Part shown: positions 1 to 32,000 of the stretch, piece after piece
Layout: every line of letters starts with the position of its first letter
Position numbering within the stretch: position 1 is the first letter of the stretch
Assembly: GCA_934661135.1 (NCBI GenBank)
Contig: CAKUJA010000005.1
Span: 1 to 32,000, forward strand
Origin: an uncultured Oscillospiraceae bacterium
Lineage (GTDB): Bacteria; Bacillota; Clostridia; Oscillospirales; Oscillospiraceae
Reading direction: 5' to 3'
Length of the DNA: 32,000 nt
The notes under the pieces: generated by a model
Databases searched by the model: none
What the model saw: only the letters and a program-made list of their open reading frames with translations
What the model was told of the DNA's origin: nothing
Made by a program: the position numbers and the translations under genes

Positions 1-6
1 AACAAG

Positions 7-1899
7 GTGCTGCTCCATCCTGATGTGGAACGAGCGAAGCGGCTCTTGGCGCAGGGCAAGTTTCCGGATTACGAGGATATTTGCCGCGAGATTTTGCTGG
101 TCGAATACCCGGAGGAAGTCCCGCATGAGACTGCCGAGGATTTCGATGAATTGTCGTGGGAACGTGTTCTGGATGATGTGTTTGCAGACGACCCGGAAAA
201 AGGGATGGAGATGTGGCGGCGGCTTCTGGACATCGCAGAACCGTCTCTGAAAACCGACGCTAAAACTGCCGAAAAACTTCTCCCGGATTGGGATTGGCTG
301 GATTCTCCAACCGACGATCAGGCGCTTCCACTTTTGGTCGCGTTGGATGACGAGCGGTTTGTATCGCAGCTTTTTGAGAGCGCGTTCCTCGACAGATTGC
401 AGTTCAATGTTCTGGAGATCTGTCGGGATTGTGGGGAGGAAACGCTGGCGCGGCATTGTATGGACCTTGCACTGAAAAATCCTTGGCTGGAGGAGCGGTG
501 GAGGAAACGGTATACACAGGTCCTTGCGGCTGCACCTTCTTCAAAACGCACAAGGCCACCTGCCCGTGCACTTGCAAGACCGCCTGTCAGTACACCGGCA
601 AAGCCGGCTGGCGAAAGCTATTATCAGTTCTGCAATGTGCAGTTCAAGGAGGATGGAGCGGCGTATGCCTATCTGACCGGGGGAATTTCGCTGAAAGCGG
701 GCGATTTTGTAGTCGTTCCGATCGGCGATCATCAAGCAGAAAAGCTTGCTCGGGTGACAGAGGTGTTCGTTTGCAGCACACAGAATGCGCCATATCCGCC
801 GGAGAAGGCGAAATTTGTGCTCCGCAAGTCTGAACGGACAGCCTTTCCGGAACGCAAAAAGCCGCAGCATCCTGCTCCAAAGCAAGCAGACGTGTCAGCA
901 CCGACTGAATCGAAGCGCGCAGTTCCGCCTGTGCAGTCCGCACCGACCGCAAATCCGCAGAAGTCTGCGCCGACTGTACAATCGGCAATCACACCGCCGA
1001 TCGTCAGCCAGACGCCGACGGAGCCAGAAATAACCGAAAAGAAATCTACGCTGTCAAAGAAGCCGTTCCCGTTTGGGAAGCTCATCGCGGCAGTTCTGGC
1101 AGTAGCCGTGATTGCTGGTATCTCTGTTTCCGTCTCGAACCGCAACAAGCAGAGAGCAGCAGCTTATGACGCAGCCCTGCAAGAGCTGTCAAACGGCAAT
1201 TACACTTCTGCCGAGCAGGACTTCTCGGAGCTTTCCGGCTATCGGGATGCGACATCGCTGTCTGTCTACTGCAAATATGCCGATATGTACAAAGACAGGA
1301 CGGACTACGCAGGCGGGCAGGATGAACTTTCAAACATCACGCTGCAATATGACACGGGCTGGCAGCAGAATATTGACGCGCTGGAAACCCGCGTTAAAAG
1401 CTATAAAGCGGAGAAAGACGCCGCCGAGGAAGCCGAGCGTCAACGCATCGCTGCGGAGAATGCCGCGAAGCGGGAGCAAAGTCTGAAAGATCAGTATTCC
1501 GGAAAACTGCCCGTGGATGGTATGCCCGTGAGTTGCTTGAAGTACACGTCACTCGGATCACCCACCAAAACTGAAAAGTGTCAGTTCTATGACAGCATGG
1601 ATGTCCATAGGCGATACAAAATCCTGCATTGGTACAACAGTGAAGGACAGACCGTAGCATATTGTCATTCTCATCAGCCAAAGGGAGAGTATACAGAAGT
1701 CATTTATGCCTTTACATATTATGAAACGCCCATCGGACGTCCAAACTCTGCCTCTCCGTGGACACCACCGAGTACATCGGGCGGCAACAATTCCGGAAGC
1801 GTCCGCGATGACTACGATAATCCGGAAGACCTCTGGGAAGATAACCAAGATTGGTATGAAGATGAAGACGAAGCATGGGATGAGTGGGAGAATGGTTGA
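7..1899 (+). CDS. hypothetical single-pass membrane protein with acidic Trp/Tyr-rich C-terminal tail (5' end may lie upstream of the window)
   Basis: 630-codon ORF with the frame open back to base 1. Pro/Ala/Ser/Thr/Gln-rich linker, then hydrophobic helix FPFGKLIAAVLAVAVIAGISVSV, a Cys/Tyr-rich distal domain and the tail RDDYDNPEDLWEDNQDWYEDEDEAWDEWENG. No family recognised. Confidence 0.7.
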   Translation: MLLHPDVERAKRLLAQGKFPDYEDICREILLVEYPEEVPHETAEDFDELSWERVLDDVFADDPEKGMEMWRRLLDIAEPSLKTDAKTAEKLLPDWDWLDSPTDDQALPLLVALDDERFVSQLFESAFLDRLQFNVLEICRDCGEETLARHCMDLALKNPWLEERWRKRYTQVLAAAPSSKRTRPPARALARPPVSTPAKPAGESYYQFCNVQFKEDGAAYAYLTGGISLKAGDFVVVPIGDHQAEKLARVTEVFVCSTQNAPYPPEKAKFVLRKSERTAFPERKKPQHPAPKQADVSAPTESKRAVPPVQSAPTANPQKSAPTVQSAITPPIVSQTPTEPEITEKKSTLSKKPFPFGKLIAAVLAVAVIAGISVSVSNRNKQRAAAYDAALQELSNGNYTSAEQDFSELSGYRDATSLSVYCKYADMYKDRTDYAGGQDELSNITLQYDTGWQQNIDALETRVKSYKAEKDAAEEAERQRIAAENAAKREQSLKDQYSGKLPVDGMPVSCLKYTSLGSPTKTEKCQFYDSMDVHRRYKILHWYNSEGQTVAYCHSHQPKGEYTEVIYAFTYYETPIGRPNSASPWTPPSTSGGNNSGSVRDDYDNPEDLWEDNQDWYEDEDEAWDEWENG

Positions 1900-1969
1900 C
1901 ATTATCCTCTGACTTTGCAACATACAGAATCTTCAAATGTAGATAGACGATCCTCGTTCATAGAAAATG

Positions 1970-2006
1970 CAAGGGACATTCTCAGAAGTATAGAGAATGT
2001 CCCTTG
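1970..2006 (+). terminator. 14-bp stem hairpin downstream of the 630-aa ORF (terminator-like, weak T tract)
   Basis: caagggacattctc (1970-1983) pairs perfectly with gagaatgtcccttg (1993-2006) around a 9-nt loop. It sits in an AT-rich spacer. No clear U-run follows. Confidence 0.4.
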
Positions 2007-2079
2007 TATACACATCAAGCCCTTTTGCAAAGATATAAATTTCTGAAGGAAAGTCGATGAAATATAATCCGGTTGCGCA

Positions 2080-2109
2080 TTGACAAGGCTTGTCAACCTG
2101 AACTAGAGT
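2080..2109 (+). promoter_or_regulatory. putative sigma-A promoter overlapped by a perfect 8-1-8 palindrome (candidate operator of the XRE regulator)
   Basis: TTGACA (2080-2085), 18-nt spacer, TAGAGT (2104-2109). TTGACAAG-G-CTTGTCAA (2080-2096) is a perfect inverted repeat covering the -35. Confidence 0.45.
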
Positions 2110-2147
2110 ATAAACAGGATATGCGCATATCTGCTTGGAGGGATACC

Positions 2148-2981
2148 ATGAAAACAGCTTTGGCGGTGATTCGGACACGCTGTAACTACTCACAAACGGT
2201 CTTGGCTTCTGGGCTTGGTCTTTCGCGTCAGGTCGTCAGTGCGTGGGAAAACGGAAATAAGAAGATCCCCAAGGGACGGCTTACCGAACTTGCTTTGCTG
2301 TTTGGTGTCCCGGTAACGCTTTTAACGACGAAGGAACTTGACGTTGTTGAACGCTGGTGTGACAGGCCGGTGTTTCCCACGCAAAAGCAGGGACGGCAGG
2401 TGTTTTCGTTTGAACCGGTTGGAGAGAATCGGAACGTAATCCTGAACGAACCGTCAGCCCCGATGCCGGCGGTGCAAAGCAGAGATCTGATGCAGCGCAG
2501 AAACTATACCATGCGGAAGCTTGCAGCATGTACGCAGATTCGCGCGGAGCAGCAGACGAAAGATCTGAGCATCGCAGAACCCTGTATCACAATTTTAGAG
2601 CAGATGCGGCGGCTCTTTGATACGGCGTTGACCGCAGAACCGCGTGTTCAGGAACAGATTCTGCGGTTCGTGCTGGAGCAAATTATGCTGCTGTGTCAGG
2701 TGCTTTCCCCGGACGCGCAGGACGCTGCGAACCTTACAGACTGGCAAAGACAGCAGCTTCAGATGCTCCGAACCCATTGGGCCGCTATGAACCGTGAACG
2801 CAGAAAACGAGAACAAAAATATGCGATCACAGAAACAAAGGATATTAAAGAATGCAGTCTGACGGAACGGCTCAACACACTCTACCATCACGCAATGACG
2901 CAGGGAATGGATCGTCGGGATCTGCAGCTCTATCTGGAACGGATTTGGGAGGAGGAATATGAAAGAGCAGATGAGAATTGA
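2148..2981 (+). CDS. XRE-family helix-turn-helix transcriptional regulator with an unrecognised ~200-aa C-terminal region
   Basis: HTH_3-like N-terminus MKTALAVIRTRCNYSQTVLASGLGLSRQVVSAWENGNKKIPKGRLTELALLFGV. ATG 2148 follows GGAGG (2137-2141), so the upstream TTG at 2073 is less likely. The stop overlaps the next gene. Confidence 0.85.
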   Translation: MKTALAVIRTRCNYSQTVLASGLGLSRQVVSAWENGNKKIPKGRLTELALLFGVPVTLLTTKELDVVERWCDRPVFPTQKQGRQVFSFEPVGENRNVILNEPSAPMPAVQSRDLMQRRNYTMRKLAACTQIRAEQQTKDLSIAEPCITILEQMRRLFDTALTAEPRVQEQILRFVLEQIMLLCQVLSPDAQDAANLTDWQRQQLQMLRTHWAAMNRERRKREQKYAITETKDIKECSLTERLNTLYHHAMTQGMDRRDLQLYLERIWEEEYERADEN

Positions 2982-5238
2982 ATTACATAACGAAACAGAA
3001 TATACAGAGCGTATTTCATTTCAGGATATTTGGGCACACGCAAGTAGGCTGAAGTATGCCGGTTGCCGCGTGGCTGCAATCACAGACCGAAATTCGGTGG
3101 ATGGTATTCACATGGCAGAGCACGAGTTTATGCGGAGAGGAATCCAGCCAATTTACGGCGTAACGCTCAACTGCATCGATGTTGATGACCGCTATGATGT
3201 GGTATTGCTCGCGGCAAATCTGACGGGCCGTGACAATATTTTTCGTTTGATCGAACTGCTGGAGAGCAACCGGTTTTCGTTTGGGCGTGCCGTTACCAGA
3301 GAACAGCTGGATGCCCATCGCAAGGGAATCCTTCTGGGGGCGGCTGCAAAGAACGGTCAGATCGTTCGTGCCATTCTGCATCGGCGGGATCAAAGGTATC
3401 TGGAGACGATCACGCAAGACTACGACTATCTGGAATTTACCAGTGAACCTTACGATATTGCCGCGACGGTGGTTCATCTTGCCGCGCAGGGAAATCTGCC
3501 GCTGTGCGCCGTCCAGTATGCCGTGCTGAACGAGCCAAGTGTGCCGCTGGAGAAATATGCCTACCTGACACTCTGCCGTTATTACTGGCAGGAGGCAGAT
3601 GCACAGTATTTCAAAACGACAGAGGAGCTGCGCGAGGAAATGAACGCTCTGTATGTTCTGCCCGTGGAAAAGCTGGTCGGTCAAAAGGTCTTGTACGATG
3701 ATCCGCTTAGAATTTTTGCGCGCATAGAACCAATGCCGACGTTAGAAGAAATTCTTTGTACAAGCGACGTCTCTTTTCATGCAGCGCGTATGAAGGAACT
3801 GAACATTCGTGTAAATTGTGCAATGCAGGAAAAATACGGTACACATTGCCCGGCGCAGGTTTCAGAACGCGTTCAAAGGGAACTGACGGAAATCAATGCG
3901 CAAAAGCAGGCGCATGTGATGTTGATGCTTGCAGATATGGCAAAACAGGGCGGCAACTCACAGGAACATATGATGGTTGCCGGAGAATACGCAAATTTTG
4001 AAATTCTCTATCTGCTTGGTGTCACGGAGCTTGACCCGCTGCCGCGCCATATTTATTGCAGGGTTTGCGGGTGTTGGCTGGAAACACAGGCTGAGATCGG
4101 CGAGAGCGTTGCTTGCCTGCGCTGCGGACAGATGGCTGTTGTATCCGGACTGAATGTACCGTTGGAACCGATACACGCATTATTAAAAGACGGCGCACAC
4201 TTTGAGATTCGTGCCTCTTCTGAACGCATTTCACACTGGAAGCAGGAGCTTGAGGAAGCAAACTGTATTGTATTGCAGGCACAGATGGGAGATCAGAAGC
4301 CACAGGAAGCCAATATGGATGCGCTATATAATATAGCCGCAGAACTCGGGGCCGGGGAATGGCGTAAAGAGCGTGAGTTTACATATCGGTTAACTTCTCA
4401 TCTGCCGCGAAATCGGGACAGCGGCACATCACAGCGATGGCTGTTGCCGAATACGAGCGCGTCGGACTTTATAAAACATCTGCCAGCGCGAAAGATTGCG
4501 AAGAACATTTACCAGCTCGAAATGCAGCCGAGCTATGCGGTTGAATGTGCGAGTGTTTATCCGATTCCGAGCAAAACATTGTCATTCCTTGCGGCCTGCG
4601 AAAAGGCTACCGGTATTTCTGCAAGCGAGATCTTGCTCAACGCGCAGGAGGTTCTTGCATATATCAGAGCGGTTGTGCCGCGTGAAAAAGAGCCGTCGGA
4701 CGCTGCCGTGTATGCGCTTTGGGTATGTGGTTTCAGTCCGGAGGAACCGCATGAAGAAAATGACCTGTACCCATCGGTTCAGGCAGTTGTGCAAAAAATG
4801 CCGCTAAAGAGTTTCGCGGATCTGACGAGAGTCTTTTCGATGCAGCATGGAACGGGAACATGGAAAAACAATGCAGAAAGTCTTTTGGCTACCGGAGCAG
4901 CAACGACGGAACAGGTTATCACCTGCAGAGAAGATGTGATGGAATATCTGTTGGCTCGTGGGGTCGAGAGAGAAACAGCTTATGAAATGATGGAAGGTGT
5001 TCGCAAGGGGCGGGCAGATGCACTTTGGGATCCGAGCAATTCTTCTCCGGACGCCAAGCGACAGCAACAGATTTTGCAGGATTGTGGGGCAGAGGATTGG
5101 TTCATAGAGAGTTGCAGAAAGATAAAATATCTGTTTCCGCGCGCCCACGCAGCGGCCTTTTCTGCAAATTTGATCAGAATCATGTGGTATTGTATTCATG
5201 AACCGGAGTGTGTTGCGCAAATCATGAAAGAACTGTAA
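2959..5238 (+). CDS. PolC-like (DNA polymerase III alpha, Gram-positive type) degenerate paralogue: PHP-like plus Cys4 zinc module plus distal fingers region, lacking exonuclease, most of the palm and the C-terminus
   Basis: 759-codon intact ORF with GGAGGAGG just upstream. Segments collinear with PolC as recalled: IELHNETEY..AAITDRNSVDG..IQPIYGV, VVLLAANLTGRDNIFRLIELL, DYDYLEF, PRHIYCRVCGC..CLRCGQ..GLNVPLE, ITCREDVMEYLLARGVERETAYEMMEGVRKGR, CRKIKYLFPRAHAAAFSANLIRIMWY. 23-nt overlap with the XRE gene. Confidence 0.85.
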   Translation: MKEQMRIELHNETEYTERISFQDIWAHASRLKYAGCRVAAITDRNSVDGIHMAEHEFMRRGIQPIYGVTLNCIDVDDRYDVVLLAANLTGRDNIFRLIELLESNRFSFGRAVTREQLDAHRKGILLGAAAKNGQIVRAILHRRDQRYLETITQDYDYLEFTSEPYDIAATVVHLAAQGNLPLCAVQYAVLNEPSVPLEKYAYLTLCRYYWQEADAQYFKTTEELREEMNALYVLPVEKLVGQKVLYDDPLRIFARIEPMPTLEEILCTSDVSFHAARMKELNIRVNCAMQEKYGTHCPAQVSERVQRELTEINAQKQAHVMLMLADMAKQGGNSQEHMMVAGEYANFEILYLLGVTELDPLPRHIYCRVCGCWLETQAEIGESVACLRCGQMAVVSGLNVPLEPIHALLKDGAHFEIRASSERISHWKQELEEANCIVLQAQMGDQKPQEANMDALYNIAAELGAGEWRKEREFTYRLTSHLPRNRDSGTSQRWLLPNTSASDFIKHLPARKIAKNIYQLEMQPSYAVECASVYPIPSKTLSFLAACEKATGISASEILLNAQEVLAYIRAVVPREKEPSDAAVYALWVCGFSPEEPHEENDLYPSVQAVVQKMPLKSFADLTRVFSMQHGTGTWKNNAESLLATGAATTEQVITCREDVMEYLLARGVERETAYEMMEGVRKGRADALWDPSNSSPDAKRQQQILQDCGAEDWFIESCRKIKYLFPRAHAAAFSANLIRIMWYCIHEPECVAQIMKEL

Positions 5239-5333
5239 TTCGGCGTGCTGAGAGGAGAGTGCTACTACAGTTGTATGGGAAATGATAATATTTATGGAGG
5301 AATAAACCAATTTATGACAAGGAGAAACGGATT

Positions 5334-5477
5334 ATGGCTAAAACAAATCACCTAACTTTCAATGATATTGAATTTATTATGCAGATGTTAGAAAAACAGA
5401 AAGCAAGCACTACAGATCCGGCGGAGCGCCAAAAGATAGAAGAAATCGAGGAAAAGATAAGAAAGATTGCATTTTAA
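5334..5477 (+). CDS. small hypothetical protein (47 aa), AT-rich
   Basis: ATG 5334 is preceded by AGGAG (5319-5323). It translates to MAKTNHLTFNDIEFIMQMLEKQKASTTDPAERQKIEEIEEKIRKIAF and stops at TAA 5475-5477. It is below the ORF-track length cut-off and no family was recognised. Confidence 0.4.
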   Translation: MAKTNHLTFNDIEFIMQMLEKQKASTTDPAERQKIEEIEEKIRKIAF

Positions 5478-5551
5478 GCCGTTAGGTCAAAAACTTCCTT
5501 ATAACAGCACACTATTTGGAAGCAACTTAAAATATGGAGCAGATGCCCAGC

Positions 5552-5582
5552 GCAGATCCTGCTCCGCAATAGACAAAGAATA
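5552..5582 (+). repeat. 31-bp motif copy A (candidate att/arm-type site)
   Basis: gcagatcctgctccgcaatagacaaagaata. It is 27/31 identical to copy B and 24/31 to copy C. It abuts the terminator hairpin of the DUF6076-like gene. Confidence 0.5.
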
Positions 5583-5610
5583 CGCGGCCGGTGCATCCAC
5601 CGGCCGCGTA
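5581..5610 (-). terminator. intrinsic terminator of the DUF6076-like gene
   Basis: Perfect 13-bp stem tacgcggccggtg / caccggccgcgta with a 4-nt loop. On the minus strand it is followed by TTCTTTGTCT. It lies 4 nt after the stop codon. Confidence 0.7.
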
Positions 5611-5613
5611 ATT

Positions 5614-6573
5614 TTATATTTTTGAGTCGCGGAGCCACTGCTGGAATTGCTCCAGCGAGATGATCTCGCGGTCACACTTCTTCTTTTCTTCTCTGGCCTG
5701 CTCGCTCCACGCATAAAACTGCTCGTCGGTGATGCGCCCGGCTTTGATCCACGCGAAGCGCTTTTTGTACTCCTTGCGGTACGCCTTGAAAATGGGATCG
5801 TCGGTCTGTTTTTTCGTCCACTGCCGGAACGCGCCGATCTCGCGGCAGCGCTGCTCACCGTACTTTACCGGGCGCTCGCAGTACTCCGCACTCACGCGGC
5901 CGGTCTGCGGAAACCAGCGGCCGCAGTTCTTGCAGCGGCGGACAGTCACGCCGCGCTCAACGCAGCTTCGCAGCGAATAGTCGATCATGTCCCGCACGGC
6001 GGACGAGTATAAAACAGGCGCGCAGCGGCCCGGTTCGACCGGCTCGAAGCTCAGCGGGATCGGCTTAAATCGGAACAGCTCCGGATTTCTCGGCTGGTCG
6101 TAATGGTAGTTTTGCGCCGCCTGTTTCTGCGGCTCACGACCGGCGGAATCCACGTCCAGCACGCATTCCAAAAACTTCTCAACCTGCTTCCTTGTCTCTG
6201 AAAACTGTGTTACAAACTCCTTTAAGTCCAAAGCAATCGCCTGAATTTCCGCTTGATCGTAGCCATTTACGGAAAAACAGCCGAAGCAGCGCGTATATAA
6301 AATACGGAAATAAATGTGCTTCTCGGCCAGCACGCCGAGCTCCACCATCGCGGCTGTATATGCTTCACGGTCGCGGCTCTCAACGAAGCGTTCCCAATTC
6401 ACGCTGATGCGTTCCAGCATCGGCGTGATTTCTTTTTCGTCCAGTTCCAGAAACGTCAGCAGACTTTCCAAAAACGGAAGCTCCAGCTGCTTGGACGGCA
6501 GCCCCTGCATTCCGAACGCATCGTTTTCAAAAAATTCTTTCTCACCGGAGAAATACATCTTTGCATACCACAT
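5614..6573 (-). CDS. DUF6076-like protein typical of Clostridial integrative elements (Cys-rich C-terminal half)
   Basis: C-terminal CKNCGRWFPQTGRVSAEYCERP..CREIGAFRQWTKK..FKAYRKEYKKRFAWIKAGRITDEQFYAWSEQA pattern, recalled from proteins annotated DUF6076. ATG 6573 sits 6 nt after GAGGTG, so the GTG at 6582 is less likely. Confidence 0.8.
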   Translation of the reverse strand: MWYAKMYFSGEKEFFENDAFGMQGLPSKQLELPFLESLLTFLELDEKEITPMLERISVNWERFVESRDREAYTAAMVELGVLAEKHIYFRILYTRCFGCFSVNGYDQAEIQAIALDLKEFVTQFSETRKQVEKFLECVLDVDSAGREPQKQAAQNYHYDQPRNPELFRFKPIPLSFEPVEPGRCAPVLYSSAVRDMIDYSLRSCVERGVTVRRCKNCGRWFPQTGRVSAEYCERPVKYGEQRCREIGAFRQWTKKQTDDPIFKAYRKEYKKRFAWIKAGRITDEQFYAWSEQAREEKKKCDREIISLEQFQQWLRDSKI

Positions 6574-7020
6574 GGTCATCACCTCAAATATGGACTAATT
6601 GTAAATTATAAATGTAATAGTCTTGACAAATATACATCCCTATGTTACCTTAAAACCAGAAAGCTGTCTAAATCATTTTATCATAGTCTAACACCGCATA
6701 GACAGCTTGTCAACGGTAAGTTGCCCTGTACCTTGAAAATTTCACACCCATCTCCAAAGACGATACTCGCCGGGGAAGTATGCCGCGACGCTGCGAAAGC
6801 AGCCAGCGTACCAAGGCGAAGCCAACGCTGTGTGCGTCAACAAAAGGCCGCAGGGCAGGAACGGGTATGGAGGATGGTAACCGGAAAAGAAAAAAGCCGT
6901 CCGGCTGCTGCAACAGTCGGACGGCGCGCCGCGTTTCGGAAAACACGGACTGCAACTATGTTAACTTTAACAGAGAGACCTCCGAAACGCAAGTTTTTTC
7001 TCTGAAATTTCTAAAATCTG

Positions 7021-7254
7021 ATGGAGGTAAAAAAGACTTTGAACACATCAAGCATCAAGAATTTTGATGAGCTGTCGCTGTTTCTCTACGCGCAGCTCGT
7101 CTCCCGCACGCTGGGCGTTTCGCCGTCAAGCGCCTACGAGCTTCTGCATGAGGATGGCTTCCCGTCACTGCGGATCGGCAGCCGACTGGTCGTGCCGAAG
7201 GAGCAGTTCCGTCTATGGGTGGAGCGGCAGACAGGAGACGCACATGAAGAATAA
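7021..7254 (+). CDS. excisionase-type (MerR/HTH_17-like) DNA-binding protein
   Basis: 77 aa. LVSRTLGVSPSSAYELLHEDGFPSLRIGSRLVVPKEQFRLWVERQ matches the excisionase-family HTH pattern. An alternative in-frame TTG start at 7039 is possible. Confidence 0.75.
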   Translation: MEVKKTLNTSSIKNFDELSLFLYAQLVSRTLGVSPSSAYELLHEDGFPSLRIGSRLVVPKEQFRLWVERQTGDAHEE

Positions 7255-7693
7255 ATACTATACCTCGCGCGATCCAATCAAAAACTACTTTCCTCTGCCG
7301 AACGAAGTTTTCAATCTCGGTCTTTCGCCGGGCGCGTTGGCGGTCTACAGCTATCTGATGTACATTGAGGATCGGACGACATATCAGTGCCATGCAAGCT
7401 ACAAAACGATTGGTAAAGCCGTCAATATGAGCCCGAACACCGTGCGAAAATATGTGACCGAGCTGGTCGAACGAGGGCTGATTCAGACAGAGCGCACGAC
7501 GATTATCACACAGGACGGCCGAAAGCAAAATGGGAGCCTTTTGTACACACTCCTGCCCATTCAGTTCTCCATCCAGCAGTTTTATGAGCAAAAGCTCGCA
7601 AAGCTGGACGCGGAATGTGAGCAGGAACGCATCCGAAAGCGGTTGGAAGCGTTCCAACTGGCGCAGCAGGAAACCGCCCGTCCACCAGCGTGA
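7244..7693 (+). CDS. winged-helix DNA-binding protein, replication-initiator-like
   Basis: MKNKYYTSRDPIKNYFPLPNEVFNLGLSPGALAVYSYLMY..YKTIGKAVNMSPNTVRKYVTELVERGLI is a wHTH pattern common in element-borne Rep/DnaD-like proteins. ATG 7244 follows GGAG and overlaps the upstream stop by 11 nt. Confidence 0.8.
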   Translation: MKNKYYTSRDPIKNYFPLPNEVFNLGLSPGALAVYSYLMYIEDRTTYQCHASYKTIGKAVNMSPNTVRKYVTELVERGLIQTERTTIITQDGRKQNGSLLYTLLPIQFSIQQFYEQKLAKLDAECEQERIRKRLEAFQLAQQETARPPA

Positions 7694-8052
7694 GCCGCGT
7701 GTGGCGGCTGTGTCCGATTTTCCGGACACAGCCGGGCGCGTACCCACCGAAAGCTCAAAACCGGACGTTGCGCCGCCGTGCGGGAGCGTTGCGGGAACGC
7801 CAAGCACAGAAGAAGGACACCTGCGGGCAATTTCGGACTGAGAGCAAAGCCGCAAGCGGCGAAGCAGGAGAAAGCCAAGGTGTCGTGCGCGCACCTTGGC
7901 GAACACATCTGCCCGCAGTGCGGGCAGTTTGGGGCTTTCACGCAGGGGTCGTTGAGAGGGCAAAAACAGCCCCATTGGGGTCGGAAGCGCAAATAATCCC
8001 GCTGTTTCAAGGAAAACAGCGGGGTCACACACAAAATTGGAGGGAAATTAGC
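7694..8052. other. hairpin-dense noncoding region (candidate origin: oriT, ori or sso)
   Basis: Perfect stems: 7706-7733 (11 bp), 7874-7900 (9 bp), palindrome 7909-7927 (9-1-9) and 7998-8023 (10 bp), plus shorter ones at 7694-7708 and 7848-7860. The in-frame ORF extension across it is Arg-rich low complexity. Confidence 0.45.
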
Positions 8053-8457
8053 ATGGCAAACAGGAAAATTAAATTTCCGCTTTGGCTTATGCCGGAAACA
8101 AAGGCGACAGTTGAACGTCTCTACCGGCAGAATGGATGCAGCAGCCAGAGCGAGTTCATGGAAAGGGCAATTCAGTTCTACTGCGGTTATCTGCAAAGCG
8201 AATACGCTGGAGACTTCCTGCCGAAGATCCTCGGCGAAACGCTGGAGGCCATCCTCAGTATGTTCGGTGACCGCATCGGGCGGTTACTGTTCAAGCAGAC
8301 CGTGGAGCACAATGTGATGAACCACATTCTCGCCAGCGATACGGATATTGATGCCGCGACATATCAGAAGATGCGAGGCATGAGCTATCAGGAAGTCGTG
8401 CAGACACATGGACAGATTTCATTCCCGGAGGTCCTGCGGAAGGAGAAGGCACTCTGA
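8053..8457 (+). CDS. ribbon-helix-helix-like small DNA-binding protein (hypothetical)
   Basis: 134 aa. MANRKIKFPLWLMPETKATVERLYRQNGCSSQSEFMERAIQFY resembles an RHH/CopG-like N-terminus. GGAGGG lies 8 nt upstream of ATG 8053. Confidence 0.7.
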   Translation: MANRKIKFPLWLMPETKATVERLYRQNGCSSQSEFMERAIQFYCGYLQSEYAGDFLPKILGETLEAILSMFGDRIGRLLFKQTVEHNVMNHILASDTDIDAATYQKMRGMSYQEVVQTHGQISFPEVLRKEKAL

Positions 8458-8468
8458 GCGAACACGGT

Positions 8469-8499
8469 TCAAAATCTGCACCGCCATAGACAAAGAAAA
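8469..8499 (+). repeat. 31-bp motif copy C (candidate att/arm-type site)
   Basis: tcaaaatctgcaccgccatagacaaagaaaa. It is 24/31 identical, ungapped, to copy A. It lies ~100 bp upstream of the first recombinase gene and is followed by an 8-bp stem hairpin at 8530-8558. Confidence 0.45.
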
Positions 8500-8602
8500 C
8501 CGAAATGATAACTTTCTGATAACTCTCCGCGCGGGAGGTTGCTATTGTATCTCCCGCGTGATAGTTGTTAGAGAAAAGACATAAAAGAAAGGAGTTCTGC
8601 AT

Positions 8603-9802
8603 ATGGGAAAACGGCGACCGTCCGGAGACGGGATGGTCAGGAAGCGCGACGATGGGCGCTGGGAAGGGCGCATCGTCGTGGGGCACAAGGCAAACGGCGA
8701 CCCGATCTTCCGGCACGTCTACGCGAAGACGCAGAAAGCGCTGACGGAAAAGCTGCACCAGAGCATTGAATGCTATCAGGACGTGGAGCTGACCGAGGAC
8801 AGCCGCATGACGCTGGGCGAGTGGCTGGACCGCTGGCTTGCGGAATACAAGGACGGCACGATCCGGTCGGGCACGCTGGAAGGCTACCGCAATTATATCG
8901 AAAACTACATCAAGCCGCAGCTCGGCGGCAAGCAGGTTTCGCTCATCACGACGCAGGACGTGCAGCGGATGTACCGGCGGCTGAAATCCGGCGGGCGTGT
9001 GCGCGAGGACGCCGAGGGCAGTAAGCGCCTCTCCGACTCGACCGTGCGGCACATCCACACGATGCTGCACGGCGCGATGAAGGCTGCGGTGCAGGCGCAC
9101 ATCATTCCGAAAAATCCGACCGAGAACGCGACTGCGCCGAAATCCAACTACAAGCCGATGCAGGTACTGAACGAACAGGAGCTGGACACGTTCCTGCAAG
9201 CGGTTCAGAAGGACGATATCTGGCGGGATTTCTTCTACACGGAGCTTATGACCGGCCTGCGGCGCGGCGAGATCTGCGCGCTCATGTGGCGCAACTTCGA
9301 CGCGAAGGCCGGGACGCTCGGAATCTCCCGGACGCTGCACAGCAAGGGGCAGGGCATCTACGCCCTCGGCGACACGAAAACGAGCCAGGGCAACCGCACG
9401 ATCATCCTGCCGGAAAGCGTCGCGGCGCTGCTGCGGGCGCGGAAGAAAGCCTCCATCAGCCAATGGATTTTTCCACAGCCGACCAGCCCGGAACTGCCGA
9501 TGAATCCGGGGACAGCATACCGGCGGCTCAAAACGCTGCTGGAGGAAGCGGGCCTGCCGAGCATTCGCTTCCATGATCTTCGTCATACATTCGCGACACA
9601 CGCCCTCACCAGCGGCGTGGACGCGAAAACGCTGGCGGGGATTCTGGGTCACACGAACGCCAGCTTCACGCTCGACACCTACACGCACGTCACGCCGGAT
9701 ATGCGCGAAGCCGCGGGCGGCATCGTCGGCGGCTTCATGGAGGATTTATTCGGAAAGGAGTTAAAGCCTTGGCAAAGAAGCGAAAAGCAGGCGACGGACT
9801 GA
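8603..9802 (+). CDS. tyrosine-type site-specific recombinase/integrase (Int1)
   Basis: 399 aa. N-terminal arm-type domain GDGMVRKRDDGRWEGRIVVG. Catalytic signatures TGLRRGE, FHDLRHTFATH, LGHTNASFTLDTYTHV. AGGAG lies 8 nt upstream. Confidence 0.95.
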   Translation: MGKRRPSGDGMVRKRDDGRWEGRIVVGHKANGDPIFRHVYAKTQKALTEKLHQSIECYQDVELTEDSRMTLGEWLDRWLAEYKDGTIRSGTLEGYRNYIENYIKPQLGGKQVSLITTQDVQRMYRRLKSGGRVREDAEGSKRLSDSTVRHIHTMLHGAMKAAVQAHIIPKNPTENATAPKSNYKPMQVLNEQELDTFLQAVQKDDIWRDFFYTELMTGLRRGEICALMWRNFDAKAGTLGISRTLHSKGQGIYALGDTKTSQGNRTIILPESVAALLRARKKASISQWIFPQPTSPELPMNPGTAYRRLKTLLEEAGLPSIRFHDLRHTFATHALTSGVDAKTLAGILGHTNASFTLDTYTHVTPDMREAAGGIVGGFMEDLFGKELKPWQRSEKQATD

Positions 9803-11193
9803 TCCGCCAGCGCGCGGACGGACGCTGGGAGGGGCGGTACGTTGTCGGCTACGACGATCACGGCTACCCGAAAACAAAGGCCGTCTTCGGCAAGAGCAAG
9901 CGCGAGTGCGCCGAAAAGCTGGCGGCGCTCAAGGCGCAGCTCGGCGGCATTCCGTCGGACAAGCTGCGGCCGGAGATGCGCTTTGCCGACTGGCTGGATT
10001 ATTGGTACGAAACGCACTGCAAGCCGAATATCCGAGCCTCGACGCAGTCCGGCTACGAAGACCGCATCCGCCTGCACATCAAGCCGGAGCTGGGCGAGAT
10101 TCCGCTGAACAGGCTGACGCAGAACGACCTGCAGCAGTTTTACGCGCGGCTGAAAAAGAGCGGCCGCAAGACGCGCACGGAATATTATGGTAAGGGGCTG
10201 TCCGATCGCATGGTACGGATGTGTCACGCGACCTGCCGCTCGGCGCTCCAAAGGGCTGTGCAGGATGGACTTATCCGCACCAATCCCGCCGAGGGCTGCA
10301 AGCTGCCGCCCAAAAAGGCGCGTGAGATGCAGGTGCTGGCGCGGGATGAATTGCAGCGGTTTCTTATTCAGGCGCAAGCCGAAGGGTATTACGAACTGTT
10401 CCTGCTGGATCTGGCGACAGGCCTGCGGCGCGGCGAGCTGCTGGCGCTGCAATGGAATGACCTCGATTTTGAAACGGGCGTCCTCACGATCAGCAAACAG
10501 GTCAGCTTGGTTCGCGGCAAGATCGTGATGAGCGTGCCGAAGACGAAAAGCTCCATCCGCAAGCTGGTGCTGCCGCCCGCCGTCGTGCAGGTGCTGAAAG
10601 AATACCGCGAAAGCGTCCACTCCCGCTGGATGTTCCCGTCACCGGTGCTGGAGGATCTGCCGCTCAACCCCGGTTCGGTCTACGACCGATTGCAGCTGAT
10701 TCTGGAGCACGCAAACTGCAAACAGGTGCGTTTTCACGACCTCAGACACACGTTCGCAACGTTGGCGCTGCAAAATGGGATGGACGTGAAAACGCTCTCC
10801 GCCATGCTGGGGCATGTGTCGGCAGCCACGACGCTGGACATTTACACGCACGCAACCTCTGATATGCAGCACGCCGCCGCGCGGAAGATCGACTGCGGCA
10901 TCGGAAAGGCAGAACTCCCGGACGAGCCTGCGCCGCAGGCAAATGCGCCCGCCATCGTTGACTTTCAGCCTTACATGGGCAAAGTCCGCAAGCCCGGAAC
11001 GGGCTGCATCAGCCAGATCAACGACCACCTCTTTGAAGGGCGCTACTCCCCGACATGGATCGACGGTAAAAAGCACGCCCAGAATGTGTATGCGCATACG
11101 CGCGAGGAATGCGAGGAGAAGCTGAAGGTGCTGATCGCAGAGATGAAAGCGGAGCTGGCGGAGTTGAAGCGGCAGAAGACTGACAAGCATTGA
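9769..11193 (+). CDS. tyrosine-type site-specific recombinase/integrase (Int2) with a C-terminal repeat of the arm-type domain
   Basis: 474 aa. TTG start 8 nt after AGGAG (9756-9760), overlapping Int1 by 34 nt. Signatures TGLRRGE, FHDLRHTFATL, LGHVSAATTLDIYTHA. The C-terminal 71 aa (10978-11190) resemble its own N-terminus. Confidence 0.92.
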   Translation: MAKKRKAGDGLIRQRADGRWEGRYVVGYDDHGYPKTKAVFGKSKRECAEKLAALKAQLGGIPSDKLRPEMRFADWLDYWYETHCKPNIRASTQSGYEDRIRLHIKPELGEIPLNRLTQNDLQQFYARLKKSGRKTRTEYYGKGLSDRMVRMCHATCRSALQRAVQDGLIRTNPAEGCKLPPKKAREMQVLARDELQRFLIQAQAEGYYELFLLDLATGLRRGELLALQWNDLDFETGVLTISKQVSLVRGKIVMSVPKTKSSIRKLVLPPAVVQVLKEYRESVHSRWMFPSPVLEDLPLNPGSVYDRLQLILEHANCKQVRFHDLRHTFATLALQNGMDVKTLSAMLGHVSAATTLDIYTHATSDMQHAAARKIDCGIGKAELPDEPAPQANAPAIVDFQPYMGKVRKPGTGCISQINDHLFEGRYSPTWIDGKKHAQNVYAHTREECEEKLKVLIAEMKAELAELKRQKTDKH

Positions 11194-11244
11194 TCGAATG
11201 GACAAATCGCAGCCGCCCGGTGCATGGCCTTCGGATGGCTGCGA

Positions 11245-11273
11245 TTGCGCTTTGGCAGATCGTTTGCTATAAT
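11245..11273 (+). promoter_or_regulatory. putative promoter of the lipoprotein-GNAT cargo operon
   Basis: TTGCGC (11245-11250), 17-nt spacer, TATAAT (11268-11273) with TGc immediately upstream (extended -10). Confidence 0.5.
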
Positions 11274-11304
11274 GAAACAAATCAAAGTTTGTGGAGGTGT
11301 TGGG

Positions 11305-11667
11305 ATGAAACAAATTGTATCTTTATTACTGTCCCTATTTTTGATTGTGGCTTTTTCAGGCTGTCATAATAGTGTAGACACGGGAGACATGCCACCAATG
11401 ATAGATATGTACGGTCAAAAATATGTGGCTCCTAATATGCCTGTTAATGAACTACCACAAGGCTATACTTATTTGGGAGAACTGAGCAAGGAGCAAGCAA
11501 ATGGCACAGGTCTTGAAGGATGTAAAATGTATGCTGTAACGGAATTAAACAGTATTCCTGATTTTTATCTATATCAAGAGTGTGGAACACCGATTGATGA
11601 CAATACTGTGGACAGCGAAAAAATACAATGGGCATATGTTCAGTGGCTGAAAGTAAAAGCAGAATAA
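11305..11667 (+). CDS. small lipoprotein (hypothetical)
   Basis: MKQIVSLLLSLFLIVAFSGC is a signal peptide with a lipobox Cys. GGAGG lies 7 nt upstream of ATG 11305. Composition is AT-rich, unlike the flanks. Confidence 0.75.
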   Translation: MKQIVSLLLSLFLIVAFSGCHNSVDTGDMPPMIDMYGQKYVAPNMPVNELPQGYTYLGELSKEQANGTGLEGCKMYAVTELNSIPDFYLYQECGTPIDDNTVDSEKIQWAYVQWLKVKAE

Positions 11668-11697
11668 GACAAATTCCTGTTCGAGAGAGTAAACGAT

Positions 11698-12141
11698 ATG
11701 ATAATGCGAGAAGTGAACGAAAATAAAAAGCAATTTATATCATTATTGTTATTAGCTGATGAACAAGAGAATATGATTGACCGTTATCTTGAAAAAGGAA
11801 CGATGTATGTGCTTGAAGACAATGATGTAAAAGCTGAATGTGTTGTCACGGATGAAGGTAATGGAATACTTGAAATCAAGAATATTGCGGTTGATCCGAA
11901 ATATCATGGAATGGGATATGGGAAAACATTAATTGACTTTATTGCCAGCAAATATGCAGATGAATATTCTGTTTTGCAAGTCGGAACTGGAGATAGTCCA
12001 CTGACAATACCATTTTATGAAAAATGTGGCTTTGTTCGTTCTCACAAGATTCCAAATTTCTTTACAGACAATTATAATACCCCAATCTATGAGGGCGGTA
12101 TAAAGTTAATAGATATGATATATTTGCAAAGGCGTTTATAA
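11698..12141 (+). CDS. GNAT-family N-acetyltransferase
   Basis: 147 aa. Acetyl-CoA binding pattern ILEIKNIAVDPKYHGMGYGKTLIDF and a YEKCGF motif. AT-rich codon usage. Confidence 0.9.
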   Translation: MIMREVNENKKQFISLLLLADEQENMIDRYLEKGTMYVLEDNDVKAECVVTDEGNGILEIKNIAVDPKYHGMGYGKTLIDFIASKYADEYSVLQVGTGDSPLTIPFYEKCGFVRSHKIPNFFTDNYNTPIYEGGIKLIDMIYLQRRL

Positions 12142-12165
12142 CTTCCAGTTTATCGAATCCGCCGT

Positions 12166-12196
12166 GCAAATCCTGCGCCGCAATAATCAAAGAATA
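12166..12196 (+). repeat. 31-bp motif copy B (candidate att/arm-type site)
   Basis: gcaaatcctgcgccgcaataatcaaagaata. It is 27/31 identical, ungapped, to copy A. It lies between the GNAT stop and the tRNA-Pro terminator. Confidence 0.5.
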
Positions 12197-12227
12197 ACTT
12201 TTTGCAAAAATCAAACAATTTTCATGG

Positions 12228-12264
12228 AAAACCCGCTGAAATCATAAGATTTCGGCGGGTTTTC
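12228..12264. terminator. bidirectional intrinsic terminator (GNAT operon and tRNA-Pro)
   Basis: 13-bp stem acccgctgaaatc / gatttcggcgggt (one G-U pair) with a 4-nt loop. It is flanked by AAAA on the left and TTTTC on the right. Confidence 0.75.
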
Positions 12265-12340
12265 TGGTCCGAGTGACTGGTTTCGAACCAGCGGCCTCGT
12301 GGTCCCAAACCACGCGCTCTACCATCTGAGCTACACCCGG
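12265..12340 (-). tRNA. tRNA-Pro (anticodon UGG), CCA encoded
   Basis: Manual cloverleaf: CCGGGTG-TA-GCTC-AGATGGTA-GAGC-G-CGTGG-TTTGGGA-CCACG-AGGCC-GCTGG-TTCGAAA-CCAGT-CACTCGG-A-CCA. 76 nt, all stems pair, C1:G72 and A73. Confidence 0.92.
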
Positions 12341-12471
12341 TTATGAAATTGAAAGGTCTTACTGTCTGTAGTCAGCCATGTGGTCAAAGGCGGATTTTCG
12401 GGCAATTCCGGAAATTGTGGAAAACCCGCAAATCCCCGCGTGTCAAGGGGTTCGGGCGATTCGGCTCTGCT

Positions 12472-12532
12472 TGGTCGGATGAACGCTGCTGCGCTCCCAA
12501 ACCACGCGCTCTACCATCTGAGCTACACCCGG
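12472..12532 (-). pseudogene. tRNA-Pro remnant: positions 1-38 identical to the intact gene, 3' part replaced or deleted
   Basis: CCGGGTGTAGCTCAGATGGTAGAGCGCGTGGTTTGGGA followed by GCGCAGCAGCGTTCATCCGACCA. The 38-bp perfect direct repeat is 12495-12532 = 12303-12340. The anticodon stem and acceptor stem cannot form. Confidence 0.6.
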
Positions 12533-12571
12533 ATCTCTGCTGTCCGGCGTGCGCGCCTGACAACGCAATCT

Positions 12572-12600
12572 ATTATATCGTCTCTGCGCATAAAATGCAA
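12572..12600 (-). promoter_or_regulatory. strong sigma-A-type promoter upstream of the tRNA-Pro remnant and intact tRNA-Pro
   Basis: On the minus strand: TTGCAT (12600-12595), 17-nt spacer, TATAAT (12577-12572). It lies ~40 nt upstream of the remnant 5' end. Confidence 0.55.
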
Positions 12601-12639
12601 GCGTTTTCCGCGCCGCAGCCGAAAAAACAGAAGTTTGGA

Positions 12640-12668
12640 TTGACGGCGCACATAAAAAACGGTATGAT
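12640..12668 (+). promoter_or_regulatory. putative gltX promoter
   Basis: TTGACG (12640-12645), 17-nt spacer, TATGAT (12663-12668). Confidence 0.55.
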
Positions 12669-12697
12669 AAGCAAAACAACACATGGAGGAATCCGAC

Positions 12698-14182
12698 ATG
12701 GATTTTTTTGAAGAAATGGAATCGCGCATTCCGAAAGGGAAGGTGCGCACACGCTTTGCGCCCAGTCCCACGGGATATATGCACGTCGGCAACCTGCGCA
12801 CGGCGCTCTATACCTGGCTAATCGCCCGCCGAAACCACGGCACGTTTATCCTCCGCATTGAGGATACCGACCAGGGCAGACTGGTGGACGGTGCGGTCGA
12901 CGTCATCTATAAGACGCTGGCCGAATGCGGCCTGGATCACGACGAAGGTCCGGACGTCGGCGGCCCGGTCGGACCATATGTCCAGTCGGAGCGCCGCGGC
13001 CTGTTCGGTAAATATGCCGAGCGCCTGGTGGAGCGTGGCGGTGCCTACTACTGCTTCTGCCAGAAGGCCGAAGATGAGCTGGCAGAGGAGGGCAAGGAGA
13101 TTAAGAAACACGTCTGCGCCTGCCGCGATTTGCCGCTTGAGGAAGCGAAAAAGCGCGTTGCAGCGGGGGAACCCTATGTCATCCGGCAGCGCATTCCGCA
13201 TGAGGGCAGCACCACGTTCCACGATGCGTCCTTCGGCGACATCACGGTTGAGAACAAGGAAATGGAAGATCAGGTGCTTCTGAAATCCGACGGCCTGCCC
13301 ACGTACAACTTTGCCAATGTCGTCGACGACCACCTGATGGGCATTACGCACGTCGTCCGCGGCAGTGAATACCTGTCCTCCGCGCCGAAATACAATCTGC
13401 TCTACGAGGCCTTCGGCTGGGACGTGCCGACCTATGTCCATTGCTCGCCGGTCATGCGCGACGCGCAGCATAAGATGTCGAAGCGCAACGGCGACCCGAG
13501 CTACGAGGATCTGATCCGCGACGGATATCTGACCGAAGCCGTGCTGAATTACGTCGCGCTGCTGGGCTGGAGTCCGAAGGGGGAGCTTGCAGAGCGCGAG
13601 TTCTTTACGCTGCAAGAGCTGGCCGAGGTGTTTGACATCTCCGGCATCTCGAAGTCTCCGGCGGTCTTCGACATCAACAAGCTGCGCTGGATGAATGCGG
13701 AGTATATGAAAAAGCTCCCGCCCGAGGTGTTTTATGCCAAGGCGAAGCCGATTTTGAAGGCGGCCATCTCCGCGCCGCAGATCGATCTCAAGGCTGTGGC
13801 GGCGCTGGTGCAGCCGCGCTGCGAGGTGCTCTCCGATTTGCCGGAACGCGTCGACTTCCTGGACAAGCTCCCGGAATACGACCCGGCGCTCTATGTCCAC
13901 AAGAAGTCCAAGACGACGCTTGAAAATTCCCTTACCAGCTTGCAGGCCATTCTGCCGGTGCTTGAGGGACTGGACACATGGACAAACGAAGCGCTCTACG
14001 AAGCGCTTGTTGCGCTGGCGGCAAAGCTGGAAGTTAAGAACGCGATCATTCTCTGGCCGCTGCGCGTCGCGGTGTCCGGTAAAGCGTCAACACCCGGCGG
14101 CGCAACCGAAATCTGTGCGCTGCTCGGCAAGCAGGAATCGATTGACCGTGTTATCCGCGGCATTGAGCTTTTGAATAAATAA
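12698..14182 (+). CDS. gltX: glutamate--tRNA ligase
   Basis: [22 protein letters not shown] (HIGH-type motif), ILRIEDTD and KMSKRNG (KMSKS motif). ATG 12698 sits 8 nt after GGAGG, which makes the ATG at 12683 itself part of the RBS. Confidence 0.95.
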
Positions 14183-14185
14183 CGA

Positions 14186-14215
14186 ACGGGCGGGCAATAT
14201 GCCCGCCCGTTTTAT
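14186..14215 (+). terminator. intrinsic terminator of gltX
   Basis: acgggcgggca / tgcccgcccgt 11-bp GC-rich stem followed by TTTT. Confidence 0.8.
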
Positions 14216-14240
14216 AATTCTGCTTGCCGAAATGAATGTC

Positions 14241-14281
14241 CTTTTGAAAACTGCCTTTCCTTCTCCAGTAGAAGGAAAGGC
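14241..14281 (-). terminator. intrinsic terminator of spoIVA
   Basis: 12-bp perfect stem gcctttccttct / agaaggaaaggc (14253-14264 / 14270-14281). On the minus strand it is followed by AGTTTTCAAAAG. Confidence 0.65.
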
Positions 14282-14290
14282 ATAAATGCG

Positions 14291-15769
14291 TTAGAGCAAA
14301 ATACAGATCATTCCGCCGGTGTTTTCGTTAATCATCCTGCTGAGCGTCCGCTGGAGCTTGGCGCGAACATCATCCGGCATCCGGGTGAGCTTTGTATTCA
14401 GGCCTTCGCTGACCAGCTCGTAGAGCGATTTTCCGAACAGGTTGCTCTCCCAGAGCTTTTCCGTGTGTTCCTCATACTCCGAAAGCAGATAATTGATAAG
14501 CTGCTCCGATTCCTGCTCACCGCCGACCATCGGACTGATTTCCGTCTCCACGTCGGCGCGCAGCATATGAATTGACGGCGCGCTTGCCTTGAGCCGAACG
14601 GCATAAGCGCCGTTTTTGCGAATGATTTCCGGCTGCTCGAGATGGACGTCGGCCGCCGCTGGCAGAACAATACCATACCCTGTTGCGCGAACCTGCGCCA
14701 GCGCTGAGGCAATTTTGTCGTATTCCCGCTTTGCTTCGGATAGCTCTGTCAGCGCTTGCAGCAGTGCGCGGTCGTCCGGCAGATCAAGGCCGGAGCGCTC
14801 GGAGAGGACGGAGAAAAACAGCGCGTCCGGGCACTTGATGTCCACAACAACCGTCCCGGTGCCAAGGTCAGCGCTGCGCAGCGTGCAGCGCTCCACGCAC
14901 TCCAGCGCGGTCAGCGGTTGCAGCGCCGGCTCTACCTGACTGATCGTGCCGATGCTTGCCGCAGTGCTTCGCAGCGCGTCAAACAACGCAGCCTTCAGCG
15001 GATGGTCGAGCGGAAGCGCCTGAAGCCAGCCGGGGAAGTAGAATTGCAGCTCTCGCGCTGGGAATTCATAGAGCAGCTCCTTGAGCACGTCCGCAATTGC
15101 TGCCGTATCCATGGCCTGACAGTCGACGGCGGTACAGCGGACACCGAAGTCGGCGCGCAGTGTCCGGCAGATCGACTGCGCCGCTTCGCTCTGCGGCGCG
15201 GTCGAGTTGACGAGTACCAGAAACGGCTTGCCTGCCGCGCGCATATCCAAGATCGCGCGCCGCTCGGCTTCTACGTAGTCCTCGCGCGGAATATCCGTGA
15301 TGCTGCCGTCTGTCGTGATGAGCAGGCCGATAGTTGAGTGATCGTCCATGACCTTTTTGGTGCCGCGCTCCGCGGCTTCTGTCATTGGGATTTCCTCTGG
15401 AAACCATGGCGTCGTTACCATGCGCGGCTTGCCGTCCTCCTCGGCACCGCTCGCGCCGGGGAGCATATAGCCAACTGTGTCAATCATCCGGACGGAAAGC
15501 GCCGTCTTGCCATCCGGACGGATTTTTACGGCCTGCTCCGGCACAAACTTCGGCTCTGCCGTCATAATCGTCCTGCCGGAAGCCGCCTGCGGCAGCTCAT
15601 CCTGCGCGCGTTCGCGGCGGTAGGAATCCTCCATGTTCGGCAGCACAAGCTGCTCCATCATACGTTTGATGAACGTGGACTTTCCGGTGCGTACCGGACC
15701 GACAACCCCAATGTAGACGCTGCCGCCGGTGCGCGCTGCAATTTGTTCATAGATAGTATGGTATTCCAT
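14291..15769 (-). CDS. spoIVA: stage IV sporulation protein A (spore coat morphogenetic ATPase)
   Basis: MEYHTIYEQIAARTGGSVYIGVVGPVRTGKSTFIKRMMEQLVLPN..RAQDELPQAASGRTIMTAEPKFVPEQAV closely parallels the Bacillus subtilis SpoIVA N-terminus, including the Walker A motif. GGAGG lies 7 nt upstream. Confidence 0.97.
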   Translation of the reverse strand: MEYHTIYEQIAARTGGSVYIGVVGPVRTGKSTFIKRMMEQLVLPNMEDSYRRERAQDELPQAASGRTIMTAEPKFVPEQAVKIRPDGKTALSVRMIDTVGYMLPGASGAEEDGKPRMVTTPWFPEEIPMTEAAERGTKKVMDDHSTIGLLITTDGSITDIPREDYVEAERRAILDMRAAGKPFLVLVNSTAPQSEAAQSICRTLRADFGVRCTAVDCQAMDTAAIADVLKELLYEFPARELQFYFPGWLQALPLDHPLKAALFDALRSTAASIGTISQVEPALQPLTALECVERCTLRSADLGTGTVVVDIKCPDALFFSVLSERSGLDLPDDRALLQALTELSEAKREYDKIASALAQVRATGYGIVLPAAADVHLEQPEIIRKNGAYAVRLKASAPSIHMLRADVETEISPMVGGEQESEQLINYLLSEYEEHTEKLWESNLFGKSLYELVSEGLNTKLTRMPDDVRAKLQRTLSRMINENTGGMICILL

Positions 15770-15790
15770 AGCTTCGCCTCCTTGACAGCG

Positions 15791-17326
15791 TTAAGATTCG
15801 ATGGGGATGAGCAGCATCGTACCGGCCTCGATTTCCTCGCCGCTGATCTGATTTGCGTCGCAGAGGGCGCAGATGCTCGTGCTGTATTGCTTCGCAACCT
15901 CCCATACGGAGACCGCCGCAGGCACGGCTTTTACAATCACCGAAGGCCGCTGCACCGCTGACAGATCTGCCGGGTCGAGCGTGCCGCCGCTGAGACTGCG
16001 CAGACATTCGCGGGCATTGGTTTCCGTATCCAAATAGATCTCACAGCGCACCTCCGCAGCGCCGTCTCCGGCTGAGACATAGAGATCCTGAATCGGCAAA
16101 ACGCTGACCTGCAATTCCGTGCTGTCCGCTGCGCAGACGGTCGTCTCCACCTGCGCGGCACCGGTCGTGCCGACCAGCTTGCCGTTCCCGTCATAGCCGA
16201 GCACGCGGATTCCGACCGGGACGGAGACCTTGACGCCTGTCTCGCAGCGCTCTGTCCGCGCAAATCCCGGCATGATGGCAGTATCAAGCACACGTTGGAT
16301 TCCCTCGCAGCGCAGACTCTCGCGCAGCGGCAGACGGAGCGCTTGACGGTCAAGCCGGCAGTCGAAGCAATAGTCACTCCACTCCGGGTTCAGTGTGCCG
16401 CTCGTTGCAAACGCATCGTCACAAAACGGCAGCGTGGTCTGCTGCGAGACGATGCACTGTGCCAGCAGGTCGACGCTGATGAGCGCCGTGATACCGGACG
16501 AATCCGATTGCAGCTGCACATCGCAGCCGGTCACCGTCAACCCGACCGTCAGCGGATCGTCGTCATAGTCGCCCGCAAGCTGGCAATATTGGGAAAAGGG
16601 GAGCTGCGGCGCTGCGGTATACAGTGCGCCGTCGCTGCCGATATACAAAATACGGACGGCCAGAGTACCCTTGAAAACCGCCTTGCTGCCGACGATTCTC
16701 TGCTCCGTGATCACCGGCATGACCGTCGCTGACACAAGCTGCACCGCCGCAGCATTGCCGCTTTCTGCCGCAGCGCTGCCGCTAATTTGACTGTCATCGC
16801 TGACCAGGAACGATTTTTCTGCGGTTTCTGTGCGGCAGAGCAGCGGATAACTGCGGCAATGCAGCTGCAACTGCTGCGGCGTTTCGGTCAGCAGCGCAAT
16901 GCGGCATTCCTGCGGCAGATAGCCGCAGAGCTGCGCTGCCACTTCGGCACGGAACAATATTTTGCGGCTGTTTACAAGCCGCGCTTCCGCACTGCAAACG
17001 CGGCAGTCGAAGATGACCTGCGTCTGCTCCGTAATCTCCGGATTGTCCAACCGGAGCATAAAGGGAAGATAGGCTTCCAGCTTTCGCGGCTCGGAATCCT
17101 GCTCGGTGAGATAGAGGGCGCTGGCCTGTACGCCTCCGGTAAGTTCGATGCTGCCGTCACGGCAGGTTTTGCTGCGCACAACGGCCTGTGCGCAGCAGTA
17201 GACGACCTCGGTGGCGTCGGGAGAGGTGTCGGACACGATGACATCCTGCGTTTGTTCCTGACGGCAAATCCCCCGGACGCACTGGCGCAGAAACGAGAGG
17301 GGGCGGGTTTCAAATTCAAGCTCCAT
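15791..17326 (-). CDS. SipL-like sporulation protein (large N-terminal region plus C-terminal LysM domain)
   Basis: 511 aa. The C-terminal VWEVAKQYSTSICALCDANQISGEEIEAGTMLLIPI is LysM-like. It ends 21 nt upstream of spoIVA on the same strand. The SPOCS/DUF3794 assignment of the N-terminal part is inferred, not verified. Confidence 0.8.
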   Translation of the reverse strand: MELEFETRPLSFLRQCVRGICRQEQTQDVIVSDTSPDATEVVYCCAQAVVRSKTCRDGSIELTGGVQASALYLTEQDSEPRKLEAYLPFMLRLDNPEITEQTQVIFDCRVCSAEARLVNSRKILFRAEVAAQLCGYLPQECRIALLTETPQQLQLHCRSYPLLCRTETAEKSFLVSDDSQISGSAAAESGNAAAVQLVSATVMPVITEQRIVGSKAVFKGTLAVRILYIGSDGALYTAAPQLPFSQYCQLAGDYDDDPLTVGLTVTGCDVQLQSDSSGITALISVDLLAQCIVSQQTTLPFCDDAFATSGTLNPEWSDYCFDCRLDRQALRLPLRESLRCEGIQRVLDTAIMPGFARTERCETGVKVSVPVGIRVLGYDGNGKLVGTTGAAQVETTVCAADSTELQVSVLPIQDLYVSAGDGAAEVRCEIYLDTETNARECLRSLSGGTLDPADLSAVQRPSVIVKAVPAAVSVWEVAKQYSTSICALCDANQISGEEIEAGTMLLIPIES

Positions 17327-17401
17327 TGCGATTCACTCCTTGCTGTTGATGTCAATTGCGGTTTGCTATGGGATATATATGCCCGCATGGACAAGGATAT
17401 G

Positions 17402-17548
17402 TCAGCAGTCAGCAAGAAAAAAGCCAAGTACGATCAGCACCACGCCGACGAGCGTCCGCAGAAACCAGCCGCCGAACAGAAACGAGACAAGCAGGCCAAC
17501 GCCAACTCCAAGCGTCAATAAACCGAGTTTGGATGCTTTGCGGCACAT
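17402..17548 (-). CDS. small hydrophobic protein (48 aa, two predicted TM segments), hypothetical
   Basis: MCRKASKLGLLTLGVGVGLLVSFLFGGWFLRTLVGVVLIVLGFFLADC. GAGGTG lies 6 nt upstream of ATG 17548. It is below the ORF-track cut-off and sits upstream of the SipL-like gene. Confidence 0.4.
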   Translation of the reverse strand: MCRKASKLGLLTLGVGVGLLVSFLFGGWFLRTLVGVVLIVLGFFLADC

Positions 17549-17666
17549 AGCCATCACCTCAATGCAGTGTATGCAACTGGAGAAAAAAGGTTGCGTTTGG
17601 GGCGAAAAGTCTGTTTACAGGCAGGGGGAAATACAGTATAATACAGTCGATTGTGAGGTCATCAAC

Positions 17667-17933
17667 ATGAATGATAACGAAGCATGGCTGACCGTCCGGG
17701 AGATTCTGGACGACGACTATGGCTGCGAGGAACTGCCGGAGGGGACTGAACCGCTGGTGACTGTATTTTTTACGGAACCGGACGGGACAGAGCGGCAGAT
17801 GCACCTCGCGGATTGCGCGACGCGCGGCTGGAAGCCGGGGGACCGGATTTTTTGCGGCGCGGATGGCAGTCTGAGCAAAGCCGACGATGAGACTTGGAGG
17901 TTATCAAACGAATGCGCTACGCAGATTCCCTGA
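17667..17933 (+). CDS. hypothetical 88-aa protein upstream of and overlapping the hydrogenase gene
   Basis: ATG 17667 sits 8 nt after GAGG. MNDNEAWLTVREILDDDYGCEELPEGTEPLVTVFFTEPDGTERQMHLADCATRGWKPGDRIF. 22-nt overlap with the next gene. No family recognised with confidence. Confidence 0.5.
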   Translation: MNDNEAWLTVREILDDDYGCEELPEGTEPLVTVFFTEPDGTERQMHLADCATRGWKPGDRIFCGADGSLSKADDETWRLSNECATQIP

Positions 17934-19420
17934 TTACAGACATCCGAAAGCAGGTCTTTGCCGAGGTAGCAAGAATGGCCTATTCCGGAGATTATACGCA
18001 GATGGAGGACATTCCTTATAAAATTGTCCCCGGTGTGAACCCACGCCACCGCGAGTCGGTCTTTTTGGAGCGCGCCATTGCAGGCGAGCGCGTCCGTCTG
18101 GCGATGGGTCTTTCGCTCCAGCCGGTGCAGCAGCGTACGATGCTGACCGAGGGCATGGATCACGCGGCAATTGCAGAGCAGTATTATGAGCCGCCGCTCA
18201 TCAATATCATTCCATATGCCTGCCATGCCTGCCCAACGAAGCGCTATCAGGCGACGGGACTCTGTCAGGGATGCCTTGCAGCGTCGTGCCAGCGGGTATG
18301 TCCGAAGGGCGCGATCGACTTTGTGAACGGCAAGAGCCGGATTGACCAGGAGAAGTGCATCAAATGCGGCCGGTGCGCGGCGTCTTGCCCCTATCACGCG
18401 ATTGTAATGATCGAACGCCCTTGCCAGGCGGCTTGCGGGATGGACGCCATCGGCGTGGATGAATACGGCAAGGCGTGCATCGACTATGACCGCTGCGTTT
18501 CCTGCGGACAGTGCCTTGTGAGCTGCCCGTTCGGCGCAATTGTGGACAAGAGTCAGATCTACCAGATTGTGCGCTCAATTCTGGAGGGCAATGAGGTTGT
18601 GGCAATTGTGGCGCCGTCGTTTGCGGGGCAATTCGGCAAAAATGTGACGGCGGCGAAGTTTGTCGCGGCCATGAAGTCGCTCGGCTTTGCCGCGGTGGAG
18701 GAGGTCGCCATCGGCGCAGACATCTGTGCCGTGGAGGAAGCGAAGGACTATCTGGAAAAGGTACCGGCAGAGCAGCGGTTTTTGGCGACGTCGTGCTGCC
18801 CCTCGTGGCGGATGATGGCGCGGCGGCTGTTCCCGAAGGAATCCGGTAATATTTCGATGACCTATACGCCGATGGTCTATACGGCGCGGCTCGTCAAGCA
18901 GCAGCGGCCGGGATGCAAGGTCGTGTTCGTCGGGCCGTGCGCGGCAAAGAAGCTCGAAGCGATGCAGAAAGATCTGCGCAGCGACGTCGATTTTGTGCTG
19001 ACCTACGAAGAACTGATGGGTATTTTCGAGGCGAAGGAGCTTGACCTCGCCACGATTGAACCGGATCAGGAGTTGAAGGAGGGCACAAGCCTTGGCCGCG
19101 GCTTTGCGGCGGCAGGCGGCGTGGCGCTGGCAGTAGAGGATGTAATTCGTCAGACACACCCGGACGCAGAGGTCAAGGTGCAGCGCGCAGACGGACTTCG
19201 TGATTGCCGCAAGCTGCTGACGCTGGCGAAGGCGGGAAAGCTCGACGGCTATCTGCTGGAAGGCATGGCCTGCCCGGGCGGCTGCATTGCGGGCGCGGGA
19301 ACGATTATCCCGCCGGAGCAGGCGGCGAAAAGGCTGAAGGAGCACATGGCGCAGGCGCAGATCCATTCGAGCCTGAACAGTCCGTTTTGCCGCGAAACAG
19401 ACGAAGCTGACGAAAAATAA
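17912..19420 (+). CDS. monomeric [FeFe] hydrogenase (ferredoxin-like 4Fe-4S domains plus H-cluster domain)
   Basis: Multiple CxxCxxCxxxCP clusters (CIKCGRCAASCP, CVSCGQCLVSCP). H-cluster signatures TSCCPSW, GPCAAKKLE and EGMACPGGCIAGAG. ATG 17912 is preferred over the TTG at 17894. Confidence 0.92.
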   Translation: MRYADSLITDIRKQVFAEVARMAYSGDYTQMEDIPYKIVPGVNPRHRESVFLERAIAGERVRLAMGLSLQPVQQRTMLTEGMDHAAIAEQYYEPPLINIIPYACHACPTKRYQATGLCQGCLAASCQRVCPKGAIDFVNGKSRIDQEKCIKCGRCAASCPYHAIVMIERPCQAACGMDAIGVDEYGKACIDYDRCVSCGQCLVSCPFGAIVDKSQIYQIVRSILEGNEVVAIVAPSFAGQFGKNVTAAKFVAAMKSLGFAAVEEVAIGADICAVEEAKDYLEKVPAEQRFLATSCCPSWRMMARRLFPKESGNISMTYTPMVYTARLVKQQRPGCKVVFVGPCAAKKLEAMQKDLRSDVDFVLTYEELMGIFEAKELDLATIEPDQELKEGTSLGRGFAAAGGVALAVEDVIRQTHPDAEVKVQRADGLRDCRKLLTLAKAGKLDGYLLEGMACPGGCIAGAGTIIPPEQAAKRLKEHMAQAQIHSSLNSPFCRETDEADEK

Positions 19421-19455
19421 ATGCTCCGCAACTGACAGCGGATACCTGAACGTGC

Positions 19456-19489
19456 AAATGCCCCTGACGTAAAAACGTCAGGGGCATTT
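19456..19489. terminator. bidirectional intrinsic terminator after the hydrogenase gene
   Basis: 15-bp perfect stem aaatgcccctgacgt / acgtcaggggcattt with an AAAA loop. Confidence 0.75.
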
Positions 19490-19663
19490 CAACGTGTCAA
19501 AAAGTCTTTTCGCCCCGCTGCCCGTCCAACTTTTCAAACTTAAAAAGTTTGAAAAACTGCTTGATTGAACGCGAAGGGGGCTCTTTGCCCCTCATTCTTC
19601 CTCTGCGACTCTGTCGCAAGACTGCATTTCGGCGTTTTTTGACAGTCTCATTTTGCAATTGAT

Positions 19664-19981
19664 TCAGCGGCGCTTGCGCGGCTTGGGAAGCGGCGTATGC
19701 GCGAGGAGCAGCGGGACGAGCGCGGCAAGCAGCGGCTCATTATCGAGATCGAGACGGTAGGCTTCTTTTGCTCCCTCGTAGGGAACGCCGCAGGGTGCAG
19801 CAGTCATAAGCGATTCGATAGCGGGCAGCTTTTTGACGAAAACCGTGTTATCGCAGACCGTAAAAATCGGTTTTTCATTGACATAGATCACGTATTCACC
19901 GAACATCTTCCGGCTGCGCACATCGCCAAAGGGGACAAGGCGCATACAGACGGCGTCGGCGTATTCCCTTGTAGTTGCCAT
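19664..19981 (-). CDS. TfoX/Sxy N-terminal-domain family protein
   Basis: 105 aa. VRSRKMFGEYVIYVNEKPIFTVCDNTVFVKKL matches the TfoX_N pattern. Confidence 0.8.
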   Translation of the reverse strand: MATTREYADAVCMRLVPFGDVRSRKMFGEYVIYVNEKPIFTVCDNTVFVKKLPAIESLMTAAPCGVPYEGAKEAYRLDLDNEPLLAALVPLLLAHTPLPKPRKRR

Positions 19982-19984
19982 TGG

Positions 19985-20533
19985 CTACTCCTCCAAAGCA
20001 GCGGTTTCTGCCTGCCAGTCGGTCAGGGCAATCGATTCATAGTAGACGGTTTTGGTCTCGCCGGTGATTGGCCAGAGGACGTGATCTTCACGGTGGTGAG
20101 GGCGAAAGCCGCAGGACTCCATGCAGCGGCGCGACGGCTCGTTTCCGTCAAAGTAGGAGCACCAGACGCGCTGCGCGCCAAGCGCCGTGAAGCAGCGCGC
20201 TAGGAGTGCCTGCACGCACTCGCGCGCGGTGCCGCGCCGCCAGAACGCCTTTCCGACCCAGTAGCCAAGCTCCGGCTCATCGGTGACGCCGGAGGCTTGC
20301 GTCGGAAAAATGCCGCAGCTCCCGCGCAGCAGACCGTCGCGCCGGCCGAGGATGGCATAGGTCTCCGGGTCGGAGAGCACTGTCTGAATGATCTCGCGGC
20401 TGTTTTCTATGCTGGTGTGCGGATACCAGCCGGCGGGCGGACCGACGTCGGGATCGCGGGCAAGCTGATAGAGCGATTCTGCGTCCTCCGGCTGCCAGGG
20501 GCGGAGCCGAAAGCGCGGGGTGAGCAGTTCCAT
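19985..20533 (-). CDS. GNAT-family N-acetyltransferase (RimJ/RimL-like)
   Basis: 182 aa. TPRFRLRPWQPEDAESLYQLARDPDV and GYWVGKAFWRRGTARECVQAL are typical of the Acetyltransf_3 group. It ends 3 nt before the tfoX-like gene. Confidence 0.88.
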   Translation of the reverse strand: MELLTPRFRLRPWQPEDAESLYQLARDPDVGPPAGWYPHTSIENSREIIQTVLSDPETYAILGRRDGLLRGSCGIFPTQASGVTDEPELGYWVGKAFWRRGTARECVQALLARCFTALGAQRVWCSYFDGNEPSRRCMESCGFRPHHREDHVLWPITGETKTVYYESIALTDWQAETAALEE

Positions 20534-20593
20534 ACGACACCTCCAAATTAGGATACCTCCAAATTTGGCATATTATAGCATGGCGCGACACGA

Positions 20594-20622
20594 TTGACAA
20601 GCGGGAACGGCTGTGATAGCAT
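20594..20622 (+). promoter_or_regulatory. putative promoter of the GNAT-fusion gene
   Basis: TTGACA (20594-20599), 17-nt spacer, TAGCAT (20617-20622) preceded by TGa. Confidence 0.45.
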
Positions 20623-20651
20623 GAGGAAAACAAGAAAAAGGGGACTGTTCC

Positions 20652-22169
20652 GTGACGATTCGGCGAGCAGAGATGCAGGATCTTGCGGCGATTGCCGCGA
20701 TTTTTGAACACACCCATACGTGCGAGGAGCGCGGCGAGACACACATCGGCTGGATACGCGGGATCTACCCGACGGAGCAGACCGCGCGGGAAGCCATTGC
20801 GACCGGAGATCAGTTCGTCATGGAGGACGGCGGCACAGTTGTCGCGGCGGCGCGGATCAATCAGGTTCAGGTGGACTGCTACGCCGCGGCGCAGTGGGAC
20901 TATGATGCGCCGGAGCCGCAGGTGATGGTGCTGCACACACTGGTGGTGGAGCCGGCGGCGAAGGGACATGGCTACGGGACGCAGTTTGTCGCGTTTTATG
21001 AGCAGTATGCGCGGGAGCATGGCTGCCGGTATCTGCGGATGGACACAAATGTAATCAATCAGACCGCGCGGCGGCTCTACCACAGGCTCGGATACCATGA
21101 GGCTGGAATTGTGCCGACGGTATTTAACGGAATTCCGGGCGTCAAGCTGGTCTGCCTGGAGAAGAAATTGGAGGAGCAGCCATGGCGCGTATGCTACGGC
21201 GGCAACTTCTGGGCAGCGAACCCGTGCGGGGAACCGGGCAAAGAGCTGCCGCTCAATCGGAACCTTGTGTGGGGCGGCGCGGAATGGCGCGTCCTGAGTC
21301 TCTATCGTTGCGGAATGGGATTTGTGCTCGATCTGGCCAAGCACGTCCCGGCAGAGGATGTGCGCCGGTTCACGGAGCAATGGGCACCGCACGAAGCGGT
21401 GGGACTGACGCCGGAGCAGGAGGAACAGGCTATGCAGGCGTCGCCGTTTCACGACGACATCCGCGCGGCGCTTCTGGTCAATGGAGATACTATCCACAGT
21501 GAAGGCGGCTGCGGCTTTGCATGGGGCACGGCCGACGTACCGGATGCGGCGGAGCAGGCGGCGCTTGCACACTACGGTCTGGACGCGGCGGAATGCTGGC
21601 AGCTCTGGCGGTTTCGGTTCCCATTCGCGCGGCGGCAGACGATTGAAACGCTCTCGTTGACGCTCACCGCAGATCCAAACTGGCTGACCGGCGCGGCGTT
21701 TGCGGCGGAGACGGGACAGACGGTCTCGTTTTCGCACCCGGCGACAGGAGAGAACCATACGCTCACCGTTCTGGCGCTTGCACCGGAGGCGGTGGAGGTG
21801 TCCGGAATGCCGGGCGTACAGGAGTATCCGACACATTGTCTGCGGATGGACTATACCGTCTCTCCGGAGCTGCCGCGCAGCGCATTGCAGCTCCGGGACG
21901 CAGCGCCCGGTGATGCGCCGCGGCTGAAATTGCCGGAGGACGGCTGCGATGCGGTTCCCTTCGGCGGAGCGGCGTGTATCGGGATCATCGGCGGTGAGGA
22001 CGGGCCGACGGATGTGTTTGTGACCGACGGCGCGCCGCCGGACTGTTTGCGTGCCTACTCCAGTCTCTACTTTGAGCTGCCGAAGCAGATCACATGGTGG
22101 CTGCGGCTTTCGATAACGCCGCGGAAGCCGGTGACTGTGACGCTTCGATCAATCAATAATTATAAATAA
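20652..22169 (+). CDS. GNAT acetyltransferase domain fused to a ~340-aa uncharacterised C-terminal domain
   Basis: The N-terminal ~165 aa carry VLHTLVVEPAAKGHGYGTQFVAFYEQYAREHGCRYLRMDTNVINQTARRLYHRLGY. The remainder has no motif I recognise. GTG start. Confidence 0.85.
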   Translation: MTIRRAEMQDLAAIAAIFEHTHTCEERGETHIGWIRGIYPTEQTAREAIATGDQFVMEDGGTVVAAARINQVQVDCYAAAQWDYDAPEPQVMVLHTLVVEPAAKGHGYGTQFVAFYEQYAREHGCRYLRMDTNVINQTARRLYHRLGYHEAGIVPTVFNGIPGVKLVCLEKKLEEQPWRVCYGGNFWAANPCGEPGKELPLNRNLVWGGAEWRVLSLYRCGMGFVLDLAKHVPAEDVRRFTEQWAPHEAVGLTPEQEEQAMQASPFHDDIRAALLVNGDTIHSEGGCGFAWGTADVPDAAEQAALAHYGLDAAECWQLWRFRFPFARRQTIETLSLTLTADPNWLTGAAFAAETGQTVSFSHPATGENHTLTVLALAPEAVEVSGMPGVQEYPTHCLRMDYTVSPELPRSALQLRDAAPGDAPRLKLPEDGCDAVPFGGAACIGIIGGEDGPTDVFVTDGAPPDCLRAYSSLYFELPKQITWWLRLSITPRKPVTVTLRSINNYK

Positions 22170-22199
22170 TGATGTTCCACGGAACAGGGGGTTCGATTT

Positions 22200-23480
22200 A
22201 TGGCTGCTACAACGGATTTGAAACTGCAAAACCAAGTCATTTATTCCATCTATGTGCGAAACCACACGCCGGAGGGGACGTTCCGCGCGGTGATTCCCGA
22301 TCTTGACCGGATTCGTGCGCTCGGCACGGACATCATCTGGTTTATGCCGATTCATCCGATCGGTGTGAAGGGTAAAAAGGGGAGCCTTGGCTGCCCGTAT
22401 GCCAACCGGGACTACCGGACAACAAATCCCGAGTACGGCACGATGGAGGATTTTCGGGCGCTTGTCGACGAAATTCATGCGCGCGGCATGAAGTGCATGA
22501 TCGACGTGGTCTACAACCACACGTCGCCGGACTCCACGCTGCTGGCGGAGCACCCGGAGTTTTTCTACCGCGACGCAAACGGGAACCCCGGCAATAAGAT
22601 CGGCGACTGGGCTGACGTGGTCGACCTCGACTACCGCAACCGCGCGCTCTGGGCGTATCAGATCGAGTCGCTGACGATGTGGGCGAAGATCGTCGACGGG
22701 TTCCGCTGCGATGTGGCGTCGTTTGTGCCGGTGGAGTTCTGGCTGGCGGCGCGGCAGGCCGTGGCGAAGGTAAACCCGGACTGCATCTGGCTGGCTGAAA
22801 CCGTGCACAGCGGCTTTGGCTGCGCGGCGCGGCGCAGCGGGGTCTATTCGGCGCAGGACTATGAGATGTTCTCCGCATTTGACATGGAATATGACTACGA
22901 CACCCGGGAGGTATTTGACAAGTATCTGACCGGAAAGGCGACGCTGAGCCACTATCTCGATATGCTGAACTATCAGGAGGCCATGTACCCGGCAAATTAT
23001 AACAAGATGCGCTGTCTGGAAAATCACGACCAGCCGCGCATTGCGTCGTTTGTCAAGGACGAGGCGTCGCTGAAAAACTTCACGGCGATGCTCTACTTCC
23101 TGAAGGGGACGACGCTGATTTACGCCGGACAGGAATTTGAGAACGACCATGTTCCGAGCCTGTTTGATAAGGATGTGTTTGACCGCGAGACCGGACACGA
23201 CCTGAGCGCATATCTGCGGCGGCTGGATATGGTGAAGAAGCAGCTCGGCTGCGACGATTATTTCACCGCGAGGGCTGACGATGAGCACCAGATTGCGATT
23301 TTGAAGCGCGAGAGCGCGCAGGGGACGTTCTACGGCGTGTTCTCGCTGCGCGCGGCGGAAGCGGCGGTGGAGACCGGGCTGGCGGACGGCTGCTATATCA
23401 ACCTGATTGACGGCGAAAACGTGGAGGTGCGCGGCGGCGCGATCTTCTGCGCGGGCAAACCGATCATCATCAAGGAATGA
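22200..23480 (+). CDS. alpha-amylase family (GH13) glycoside hydrolase, cytoplasmic
   Basis: GH13 conserved regions DVVYNHTS, GFRCDVASFVP, WLAE and NHDQPR. No signal peptide. Confidence 0.92.
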   Translation: MAATTDLKLQNQVIYSIYVRNHTPEGTFRAVIPDLDRIRALGTDIIWFMPIHPIGVKGKKGSLGCPYANRDYRTTNPEYGTMEDFRALVDEIHARGMKCMIDVVYNHTSPDSTLLAEHPEFFYRDANGNPGNKIGDWADVVDLDYRNRALWAYQIESLTMWAKIVDGFRCDVASFVPVEFWLAARQAVAKVNPDCIWLAETVHSGFGCAARRSGVYSAQDYEMFSAFDMEYDYDTREVFDKYLTGKATLSHYLDMLNYQEAMYPANYNKMRCLENHDQPRIASFVKDEASLKNFTAMLYFLKGTTLIYAGQEFENDHVPSLFDKDVFDRETGHDLSAYLRRLDMVKKQLGCDDYFTARADDEHQIAILKRESAQGTFYGVFSLRAAEAAVETGLADGCYINLIDGENVEVRGGAIFCAGKPIIIKE

Positions 23481-23487
23481 GGGGCAT

Positions 23488-25071
23488 ATGAAAAAACGGA
23501 TTGTTTCGGTGCTTTTGGCGTTGGCGTTGCTGGTGCTGCTGCCGTGCGGCGTACTGGCAGCAGGGACAACGGAGCTGGATGGGACGGCGGCGTATCTGAC
23601 AAGCACGGTGACGCGGCCGGAGCTTGGCTCTGTCAGCGGCGACTGGACGGTCATCGGTTTGGCTCGAAGTGCCTGCCGCGTGCCGGACTCGTATTTTTCG
23701 GATTATGCGAAGCGCGTGGAACAGACGGTGAAGGACTGCGCCGGTGTGCTGAGCGAGCGGAAATATACCGAATATTCGCGCGTGATTCTCGCGCTGACCG
23801 CGATAGGGAAGAATCCGTCCAACGTGGGCGGCTACAATTTGCTGCGGCCGCTTGGAGACTACGAAAAGACGGTTTATCAGGGGATCAACGGCGCGATCTG
23901 GGCCCTGATTGCGCTGGACTCCGGCAACTACGAAATCCCGACAAACCGTGAGGCAAAGACGCAGGCAACACGGCAGCGCTATTTGGACGCGATTTTGACG
24001 AGTCAACTTTCGGATGGCGGCTGGTCGCTGTCCGGCAGCGGGGACGTTGACCCGGATGTGACGGCAATGGCGCTTCAGGCGCTTGCCGGGTACCGGGGGC
24101 AGAAGAAGGTGCAGGCCGCGGTGGACAAGGGCGTGAGCTGCCTGGCGGCGCTTCAGGACAGCCGGGGCGGATATGCATCGTGGGGTGTGCGGAACGCGGA
24201 GTCGACGGCGCAGGTGATTCTGGCGCTCTGTGCGCTGGGTATTTCGGCAGAGGACAGCCGGTTCGTCAAGGGCGGCAATACGCTGAAGGATGATCTGCTG
24301 CGGTACCGGCAGGCGGATGGCAGCTTCGTCCACACGGAGGACGGAAAAACCGGCAGCAGCCAGACGGCGACGGAGCAGGGATTTTTGGCGCTGACGGCGC
24401 TGGCGCGTGCAGAGCGCGGCGAGACGAGCATCTATCGGATGCAGGCGTCGGACGCGGCGCACGGGAAGCCGAATCCGGCGGTCTCGGTGCCGGCGGTGAG
24501 CAAGGCCGGGACAACCTTTGACGACATTCAGGGACATCAGAACCAGAGCGCGATTGAGGCACTGGCGGCGCGGGGAATTTTGAACGGCGTCGGAAAAACG
24601 GAGTTTCAGCCGAACCGCACGATGACGCGCGCGGAATTTGCGGCAACGGTGGCGCGGGCGCTGGGTCTGCCGCAAAAAAACGGGCAAAAATTTGCGGATG
24701 TTGCGGCAGGGAAGTGGTACGCTGCGGCAGTTGGTACGGCAAGCGCTTACGGCATTGTAAGCGGCGTCGGCGGCGGAAGATTCAATCCCAGCGGCACCAT
24801 CACGCGGCAGGAAGCGGCGGCGATGGTGGCACGCGCAGCGAAGCTCTGCGGTTTCGATACGGCACTTGCGGCTGCGGATACCGCAAAGACGCTTTCTCAG
24901 TTTGGAGATTACCGATCGGTTTCCGATTGGGCGCGCGAACCGGTTGCATTCTGCTATGCAAGCGGAATCTGTGATGCGGGCAGCGGCAGAATTGAGCCGG
25001 GGAAGGCAATTGCCCGATGTGAAATTGCGCAGATGATCTACAATCTGCTCCGTGTCGCAGACCTGATTTGA
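23488..25071 (+). CDS. secreted surface protein: prenyltransferase/terpene-cyclase-like repeats plus three C-terminal SLH domains
   Basis: Signal peptide MKKRIVSVLLALALLVLLPCGVLAAG. DGGWSL..DPDVTAMALQALA type repeats. SLH motifs FDDIQGH..AIEALAARGILNG, FADVAAGKWYAAAVGTASAYGIVSG and DWAREPVAFCYASGI. The start is 8 nt after the GH13 stop. Confidence 0.88.
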   Translation: MKKRIVSVLLALALLVLLPCGVLAAGTTELDGTAAYLTSTVTRPELGSVSGDWTVIGLARSACRVPDSYFSDYAKRVEQTVKDCAGVLSERKYTEYSRVILALTAIGKNPSNVGGYNLLRPLGDYEKTVYQGINGAIWALIALDSGNYEIPTNREAKTQATRQRYLDAILTSQLSDGGWSLSGSGDVDPDVTAMALQALAGYRGQKKVQAAVDKGVSCLAALQDSRGGYASWGVRNAESTAQVILALCALGISAEDSRFVKGGNTLKDDLLRYRQADGSFVHTEDGKTGSSQTATEQGFLALTALARAERGETSIYRMQASDAAHGKPNPAVSVPAVSKAGTTFDDIQGHQNQSAIEALAARGILNGVGKTEFQPNRTMTRAEFAATVARALGLPQKNGQKFADVAAGKWYAAAVGTASAYGIVSGVGGGRFNPSGTITRQEAAAMVARAAKLCGFDTALAAADTAKTLSQFGDYRSVSDWAREPVAFCYASGICDAGSGRIEPGKAIARCEIAQMIYNLLRVADLI

Positions 25072-25110
25072 AAAAGAGCATCCACCCGCTTCCGGTGGAT
25101 GCTCTTTTTT
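25071..25110 (+). terminator. intrinsic terminator after the SLH protein gene
   Basis: agagcatccacc / ggtggatgctct 12-bp stem flanked by AAAA and TTTTT. Confidence 0.8.
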
Positions 25111-25183
25111 GCGCACGGCGGAACAGAATGCTTTCCTTCCCGGCGCGCATATGGTAGAATGAAGGAAAAGGGGGGGTGGTACG

Positions 25184-27661
25184 GTGGCAAGGCGGAAACA
25201 GGATGTCAACCAGATCTATATTTCAGAGCGGCTGCAGGAGTGCCTGCGGCCGATCGCGCAGTGCGCGCTGACGACCGTGGTTGCACCGATGGGATACGGC
25301 AAGACAACGGCAGTGAACTGGTATCTGCGCGGACGTGAGACGGACGAGGGCGCGAGCATTGTGCGGATCAGCGTGTATTCCGACAATCTGGCGATTTTCT
25401 GGCGGAGCGTGCAGACCGCGTTTGCGCACGCGGGGATTGCAATGATGCGGGACTATCCATGCCCGAACGACACGGCGGGCGCGAGCCTGCTGGCGGACGA
25501 CCTCTGCCACGCGCTGTCGCAAGGGACCTGGTATGTGTTCATCGACGACTTCCATCTGCTGACCGATGCGCGGGTGACGCGCTTTTTCTGTTTGCTGGCG
25601 AACCGGCTACCGGCGTGCGTGCATCTGATTGTGGCAAGCCGCGACCGGTTTTTACCGGGCGAGGAGGTGCTGCGGCTCGGAAGGCGCGTCTGCCGGATCG
25701 GTATGGAGCAGCTGCGGCTGAACCACACGGAGCTGTGCGCCTATGCGCGCCGCTGCGGTACGGCGCTGAGTGAGGAACAGGCGTCGGCGCTGCTCCGGTC
25801 GAGCGAGGGATGGTTTTCTGCGATTTACCTGAATTTGCGAACCTACGCGGAGCTGGGGATGCTGCCGAGCCGGGAATCGGACATCTACTCGATGTTTACG
25901 GCGGCAATGATTGACCCGCTTCCGCCGTGGCAGCAGGAATTTCTGGCGGTGATGGGACTGGCCGATGAATTTGATGCGGAGATGGCGGAGTTTATTACGG
26001 AAAGCGGCAATGCCGCAGGGCTGCTGACGGCGCTGACGGAGCGGAACGCCTTTGTGCGCCGGCTCCCGGACAGTGGAACGTACCGCTTCCACCACATGAT
26101 GAAGGCGTGCGCGGAGGATCGGTTTCGGAAGCTGGATGCGGAAAAACAGCGTGCCTATTGGACGCGCTACGGTGCGTGGTATGAACGCCACGGACTGTAT
26201 CTGCACGCAATGGAGGCCGATTGGAACGGCAGTGCTTATGACGCGCTGCTGCGCGTGGTGCAGAAGGACGCGGGCATTTTTCTGGCTTCGCTGCGGCCGG
26301 AGACGGTCTTGCGCTGTATGGAGCAGTGCCCACGGGAGGCGCTGAAGGCGCGGCCGCTGACGATTCTGGTTTTGATGCGGAGTATGTTCAACTGGCGCAG
26401 AATCCCGGAGATGATGGCGCTGAAGGAATTGCTGCTGACGGCAATCGAGGAACAGCCGGAGATGCCGGAGGAGGAACGCGGGAACCTGCTGGGGGAGTGC
26501 GACCTCATTTTGAGTTTTTTGATGTATAACGACATCACACGGATGAGCCGTCTGCACCGGAGCGCGAGCGCGCAGATGACGCGGCCGGCAATCAGCATCC
26601 AGCGCAGCGGCGGGTGGACGTTCGGCTCTCCGTCGGTACTGATGATGTTCCACCGGGCACCGGGCGAGCTGAACAAGGAGCTTGCCGAAATGGACGAGTG
26701 TATGCCGCACTACTACAAGATTACGAACGGACACGGGCAGGGCGCGGAGACCATCATGCGGGCGGACGCGGCATATCAGCGGGGGCAGTTTGCCGACGCG
26801 CAGATCGCTCTGGAGCGCGCGTATGCGCAGATTCAGGGGAACGGACAGGAGAACATGGCGCTCTGCTGCGACTTTTTGGCATGGCGCATGACGCTCTGCA
26901 CGGAAGCGGCGCCGGCATACGGCTTTGAAGAACGGCACGCGGCGCTGCTGGAGCAGCACAACGGTTCATGGCTCAATCTTTTAAGCAGCATCCGCGCCTA
27001 CTATGGCGCGCTTGCGGGCGCGGTGGAGGAGATTCCGGAGGTATTCCGGGAACACCGGCTCGATACGATCAATTTTCTGGAACCTGGCAGGCCAATGATG
27101 GAGATGATCGAAACTCAGGTCTATCTGGCGCAGGGGGCGTATGCCAAGGTGATTGGGCGGAGCGAGGGACTGCTTGCGGCGTGTGAACGGTTCCACTACG
27201 GTCTGGTGGCGCTCCATGTGCAGATTCAGGCTGCGGCGGCCTATGCGCGGCTCGGAAAACGCGCGGAGGCGGATCAATTTCTGACGCTGGCGCTTGCAGG
27301 CGCGGAGCCGGACGGACTGCTGATGCCGTTTGCGGAGAACTACCGGTATTTGAAGGCGCTGCTGAAGCCGAACGGCGCGTTTTGCGCGCAGATCATCGCG
27401 CTTGGAGAACAGATGGAGGCGCGGTGCGCCGCGCTCCGGCAGCGGAACGCGCATCCGGCGGCGCTTGCGGGACTGACCGCGCGGGAACAGGAGATTGCGC
27501 TGCTGGCCGCGGCGCGGCTGAGTAACCGGGAGATTGCGGAAAAGCTCTATTTATCGGAGGGCAGCGTCAAGCAGTATGTCAATCAGGTCTACGCAAAGCT
27601 CGGCATCGACGGCGAAGTGCGCACAAAGCGGCAGCGGCTTGCGGAGAGGATCAATTCTTAG
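25184..27661 (+). CDS. large ATP-binding LuxR-family regulator (MalT-like)
   Basis: 825 aa. N-terminal P-loop APMGYGKTT. C-terminal LuxR HTH LTAREQEIALLAAARLSNREIAEKLYLSEGSVKQYVNQVYAKLGI. GTG start. Confidence 0.9.
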   Translation: MARRKQDVNQIYISERLQECLRPIAQCALTTVVAPMGYGKTTAVNWYLRGRETDEGASIVRISVYSDNLAIFWRSVQTAFAHAGIAMMRDYPCPNDTAGASLLADDLCHALSQGTWYVFIDDFHLLTDARVTRFFCLLANRLPACVHLIVASRDRFLPGEEVLRLGRRVCRIGMEQLRLNHTELCAYARRCGTALSEEQASALLRSSEGWFSAIYLNLRTYAELGMLPSRESDIYSMFTAAMIDPLPPWQQEFLAVMGLADEFDAEMAEFITESGNAAGLLTALTERNAFVRRLPDSGTYRFHHMMKACAEDRFRKLDAEKQRAYWTRYGAWYERHGLYLHAMEADWNGSAYDALLRVVQKDAGIFLASLRPETVLRCMEQCPREALKARPLTILVLMRSMFNWRRIPEMMALKELLLTAIEEQPEMPEEERGNLLGECDLILSFLMYNDITRMSRLHRSASAQMTRPAISIQRSGGWTFGSPSVLMMFHRAPGELNKELAEMDECMPHYYKITNGHGQGAETIMRADAAYQRGQFADAQIALERAYAQIQGNGQENMALCCDFLAWRMTLCTEAAPAYGFEERHAALLEQHNGSWLNLLSSIRAYYGALAGAVEEIPEVFREHRLDTINFLEPGRPMMEMIETQVYLAQGAYAKVIGRSEGLLAACERFHYGLVALHVQIQAAAAYARLGKRAEADQFLTLALAGAEPDGLLMPFAENYRYLKALLKPNGAFCAQIIALGEQMEARCAALRQRNAHPAALAGLTAREQEIALLAAARLSNREIAEKLYLSEGSVKQYVNQVYAKLGIDGEVRTKRQRLAERINS

Positions 27662-27702
27662 AGTGTATCTGAAACCCTAACCAGTGGTTACTACCGGATT
27701 GG

Positions 27703-27743
27703 AAACATCCACCGTACAATGGAGGTACGGTGGATGTTTTTTT
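27703..27743 (+). terminator. intrinsic terminator of the LuxR-family gene
   Basis: 15-bp perfect stem aaacatccaccgtac / gtacggtggatgttt followed by a T-run. Confidence 0.85.
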
Positions 27744-27898
27744 GCTGGACATCTGAGGAACCGCTGAATCAATCGCCTGCGGTGATCGGCGGAGCTTTTC
27801 CGCCAATCCTGCGCGTTTCAAATCTCGGCTTGACGAAAAAACTCTCGTCGCTCACGCTTGTCAATTGAATCATCAGTTAGCTGAAAGGAGGAGGACTG

Positions 27899-28141
27899 TT
27901 GTACCGCAGGTATATTGCGGCGGTTGCGCCGCTGGAGCAGCACATTTTACAGATCGACTTCTTATCCGGCAGCAGACTGCTGCTGGACATGAAGCCGTAT
28001 TTGGACAAATGCCGCTTTCGGACGCTGCGGGAACCGGACGTCTGGAACAGCGCGGTGACCAATGGGATTTTTGTACGCTTTGGAAATGTGGAGCTGAGCC
28101 ACGATGAGCTGCTGGCCATGGCGGAGCAGCAGCATCCGTGA
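27899..28141 (+). CDS. DUF2442-like small protein
   Basis: 80 aa. TTG start just after AAGGAGGAGG. The pattern VAPLEQHILQIDFLSGSRLLLDMKPYL..FRTLREPDVWNSAV resembles DUF2442 (recalled, not searched). Confidence 0.6.
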   Translation: MYRRYIAAVAPLEQHILQIDFLSGSRLLLDMKPYLDKCRFRTLREPDVWNSAVTNGIFVRFGNVELSHDELLAMAEQQHP

Positions 28142-28172
28142 CACAGAACAGGAAAGGGAGGAACAGAGGAAT

Positions 28173-29753
28173 ATGAAAAAGCATTGGAAGAAGCTGGCGG
28201 TATTGCTGACCGTTTTGCTGCTGGGGGCACTGCTGACCGGCTGCGGCGAGCAGGAGGTTTCGGTATCGGTGGTGCTGATTAACCGGAGCGGACAAGGGAT
28301 CACGTCTGTCTGCATCACACCCTCGAACGAGAGCGACTGGGGCGTGAACTATGTCGACGGAATTTTGGAGGACGGAGACAGCATCGTGGCAAATCTCGGC
28401 AGCTACAAGGAATCTGCGGTTCCCGAGACGTGGAACATCCTCGTCTACGGGGAGGACGATGCCATTTTATATGACACGAGCGTCGACGAGATCGATTTTT
28501 TCATTGCAGACGCCGACTATGTGATCTGCTTGCCGCCGGAGAGCGAGGTTCCGATTGAGATCACAAATACCTATGACCCGGAGGAGTATGATGATCTGCT
28601 GCCGGAGGCAACAGGATATACCGAGGAGGAGCTGGGCGGCGATATTTCGGCCTACATCGGCTGCTGGAAATATGACGAGGAGCCGTTTTATCTGGTAATC
28701 AATGAGGACTATGAATGGATTGCGATCAATCTCTACGGAGAGCAGGTCGGCCCGGGCAGCCTGATGCCGGGGGAGAATGAGATTCAGCTCTATCTGGCGG
28801 ACGGCTCCTACTTCATAGCGCTGAATGAGACGGCCTATGGGGAGCTGAGCGATGAGCTCGGCAATACGCTAACGGCGCAGGACTATATTATGCTGCTGCC
28901 GACACCGGAGGACGACCTGAACCAGACGGCAAATTTCCCGGGCGGCTTTCCAAATGTGACGATCGATTACCCGATTCAGATGGAGGCGCACGAGCACCCG
29001 AGCGTCTCGAATGCGCTGAGCTTCAACGCGGTCATGGAGGACGGCACGGACGACTATTATTCCAACATTATGATCGCGTTCCAGCCAATCTCCGGCTATG
29101 ACGACTACATGACGCAGGGCGCGGCAACGGCAAAACCCTATATGAAGCATATGCTCGACGCGTTTCTCAGCAGTATGTACGGCGAGAAGGTGCTCAAGTC
29201 GTTTGGGTCAAACTTCAAGGACAACGGCGACCATTACAGCATGACCGGCTATATGTGGCTCGACGGATCGATTTTCAGCGACGGCCCGAGCCAGCCGGTG
29301 CGCGGCTGCATCGAGGTGCGCTACTACGGGCCGACCGGGTATGCGCTGGTAGCCGTGACAATTGCGGAGGAGGGGCGTATCCGCAACTACTTTGAGATTT
29401 GCAACAAGATGCTCGAAACGCTCTCCTACACTGCGGGATGGAGCACTGCGCCGAAGCCGGTGCCCGCGAAGCCGACGTATTCCGGCGACAGCGGCGACTA
29501 CGGTACGCCGTATTACTGGTATGACGAGGACGGCGACGTCTGGTATTGGAACGGGTATGAGAACGAGTTTATCTCCTACGGCGACAGCGGCTATATCGAC
29601 GATGACACCGGCGAGTATATGGAATCGAATGACGCGGGATGGGATCCTGATGAGGAGGATTACTATGACGACTATGATCCGTGGTCTGACCCCGGCGACG
29701 GTTGGGACGATTATGCCTACGACGATGAGGGTTGGGGAGACTATTTTGACTGA
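28173..29753 (+). CDS. lipoprotein with extremely acidic, aromatic-rich C-terminal tail (hypothetical)
   Basis: MKKHWKKLAVLLTVLLLGALLTGC lipobox. The last ~90 aa are D/E/Y/W/G-rich (YYWYDEDGDVWYWNGYENE..DPWSDPGDGWDDYAYDDEGWGDYFD). Confidence 0.85.
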   Translation: MKKHWKKLAVLLTVLLLGALLTGCGEQEVSVSVVLINRSGQGITSVCITPSNESDWGVNYVDGILEDGDSIVANLGSYKESAVPETWNILVYGEDDAILYDTSVDEIDFFIADADYVICLPPESEVPIEITNTYDPEEYDDLLPEATGYTEEELGGDISAYIGCWKYDEEPFYLVINEDYEWIAINLYGEQVGPGSLMPGENEIQLYLADGSYFIALNETAYGELSDELGNTLTAQDYIMLLPTPEDDLNQTANFPGGFPNVTIDYPIQMEAHEHPSVSNALSFNAVMEDGTDDYYSNIMIAFQPISGYDDYMTQGAATAKPYMKHMLDAFLSSMYGEKVLKSFGSNFKDNGDHYSMTGYMWLDGSIFSDGPSQPVRGCIEVRYYGPTGYALVAVTIAEEGRIRNYFEICNKMLETLSYTAGWSTAPKPVPAKPTYSGDSGDYGTPYYWYDEDGDVWYWNGYENEFISYGDSGYIDDDTGEYMESNDAGWDPDEEDYYDDYDPWSDPGDGWDDYAYDDEGWGDYFD

Positions 29754-29771
29754 CCGGTGCGGAGGTAACGC

Positions 29772-30215
29772 ATGAGACGGCGCTGGATTGCGTTGCTGCT
29801 GGCATTCCTGAGCATTTTGCTCATGGGATGCCAGCGTGCGGCAGAACCGGAGGTTGAGGAGGATGTGGCCGGAGAGGACTGGCGAACCTGGGGATGGGTG
29901 GACGACTGGGGAACGCTGGTTCTGGATGGGGAGCATATTGACTTGCTGCTCTGCGTGTTTTCGGAAAACGCGGTGCTCTTTTACGACGACGCTACCATGA
30001 CGGAGTTTGCCGATTTGGAGTATCCGTATCCGGTGGAGGATGCGCAGGAGCGCTATGATTCACTCAGTCTGCTTGATAAGAACGGGGATGACCGGGAGGA
30101 TGTGCGGATCGTGTTCCGGCATGAGGACGGTATGGATACGGTGTTCGTCTGGTGCTGGGACGGCAGCGGGTTCGTGTTCGCACCGGAGCTGAGCGGCGAG
30201 GAACCTTATGAATAA
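29772..30215 (+). CDS. small lipoprotein (hypothetical)
   Basis: MRRRWIALLLAFLSILLMGC lipobox. GGAGG lies 6 nt upstream. Confidence 0.8.
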   Translation: MRRRWIALLLAFLSILLMGCQRAAEPEVEEDVAGEDWRTWGWVDDWGTLVLDGEHIDLLLCVFSENAVLFYDDATMTEFADLEYPYPVEDAQERYDSLSLLDKNGDDREDVRIVFRHEDGMDTVFVWCWDGSGFVFAPELSGEEPYE

Positions 30216-30284
30216 CGGATTGTAAAGGCTGCCCCGGCAGAAGGATTCTTCCGCCGGGGCAGCGGAGGATTGTTGAAAAAAGGA

Positions 30285-30313
30285 TTGACAGACGGCGAAA
30301 CGTGTGCTATGAT
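30285..30313 (+). promoter_or_regulatory. promoter of tRNA-Thr
   Basis: TTGACA (30285-30290), 17-nt spacer, TATGAT (30308-30313). It lies ~20 nt upstream of the mature 5' end. Confidence 0.6.
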
Positions 30314-30332
30314 ACTTAAGCTAAATCGAGAT

Positions 30333-30408
30333 GCTAGTGTGGCTCAGTCGGTAGAGCAGCTGATTCGTAATCAGCAGGTCGCCGGTTCAAGTCCGGCCAC
30401 TAGCTCCA
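30333..30408 (+). tRNA. tRNA-Thr (anticodon CGU), CCA encoded
   Basis: Manual cloverleaf: GCTAGTG-TG-GCTC-AGTCGGTA-GAGC-A-GCTGA-TTCGTAA-TCAGC-AGGTC-GCCGG-TTCAAGT-CCGGC-CACTAGC-T-CCA. 76 nt. Confidence 0.95.
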
Positions 30409-30410
30409 GA

Positions 30411-30450
30411 AACCGGTGAAAATCGAGAGATTTTCACCGGTTTTCTCTTT
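30411..30450 (+). terminator. intrinsic terminator of tRNA-Thr
   Basis: 14-bp perfect stem aaccggtgaaaatc / gattttcaccggtt followed by TTTTCTCTTTT. Confidence 0.85.
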
Positions 30451-30520
30451 TATTTGTTCGGTTTTTCAGGTGTCAAAACCGCCTGACCCACACCGTGACC
30501 CACACGGCGAAATGTCCAGA

Positions 30521-30570
30521 GAGCGGCGGAGAGGATGTTTGTCTTATCCTCTCCGCTGCTCTTTTTGTTT
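30521..30570 (+). terminator. second plus-strand terminator-like hairpin abutting the integrase stop
   Basis: gagcggcggagaggat / atcctctccgctgctc (16 bp, one G-U pair) followed by TTTTTGTTTTT. The U-tract is on the plus strand only. Confidence 0.5.
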
Positions 30571-31617
30571 TTACATGACCTGCGCCATAAATTTGCCCAT
30601 CTTTTCGGCGGCACTTTCCTGCATCTGGCGCGTGACGTGGGTGTAGGTGCGGAGTGTGAAGCCTGCATCAAAGTGGCCGAGCATACTCGATACGGTTTTC
30701 ACGTCTATGCCGTTCTGCAATGCCAACGTTGCGAATGTGTGTCGTAAGTCATGAAATCTCAGGTGTTCCAGCCCTGCGTCCTTCAGGATTTTCTTGTGGA
30801 TGTTGACCATCGAGGCCGGATGGTACATCTCGCCTGTTTTCGAGCGCGTGATGTCCGGTTCGCCTGCATTGTTTCGCCCTGCCTGTTTGCTGACGGAGAT
30901 GGTTTTGTTCTCAATGTCCAAGTCTGACCATTGGAGCGCGACCAGCTCGCCCTTGCGTAAGCCGCTGATGAGTTCGAGATAGAACATCGGCAGGACGCCG
31001 CGCTGGTCAGCCGCAGTCAAATAAGACTTGATCTGCTCCGGCGGCAGGATCTTCATTTCGTGCTTTGGGATTTTCGGCGGAACGCAGTCGTCCGCTGGAT
31101 TTCTGACAATCAGGCGTTCTTTCACTGCCCGGTCGAGTGCACTGTGCAGCATCGTGTGGATGCCACGAATCGTCGAATCGCTCAGTCCGGGCTGCTTTCC
31201 CTTCTGCGCTTCACGGAGCCGCCCATGCTCCTGTAGGTCTTTGTAGAGCCATTGCAGGTCGCGGCCTGTCAGTTTTTTCAGCGGAATATCCCCAATGCGC
31301 GGTGTGATGTGCAGTTCGATTCCTCGCCGGTAATACTCCGCAGTCGAGAACCGCAGATGCGGTTTTGCGTATAGCTCGTACCACGTTTGCAGCCATGTGC
31401 CGAGCGTGTACTCGTCTGCCCGACGCACATCGACAGTTTCCGCTTCCGCAACTGCCTTCGCCAGTTTCTCTTTTACCTCTGCTTGTGTCTTGCCGAGGAC
31501 GTTCTTGATCAGCCGTTTCCCTGTCTTTTCATCGTATCCGGCAGTGTAGCGCCCTTCCCAGCGCCCGTCCTTTCGTTTTCGGGTGTTGCCTTCCCCATTT
31601 GCCCGTTTCTTTGCCAT
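30571..31617 (-). CDS. tyrosine-type site-specific integrase (Int3), shorter than Int1/Int2 in the catalytic domain
   Basis: MAKKRANGEGNTRKRKDGRWEGRYTAGY arm-type N-terminus. Signatures SGLRKGE, FHDLRHTFATL, LGHFDAGFTLRTYTHV. ATG 31617 follows GGAGG. About 36 aa are missing between SKTGE and the NP-equivalent segment relative to Int1/Int2. Confidence 0.88.
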   Translation of the reverse strand: MAKKRANGEGNTRKRKDGRWEGRYTAGYDEKTGKRLIKNVLGKTQAEVKEKLAKAVAEAETVDVRRADEYTLGTWLQTWYELYAKPHLRFSTAEYYRRGIELHITPRIGDIPLKKLTGRDLQWLYKDLQEHGRLREAQKGKQPGLSDSTIRGIHTMLHSALDRAVKERLIVRNPADDCVPPKIPKHEMKILPPEQIKSYLTAADQRGVLPMFYLELISGLRKGELVALQWSDLDIENKTISVSKQAGRNNAGEPDITRSKTGEMYHPASMVNIHKKILKDAGLEHLRFHDLRHTFATLALQNGIDVKTVSSMLGHFDAGFTLRTYTHVTRQMQESAAEKMGKFMAQVM

Positions 31618-31780
31618 GTCTGTGCCTCCTTCGTTTTGGTAGCACAAACAACTACCACAGAAAGGGCGCAAAGTCTACTGATTTTTTCGGAAGATCGGAA
31701 TATTTTTTCTGCTTTCGCGTGCACCCAAAAGCCCTATTCTTTGTTTACTGCGGCGCAGTTTTTGACTCTGACAAATGATG

Positions 31781-31809
31781 TTGACAAGCGTTAGCATTTA
31801 TGCTATTCT
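31781..31809 (+). promoter_or_regulatory. promoter with embedded palindrome upstream of the BlaI-like gene
   Basis: TTGACA (31781-31786), 17-nt spacer, TATTCT (31804-31809). The palindrome TAGCAT-TT-ATGCTA (31792-31805) lies in the spacer. Confidence 0.5.
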
Positions 31810-31853
31810 CCGAATATAACGTGCGTTAACATTTGCAATAGGGGTGGTATGCA

Positions 31854-32000
31854 ATGGAACATCTCAGGCTTTCGGACGGAGAATGGAAGCTGATGAAAAC
31901 ACTCTGGGCGCGGCAGGGGCAGACGCTGGCAGAGCTGGTCGCAGCGCTGGACGCGGACACCGGGTGGAGCCGGGCGACGATCTTTATGATGCTCAAGCGT
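31854..32000 (+). CDS. BlaI/MecI/CopY-family transcriptional repressor (3'-truncated by window end)
   Basis: MEHLRLSDGEWKLMKTLWARQGQTLAELVAALDADTGWSRATIFMMLKR matches the penicillinase-repressor winged-helix N-terminus. The frame is open to base 32000. Confidence 0.8.
   Translation, partial: MEHLRLSDGEWKLMKTLWARQGQTLAELVAALDADTGWSRATIFMMLKR

Follow-up and report, generated by a model that had tools for sequence, protein, structure and literature searches.

An apparently non-catalytic PolC relative encoded in one operon with an XRE-family regulator on mobile elements of Clostridia

A self-contained, translationally coupled two-gene operon, pairing the gene for an XRE-family regulator with that for a dead PolC paralogue, occupies positions 2071-5238 of the 32,000-nucleotide stretch analysed here (the window), and of this description we are highly confident. 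The pair recurs as a cassette in Oscillospiraceae and other Clostridia, on integrative or conjugative elements and in defence-gene neighbourhoods. The features of the operon and its upstream neighbour are as follows.

1..1899, + strand: gene of a large protein with a membrane anchor, incomplete at its 5' side as the window begins inside it; an optional neighbour, not core
2071..2098, + strand: conserved operator-like element GGTTGCGCATTGACAAGGCTTGTCAACC, which holds the -35 hexamer TTGACA (2080-2085)
2104..2109, + strand: predicted -10 hexamer TAGAGT, 18 nt after the -35 hexamer; promoter scan 10/12
2118..2131, + strand: GATATGCGCATATC, a perfect palindrome of 14 nt that spans about +3 to +16 of the predicted mRNA
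2148..2981, + strand: XRE-family protein of 277 aa (ATG at 2148, stop ending at 2981); Pfam HTH_3
2947..2955, + strand: ribosome-binding site GGGAGGAGG (GGAGG) of the PolC-like gene, inside the 3' end of the XRE gene
2959..3738, + strand: PHP domain without exonuclease insert, PolC-like aa 1-260; one of nine metal ligands kept (H10)
3739..4158, + strand: first palm segment and Cys4 zinc module, PolC-like aa 261-400
4159..4578, + strand: palm and thumb, PolC-like aa 401-540; fold kept, sequence diverged
4579..5238, + strand: fingers, PolC-like aa 541-759 and stop; well conserved with PolC

The second gene encodes a PolC derivative with a complete core

The PolC-like protein of 759 aa is encoded in one uninterrupted frame (2959-5238), as the first-pass annotation of this DNA had stated, and the collinearity with PolC proposed there was borne out by profile and sequence matches. 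By phmmer against the PDB, the protein matches 3f2b (E 1.8e-43); Pfam assigns it PHP, DNA_pol3_alpha, and finger domains. Its top NCBIfam match is the PolC equivalog NF001688, at 229.3 bits, which is below the cut-off of 873, and its TIGR01405 score of 218.8 bits is likewise below the cut-off of 1043. Positions 2-743 of a family profile align with residues 115-880 of 3f2b, the Geobacillus kaustophilus PolC, in a single continuous alignment (E 2.8e-87). The AlphaFold model (pLDDT 89.5) has the strand-helix order of PolC in palm and thumb, and by Foldseek the whole chain superposes on PolC structures with TM 0.77-0.81. The protein is a genuine PolC derivative whose PHP-palm-thumb-fingers core is complete, with an identity to real, active PolCs of about 21-26%. 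The earlier view that most of the palm is absent is contradicted by that one alignment, by the order of strands and helices, and by the whole-chain superposition.

The remaining absences noted earlier do stand. Missing are the N-terminal domain, the OB fold, the exonuclease insert, and the C-terminal clamp-binding and (HhH)2 duplex-binding region, just short of which the fingers stop. Since the alignment ends at residue 880 of the 1041 in 3f2b, the last ~155 aa are absent. A Pfam scan for the DEDDh exonuclease insert gave no RNase_T/PF00929 match, and a 7-residue hairpin in the PHP domain replaces the ~190 aa of the PolC exonuclease. This hairpin, C72-x-D74-xx-D77-R78-Y79, is family-specific and invariant. 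The Cys4 zinc module listed in the first-pass annotation is present at aa ~366-392; it has been deleted in a subclade of 713-726 aa. The fingers match PolC at ITCREDV..., VRKGR, and KYLFPRAHAAAF.

PolC itself (PMC3919608; example P0048, 1222 aa) resembles the family in the fold and order of PHP, palm, thumb, and fingers. Both have ITCREDV, VRKG, and KYLFP.AHA in the fingers, and most family members also have the Cys4 zinc module. The short link from PHP-N to PHP-C is likewise found in exonuclease-less PolC. In contrast, PolC has 1200-1450 aa and is the product of an essential chromosomal gene, whereas the PolC-like proteins have ~760 aa and their genes follow an XRE gene on mobile elements.

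Polymerase and PHP active sites are degenerate throughout the family

Residues were counted over 48 full-length PolC-like relatives of 28-96% identity. Of the three catalytic Asp residues of PolC, two form the DxD of PDIDLNF and the third lies in KLDILG. At these positions the window protein has His, Glu, and Tyr, so that the DxD motif reads H-F-E. Asp is found at the first position in a single member (1/48) and at the third in none (0/48). The second is Asp in 15/48 and Glu in 32/48, acidic therefore in 47, and the Asn that follows it is replaced by Arg in 46/48. The nucleotide-binding loop GSRGSVGSS of PolC reads VAGEYANFE in the window protein and is lost across the family, and no equivalent of the QHPGG palm motif was found in the 48 members.

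The PHP metal-binding signature comprises nine residues, HHDHEH[C/H]DH (PMC12926913). The first His is kept in 48/48, but ligands 2-9 are lost, their positions reading E/D, L/I, R, T, D/A, A, variable, and V/R; position 2 is acidic in 45/48. The individual substitutions first read by eye (HLHT to HNET, ITDH to ITDR, GNVHY to QYAVL, PDIDLNFSG to AHFEIRASS) are real by alignment. Degeneracy of the catalytic and PHP ligand positions across the 48 members supports the earlier idea of a PolC-derived scaffold, one that, judged by its residues, would lack both polymerase and PHP chemistry.

A QL[SD]LF-type clamp-binding motif occurs in 0/48 members, while the comparison PolC P0048 ends in QMSLFA. With the clamp-binding C-terminus missing as well, the suggestion that the protein is a clamp-interaction decoy finds no support. 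The fingers carry a net charge of -9, compared to 0 in an active PolC, and this more acidic character speaks against strong DNA binding.

An XRE-family protein is the constant partner

In the 277-aa XRE protein, HTH_3 (PF01381) is found at aa 8-58 (E 3.1e-10), within an HTH region spanning aa 1-60. A beta hairpin at aa 71-88 contains the invariant CDRPxF...GRQVFSF (family alignment A2), and a helical C-terminal domain, aa 107-276, has no recognised fold. The AlphaFold model has a pLDDT of 85.4. Foldseek searches of the PDB and BFVD matched the HTH only, with no match for the C-terminal domain; the HTH matches, which include ImmR, Stl, and CI-type repressors, are weak and non-significant (E > 0.1).

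The gene size, the good ribosome-binding site (GGAGG, ~2947-2955), and the 23-nt overlap of the two genes were as first described, and the overlap of stop and start implies that their translation is coupled. Lack of the pair in other genomes had been named beforehand as grounds for giving up the idea of a two-gene unit; in 20 of 20 loci that have upstream DNA, the gene immediately before the PolC-like gene is a full-length XRE gene (~270 aa). Overlaps of 8-23 nt occur at every locatable junction except that of L015, where the XRE gene is shortened, and an internal GGAGG or GGAG recurs with the same single exception. When the XRE family was searched in 1.84 billion representatives, the closest full-length matches were all ~270 aa. 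One such locus (P0106, L019) was examined, and an overlapping PolC-like gene was again present. More distant relatives of this regulator stand alone, as putative autoregulators, and one relative has a fused DnaA N-terminal domain (domain I).

The cassette promoter carries predicted operators

The palindrome first noticed at the XRE promoter proved to be one of two, at 2080-2096 and 2118-2131. The former, TTGACAAGgCTTGTCAA, is formed by the inverted repeat TTGACAAG/CTTGTCAA and overlaps the -35 hexamer. The operator-like element around it, GGTTGCGCATTGACAAGGCTTGTCAACC, occurs once in the window against 0 expected, and stand-alone XRE relatives are preceded by it too. The same architecture is repeated upstream of XRE in the other loci that have upstream DNA, with base changes in one or two. 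In alignment A4 (13 loci), the T, A, and final T of the -10 hexamer are invariant, as is the CA at 2115-2116, the likely transcription start. The second palindrome would be either another operator or a 5'-terminal mRNA hairpin. Other clades have GATGAGCGCTCATC at the place of GATATGCGCATATC; in the clade of the window, two changes that pair with each other preserve the symmetry, and the GCGC core does not vary in any clade. Altogether, the ~93 nt upstream of XRE contain 28 invariant columns, including the -35 hexamer, the -10 TAnnnT, the inverted repeat, and the GCGC core. The operator motifs are present in single copy per locus, at the cassette's own promoter, and none was found at the xis and int promoters of the window or of other loci.

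Both genes are conserved under selection

For the PolC-like gene the dN/dS ratio is 0.24, with values of 0.17-0.29 in its separate regions; for the XRE gene it is 0.20. Both genes are accordingly under purifying selection. Intact PolC-like ORFs persist down to 28-31% identity among relatives drawn from hundreds of metagenome sequences. Within the family, identity is 47% in the PHP domain, 40% in the fingers, and about 18% in the palm and thumb region (aa ~401-610); the PHP domain, the most conserved region, has new invariant polar motifs absent from PolC. The PolC-like gene is disrupted beside an intact XRE gene in L008 and L016, and one cluster of 53 member sequences (P0017) is a truncated PolC-like protein. 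No family member was found in the phage and plasmid collections searched.

Carrier elements and neighbouring genes

The accessory-island setting proposed in the first-pass annotation was confirmed by the genes downstream.

5581..5610, no strand assigned: GC-rich hairpin with a 13-bp stem and T runs on both strands
5614..12340, no strand assigned: rest of the carrier element, which also holds a GNAT gene
5614-6582, - strand: DUF6076 gene
7021-7254: excisionase-like HTH_17 gene
7244-7693: HTH_36 replication-initiator-like gene
8603-9802: tyrosine integrase gene
12265-12340, - strand: tRNA-Pro

The hairpin is likely a bidirectional terminator shared by the operon and the convergent DUF6076 gene, and tRNA-Pro is probably the attachment site. 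GC content of the element is 50% or less, versus ~60% in the flanking chromosome. Homologues of the gene at 1..1899 adjoin the cassette in L007, L012, and L016, with a fragment in L001/L009, but not at all loci; the gene has no match in Pfam, NCBIfam, PADLOC, or PHROG.

Integrases or recombinases are found near the cassette in the window, L001/L009, L014, L022, L023, and L024, and a TraG coupling protein in L011. The carriers are of unrelated types: tyrosine-integrase elements, a serine-recombinase element, and a TraG-type ICE. Within ~10 kb of the cassettes of L004, L005, and L006, no recombinase is seen among the annotated genes. Neighbours of defence type include SIR2 (a weak match) and TIR in L010, AbiEii, RtcB, WYL, and HIRAN in L006, and Macro and WapI in L004; an SNF2-methylase-restriction cluster lies beside the cassette in L014, L022, and L023, and PemK in L024. 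In PADLOC 2.0, no model matches the PolC-like protein and the XRE protein receives generic HTH matches only. Nor did the literature and database searches find any described system that pairs XRE with a short PolC in this layout, in agreement with what had been surmised at first, and in the literature searched no catalytically inactivated family of this polymerase class was found.

Discussion

The reading we prefer, to which we would give somewhat less than an even chance, is that the cassette is a replication-interfering, toxin-antitoxin-like or exclusion module whose effector is a non-catalytic PolC mimic. By way of the inverted repeat that covers the -35 hexamer, and possibly also of the palindrome at the transcript start, the XRE protein would repress the promoter of the cassette, and its C-terminal domain would bind the PolC-like protein. 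The latter, a replicase mimic working by binding rather than catalysis, may compete for a partner of PolC, a replisome protein or primed template, and in this way either block DNA replication or sense it. The cassette could then serve as a toxin-antitoxin, abortive-infection, or exclusion module to the benefit of the mobile element.

As in type II toxin-antitoxin modules, the operon opens with the gene for a DNA-binding protein, to which a second gene is coupled, and has palindromes at the promoter. The decayed PolC-like genes beside intact XRE genes correspond to a toxin-antitoxin-like pattern and count for this reading, and the conserved single-copy promoter motifs fit autoregulation. Against it, both proteins are far larger than typical type II components. 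The known replisome handles of PolC, namely the clamp motif, (HhH)2, OB fold, and N-terminal domain, are absent from the PolC-like protein, so that no binding target can be named. Since its distant relatives are stand-alone autoregulators, the XRE protein could be an ordinary sensor-regulator, with the PolC-like protein as its regulated product or ligand. The context data fit the replication-control and exclusion roles suggested at the outset without proving them.

Frequent adjacency to int and xis would fit a regulatory role for the element equally well. The XRE protein might be the element's repressor and the dead PolC a sensor or anti-repressor that ties excision, transfer, and replication genes to the replication state of the host, as in ImmR/ImmA of ICEBs1. 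The integrase and excisionase-like genes beside the cassette in the window, L001/L009, L022, L023, and L024 suggest as much, as do the fold resemblance to ImmR, Stl, and CI-type repressors (from non-significant Foldseek matches), the stand-alone autoregulators that share its operator, and the DnaA fusion, which ties this regulator family to replication proteins once more. We nevertheless consider such a switch unlikely: the operator motifs are confined to the cassette promoter, the cassettes of L004, L005, and L006 have no recombinase among the annotated genes ~10 kb around them, and the carriers are unrelated.

That the dead PolC is an anti-phage decoy or guard, baiting phage proteins that target or hijack the replicase so that capture alters XRE activity or frees an effector function, appears quite improbable. 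It would account for the defence-type neighbours at several loci, for the absence of the family from phage collections, and for the better conservation of PHP and fingers than of the former active-site palm, expected if outer surfaces resembling PolC matter. Neither protein, however, has a recognisable effector domain or a PADLOC match, the sole apparent regulatory target is the cassette, and a protein that faithfully mimics the host enzyme would be expected to share more than ~21-26% identity with real PolCs.

More improbable still, the scaffold may have gained a catalytic or ligand-binding activity, for example as a nuclease or phosphoesterase that uses invariant residues specific to the family (H10, E/D12, D43, C72, D74, D77, R78, Y79, C183) in or near the former PHP pocket, or it may be a structural subunit of a replication complex encoded by the element. 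Invariant polar motifs in the most conserved domain and the acidic position 2 point to the former, but only one of the nine canonical ligands is kept, and the residues at the other eight positions are for the most part unable to coordinate metal (L/I, R, T, A, V). The HTH_36 protein of the window element would suit the latter, but such an initiator-like gene is missing in most other contexts.

The missing catalytic residues and the disrupted copies L008 and L016 might suggest that the PolC-like gene is a decaying duplicate of the host polC, or else an artefact of assembly or annotation. This is ruled out by 48 intact full-length relatives reaching down to 28-31% identity, the dN/dS of 0.24, the pLDDT of 89.5, the distance from active PolCs, and the conservation of partner gene, promoter, ribosome-binding site, and overlap.

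Known systems offer partial parallels. ImuB is a catalytically inactive homologue of Y-family polymerases within the ImuA'-ImuB-DnaE2 mutasome (PMC12926913). Like the PolC-like protein, it is a polymerase paralogue under selection without catalysis, presumably an interaction scaffold, from a small conserved operon; it belongs to another polymerase family, however, and has an active polymerase partner in a LexA-regulated cassette, whereas the PolC-like gene is linked to a transcription factor gene, with no active polymerase or RecA-like partner. ImuB also retains a clamp-binding motif. HipBA-type and other type II modules with XRE antitoxins share with the cassette an XRE-HTH gene in first place, a larger second gene that overlaps or abuts it, palindromic operators over the promoter, patchy spread on mobile elements and in defence islands, and copies in which the second gene has decayed and the first is intact. 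HipA is an active kinase and HipB has ~90 aa, whereas the PolC-like protein has no recognisable catalytic site and the XRE protein has an extra domain of 200 aa. In SocAB, replication is blocked when the toxin SocB binds to the sliding clamp, which shows that a toxin without enzymatic activity can act on the replisome by stoichiometric binding. The fold is unrelated, however, the clamp-binding motif of SocB is absent from the PolC-like family, and SocA is a protease adaptor rather than a repressor. In ICEBs1 (ImmR/ImmA) and the SaPIs (Stl), a mobile element encodes an XRE-type repressor near int/xis whose activity depends on a protein partner. That partner is the metalloprotease ImmA for ImmR and a phage protein for Stl, whereas here it is a dead polymerase and no operator was found beyond the cassette's own promoter.

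Whether the family is the first of inactivated C-family polymerases to act as a stoichiometric replicase mimic with a dedicated XRE-type repressor, and so defines an unrecognised class of replication-targeting addiction, exclusion, or defence cassettes on mobile elements of gut Clostridia, we regard as doubtful on present evidence. If it does, the wider XRE regulator family, with its one fusion to DnaA domain I, would be a set of transcription factors that either respond to the replication machinery or influence it.

A PolC homolog that keeps the polymerase core

The open reading frame at 2959-5238 (+) runs uninterrupted for 759 codons, as the first-pass annotation had stated, and clearly derives from PolC. 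In phmmer searches of the PDB, its product matches the PolC of Geobacillus kaustophilus (3f2b) with an E-value of 1.8e-43 and 9qpc with 3.2e-40; for DnaE-type enzymes the E-value is at least 0.015 even at best. Among NCBIfam models the PolC equivalog scores best, with 229 bits where the cut-off is 873, and Pfam recognizes three segments:

aa 9-152, PHP domain
aa 284-364, NTPase segment of DNA_pol3_alpha
aa 607-687, finger domain

All peptides and substitutions quoted in the first-pass annotation were found in the sequence, and phmmer and profile alignments place them as it described. Its statement that most of the palm is absent does not hold. Positions 2-743 of a profile built from 23 members of the PolC-like family (A1) match chain positions 115-880 of 3f2b in a single unbroken stretch (E 2.8e-87). 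An AlphaFold2 model built on A1 has a pLDDT of 89.5 and a pTM of 0.86, and the order of strands and helices in its residues 404-551, judged by eye, seems like the palm-thumb-palm of PolC. With Foldseek, the whole chain superimposes on PolC structures with query-normalised TM scores of 0.77-0.81, and on DnaE enzymes with about 0.65. On the basis of alignment, model and superposition, the protein comprises the entire PHP domain plus the Pol III core. Other reported absences are genuine: the alignment to 3f2b starts past both the N-terminal domain and the OB fold, a 7-residue hairpin stands in place of the DnaQ-type exonuclease, and the final ~155 residues of PolC, including the clamp-binding and (HhH)2 duplex-binding region, are missing. 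The closest active relative recovered, P0048, is a 1222-aa PolC without the exonuclease, a form that Timinskas et al. reported from no groups but Clostridia and Negativicutes (PMC3919608). An exonuclease-less PolC is a plausible ancestor of the family.

Family-wide loss of the chemistry

An alignment to the active P0048 took in 48 full-length members, which share 28-96% identity with the window protein. The substitution of catalytic and PHP metal-ligand residues, noticed at first in one sequence, extends across the family. The first catalytic Asp is retained in one of the 48 and replaced by Ser, His or Cys in the rest; the third is retained in none (Leu, Arg, Tyr, Ser and others). At the second, 47 of 48 are acidic (Glu in 32, Asp in 15), and the Asn that follows the former DxD is Arg in 46 (window 4207-4215, aa 417-419). 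The acidic residue and the Arg, which look like a salt bridge, appear to fill the former metal site, and by analogy the pair looks like a typical pseudoenzyme signature. Across the same 48 members the GSRGSVGSS triphosphate loop and the QHPGG motif are lost. The signature of the PHP domain is HHDHEH[C/H]DH (PMC12926913); its first His is the sole residue retained (48/48), position 2 is Glu or Asp in 45 members, and others are mainly L/I, R, T, A or V. No member has a QL[SD]LF-type clamp motif (0/48), in a comparison where P0048 terminates in QMSLFA. This result and the missing clamp-binding C-terminus leave the earlier suggestion of a clamp-interaction decoy unsupported.

Distant members share 43-47% identity with the window protein in the PHP domain and 40% in the fingers, but just 18% in the palm and thumb: conservation runs inverse to that of an enzyme. 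The PHP domain carries invariant motifs absent from PolC: C72-x-D-xx-D-R-Y79, GQ..RA, PYD, PLCAVQ and LY.LP.E. The first of these (window 3172-3195, aa 72-79) lies exactly at the site of the PolC exonuclease insert, and may serve as an interface or as a new functional site. The invariant residues specific to the family are H10, D43, C72, D74, D77, R78, Y79, Q134, R137, C183, E237 and R418. The Cys4 zinc module (A1 columns 366-393, window aa ~364-391) is dispensable for the function of the family, because it is cleanly deleted in a subclade of 713-726 aa (P0031-P0046). The fingers are more acidic than those of active PolC, in a charge analysis that is weakly informative.

Selection on both genes

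Selection acts on both genes, and the gutted palm is no exception. In a comparison of the window with locus L007 (86% amino acid identity), the PolC-like gene has a dN/dS of 0.24 (0.17-0.29 when four regions are taken separately) and the XRE gene one of 0.20. PolC-like frames stay intact down to 28-31% identity, and the largest single 90%-identity clusters hold 538 PolC-like and 808 XRE-partner metagenome sequences. Decay occurs in individual loci: in L008 (1046-2620) an in-frame stop interrupts the PolC-like gene near codon 458 and its 3' part is deleted, with homology gone past aa 525, in L016 (2198-4342) it is broken into two ORFs, and the truncated cluster P0017 (residues 1-456) has 53 member sequences. 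The XRE gene is intact in both of these loci; it is cut down to 250 aa in L015 (159-911). That the window gene is itself a pseudogene or a recent duplicate of the host polC is practically untenable, given the dN/dS of 0.24, the 48 intact relatives and an identity of about 21-26% to real PolCs, and the initial view that it is no decaying copy stands.

The XRE partner and the gene pair

The partner gene, at 2148-2981 (+), has its best-supported start at ATG 2148, for a product of 277 aa; M1-K2 is invariant among homologues, which leaves a longer TTG start unsupported. The 23-nt overlap of its stop (2981) with the PolC-like ATG (2959) and the good ribosome-binding site, GGGAGGAGG, immediately 5' of that ATG were both verified. 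Four retrieval routes gave 20 loci with upstream DNA, in about a dozen distinct contexts. In 20 of 20, a full-length XRE homologue (33-97% identity over all 277 aa) lies directly 5' of the PolC-like gene on the same strand, and the pair is thus kept as a unit outside the source genome. Wherever the junction could be placed, the last 8-23 nt of the XRE gene run into the PolC-like frame, whose ribosome-binding site also lies within the XRE 3' end; L015, with its shortened XRE gene, is the exception. We refer to the two genes as the cassette. The XRE protein, whose structure model has a pLDDT of 85.4, is divided as follows:

aa 1-60, HTH
aa 71-88 (window 2358-2411), invariant beta hairpin CDRPxF...GRQVFSF, between the HTH and the helical domain
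aa 107-276, helical bundle

Its C-terminal region, described initially as unrecognised, remains so: Pfam finds no domain past the HTH, and Foldseek against PDB and BFVD matches the HTH alone. The QVFSF of the hairpin loosely resembles a clamp-binding pentapeptide; we do not take it as a clamp motif, because Ser occupies the hydrophobic fourth position and the segment is predicted to be structured. Searched exhaustively with an HMM, 1.84 billion representatives yielded no more than about 6-8 full-length clusters (50% identity) belonging to the close XRE family.

Promoter and putative operator

The palindrome noted in the XRE promoter is present, and there are in fact two, at 2080-2096 and 2118-2131. 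The ~93 nt 5' of the XRE start contain 28 invariant columns, across loci whose proteins are just 31-40% identical. The conserved features, from a cross-locus alignment, are:

2071-2098, GGTTGCGnnTTGACn6TGTCAACC, holding the -35 and an inverted repeat
18-nt spacer between -35 and -10
2104-2109, -10 (TAnnnT), promoter scan score 10/12
2115-2116, invariant CA, probable transcription start
2118-2131, palindrome with invariant GCGC core; two paired changes in the window clade preserve its symmetry
ribosome-binding site of the XRE gene, the 3'-most feature of the region

At the far end of the operon, a GC-rich hairpin at 5581-5610 is the likely bidirectional terminator, serving the convergent DUF6076 gene as well.

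Every promoter motif has a single copy in each locus and a single copy in the 32-kb window, which contains no further operators. This argues for an autoregulated cassette rather than one that controls other genes. The palindrome at 2118-2131 could equally be a 5'-terminal mRNA hairpin, at which G-T "wobble" positions in L004, L014 and L016 hint; for known RNA elements in the leader, Rfam matches in the window are two tRNAs only.

A wider family of regulators

A representative search also found more distant XRE relatives of ~230-350 aa ("MNGL.YIR..CN.S..ELA...", E 1e-27 to 1e-13), which share with the XRE partner its HTH, its hairpin region and some of its helical domain. In L017 and L018, the loci examined with downstream DNA, the relatives (~280 aa) stand alone, with no overlapping gene 3', and are preceded by the same GGTTGAC...GTCAACC operator architecture (L017 541-564, a near-perfect palindrome; L018 about 150-177). 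These relatives suggest that a stand-alone regulator, itself autoregulated, gave rise to the XRE partner and its promoter, and that the dead PolC gene was added 3' of it. The pattern suggests that Clostridia possess a larger and as yet uncharacterised family of such autoregulated proteins, built of an HTH and a helical domain. One distant relative, P0248 (385 aa; L020 6001-7158), has at its C-terminal side a DnaA N-terminal domain (aa 307-370; PF11638, E 2.4e-8); one gene encodes the whole protein, and dnaA is not adjacent. This is a single case, but a second, independent tie of the regulator family to a non-catalytic replication-protein module.

Genomic setting and distribution

The cassette segment of the window is low in GC (about 50% versus 60%) and also carries genes for DUF6076, excisionase-like HTH_17, HTH_36 initiator-like, tyrosine integrase and GNAT proteins. 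It terminates at tRNA-Pro, past which gltX, spoIVA, sipL, Fe-hydrogenase and amylase mark the Clostridial chromosome. The first-pass annotation had placed the pair on an accessory island, and the GC content, integrase, excisionase-like gene and tRNA boundary agree. Two tRNA-integrase pairs are present:

12265-12340 (-), tRNA Pro-TGG
8603-9802 (+), tyrosine integrase on the 3' side of tRNA Pro-TGG
30333-30408 (+), tRNA Thr-CGT
30571-31671 (-), tyrosine integrase on the 3' side of tRNA Thr-CGT

The window therefore seems to hold the ends of two different integrated elements around a stretch of chromosome. The DUF6076 protein (5614-6582 (-), 322 aa), convergent with the cassette, has a Cys-rich RCKNCGRWF motif; its gene is not conserved beside the cassette elsewhere. 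Upstream, a large membrane-anchored protein is cut by the window start (1-1899 (+)). It combines a proline-rich linker with a single TM helix and an acidic tail at the C-terminus, and searches of Pfam, NCBIfam, PADLOC and PHROGs gave no match. Homologues lie 5' of the cassette in different subclades (L007 7-1977, L012 45-2633, L016 19-942), and a 237-aa fragment lies 3' of it in L001/L009 (L001 4850-5563, -). Present in a subset of loci only, it is not a third conserved gene; it could be either an optional third component or cargo that travels along with the cassette.

Hosts in genome records are Oscillibacter valericigenes, Vescimonas, and Oscillospiraceae and Clostridia MAGs; two "Bacteroidaceae" bins with the cassette are probably mis-binned. 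The cassette moves among unrelated mobile elements and defence-rich neighbourhoods:

L001/L009, integrase adjoining the cassette
L022 and L023, two tandem tyrosine integrases 5' of the cassette
L014, serine recombinase and transposase 5' of the cassette
L014 10627-17252, L022 10111-19857, L023 8135-17839, HTH_17-SNF2 helicase-DUF4391-N6/N4 methylase-ResIII/restriction-endonuclease cluster immediately 3' of the cassette, conserved in this one subclade
L011, TraG coupling protein
L010, SIR2 (weak match) and TIR proteins
L006, AbiEii, RtcB, WYL and HIRAN
L004, Macro and WapI
L005, WYL protein amid housekeeping genes
L024, RecD-like helicase, integrase and PemK

Phage origin was rejected, as no family member was found in IMG/VR (pattern and tblastn) or in INPHARED, where matches are true PolC-like at 22-29% identity. 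Plasmid origin was likewise rejected, PLSDB yielding genuine polC genes only, as was a known defence system, the PolC-like protein having no PADLOC match.

Possible functions

The cassette consists of two coupled genes, is complete in itself and is probably autoregulated. No catalytic site can be recognised in either protein, and we infer that the cassette exerts its output by binding. The most economical model, which we put somewhat below an even chance, is a toxin-antitoxin-like, abortive-infection or exclusion module in which a PolC mimic stalls replication. The XRE protein would repress the operon and its C-terminal domain would hold the mimic; free or in excess, the mimic would rival the real replicase for a partner or primed template, and the competition would stall replication. 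However, the usual replisome handles are missing from the PolC-like protein, its fingers are the more acidic, and both components are large.

It is rather unlikely that the cassette is instead a regulatory switch of its element, of the ImmR/ImmA kind. The int/xis neighbourhood, the stand-alone XRE relatives and the DnaA_N fusion would suit such a switch, but operators are lacking elsewhere and some cassette contexts are recombinase-free. A decoy sensor for phage anti-replicase factors, for which a PolC-like scaffold might serve, is improbable, having no visible effector. A new activity or a structural role of the PolC-like protein, for which C-x-D-x-x-D-R-Y could be a site, strikes us as quite improbable.

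Novelty and implications

The cassette unites two known kinds of thing, an inactivated polymerase paralogue and an HTH-led two-gene cassette of mobile elements. Inactivated paralogues kept as scaffolds are represented in the Y family by ImuB and in the B family by the non-catalytic modules of Pol epsilon (PMC6265327). Two large censuses of bacterial polymerases explicitly discarded sequences that lacked an intact active site, or that were diverged or truncated (PMC3919608, PMC12926913), and PMC11963600 treats genuine PolC variants of Oscillospiraceae, not the dead family. The full-text literature searched, including relevant passages of both censuses, contains no description of an inactivated family C group or of an XRE-PolC-like pair, in line with the first-pass annotation, which knew of no two-gene system of this layout; the sources searched contain no name for the proteins. 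That the cassette represents a new class of replication-targeting module is a real possibility, though less likely than not.

PolC is a drug target, and to our knowledge the PolC plus DnaE1 replisome of Clostridia is still uncharacterised. The dead PolC-like family occurs commonly in metagenomes of the human gut, is tied strictly to a dedicated repressor and is carried by mobile elements. Should the dead PolC act on the replisome, it would give mobile elements a new means to control or poison replication of a host or competitor, and would be a natural probe of PolC interaction surfaces in Clostridia. Even if its function is regulatory, the conserved promoter/operator and partner would make the cassette a tractable system.

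Follow-up and report, generated by a model that had tools for sequence, protein, structure and literature searches.

Accretion arrays and other systems with recurring sites

The accretion of CIMEs and IMEs at the attR of tRNA genes has been described in a review of IMEs, together with the 'Tyr duo' IMEs (PMC5704250). The arrays related to ICESt1 and ICESt3 and the element IME_Sag2603_tRNAlys are examples of tandem accretion of IMEs or ICEs with CIMEs at the 3' ends of tRNAs or other genes (PMC5704250). The locus described here lies in a window of 32,000 nt (positions 1-32,000 of the forward strand of contig CAKUJA010000005.1, assembly GCA_934661135.1) from an uncultured Oscillospiraceae bacterium. 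Like those arrays, it is an island beside a tRNA gene with at least three direct att-type repeats, internal modules that lack an integrase and an apparently functional integrase module closest to the tRNA, and its composite units occur together in other genomes. Unlike them, its site lies 55-200 nt past the tRNA 3' end, beyond the terminator and not within the tRNA, and its elements come from gut Oscillospiraceae and carry DUF6076. MTnPi1-3 of Prevotella intermedia are 'Tyr duo' IMEs that encode two tyrosine recombinases in tandem, only distantly related to each other (PMC5704250). The locus shares with this group, as judged from gene arrangement, a pair of adjacent tyrosine recombinase genes; it belongs to a different phylum, and in many relatives its pair has collapsed to a single 475-aa chimeric integrase.

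Three other systems bear a more partial resemblance. As in integrons, a recombinase stands beside an array of modules with a recurring site between them, and a conserved promoter-like sequence appears to face a variable cargo slot downstream of Int2; however, the integrases score 41-49 bits against an integron-integrase cut-off of 265, the site is conserved in sequence and lacks attC-like folding, and the modules are multi-gene with their own promoters. Xer/dif and pdif modules likewise have a module-delimiting site of about 30 bp that two different tyrosine recombinases may serve. The motif here differs in lacking inverted 11-bp arms around a 6-8-bp centre, its recombinases are element-encoded with arm-type N-terminal domains, and the sites within the island are all in direct orientation. 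T-DNA borders and oriT nick regions are also imperfect direct repeats of about 25-31 bp that flank transferable segments, but the window has no relaxase and the motif stands at integration junctions and has no plasmid matches.

Motif copies and modules in the window

The original prediction described three direct copies of a 31-bp motif on the forward strand, A (5552-5582), C (8469-8499) and B (12166-12196). Their coordinates, sequences and positions relative to neighbouring genes all proved correct, and a recount of ungapped identities gave the same 27/31 for A against B and 24/31 for A against C; B and C agree at 23/31. A repeat search in the window places the three in one family and widens the similarity to 40 nt (5543-5582, 8460-8499 and 12157-12196). 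The copies were also rightly held to exceed chance: the 17-nt core CCGCMATAGACAAAGAA, with up to three mismatches allowed, occurs four times in the window, whereas shuffled sequences give an expectation of 0.14. The fourth copy, D (31735-31765, reverse strand; TCAAAAACTGCGCCGCAGTAAACAAAGAATA), came from this core scan and had been missed; it is inverted and lies 117 nt upstream of the start codon of a third tyrosine recombinase, Int3 (30571-31617, reverse strand; 348 aa), which adjoins tRNA-Thr(CGT) (30333-30408). All copies are intergenic. A further partial copy had been proposed at 6694-6704 within a perfect 10-bp inverted repeat, aagctgtcta / tagacagctt (6661-6670/6699-6708), in the divergent promoter region. 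Both the sequence and the inverted repeat are present, but only the repeat is kept in relatives and the CCGC part of 6694-6704 is not; the element at 6661-6708 is therefore probably an operator and not a copy of the motif.

The modules can be followed from the left. Four forward-strand genes occupy 7-5477 and encode, by Pfam/NCBIfam assignment, the C-terminal 630 aa of an 844-aa protein (7-1899), an HTH_3 protein (2073-2981), a PolC-like PHP protein (2959-5238) and a 47-aa product (5334-5477). The same left-module genes stand left of A in other chromosomal contexts (L013 and L135-L143; L-numbers label the related loci compared with the window), and the island reaches left past A and past the start of the window, which cuts through it. 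In L009, L138 and L143 the island is closed by a leftmost motif copy with a shared left flank, which deformylase genes adjoin. Copy A, with similarity from 5543, is the probable internal junction at which the left module (PHP, 47-aa gene) meets that of DUF6076. It abuts a bidirectional terminator hairpin (5581-5610) that ends the DUF6076 gene (5614-6573, reverse strand; 319 aa as called in relatives), and on the reverse strand the right part of motif A, read as its reverse complement, supplies the T-rich tail of this hairpin. The forward-strand genes that follow encode, by domain assignment, an HTH_17/excisionase-family DNA-binding protein that is a candidate Xis (7021-7254), an HTH_36 winged-helix protein (7244-7693) and a ribbon-helix-helix (RHH, CopG-like) protein (8053-8457). 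In relatives the RHH gene and the motif copy have a MobL relaxase between them, or an SLH cassette stands in its place.

Copy C probably marks the internal junction between this regulatory/mobilisation module and the integrase module, and ends 104 nt before the start of Int1 (8603-9802, forward strand; 399 aa). Int2 (9769-11193, forward strand; 474 aa, with a C-terminal extension) overlaps Int1 by 34 nt; both were assigned by domain as tyrosine recombinases and they are 40% identical. Between C and Int1 lies the direct repeat TGATAACT-ttc-TGATAACT (8506-8524, forward strand), a candidate for arm-type or operator sites. It is the sole exact tandem pair in the window and is kept in all relatives, including those in which C has decayed (L137/L139/L140 and L013/L135); that decay means that C may be a relic. 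TGGGTCA, present twice at 30484-30502, is a second short tandem repeat that resembles arm-type sites.

AT-rich cargo (34-38% GC; 11305-12141, forward strand) follows Int2 and comprises genes for a predicted lipoprotein (11305-11667) and a GNAT acetyltransferase (11698-12141), whose DNA shares 90.5% identity with a gene on a Lachnospira eligens megaplasmid. The left arm of B, ttccagtttatcgaatccgccgt (12143-12165, forward strand), follows different cargo genes in relatives and is more conserved than the adjoining GNAT gene (L134). B itself ends 68 nt from the 3' end, at 12265, of the tRNA-Pro(TGG) that anchors the island (12265-12340, reverse strand; tRNA annotation), and the terminator hairpin of this tRNA (12227-12264) was located by inverted-repeat search.

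Distribution of the motif and its junctions in related genomes

The original prediction had set its mobile-element readings against a motif found at many unrelated loci. In a scan of 185,579 species genomes the core occurred in 115 stretches, with about 4 expected by chance, almost all of them from Oscillospiraceae and other Clostridia and with 1-2 copies per genome; no match was found among 72,556 plasmids. A REP-like dispersed repeat with no relation to mobile elements would account for the intergenic position of every copy, but the clade-limited scatter at such low copy number means that the motif is not REP-like. The four copies in the 32-kb window, the non-palindromic sequence and the tight linkage to integrases and tRNA-Pro likewise oppose this explanation; refuted by the genome scan and the context survey, it retains practically no probability.

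Three contexts recur: B-type, 55-200 nt past the 3' end of tRNA-Pro(TGG) and often downstream of Int1/Int2-like genes; C-type, about 100 nt 5' of an integrase; and A-type, at the end of a DUF6076 module. Among 120 surveyed sites, 47 are followed on their right, at 40-220 nt, by a tRNA-Pro(TGG) encoded on the other strand, and 31 are preceded by Int1/Int2-like genes of the same strand; an integrase gene begins less than 600 nt downstream at six, and at five the 3' end of a DUF6076 gene lies 50-60 nt downstream. Direct arrays with several copies recur as well, with four in L017 and two each in L026, L035 and L129. Where a tRNA-Pro-linked site has no integrase within the 8-kb block, island-like cargo is in most cases still present on its left, so clean attB sites are rare; L085 is an apparently almost empty site, with MurE, tRNA-Ala, 424 bp, the motif, the terminator and tRNA-Pro in that order. 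From at least one related tRNA-Pro locus, L148, the motif is absent altogether.

Related islands cease to be homologous at the motif or within it. In window coordinates, the breakpoints are at 5565 for L008 and L009, 8492 for L013/L008, 5529-5549 for L024/L026/L064, 5560 (motif position 9) for L150 and 12196 (the last motif base) for L133/L134. A-type copies in relatives keep positions 9-31 and the right flank constant, while positions 1-8 (GCAGATCC, GCAATTCC, GCAGTTTC, ACAGATCG or CTGTATTT, by context) and the left flank depend on context, a pattern that would be expected for attL. They abut a host xanthine dehydrogenase/adenine deaminase cluster in L064 and a host aminotransferase/KDG-kinase cluster in L150. 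B-type sites join a single left arm to three different right arms, with which motif position 17 co-varies, as would be expected for attR. A metagenome scan for attP-type junctions (the left arm of B with the right flank of A or C) gave none, the only matches being L133/L134, in which the B site is joined to a MerR/TipAS gene.

Proposed stacked elements and the alternatives

What the sequences show directly is the repeats, their spread among genomes and the match of homology breakpoints to the motif. We consider it somewhat better than an even chance that the motif is an att core and the locus a stack of tandem modules by tRNA-Pro, in which A and C would be internal junctions of P/P' type and B would be attR. 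Of the options offered in the original prediction, tandem elements sharing one target, with A-C lacking a recombinase and C-B carrying the recombinase pair and cargo, agrees best with the comparative data. The attL/attR limits of a single 6.6-kb element fit in part: A-to-B does travel as a composite unit in many genomes, but the island starts left of A. Arm-type sites find no support, because breakpoints in or at the edge of the motif leave no room for a separate core; the separate repeats TGATAACT and TGGGTCA also already look arm-type.

Under the stacked-element reading, the motif would serve as core attachment site for a family of Oscillospiraceae elements that integrate, are often mobilisable, are driven by the overlapping Int1 and Int2 genes and have their primary chromosomal target just past the tRNA-Pro(TGG) terminator. 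It would measure about 40-48 bp functionally, made up of a weakly conserved left arm of about 17 nt, CTGC and a right arm of about 20 nt. An integrated unit would have motif positions of about 9-31 at its left end and, at its right end, its own left arm with positions of about 1-8, which would therefore place strand exchange around CTGC. We infer that Int1 and Int2 act on the motif at this position and that the sites may still be active. Repeated integration at the tRNA-proximal site would yield the order [844-aa protein, HTH_3, PHP, 47 aa] A [DUF6076, Xis-like, HTH_36, RHH] C [Int1, Int2, cargo] B, terminator, tRNA-Pro; modules without an integrase would be CIME-like passengers, mobile solely with or via the Int module, and A-to-B would be the usual composite mobile unit. 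Stacking of this kind is a known route of island-building, here probably used by an undescribed element family.

An unlikely alternative makes the motif a site of protein binding close to element ends and upstream of int (an arm-type site, an accessory-protein site or an autoregulatory one for the conserved integrase N-terminal domain), with exchange in the tRNA 3' end. In L035 and L019 the duplication runs from the motif through the terminator to take in the last 11 or 18 nt of tRNA-Pro, as would be expected if crossover took place within the tRNA and the motif was carried along. Int3-type elements at tRNA-Thr/Arg retain a C-type copy upstream of int, whereas toward the tRNA no motif can be recognised; Int1, Int2 and Int3 resemble one another over some 30 N-terminal residues (compared as translations, Int3 by eye), and clear dyad symmetry was sought in the motif and not found. 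What speaks against a binding site is that at the A-type junctions of L150 and L064 and in L133/L134 the distance from the motif to host or foreign DNA is 0-23 nt, too short for a separate core, and that a tRNA-Pro 3'-end fragment is absent left of every A-type copy; the motif is present in L085 too, with just 424 bp between it and tRNA-Ala, and the two short tandem repeats already resemble arm-type sites.

There is a slim chance that the copies are oriT/nic-like borders, T-DNA-like, at which nicking and termination by a Mob relaxase, and not the integrases, would mobilise the segments between direct copies. The motif starts 6-9 nt after the MobL stop codon in L011, L136, L129 and L115, with the same spacing after a MobA/VirD2-type relaxase in L121, and on the reverse strand a hairpin precedes each copy. 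Its left part (AAATCCTG/C) seems to resemble the IncP/T-DNA nick consensus, ATCCTG|C, but conservation within the motif is lowest 5' of the putative nick. The element in the window and many other motif islands lack a relaxase, plasmids gave zero matches, and it is at host-element junctions and at the tRNA-Pro hotspot, downstream of integrases, that the motif is found. Quite as improbable is that the copies are relics without present function, left when a piece from downstream of tRNA-Pro, namely the terminator U-tract with a neighbouring gene's 3' end, was copied and then moved about by rearrangements. The decay of C in relatives, the role of the motif's right half as the T-tract of reverse-strand terminators at A and B and the failure of the metagenome junction scan to find an excision product would agree with this. 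Against it, 31-40 nt are kept across genera while the adjoining hairpins and spacers have diverged, showing compensatory changes; conservation of the 56-nt B site exceeds that of the neighbouring GNAT gene; and A-type and C-type copies persist in L129 elements whose DUF6076 protein is just 29% identical.

For the stacked-element reading, the recurrence of a Mob-motif-Int order in diverged elements with different relaxases is awkward in so far as accretion would have to be repeated independently. The negative scan for attP-type junctions, the decay of C, the Int3-type elements with no tRNA-side motif, the duplications in L035 and L019, the lack of dyad symmetry, the rarity of clean attB sites and the locus L148 count against it as well. 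In its favour, the homology block between L009 and L011 begins 8 nt before C, with RHH against MobL to its left. In L081 an AAA_5 ATPase and neighbouring host-like genes precede the motif, which is followed by the remnant of an integrase and, where the contig ends, by part of a tRNA-Arg; this appears to be a decayed minimal unit. Open reading frames also enter the motif and end at its conserved TAA/TAG, among them an Int2-like ORF of 490 aa (L084) and DJ-1/PfpI genes (L128, L130 and others).

Copies of the motif and where they occur

Three copies of the 31-bp motif lie on the forward strand of the window, as the original prediction had placed them: copy A at 5552-5582 (GCAGATCCTGCTCCGCAATAGACAAAGAATA), copy C at 8469-8499 (TCAAAATCTGCACCGCCATAGACAAAGAAAA) and copy B at 12166-12196 (GCAAATCCTGCGCCGCAATAATCAAAGAATA). 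Ungapped identities are 27/31 between A and B, 24/31 between A and C and 23/31 between B and C, and a repeat search of the window assigned all three to one family whose similarity stretches to 40 nt. With up to three mismatches allowed, a 17-nt core occurs four times in the window against an expectation of 0.14. A fourth, full copy is found on the reverse strand at 31735-31765, 117 nt upstream of the start of the integrase gene Int3; this copy and copy B are mutually inverted, with 19.5 kb of housekeeping genes between them. A weaker partial copy had also been described at 6694-6704. The sequence is present there, but it does not qualify as a copy of the motif: its CCGC part is unconserved in relatives and the 10-bp inverted repeat that overlaps it is conserved among them, so we read it as an operator. 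A possible decayed motif after the stop codon of the 844-aa gene (about w1925-1960, w denoting window coordinates) was rejected, with about 9/31 matches by eye.

We scanned 185,579 species, one genome each, with the pattern CTGCNCCGCNATARWCAAAGAA, taking the chance expectation from its information content. It matched 115 stretches where about 4 were expected, nearly all of them in Oscillospiraceae and other Clostridia (Oscillibacter, Dysosmobacter, Faecousia, Flintibacter, Flavonifractor and many MAGs). Genomes with a match include Flintibacter faecis BX5, a Dysosmobacter sp. and Oscillibacter valericigenes Sjm18-20, and O. valericigenes AP012044.1 has two hits. The block that stands out from its unconstrained flanks is CTCAAATC-CTGCGCCGCAATAAACAAAGAA-TAAG, in agreement with the 31-mer originally proposed; translated in frame it reads (S/A)xxAPQ, followed by a conserved TAA or TAG. 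A genome-wide scan had been proposed to reveal a REP-like element if the motif were scattered over many loci. It found one or two stretches per genome and the motif forms no palindrome, so a dispersed repeat of the REP/BIME type was rejected. Across 112 distinct sites complementarity is limited to CA-N5-TG and a GCGC centre, and folding of the 40-mers is at best marginally better than that of shuffled sequences (-2.3 to -3.6 kcal/mol), with no common structure.

In the 8-kb blocks analysed, the surroundings of the motif recur. At 47 of 120 sites the opposite strand carries a tRNA-Pro(TGG) gene 40-220 nt to the right, separated from the motif by a terminator hairpin; these hairpins vary among genera with compensatory changes, and the motif is constant. 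Genes like Int1/Int2, the overlapping tyrosine recombinase pair of the window, lie upstream on the same strand at 31/120 sites, an integrase gene follows just downstream at six of the 120, and the 3' end of a DUF6076 gene does so at five. Open reading frames running into the site are common at att sites; here an Int2-like frame ends within the motif at two related loci (L084/L097; L-numbers designate such loci in other genomes) and a DJ-1/PfpI gene at five (L046, L104, L123, L128, L130). Direct arrays of several copies are also present in L017 (four copies, one of them past the tRNA), L026, L035 and L129. No related element was found in the plasmid collection, and the sole match in the phage collection, MT836066.1 (L150), bears the label 'Bacteriophage sp.' and is a piece of bacterial chromosome in which sugar transport and KDG metabolism genes are followed by the DUF6076 module; it thus holds a junction of host DNA with an A-type copy, that is, a copy at the end of that module.

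Homology breakpoints and the modular island

Pairwise BLAST between related islands showed that homology starts or stops at the motif copies. At copy A, similarity to the window breaks at w5565 for L008 and L009, at w5529-5549 for L024/L026/L064 and at w5560, motif position 9, for L150. At copy C it breaks at w8492 for L013/L008, and L009 and L011, which carry RHH and MobL genes respectively on the left, diverge 8 nt before C. For L133/L134 it ends at w12196, the last motif base of B: these loci have a GNAT gene and the 56-nt B site, then 1 nt further the stop codon of a convergent MerR/TipAS gene, and GC content rises across the junction from 31-41% to 50-57%. Genes of ordinary metabolism lie left of the A-type copy in L064 (an adenine deaminase/xanthine dehydrogenase cluster) and in L150 (sugar ABC transporter, KDPG aldolase, KDG kinase and aminotransferase). 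Element ends meet limits of homology at host genes for the A type (L064, L150), at deformylase genes for the leftmost copy and at tRNA-Pro for B.

Within the motif, the two types vary in different parts. Positions 1-8 of A-type copies depend on context (GCAGATCC, GCAGATTC, GCAATTCC, GCAGTTTC, ACAGATCG, CTGTATTT), and no variation is seen at positions 9-31 or in the right flank. B-type copies, those beside tRNA-Pro(TGG), have a single left arm (ttccagtttgccgaatccgcagc-GCAAATCCTGCGCCGC) joined to three right arms, with which motif position 17 co-varies. We read this variation as the pattern expected of attL (target/element) and attR (element/target), which would place the exchange around CTGC. 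At its left end each unit would then supply positions ~9-31, and at its right end positions ~1-8 together with its own arm; A and C would be P/P' hybrid junctions between stacked units. We infer that Int1/Int2 act on the motif, that the point of exchange lies within it and that the sites may be active at the present day.

Relatives collected through Int1 homologues and the 47-aa protein share a common gene order. On the left, an optional ResIII/restriction protein is followed by the 844-aa protein, an HTH_3 protein, a PHP protein, the 47-aa gene and A; in the middle, A is followed by DUF6076, an optional HTH_17 gene, HTH_36, a cassette (RHH, RHH with MobL, or SLH) and C; on the right, C is followed by Int1, Int2, variable cargo, B, a terminator and tRNA-Pro. 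This order is seen with at least four chromosomal right flanks: GltX (window), an ECF transporter (L008/L013), TrmB (L035/L109) and NrdD (L138). In the window, as assigned by Pfam and NCBIfam, the C-terminal 630 codons of the large protein, the HTH_3 protein, a PolC-like PHP protein and the 47-aa gene lie left of A. The A-C unit, which holds no recombinase, comprises DUF6076 (5614-6573, reverse strand) and, on the forward strand, an HTH_17 gene with a weak excisionase-family match (7021-7254), HTH_36 (7244-7693) and a ribbon-helix-helix (RHH) protein (8053-8457). Between C and B the forward strand carries Int1 (8603-9802) and Int2 (9769-11193), both matching Phage_integrase and Phage_int_SAM_3 at E about 1e-26, and two AT-rich cargo genes, a predicted lipoprotein without a family match (11305-11667) and a GNAT acetyltransferase (11698-12141). 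The tRNA-Pro(TGG) gene follows on the reverse strand (12265-12340).

The units behave as separate pieces. The one left of A may be PHP/47-aa, a 285-aa gene or host DNA, the one left of C is an RHH, MobL or SLH cassette, and the right arm at B varies too, so exchange at the internal sites has been independent. Of the readings first offered for the repeats, that of att-type junctions between tandem units sharing one target is the one these data fit best, with the three direct copies A, C and B on one strand; the original interpretation is supported in part, the extent of the island being corrected and the fourth copy added. A single element from A to B holds in part, since A to B is the usual composite and the A...B pair flanks the same unit in L013, L137 and L139. 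The island is larger, and its left end lies outside the window, because the first open reading frame there is the C-terminal part of the 844-aa protein. In L009, L138 and L143 the leftmost motif copy (GCARAATTTGCGCGGCAATAWACAAAGA...) comes after the common left-side flank, beside deformylase genes. The mosaic may reach further still, as the deformylase block of L144 is bracketed by two motif-like copies, with defence genes around.

Competing explanations and observations that fit less well

The third suggestion was that the copies are arm-type binding sites of the integrases; such sites are short repeats within an element, some way from a separate core at its junction. In L035 and L019 a duplicated block reaches past the terminator and takes in 11 or 18 nt from the 3' end of the tRNA, as would suit a crossover in the tRNA. 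The suggestion fails on the position of the junctions, which fall 0-23 nt from the motif or inside it, and on a search for tRNA-Pro 3' fragments left of A-type copies, which found none. Copy C is decaying in close relatives, where the integrase promoter is intact, and a direct repeat between C and Int1, TGATAACT-ttc-TGATAACT (8506-8524), is conserved in all relatives, including those with a decayed C; this repeat is a candidate arm-type or operator site. Relaxase genes, none of which a Pfam search found in the window, adjoin the motif in relatives, with MobL between HTH_36 and the C-type site (the copy upstream of the integrase gene) in L011, L136, L129 and L115. The order Mob-motif-Int recurs with different relaxases, of MobL and MobA/VirD2 type, which suggests either a separate role for the internal copy or a second use of the motif as an oriT-like sequence. 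A plasmid oriT as such is considered unlikely, no match having turned up among 72,556 plasmids, and a dif/Xer-type site was rejected since the motif lacks two ~11-bp inverted arms around a 6-8-bp centre.

Candidate empty sites are L085, which has 424 bp between tRNA-Ala and a motif beside tRNA-Pro, and L128/L130, where the DJ-1 gene ends in the motif; none is one of a matched pair with identical flanks. In L081 host-like genes are followed by a motif and an integrase remnant, and the contig ends in a partial tRNA-Arg. Among the deformylase-flank loci that were checked, L148 is a related tRNA-Pro locus with neither motif nor integrase, and the L144 block has its own flanking copies. Exact-protein matches of Int1, GltX and the PHP protein led to same-strain contigs alone, with no empty site; the strain is present in samples ERZ27287192 and ERZ28614370. 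A scan of metagenomes for circle or tandem junctions joining the left arm of B to the right flank of A or C found none; its matches were L133/L134 alone, which are not circles.

Taken as att junctions of stacked units, the repeats have a precedent in the accretion of IMEs and CIMEs at the attR of tRNA genes (PMC5704250), with which the island agrees in its tandem units and decayed, integrase-less CIMEs, and it likewise agrees with the 'Tyr duo' IMEs described there. A bolder proposal is that the motif is a portable landing pad carried by every unit and that Int1/Int2 form a module-capture platform anchored at tRNA-Pro. One after another, the platform would take up defence and accessory modules (BREX, restriction, GmrSD, toxin-antitoxin, efflux and GNAT) from other bacteria, AT-rich Lachnospiraceae DNA included, reshuffle them and express them from a conserved promoter downstream of Int2. 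We consider this unlikely; if true, gut Oscillospiraceae would widely possess a system that works like an integron but relies on lambda-type integrases and cassettes of several genes. An integron proper was rejected, the NCBIfam integron-integrase models scoring 41-49 bits against cut-offs of 265-435; integron attC sites are imperfect hairpins, whereas the motif shows no attC-like folding.

If the reading as junctions of tandem units is right, one ~40-bp site and an integrase pair explain the assembly of an island family that is very common among Oscillospiraceae of the human and animal gut; the 47-aa marker gene of the family is present in 663 blocks of the assembly collection. Defence systems, efflux pumps and acetyltransferases are exchanged by this family, and the DNA concerned includes a stretch ~90% identical to a Lachnospira gene. 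The motif becomes a simple sequence handle for delimiting islands and modules in metagenomes, and DUF6076 gains a defined genomic context; our literature search found no paper mentioning DUF6076 and no description of this element family. In mechanism this is ordinary att-site accretion, so its value is mainly for annotation and ecology rather than conceptual.

Integrases, the tRNA-Pro locus and minor features

Most Int1 relatives are single 475-aa integrases that consist of Int1 residues 1 to about 333 and the C-terminal part of Int2: a deletion has fused the tandem pair at the conserved HDLRHTFAT box. In two metagenome assemblies of the window strain the break falls inside Int2. The C-terminal extension of the 475-aa relatives is near-identical to that of Int2 (residues about 404-453, window about 10978-11127) and resembles the arm-binding-type domain at the N terminus of Int1 (35-37% identity over 51 residues); the beginning of yet another integrase seems to have been attached here. 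Int3 (30571-31617, reverse strand), a third tyrosine recombinase, lies beside tRNA-Thr(CGT), and its element runs on past the window end. A tandem TGGGTCAcggtgTGGGTCA repeat at 30484-30502, between the Int3 stop and the tRNA terminator, is kept in Int3-like loci at tRNA-Thr/Arg. Elements of this type keep the C-type copy and have TGGGTCA twice on the tRNA side instead of the motif; motif-like sequences sought between Int3-type genes and their tRNAs gave alignment scores inside the shuffle range.

An exact 38-nt copy of the tRNA-Pro 5' half, up to the anticodon loop, lies at 12495-12532, 154 bp beyond the intact gene (12341-12494 between). The 154-bp unit with its half-tRNA is also present in L008, L035 and L095 and twice in L109, and is absent from L013. 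Distant integrase-like gene pairs lie on the half-tRNA side of the motif in L096, L120, L123 and L131; no tRNA-Pro was detected in L123. The half-tRNA looks like a scar or the end of a second element family targeting the anticodon loop. The half-copy raised the idea that the island brings along a tRNA-Pro of its own and uses the anticodon loop as its integration site; this was set aside, as L013 has no half-copy and the left junction of L035 retains only 11 nt of the tRNA 3' end. In L015, an IMG/VR contig, a prophage with two large serine recombinases (3100-8252) is inserted 3 nt into the tRNA-Pro 3' end position, right after motif and terminator, which shows that the locus is a hotspot for unrelated elements.

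An Rfam search of the window found two tRNAs and nothing else. The HTH_17 gene is preceded by a long, well-conserved untranslated leader without an Rfam match (6740-7020). At 7-5238 the 844-aa protein, which has no family match, is followed by the HTH_3 protein and the 759-aa PolC-like PHP protein; in relatives a ResIII/restriction-endonuclease protein or BREX genes (PglZ, BrxL) precede this set, which may be a defence module. About 100 nt past the Int2 stop (11194-11323) are kept among relatives with different cargo; they hold a hairpin, and an extended -10-like TGCTATAAT (11265-11273) is directed towards the cargo slot. The stretch 11197-11225 matches the right half of motif A and its hairpin at 72% identity. 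The AT-rich DNA of the GNAT gene (11670-12151) is 90.5% identical to a gene on the Lachnospira (Eubacterium) eligens megaplasmid, a similarity that ends where the left arm of B starts and that suggests a recent transfer between families.
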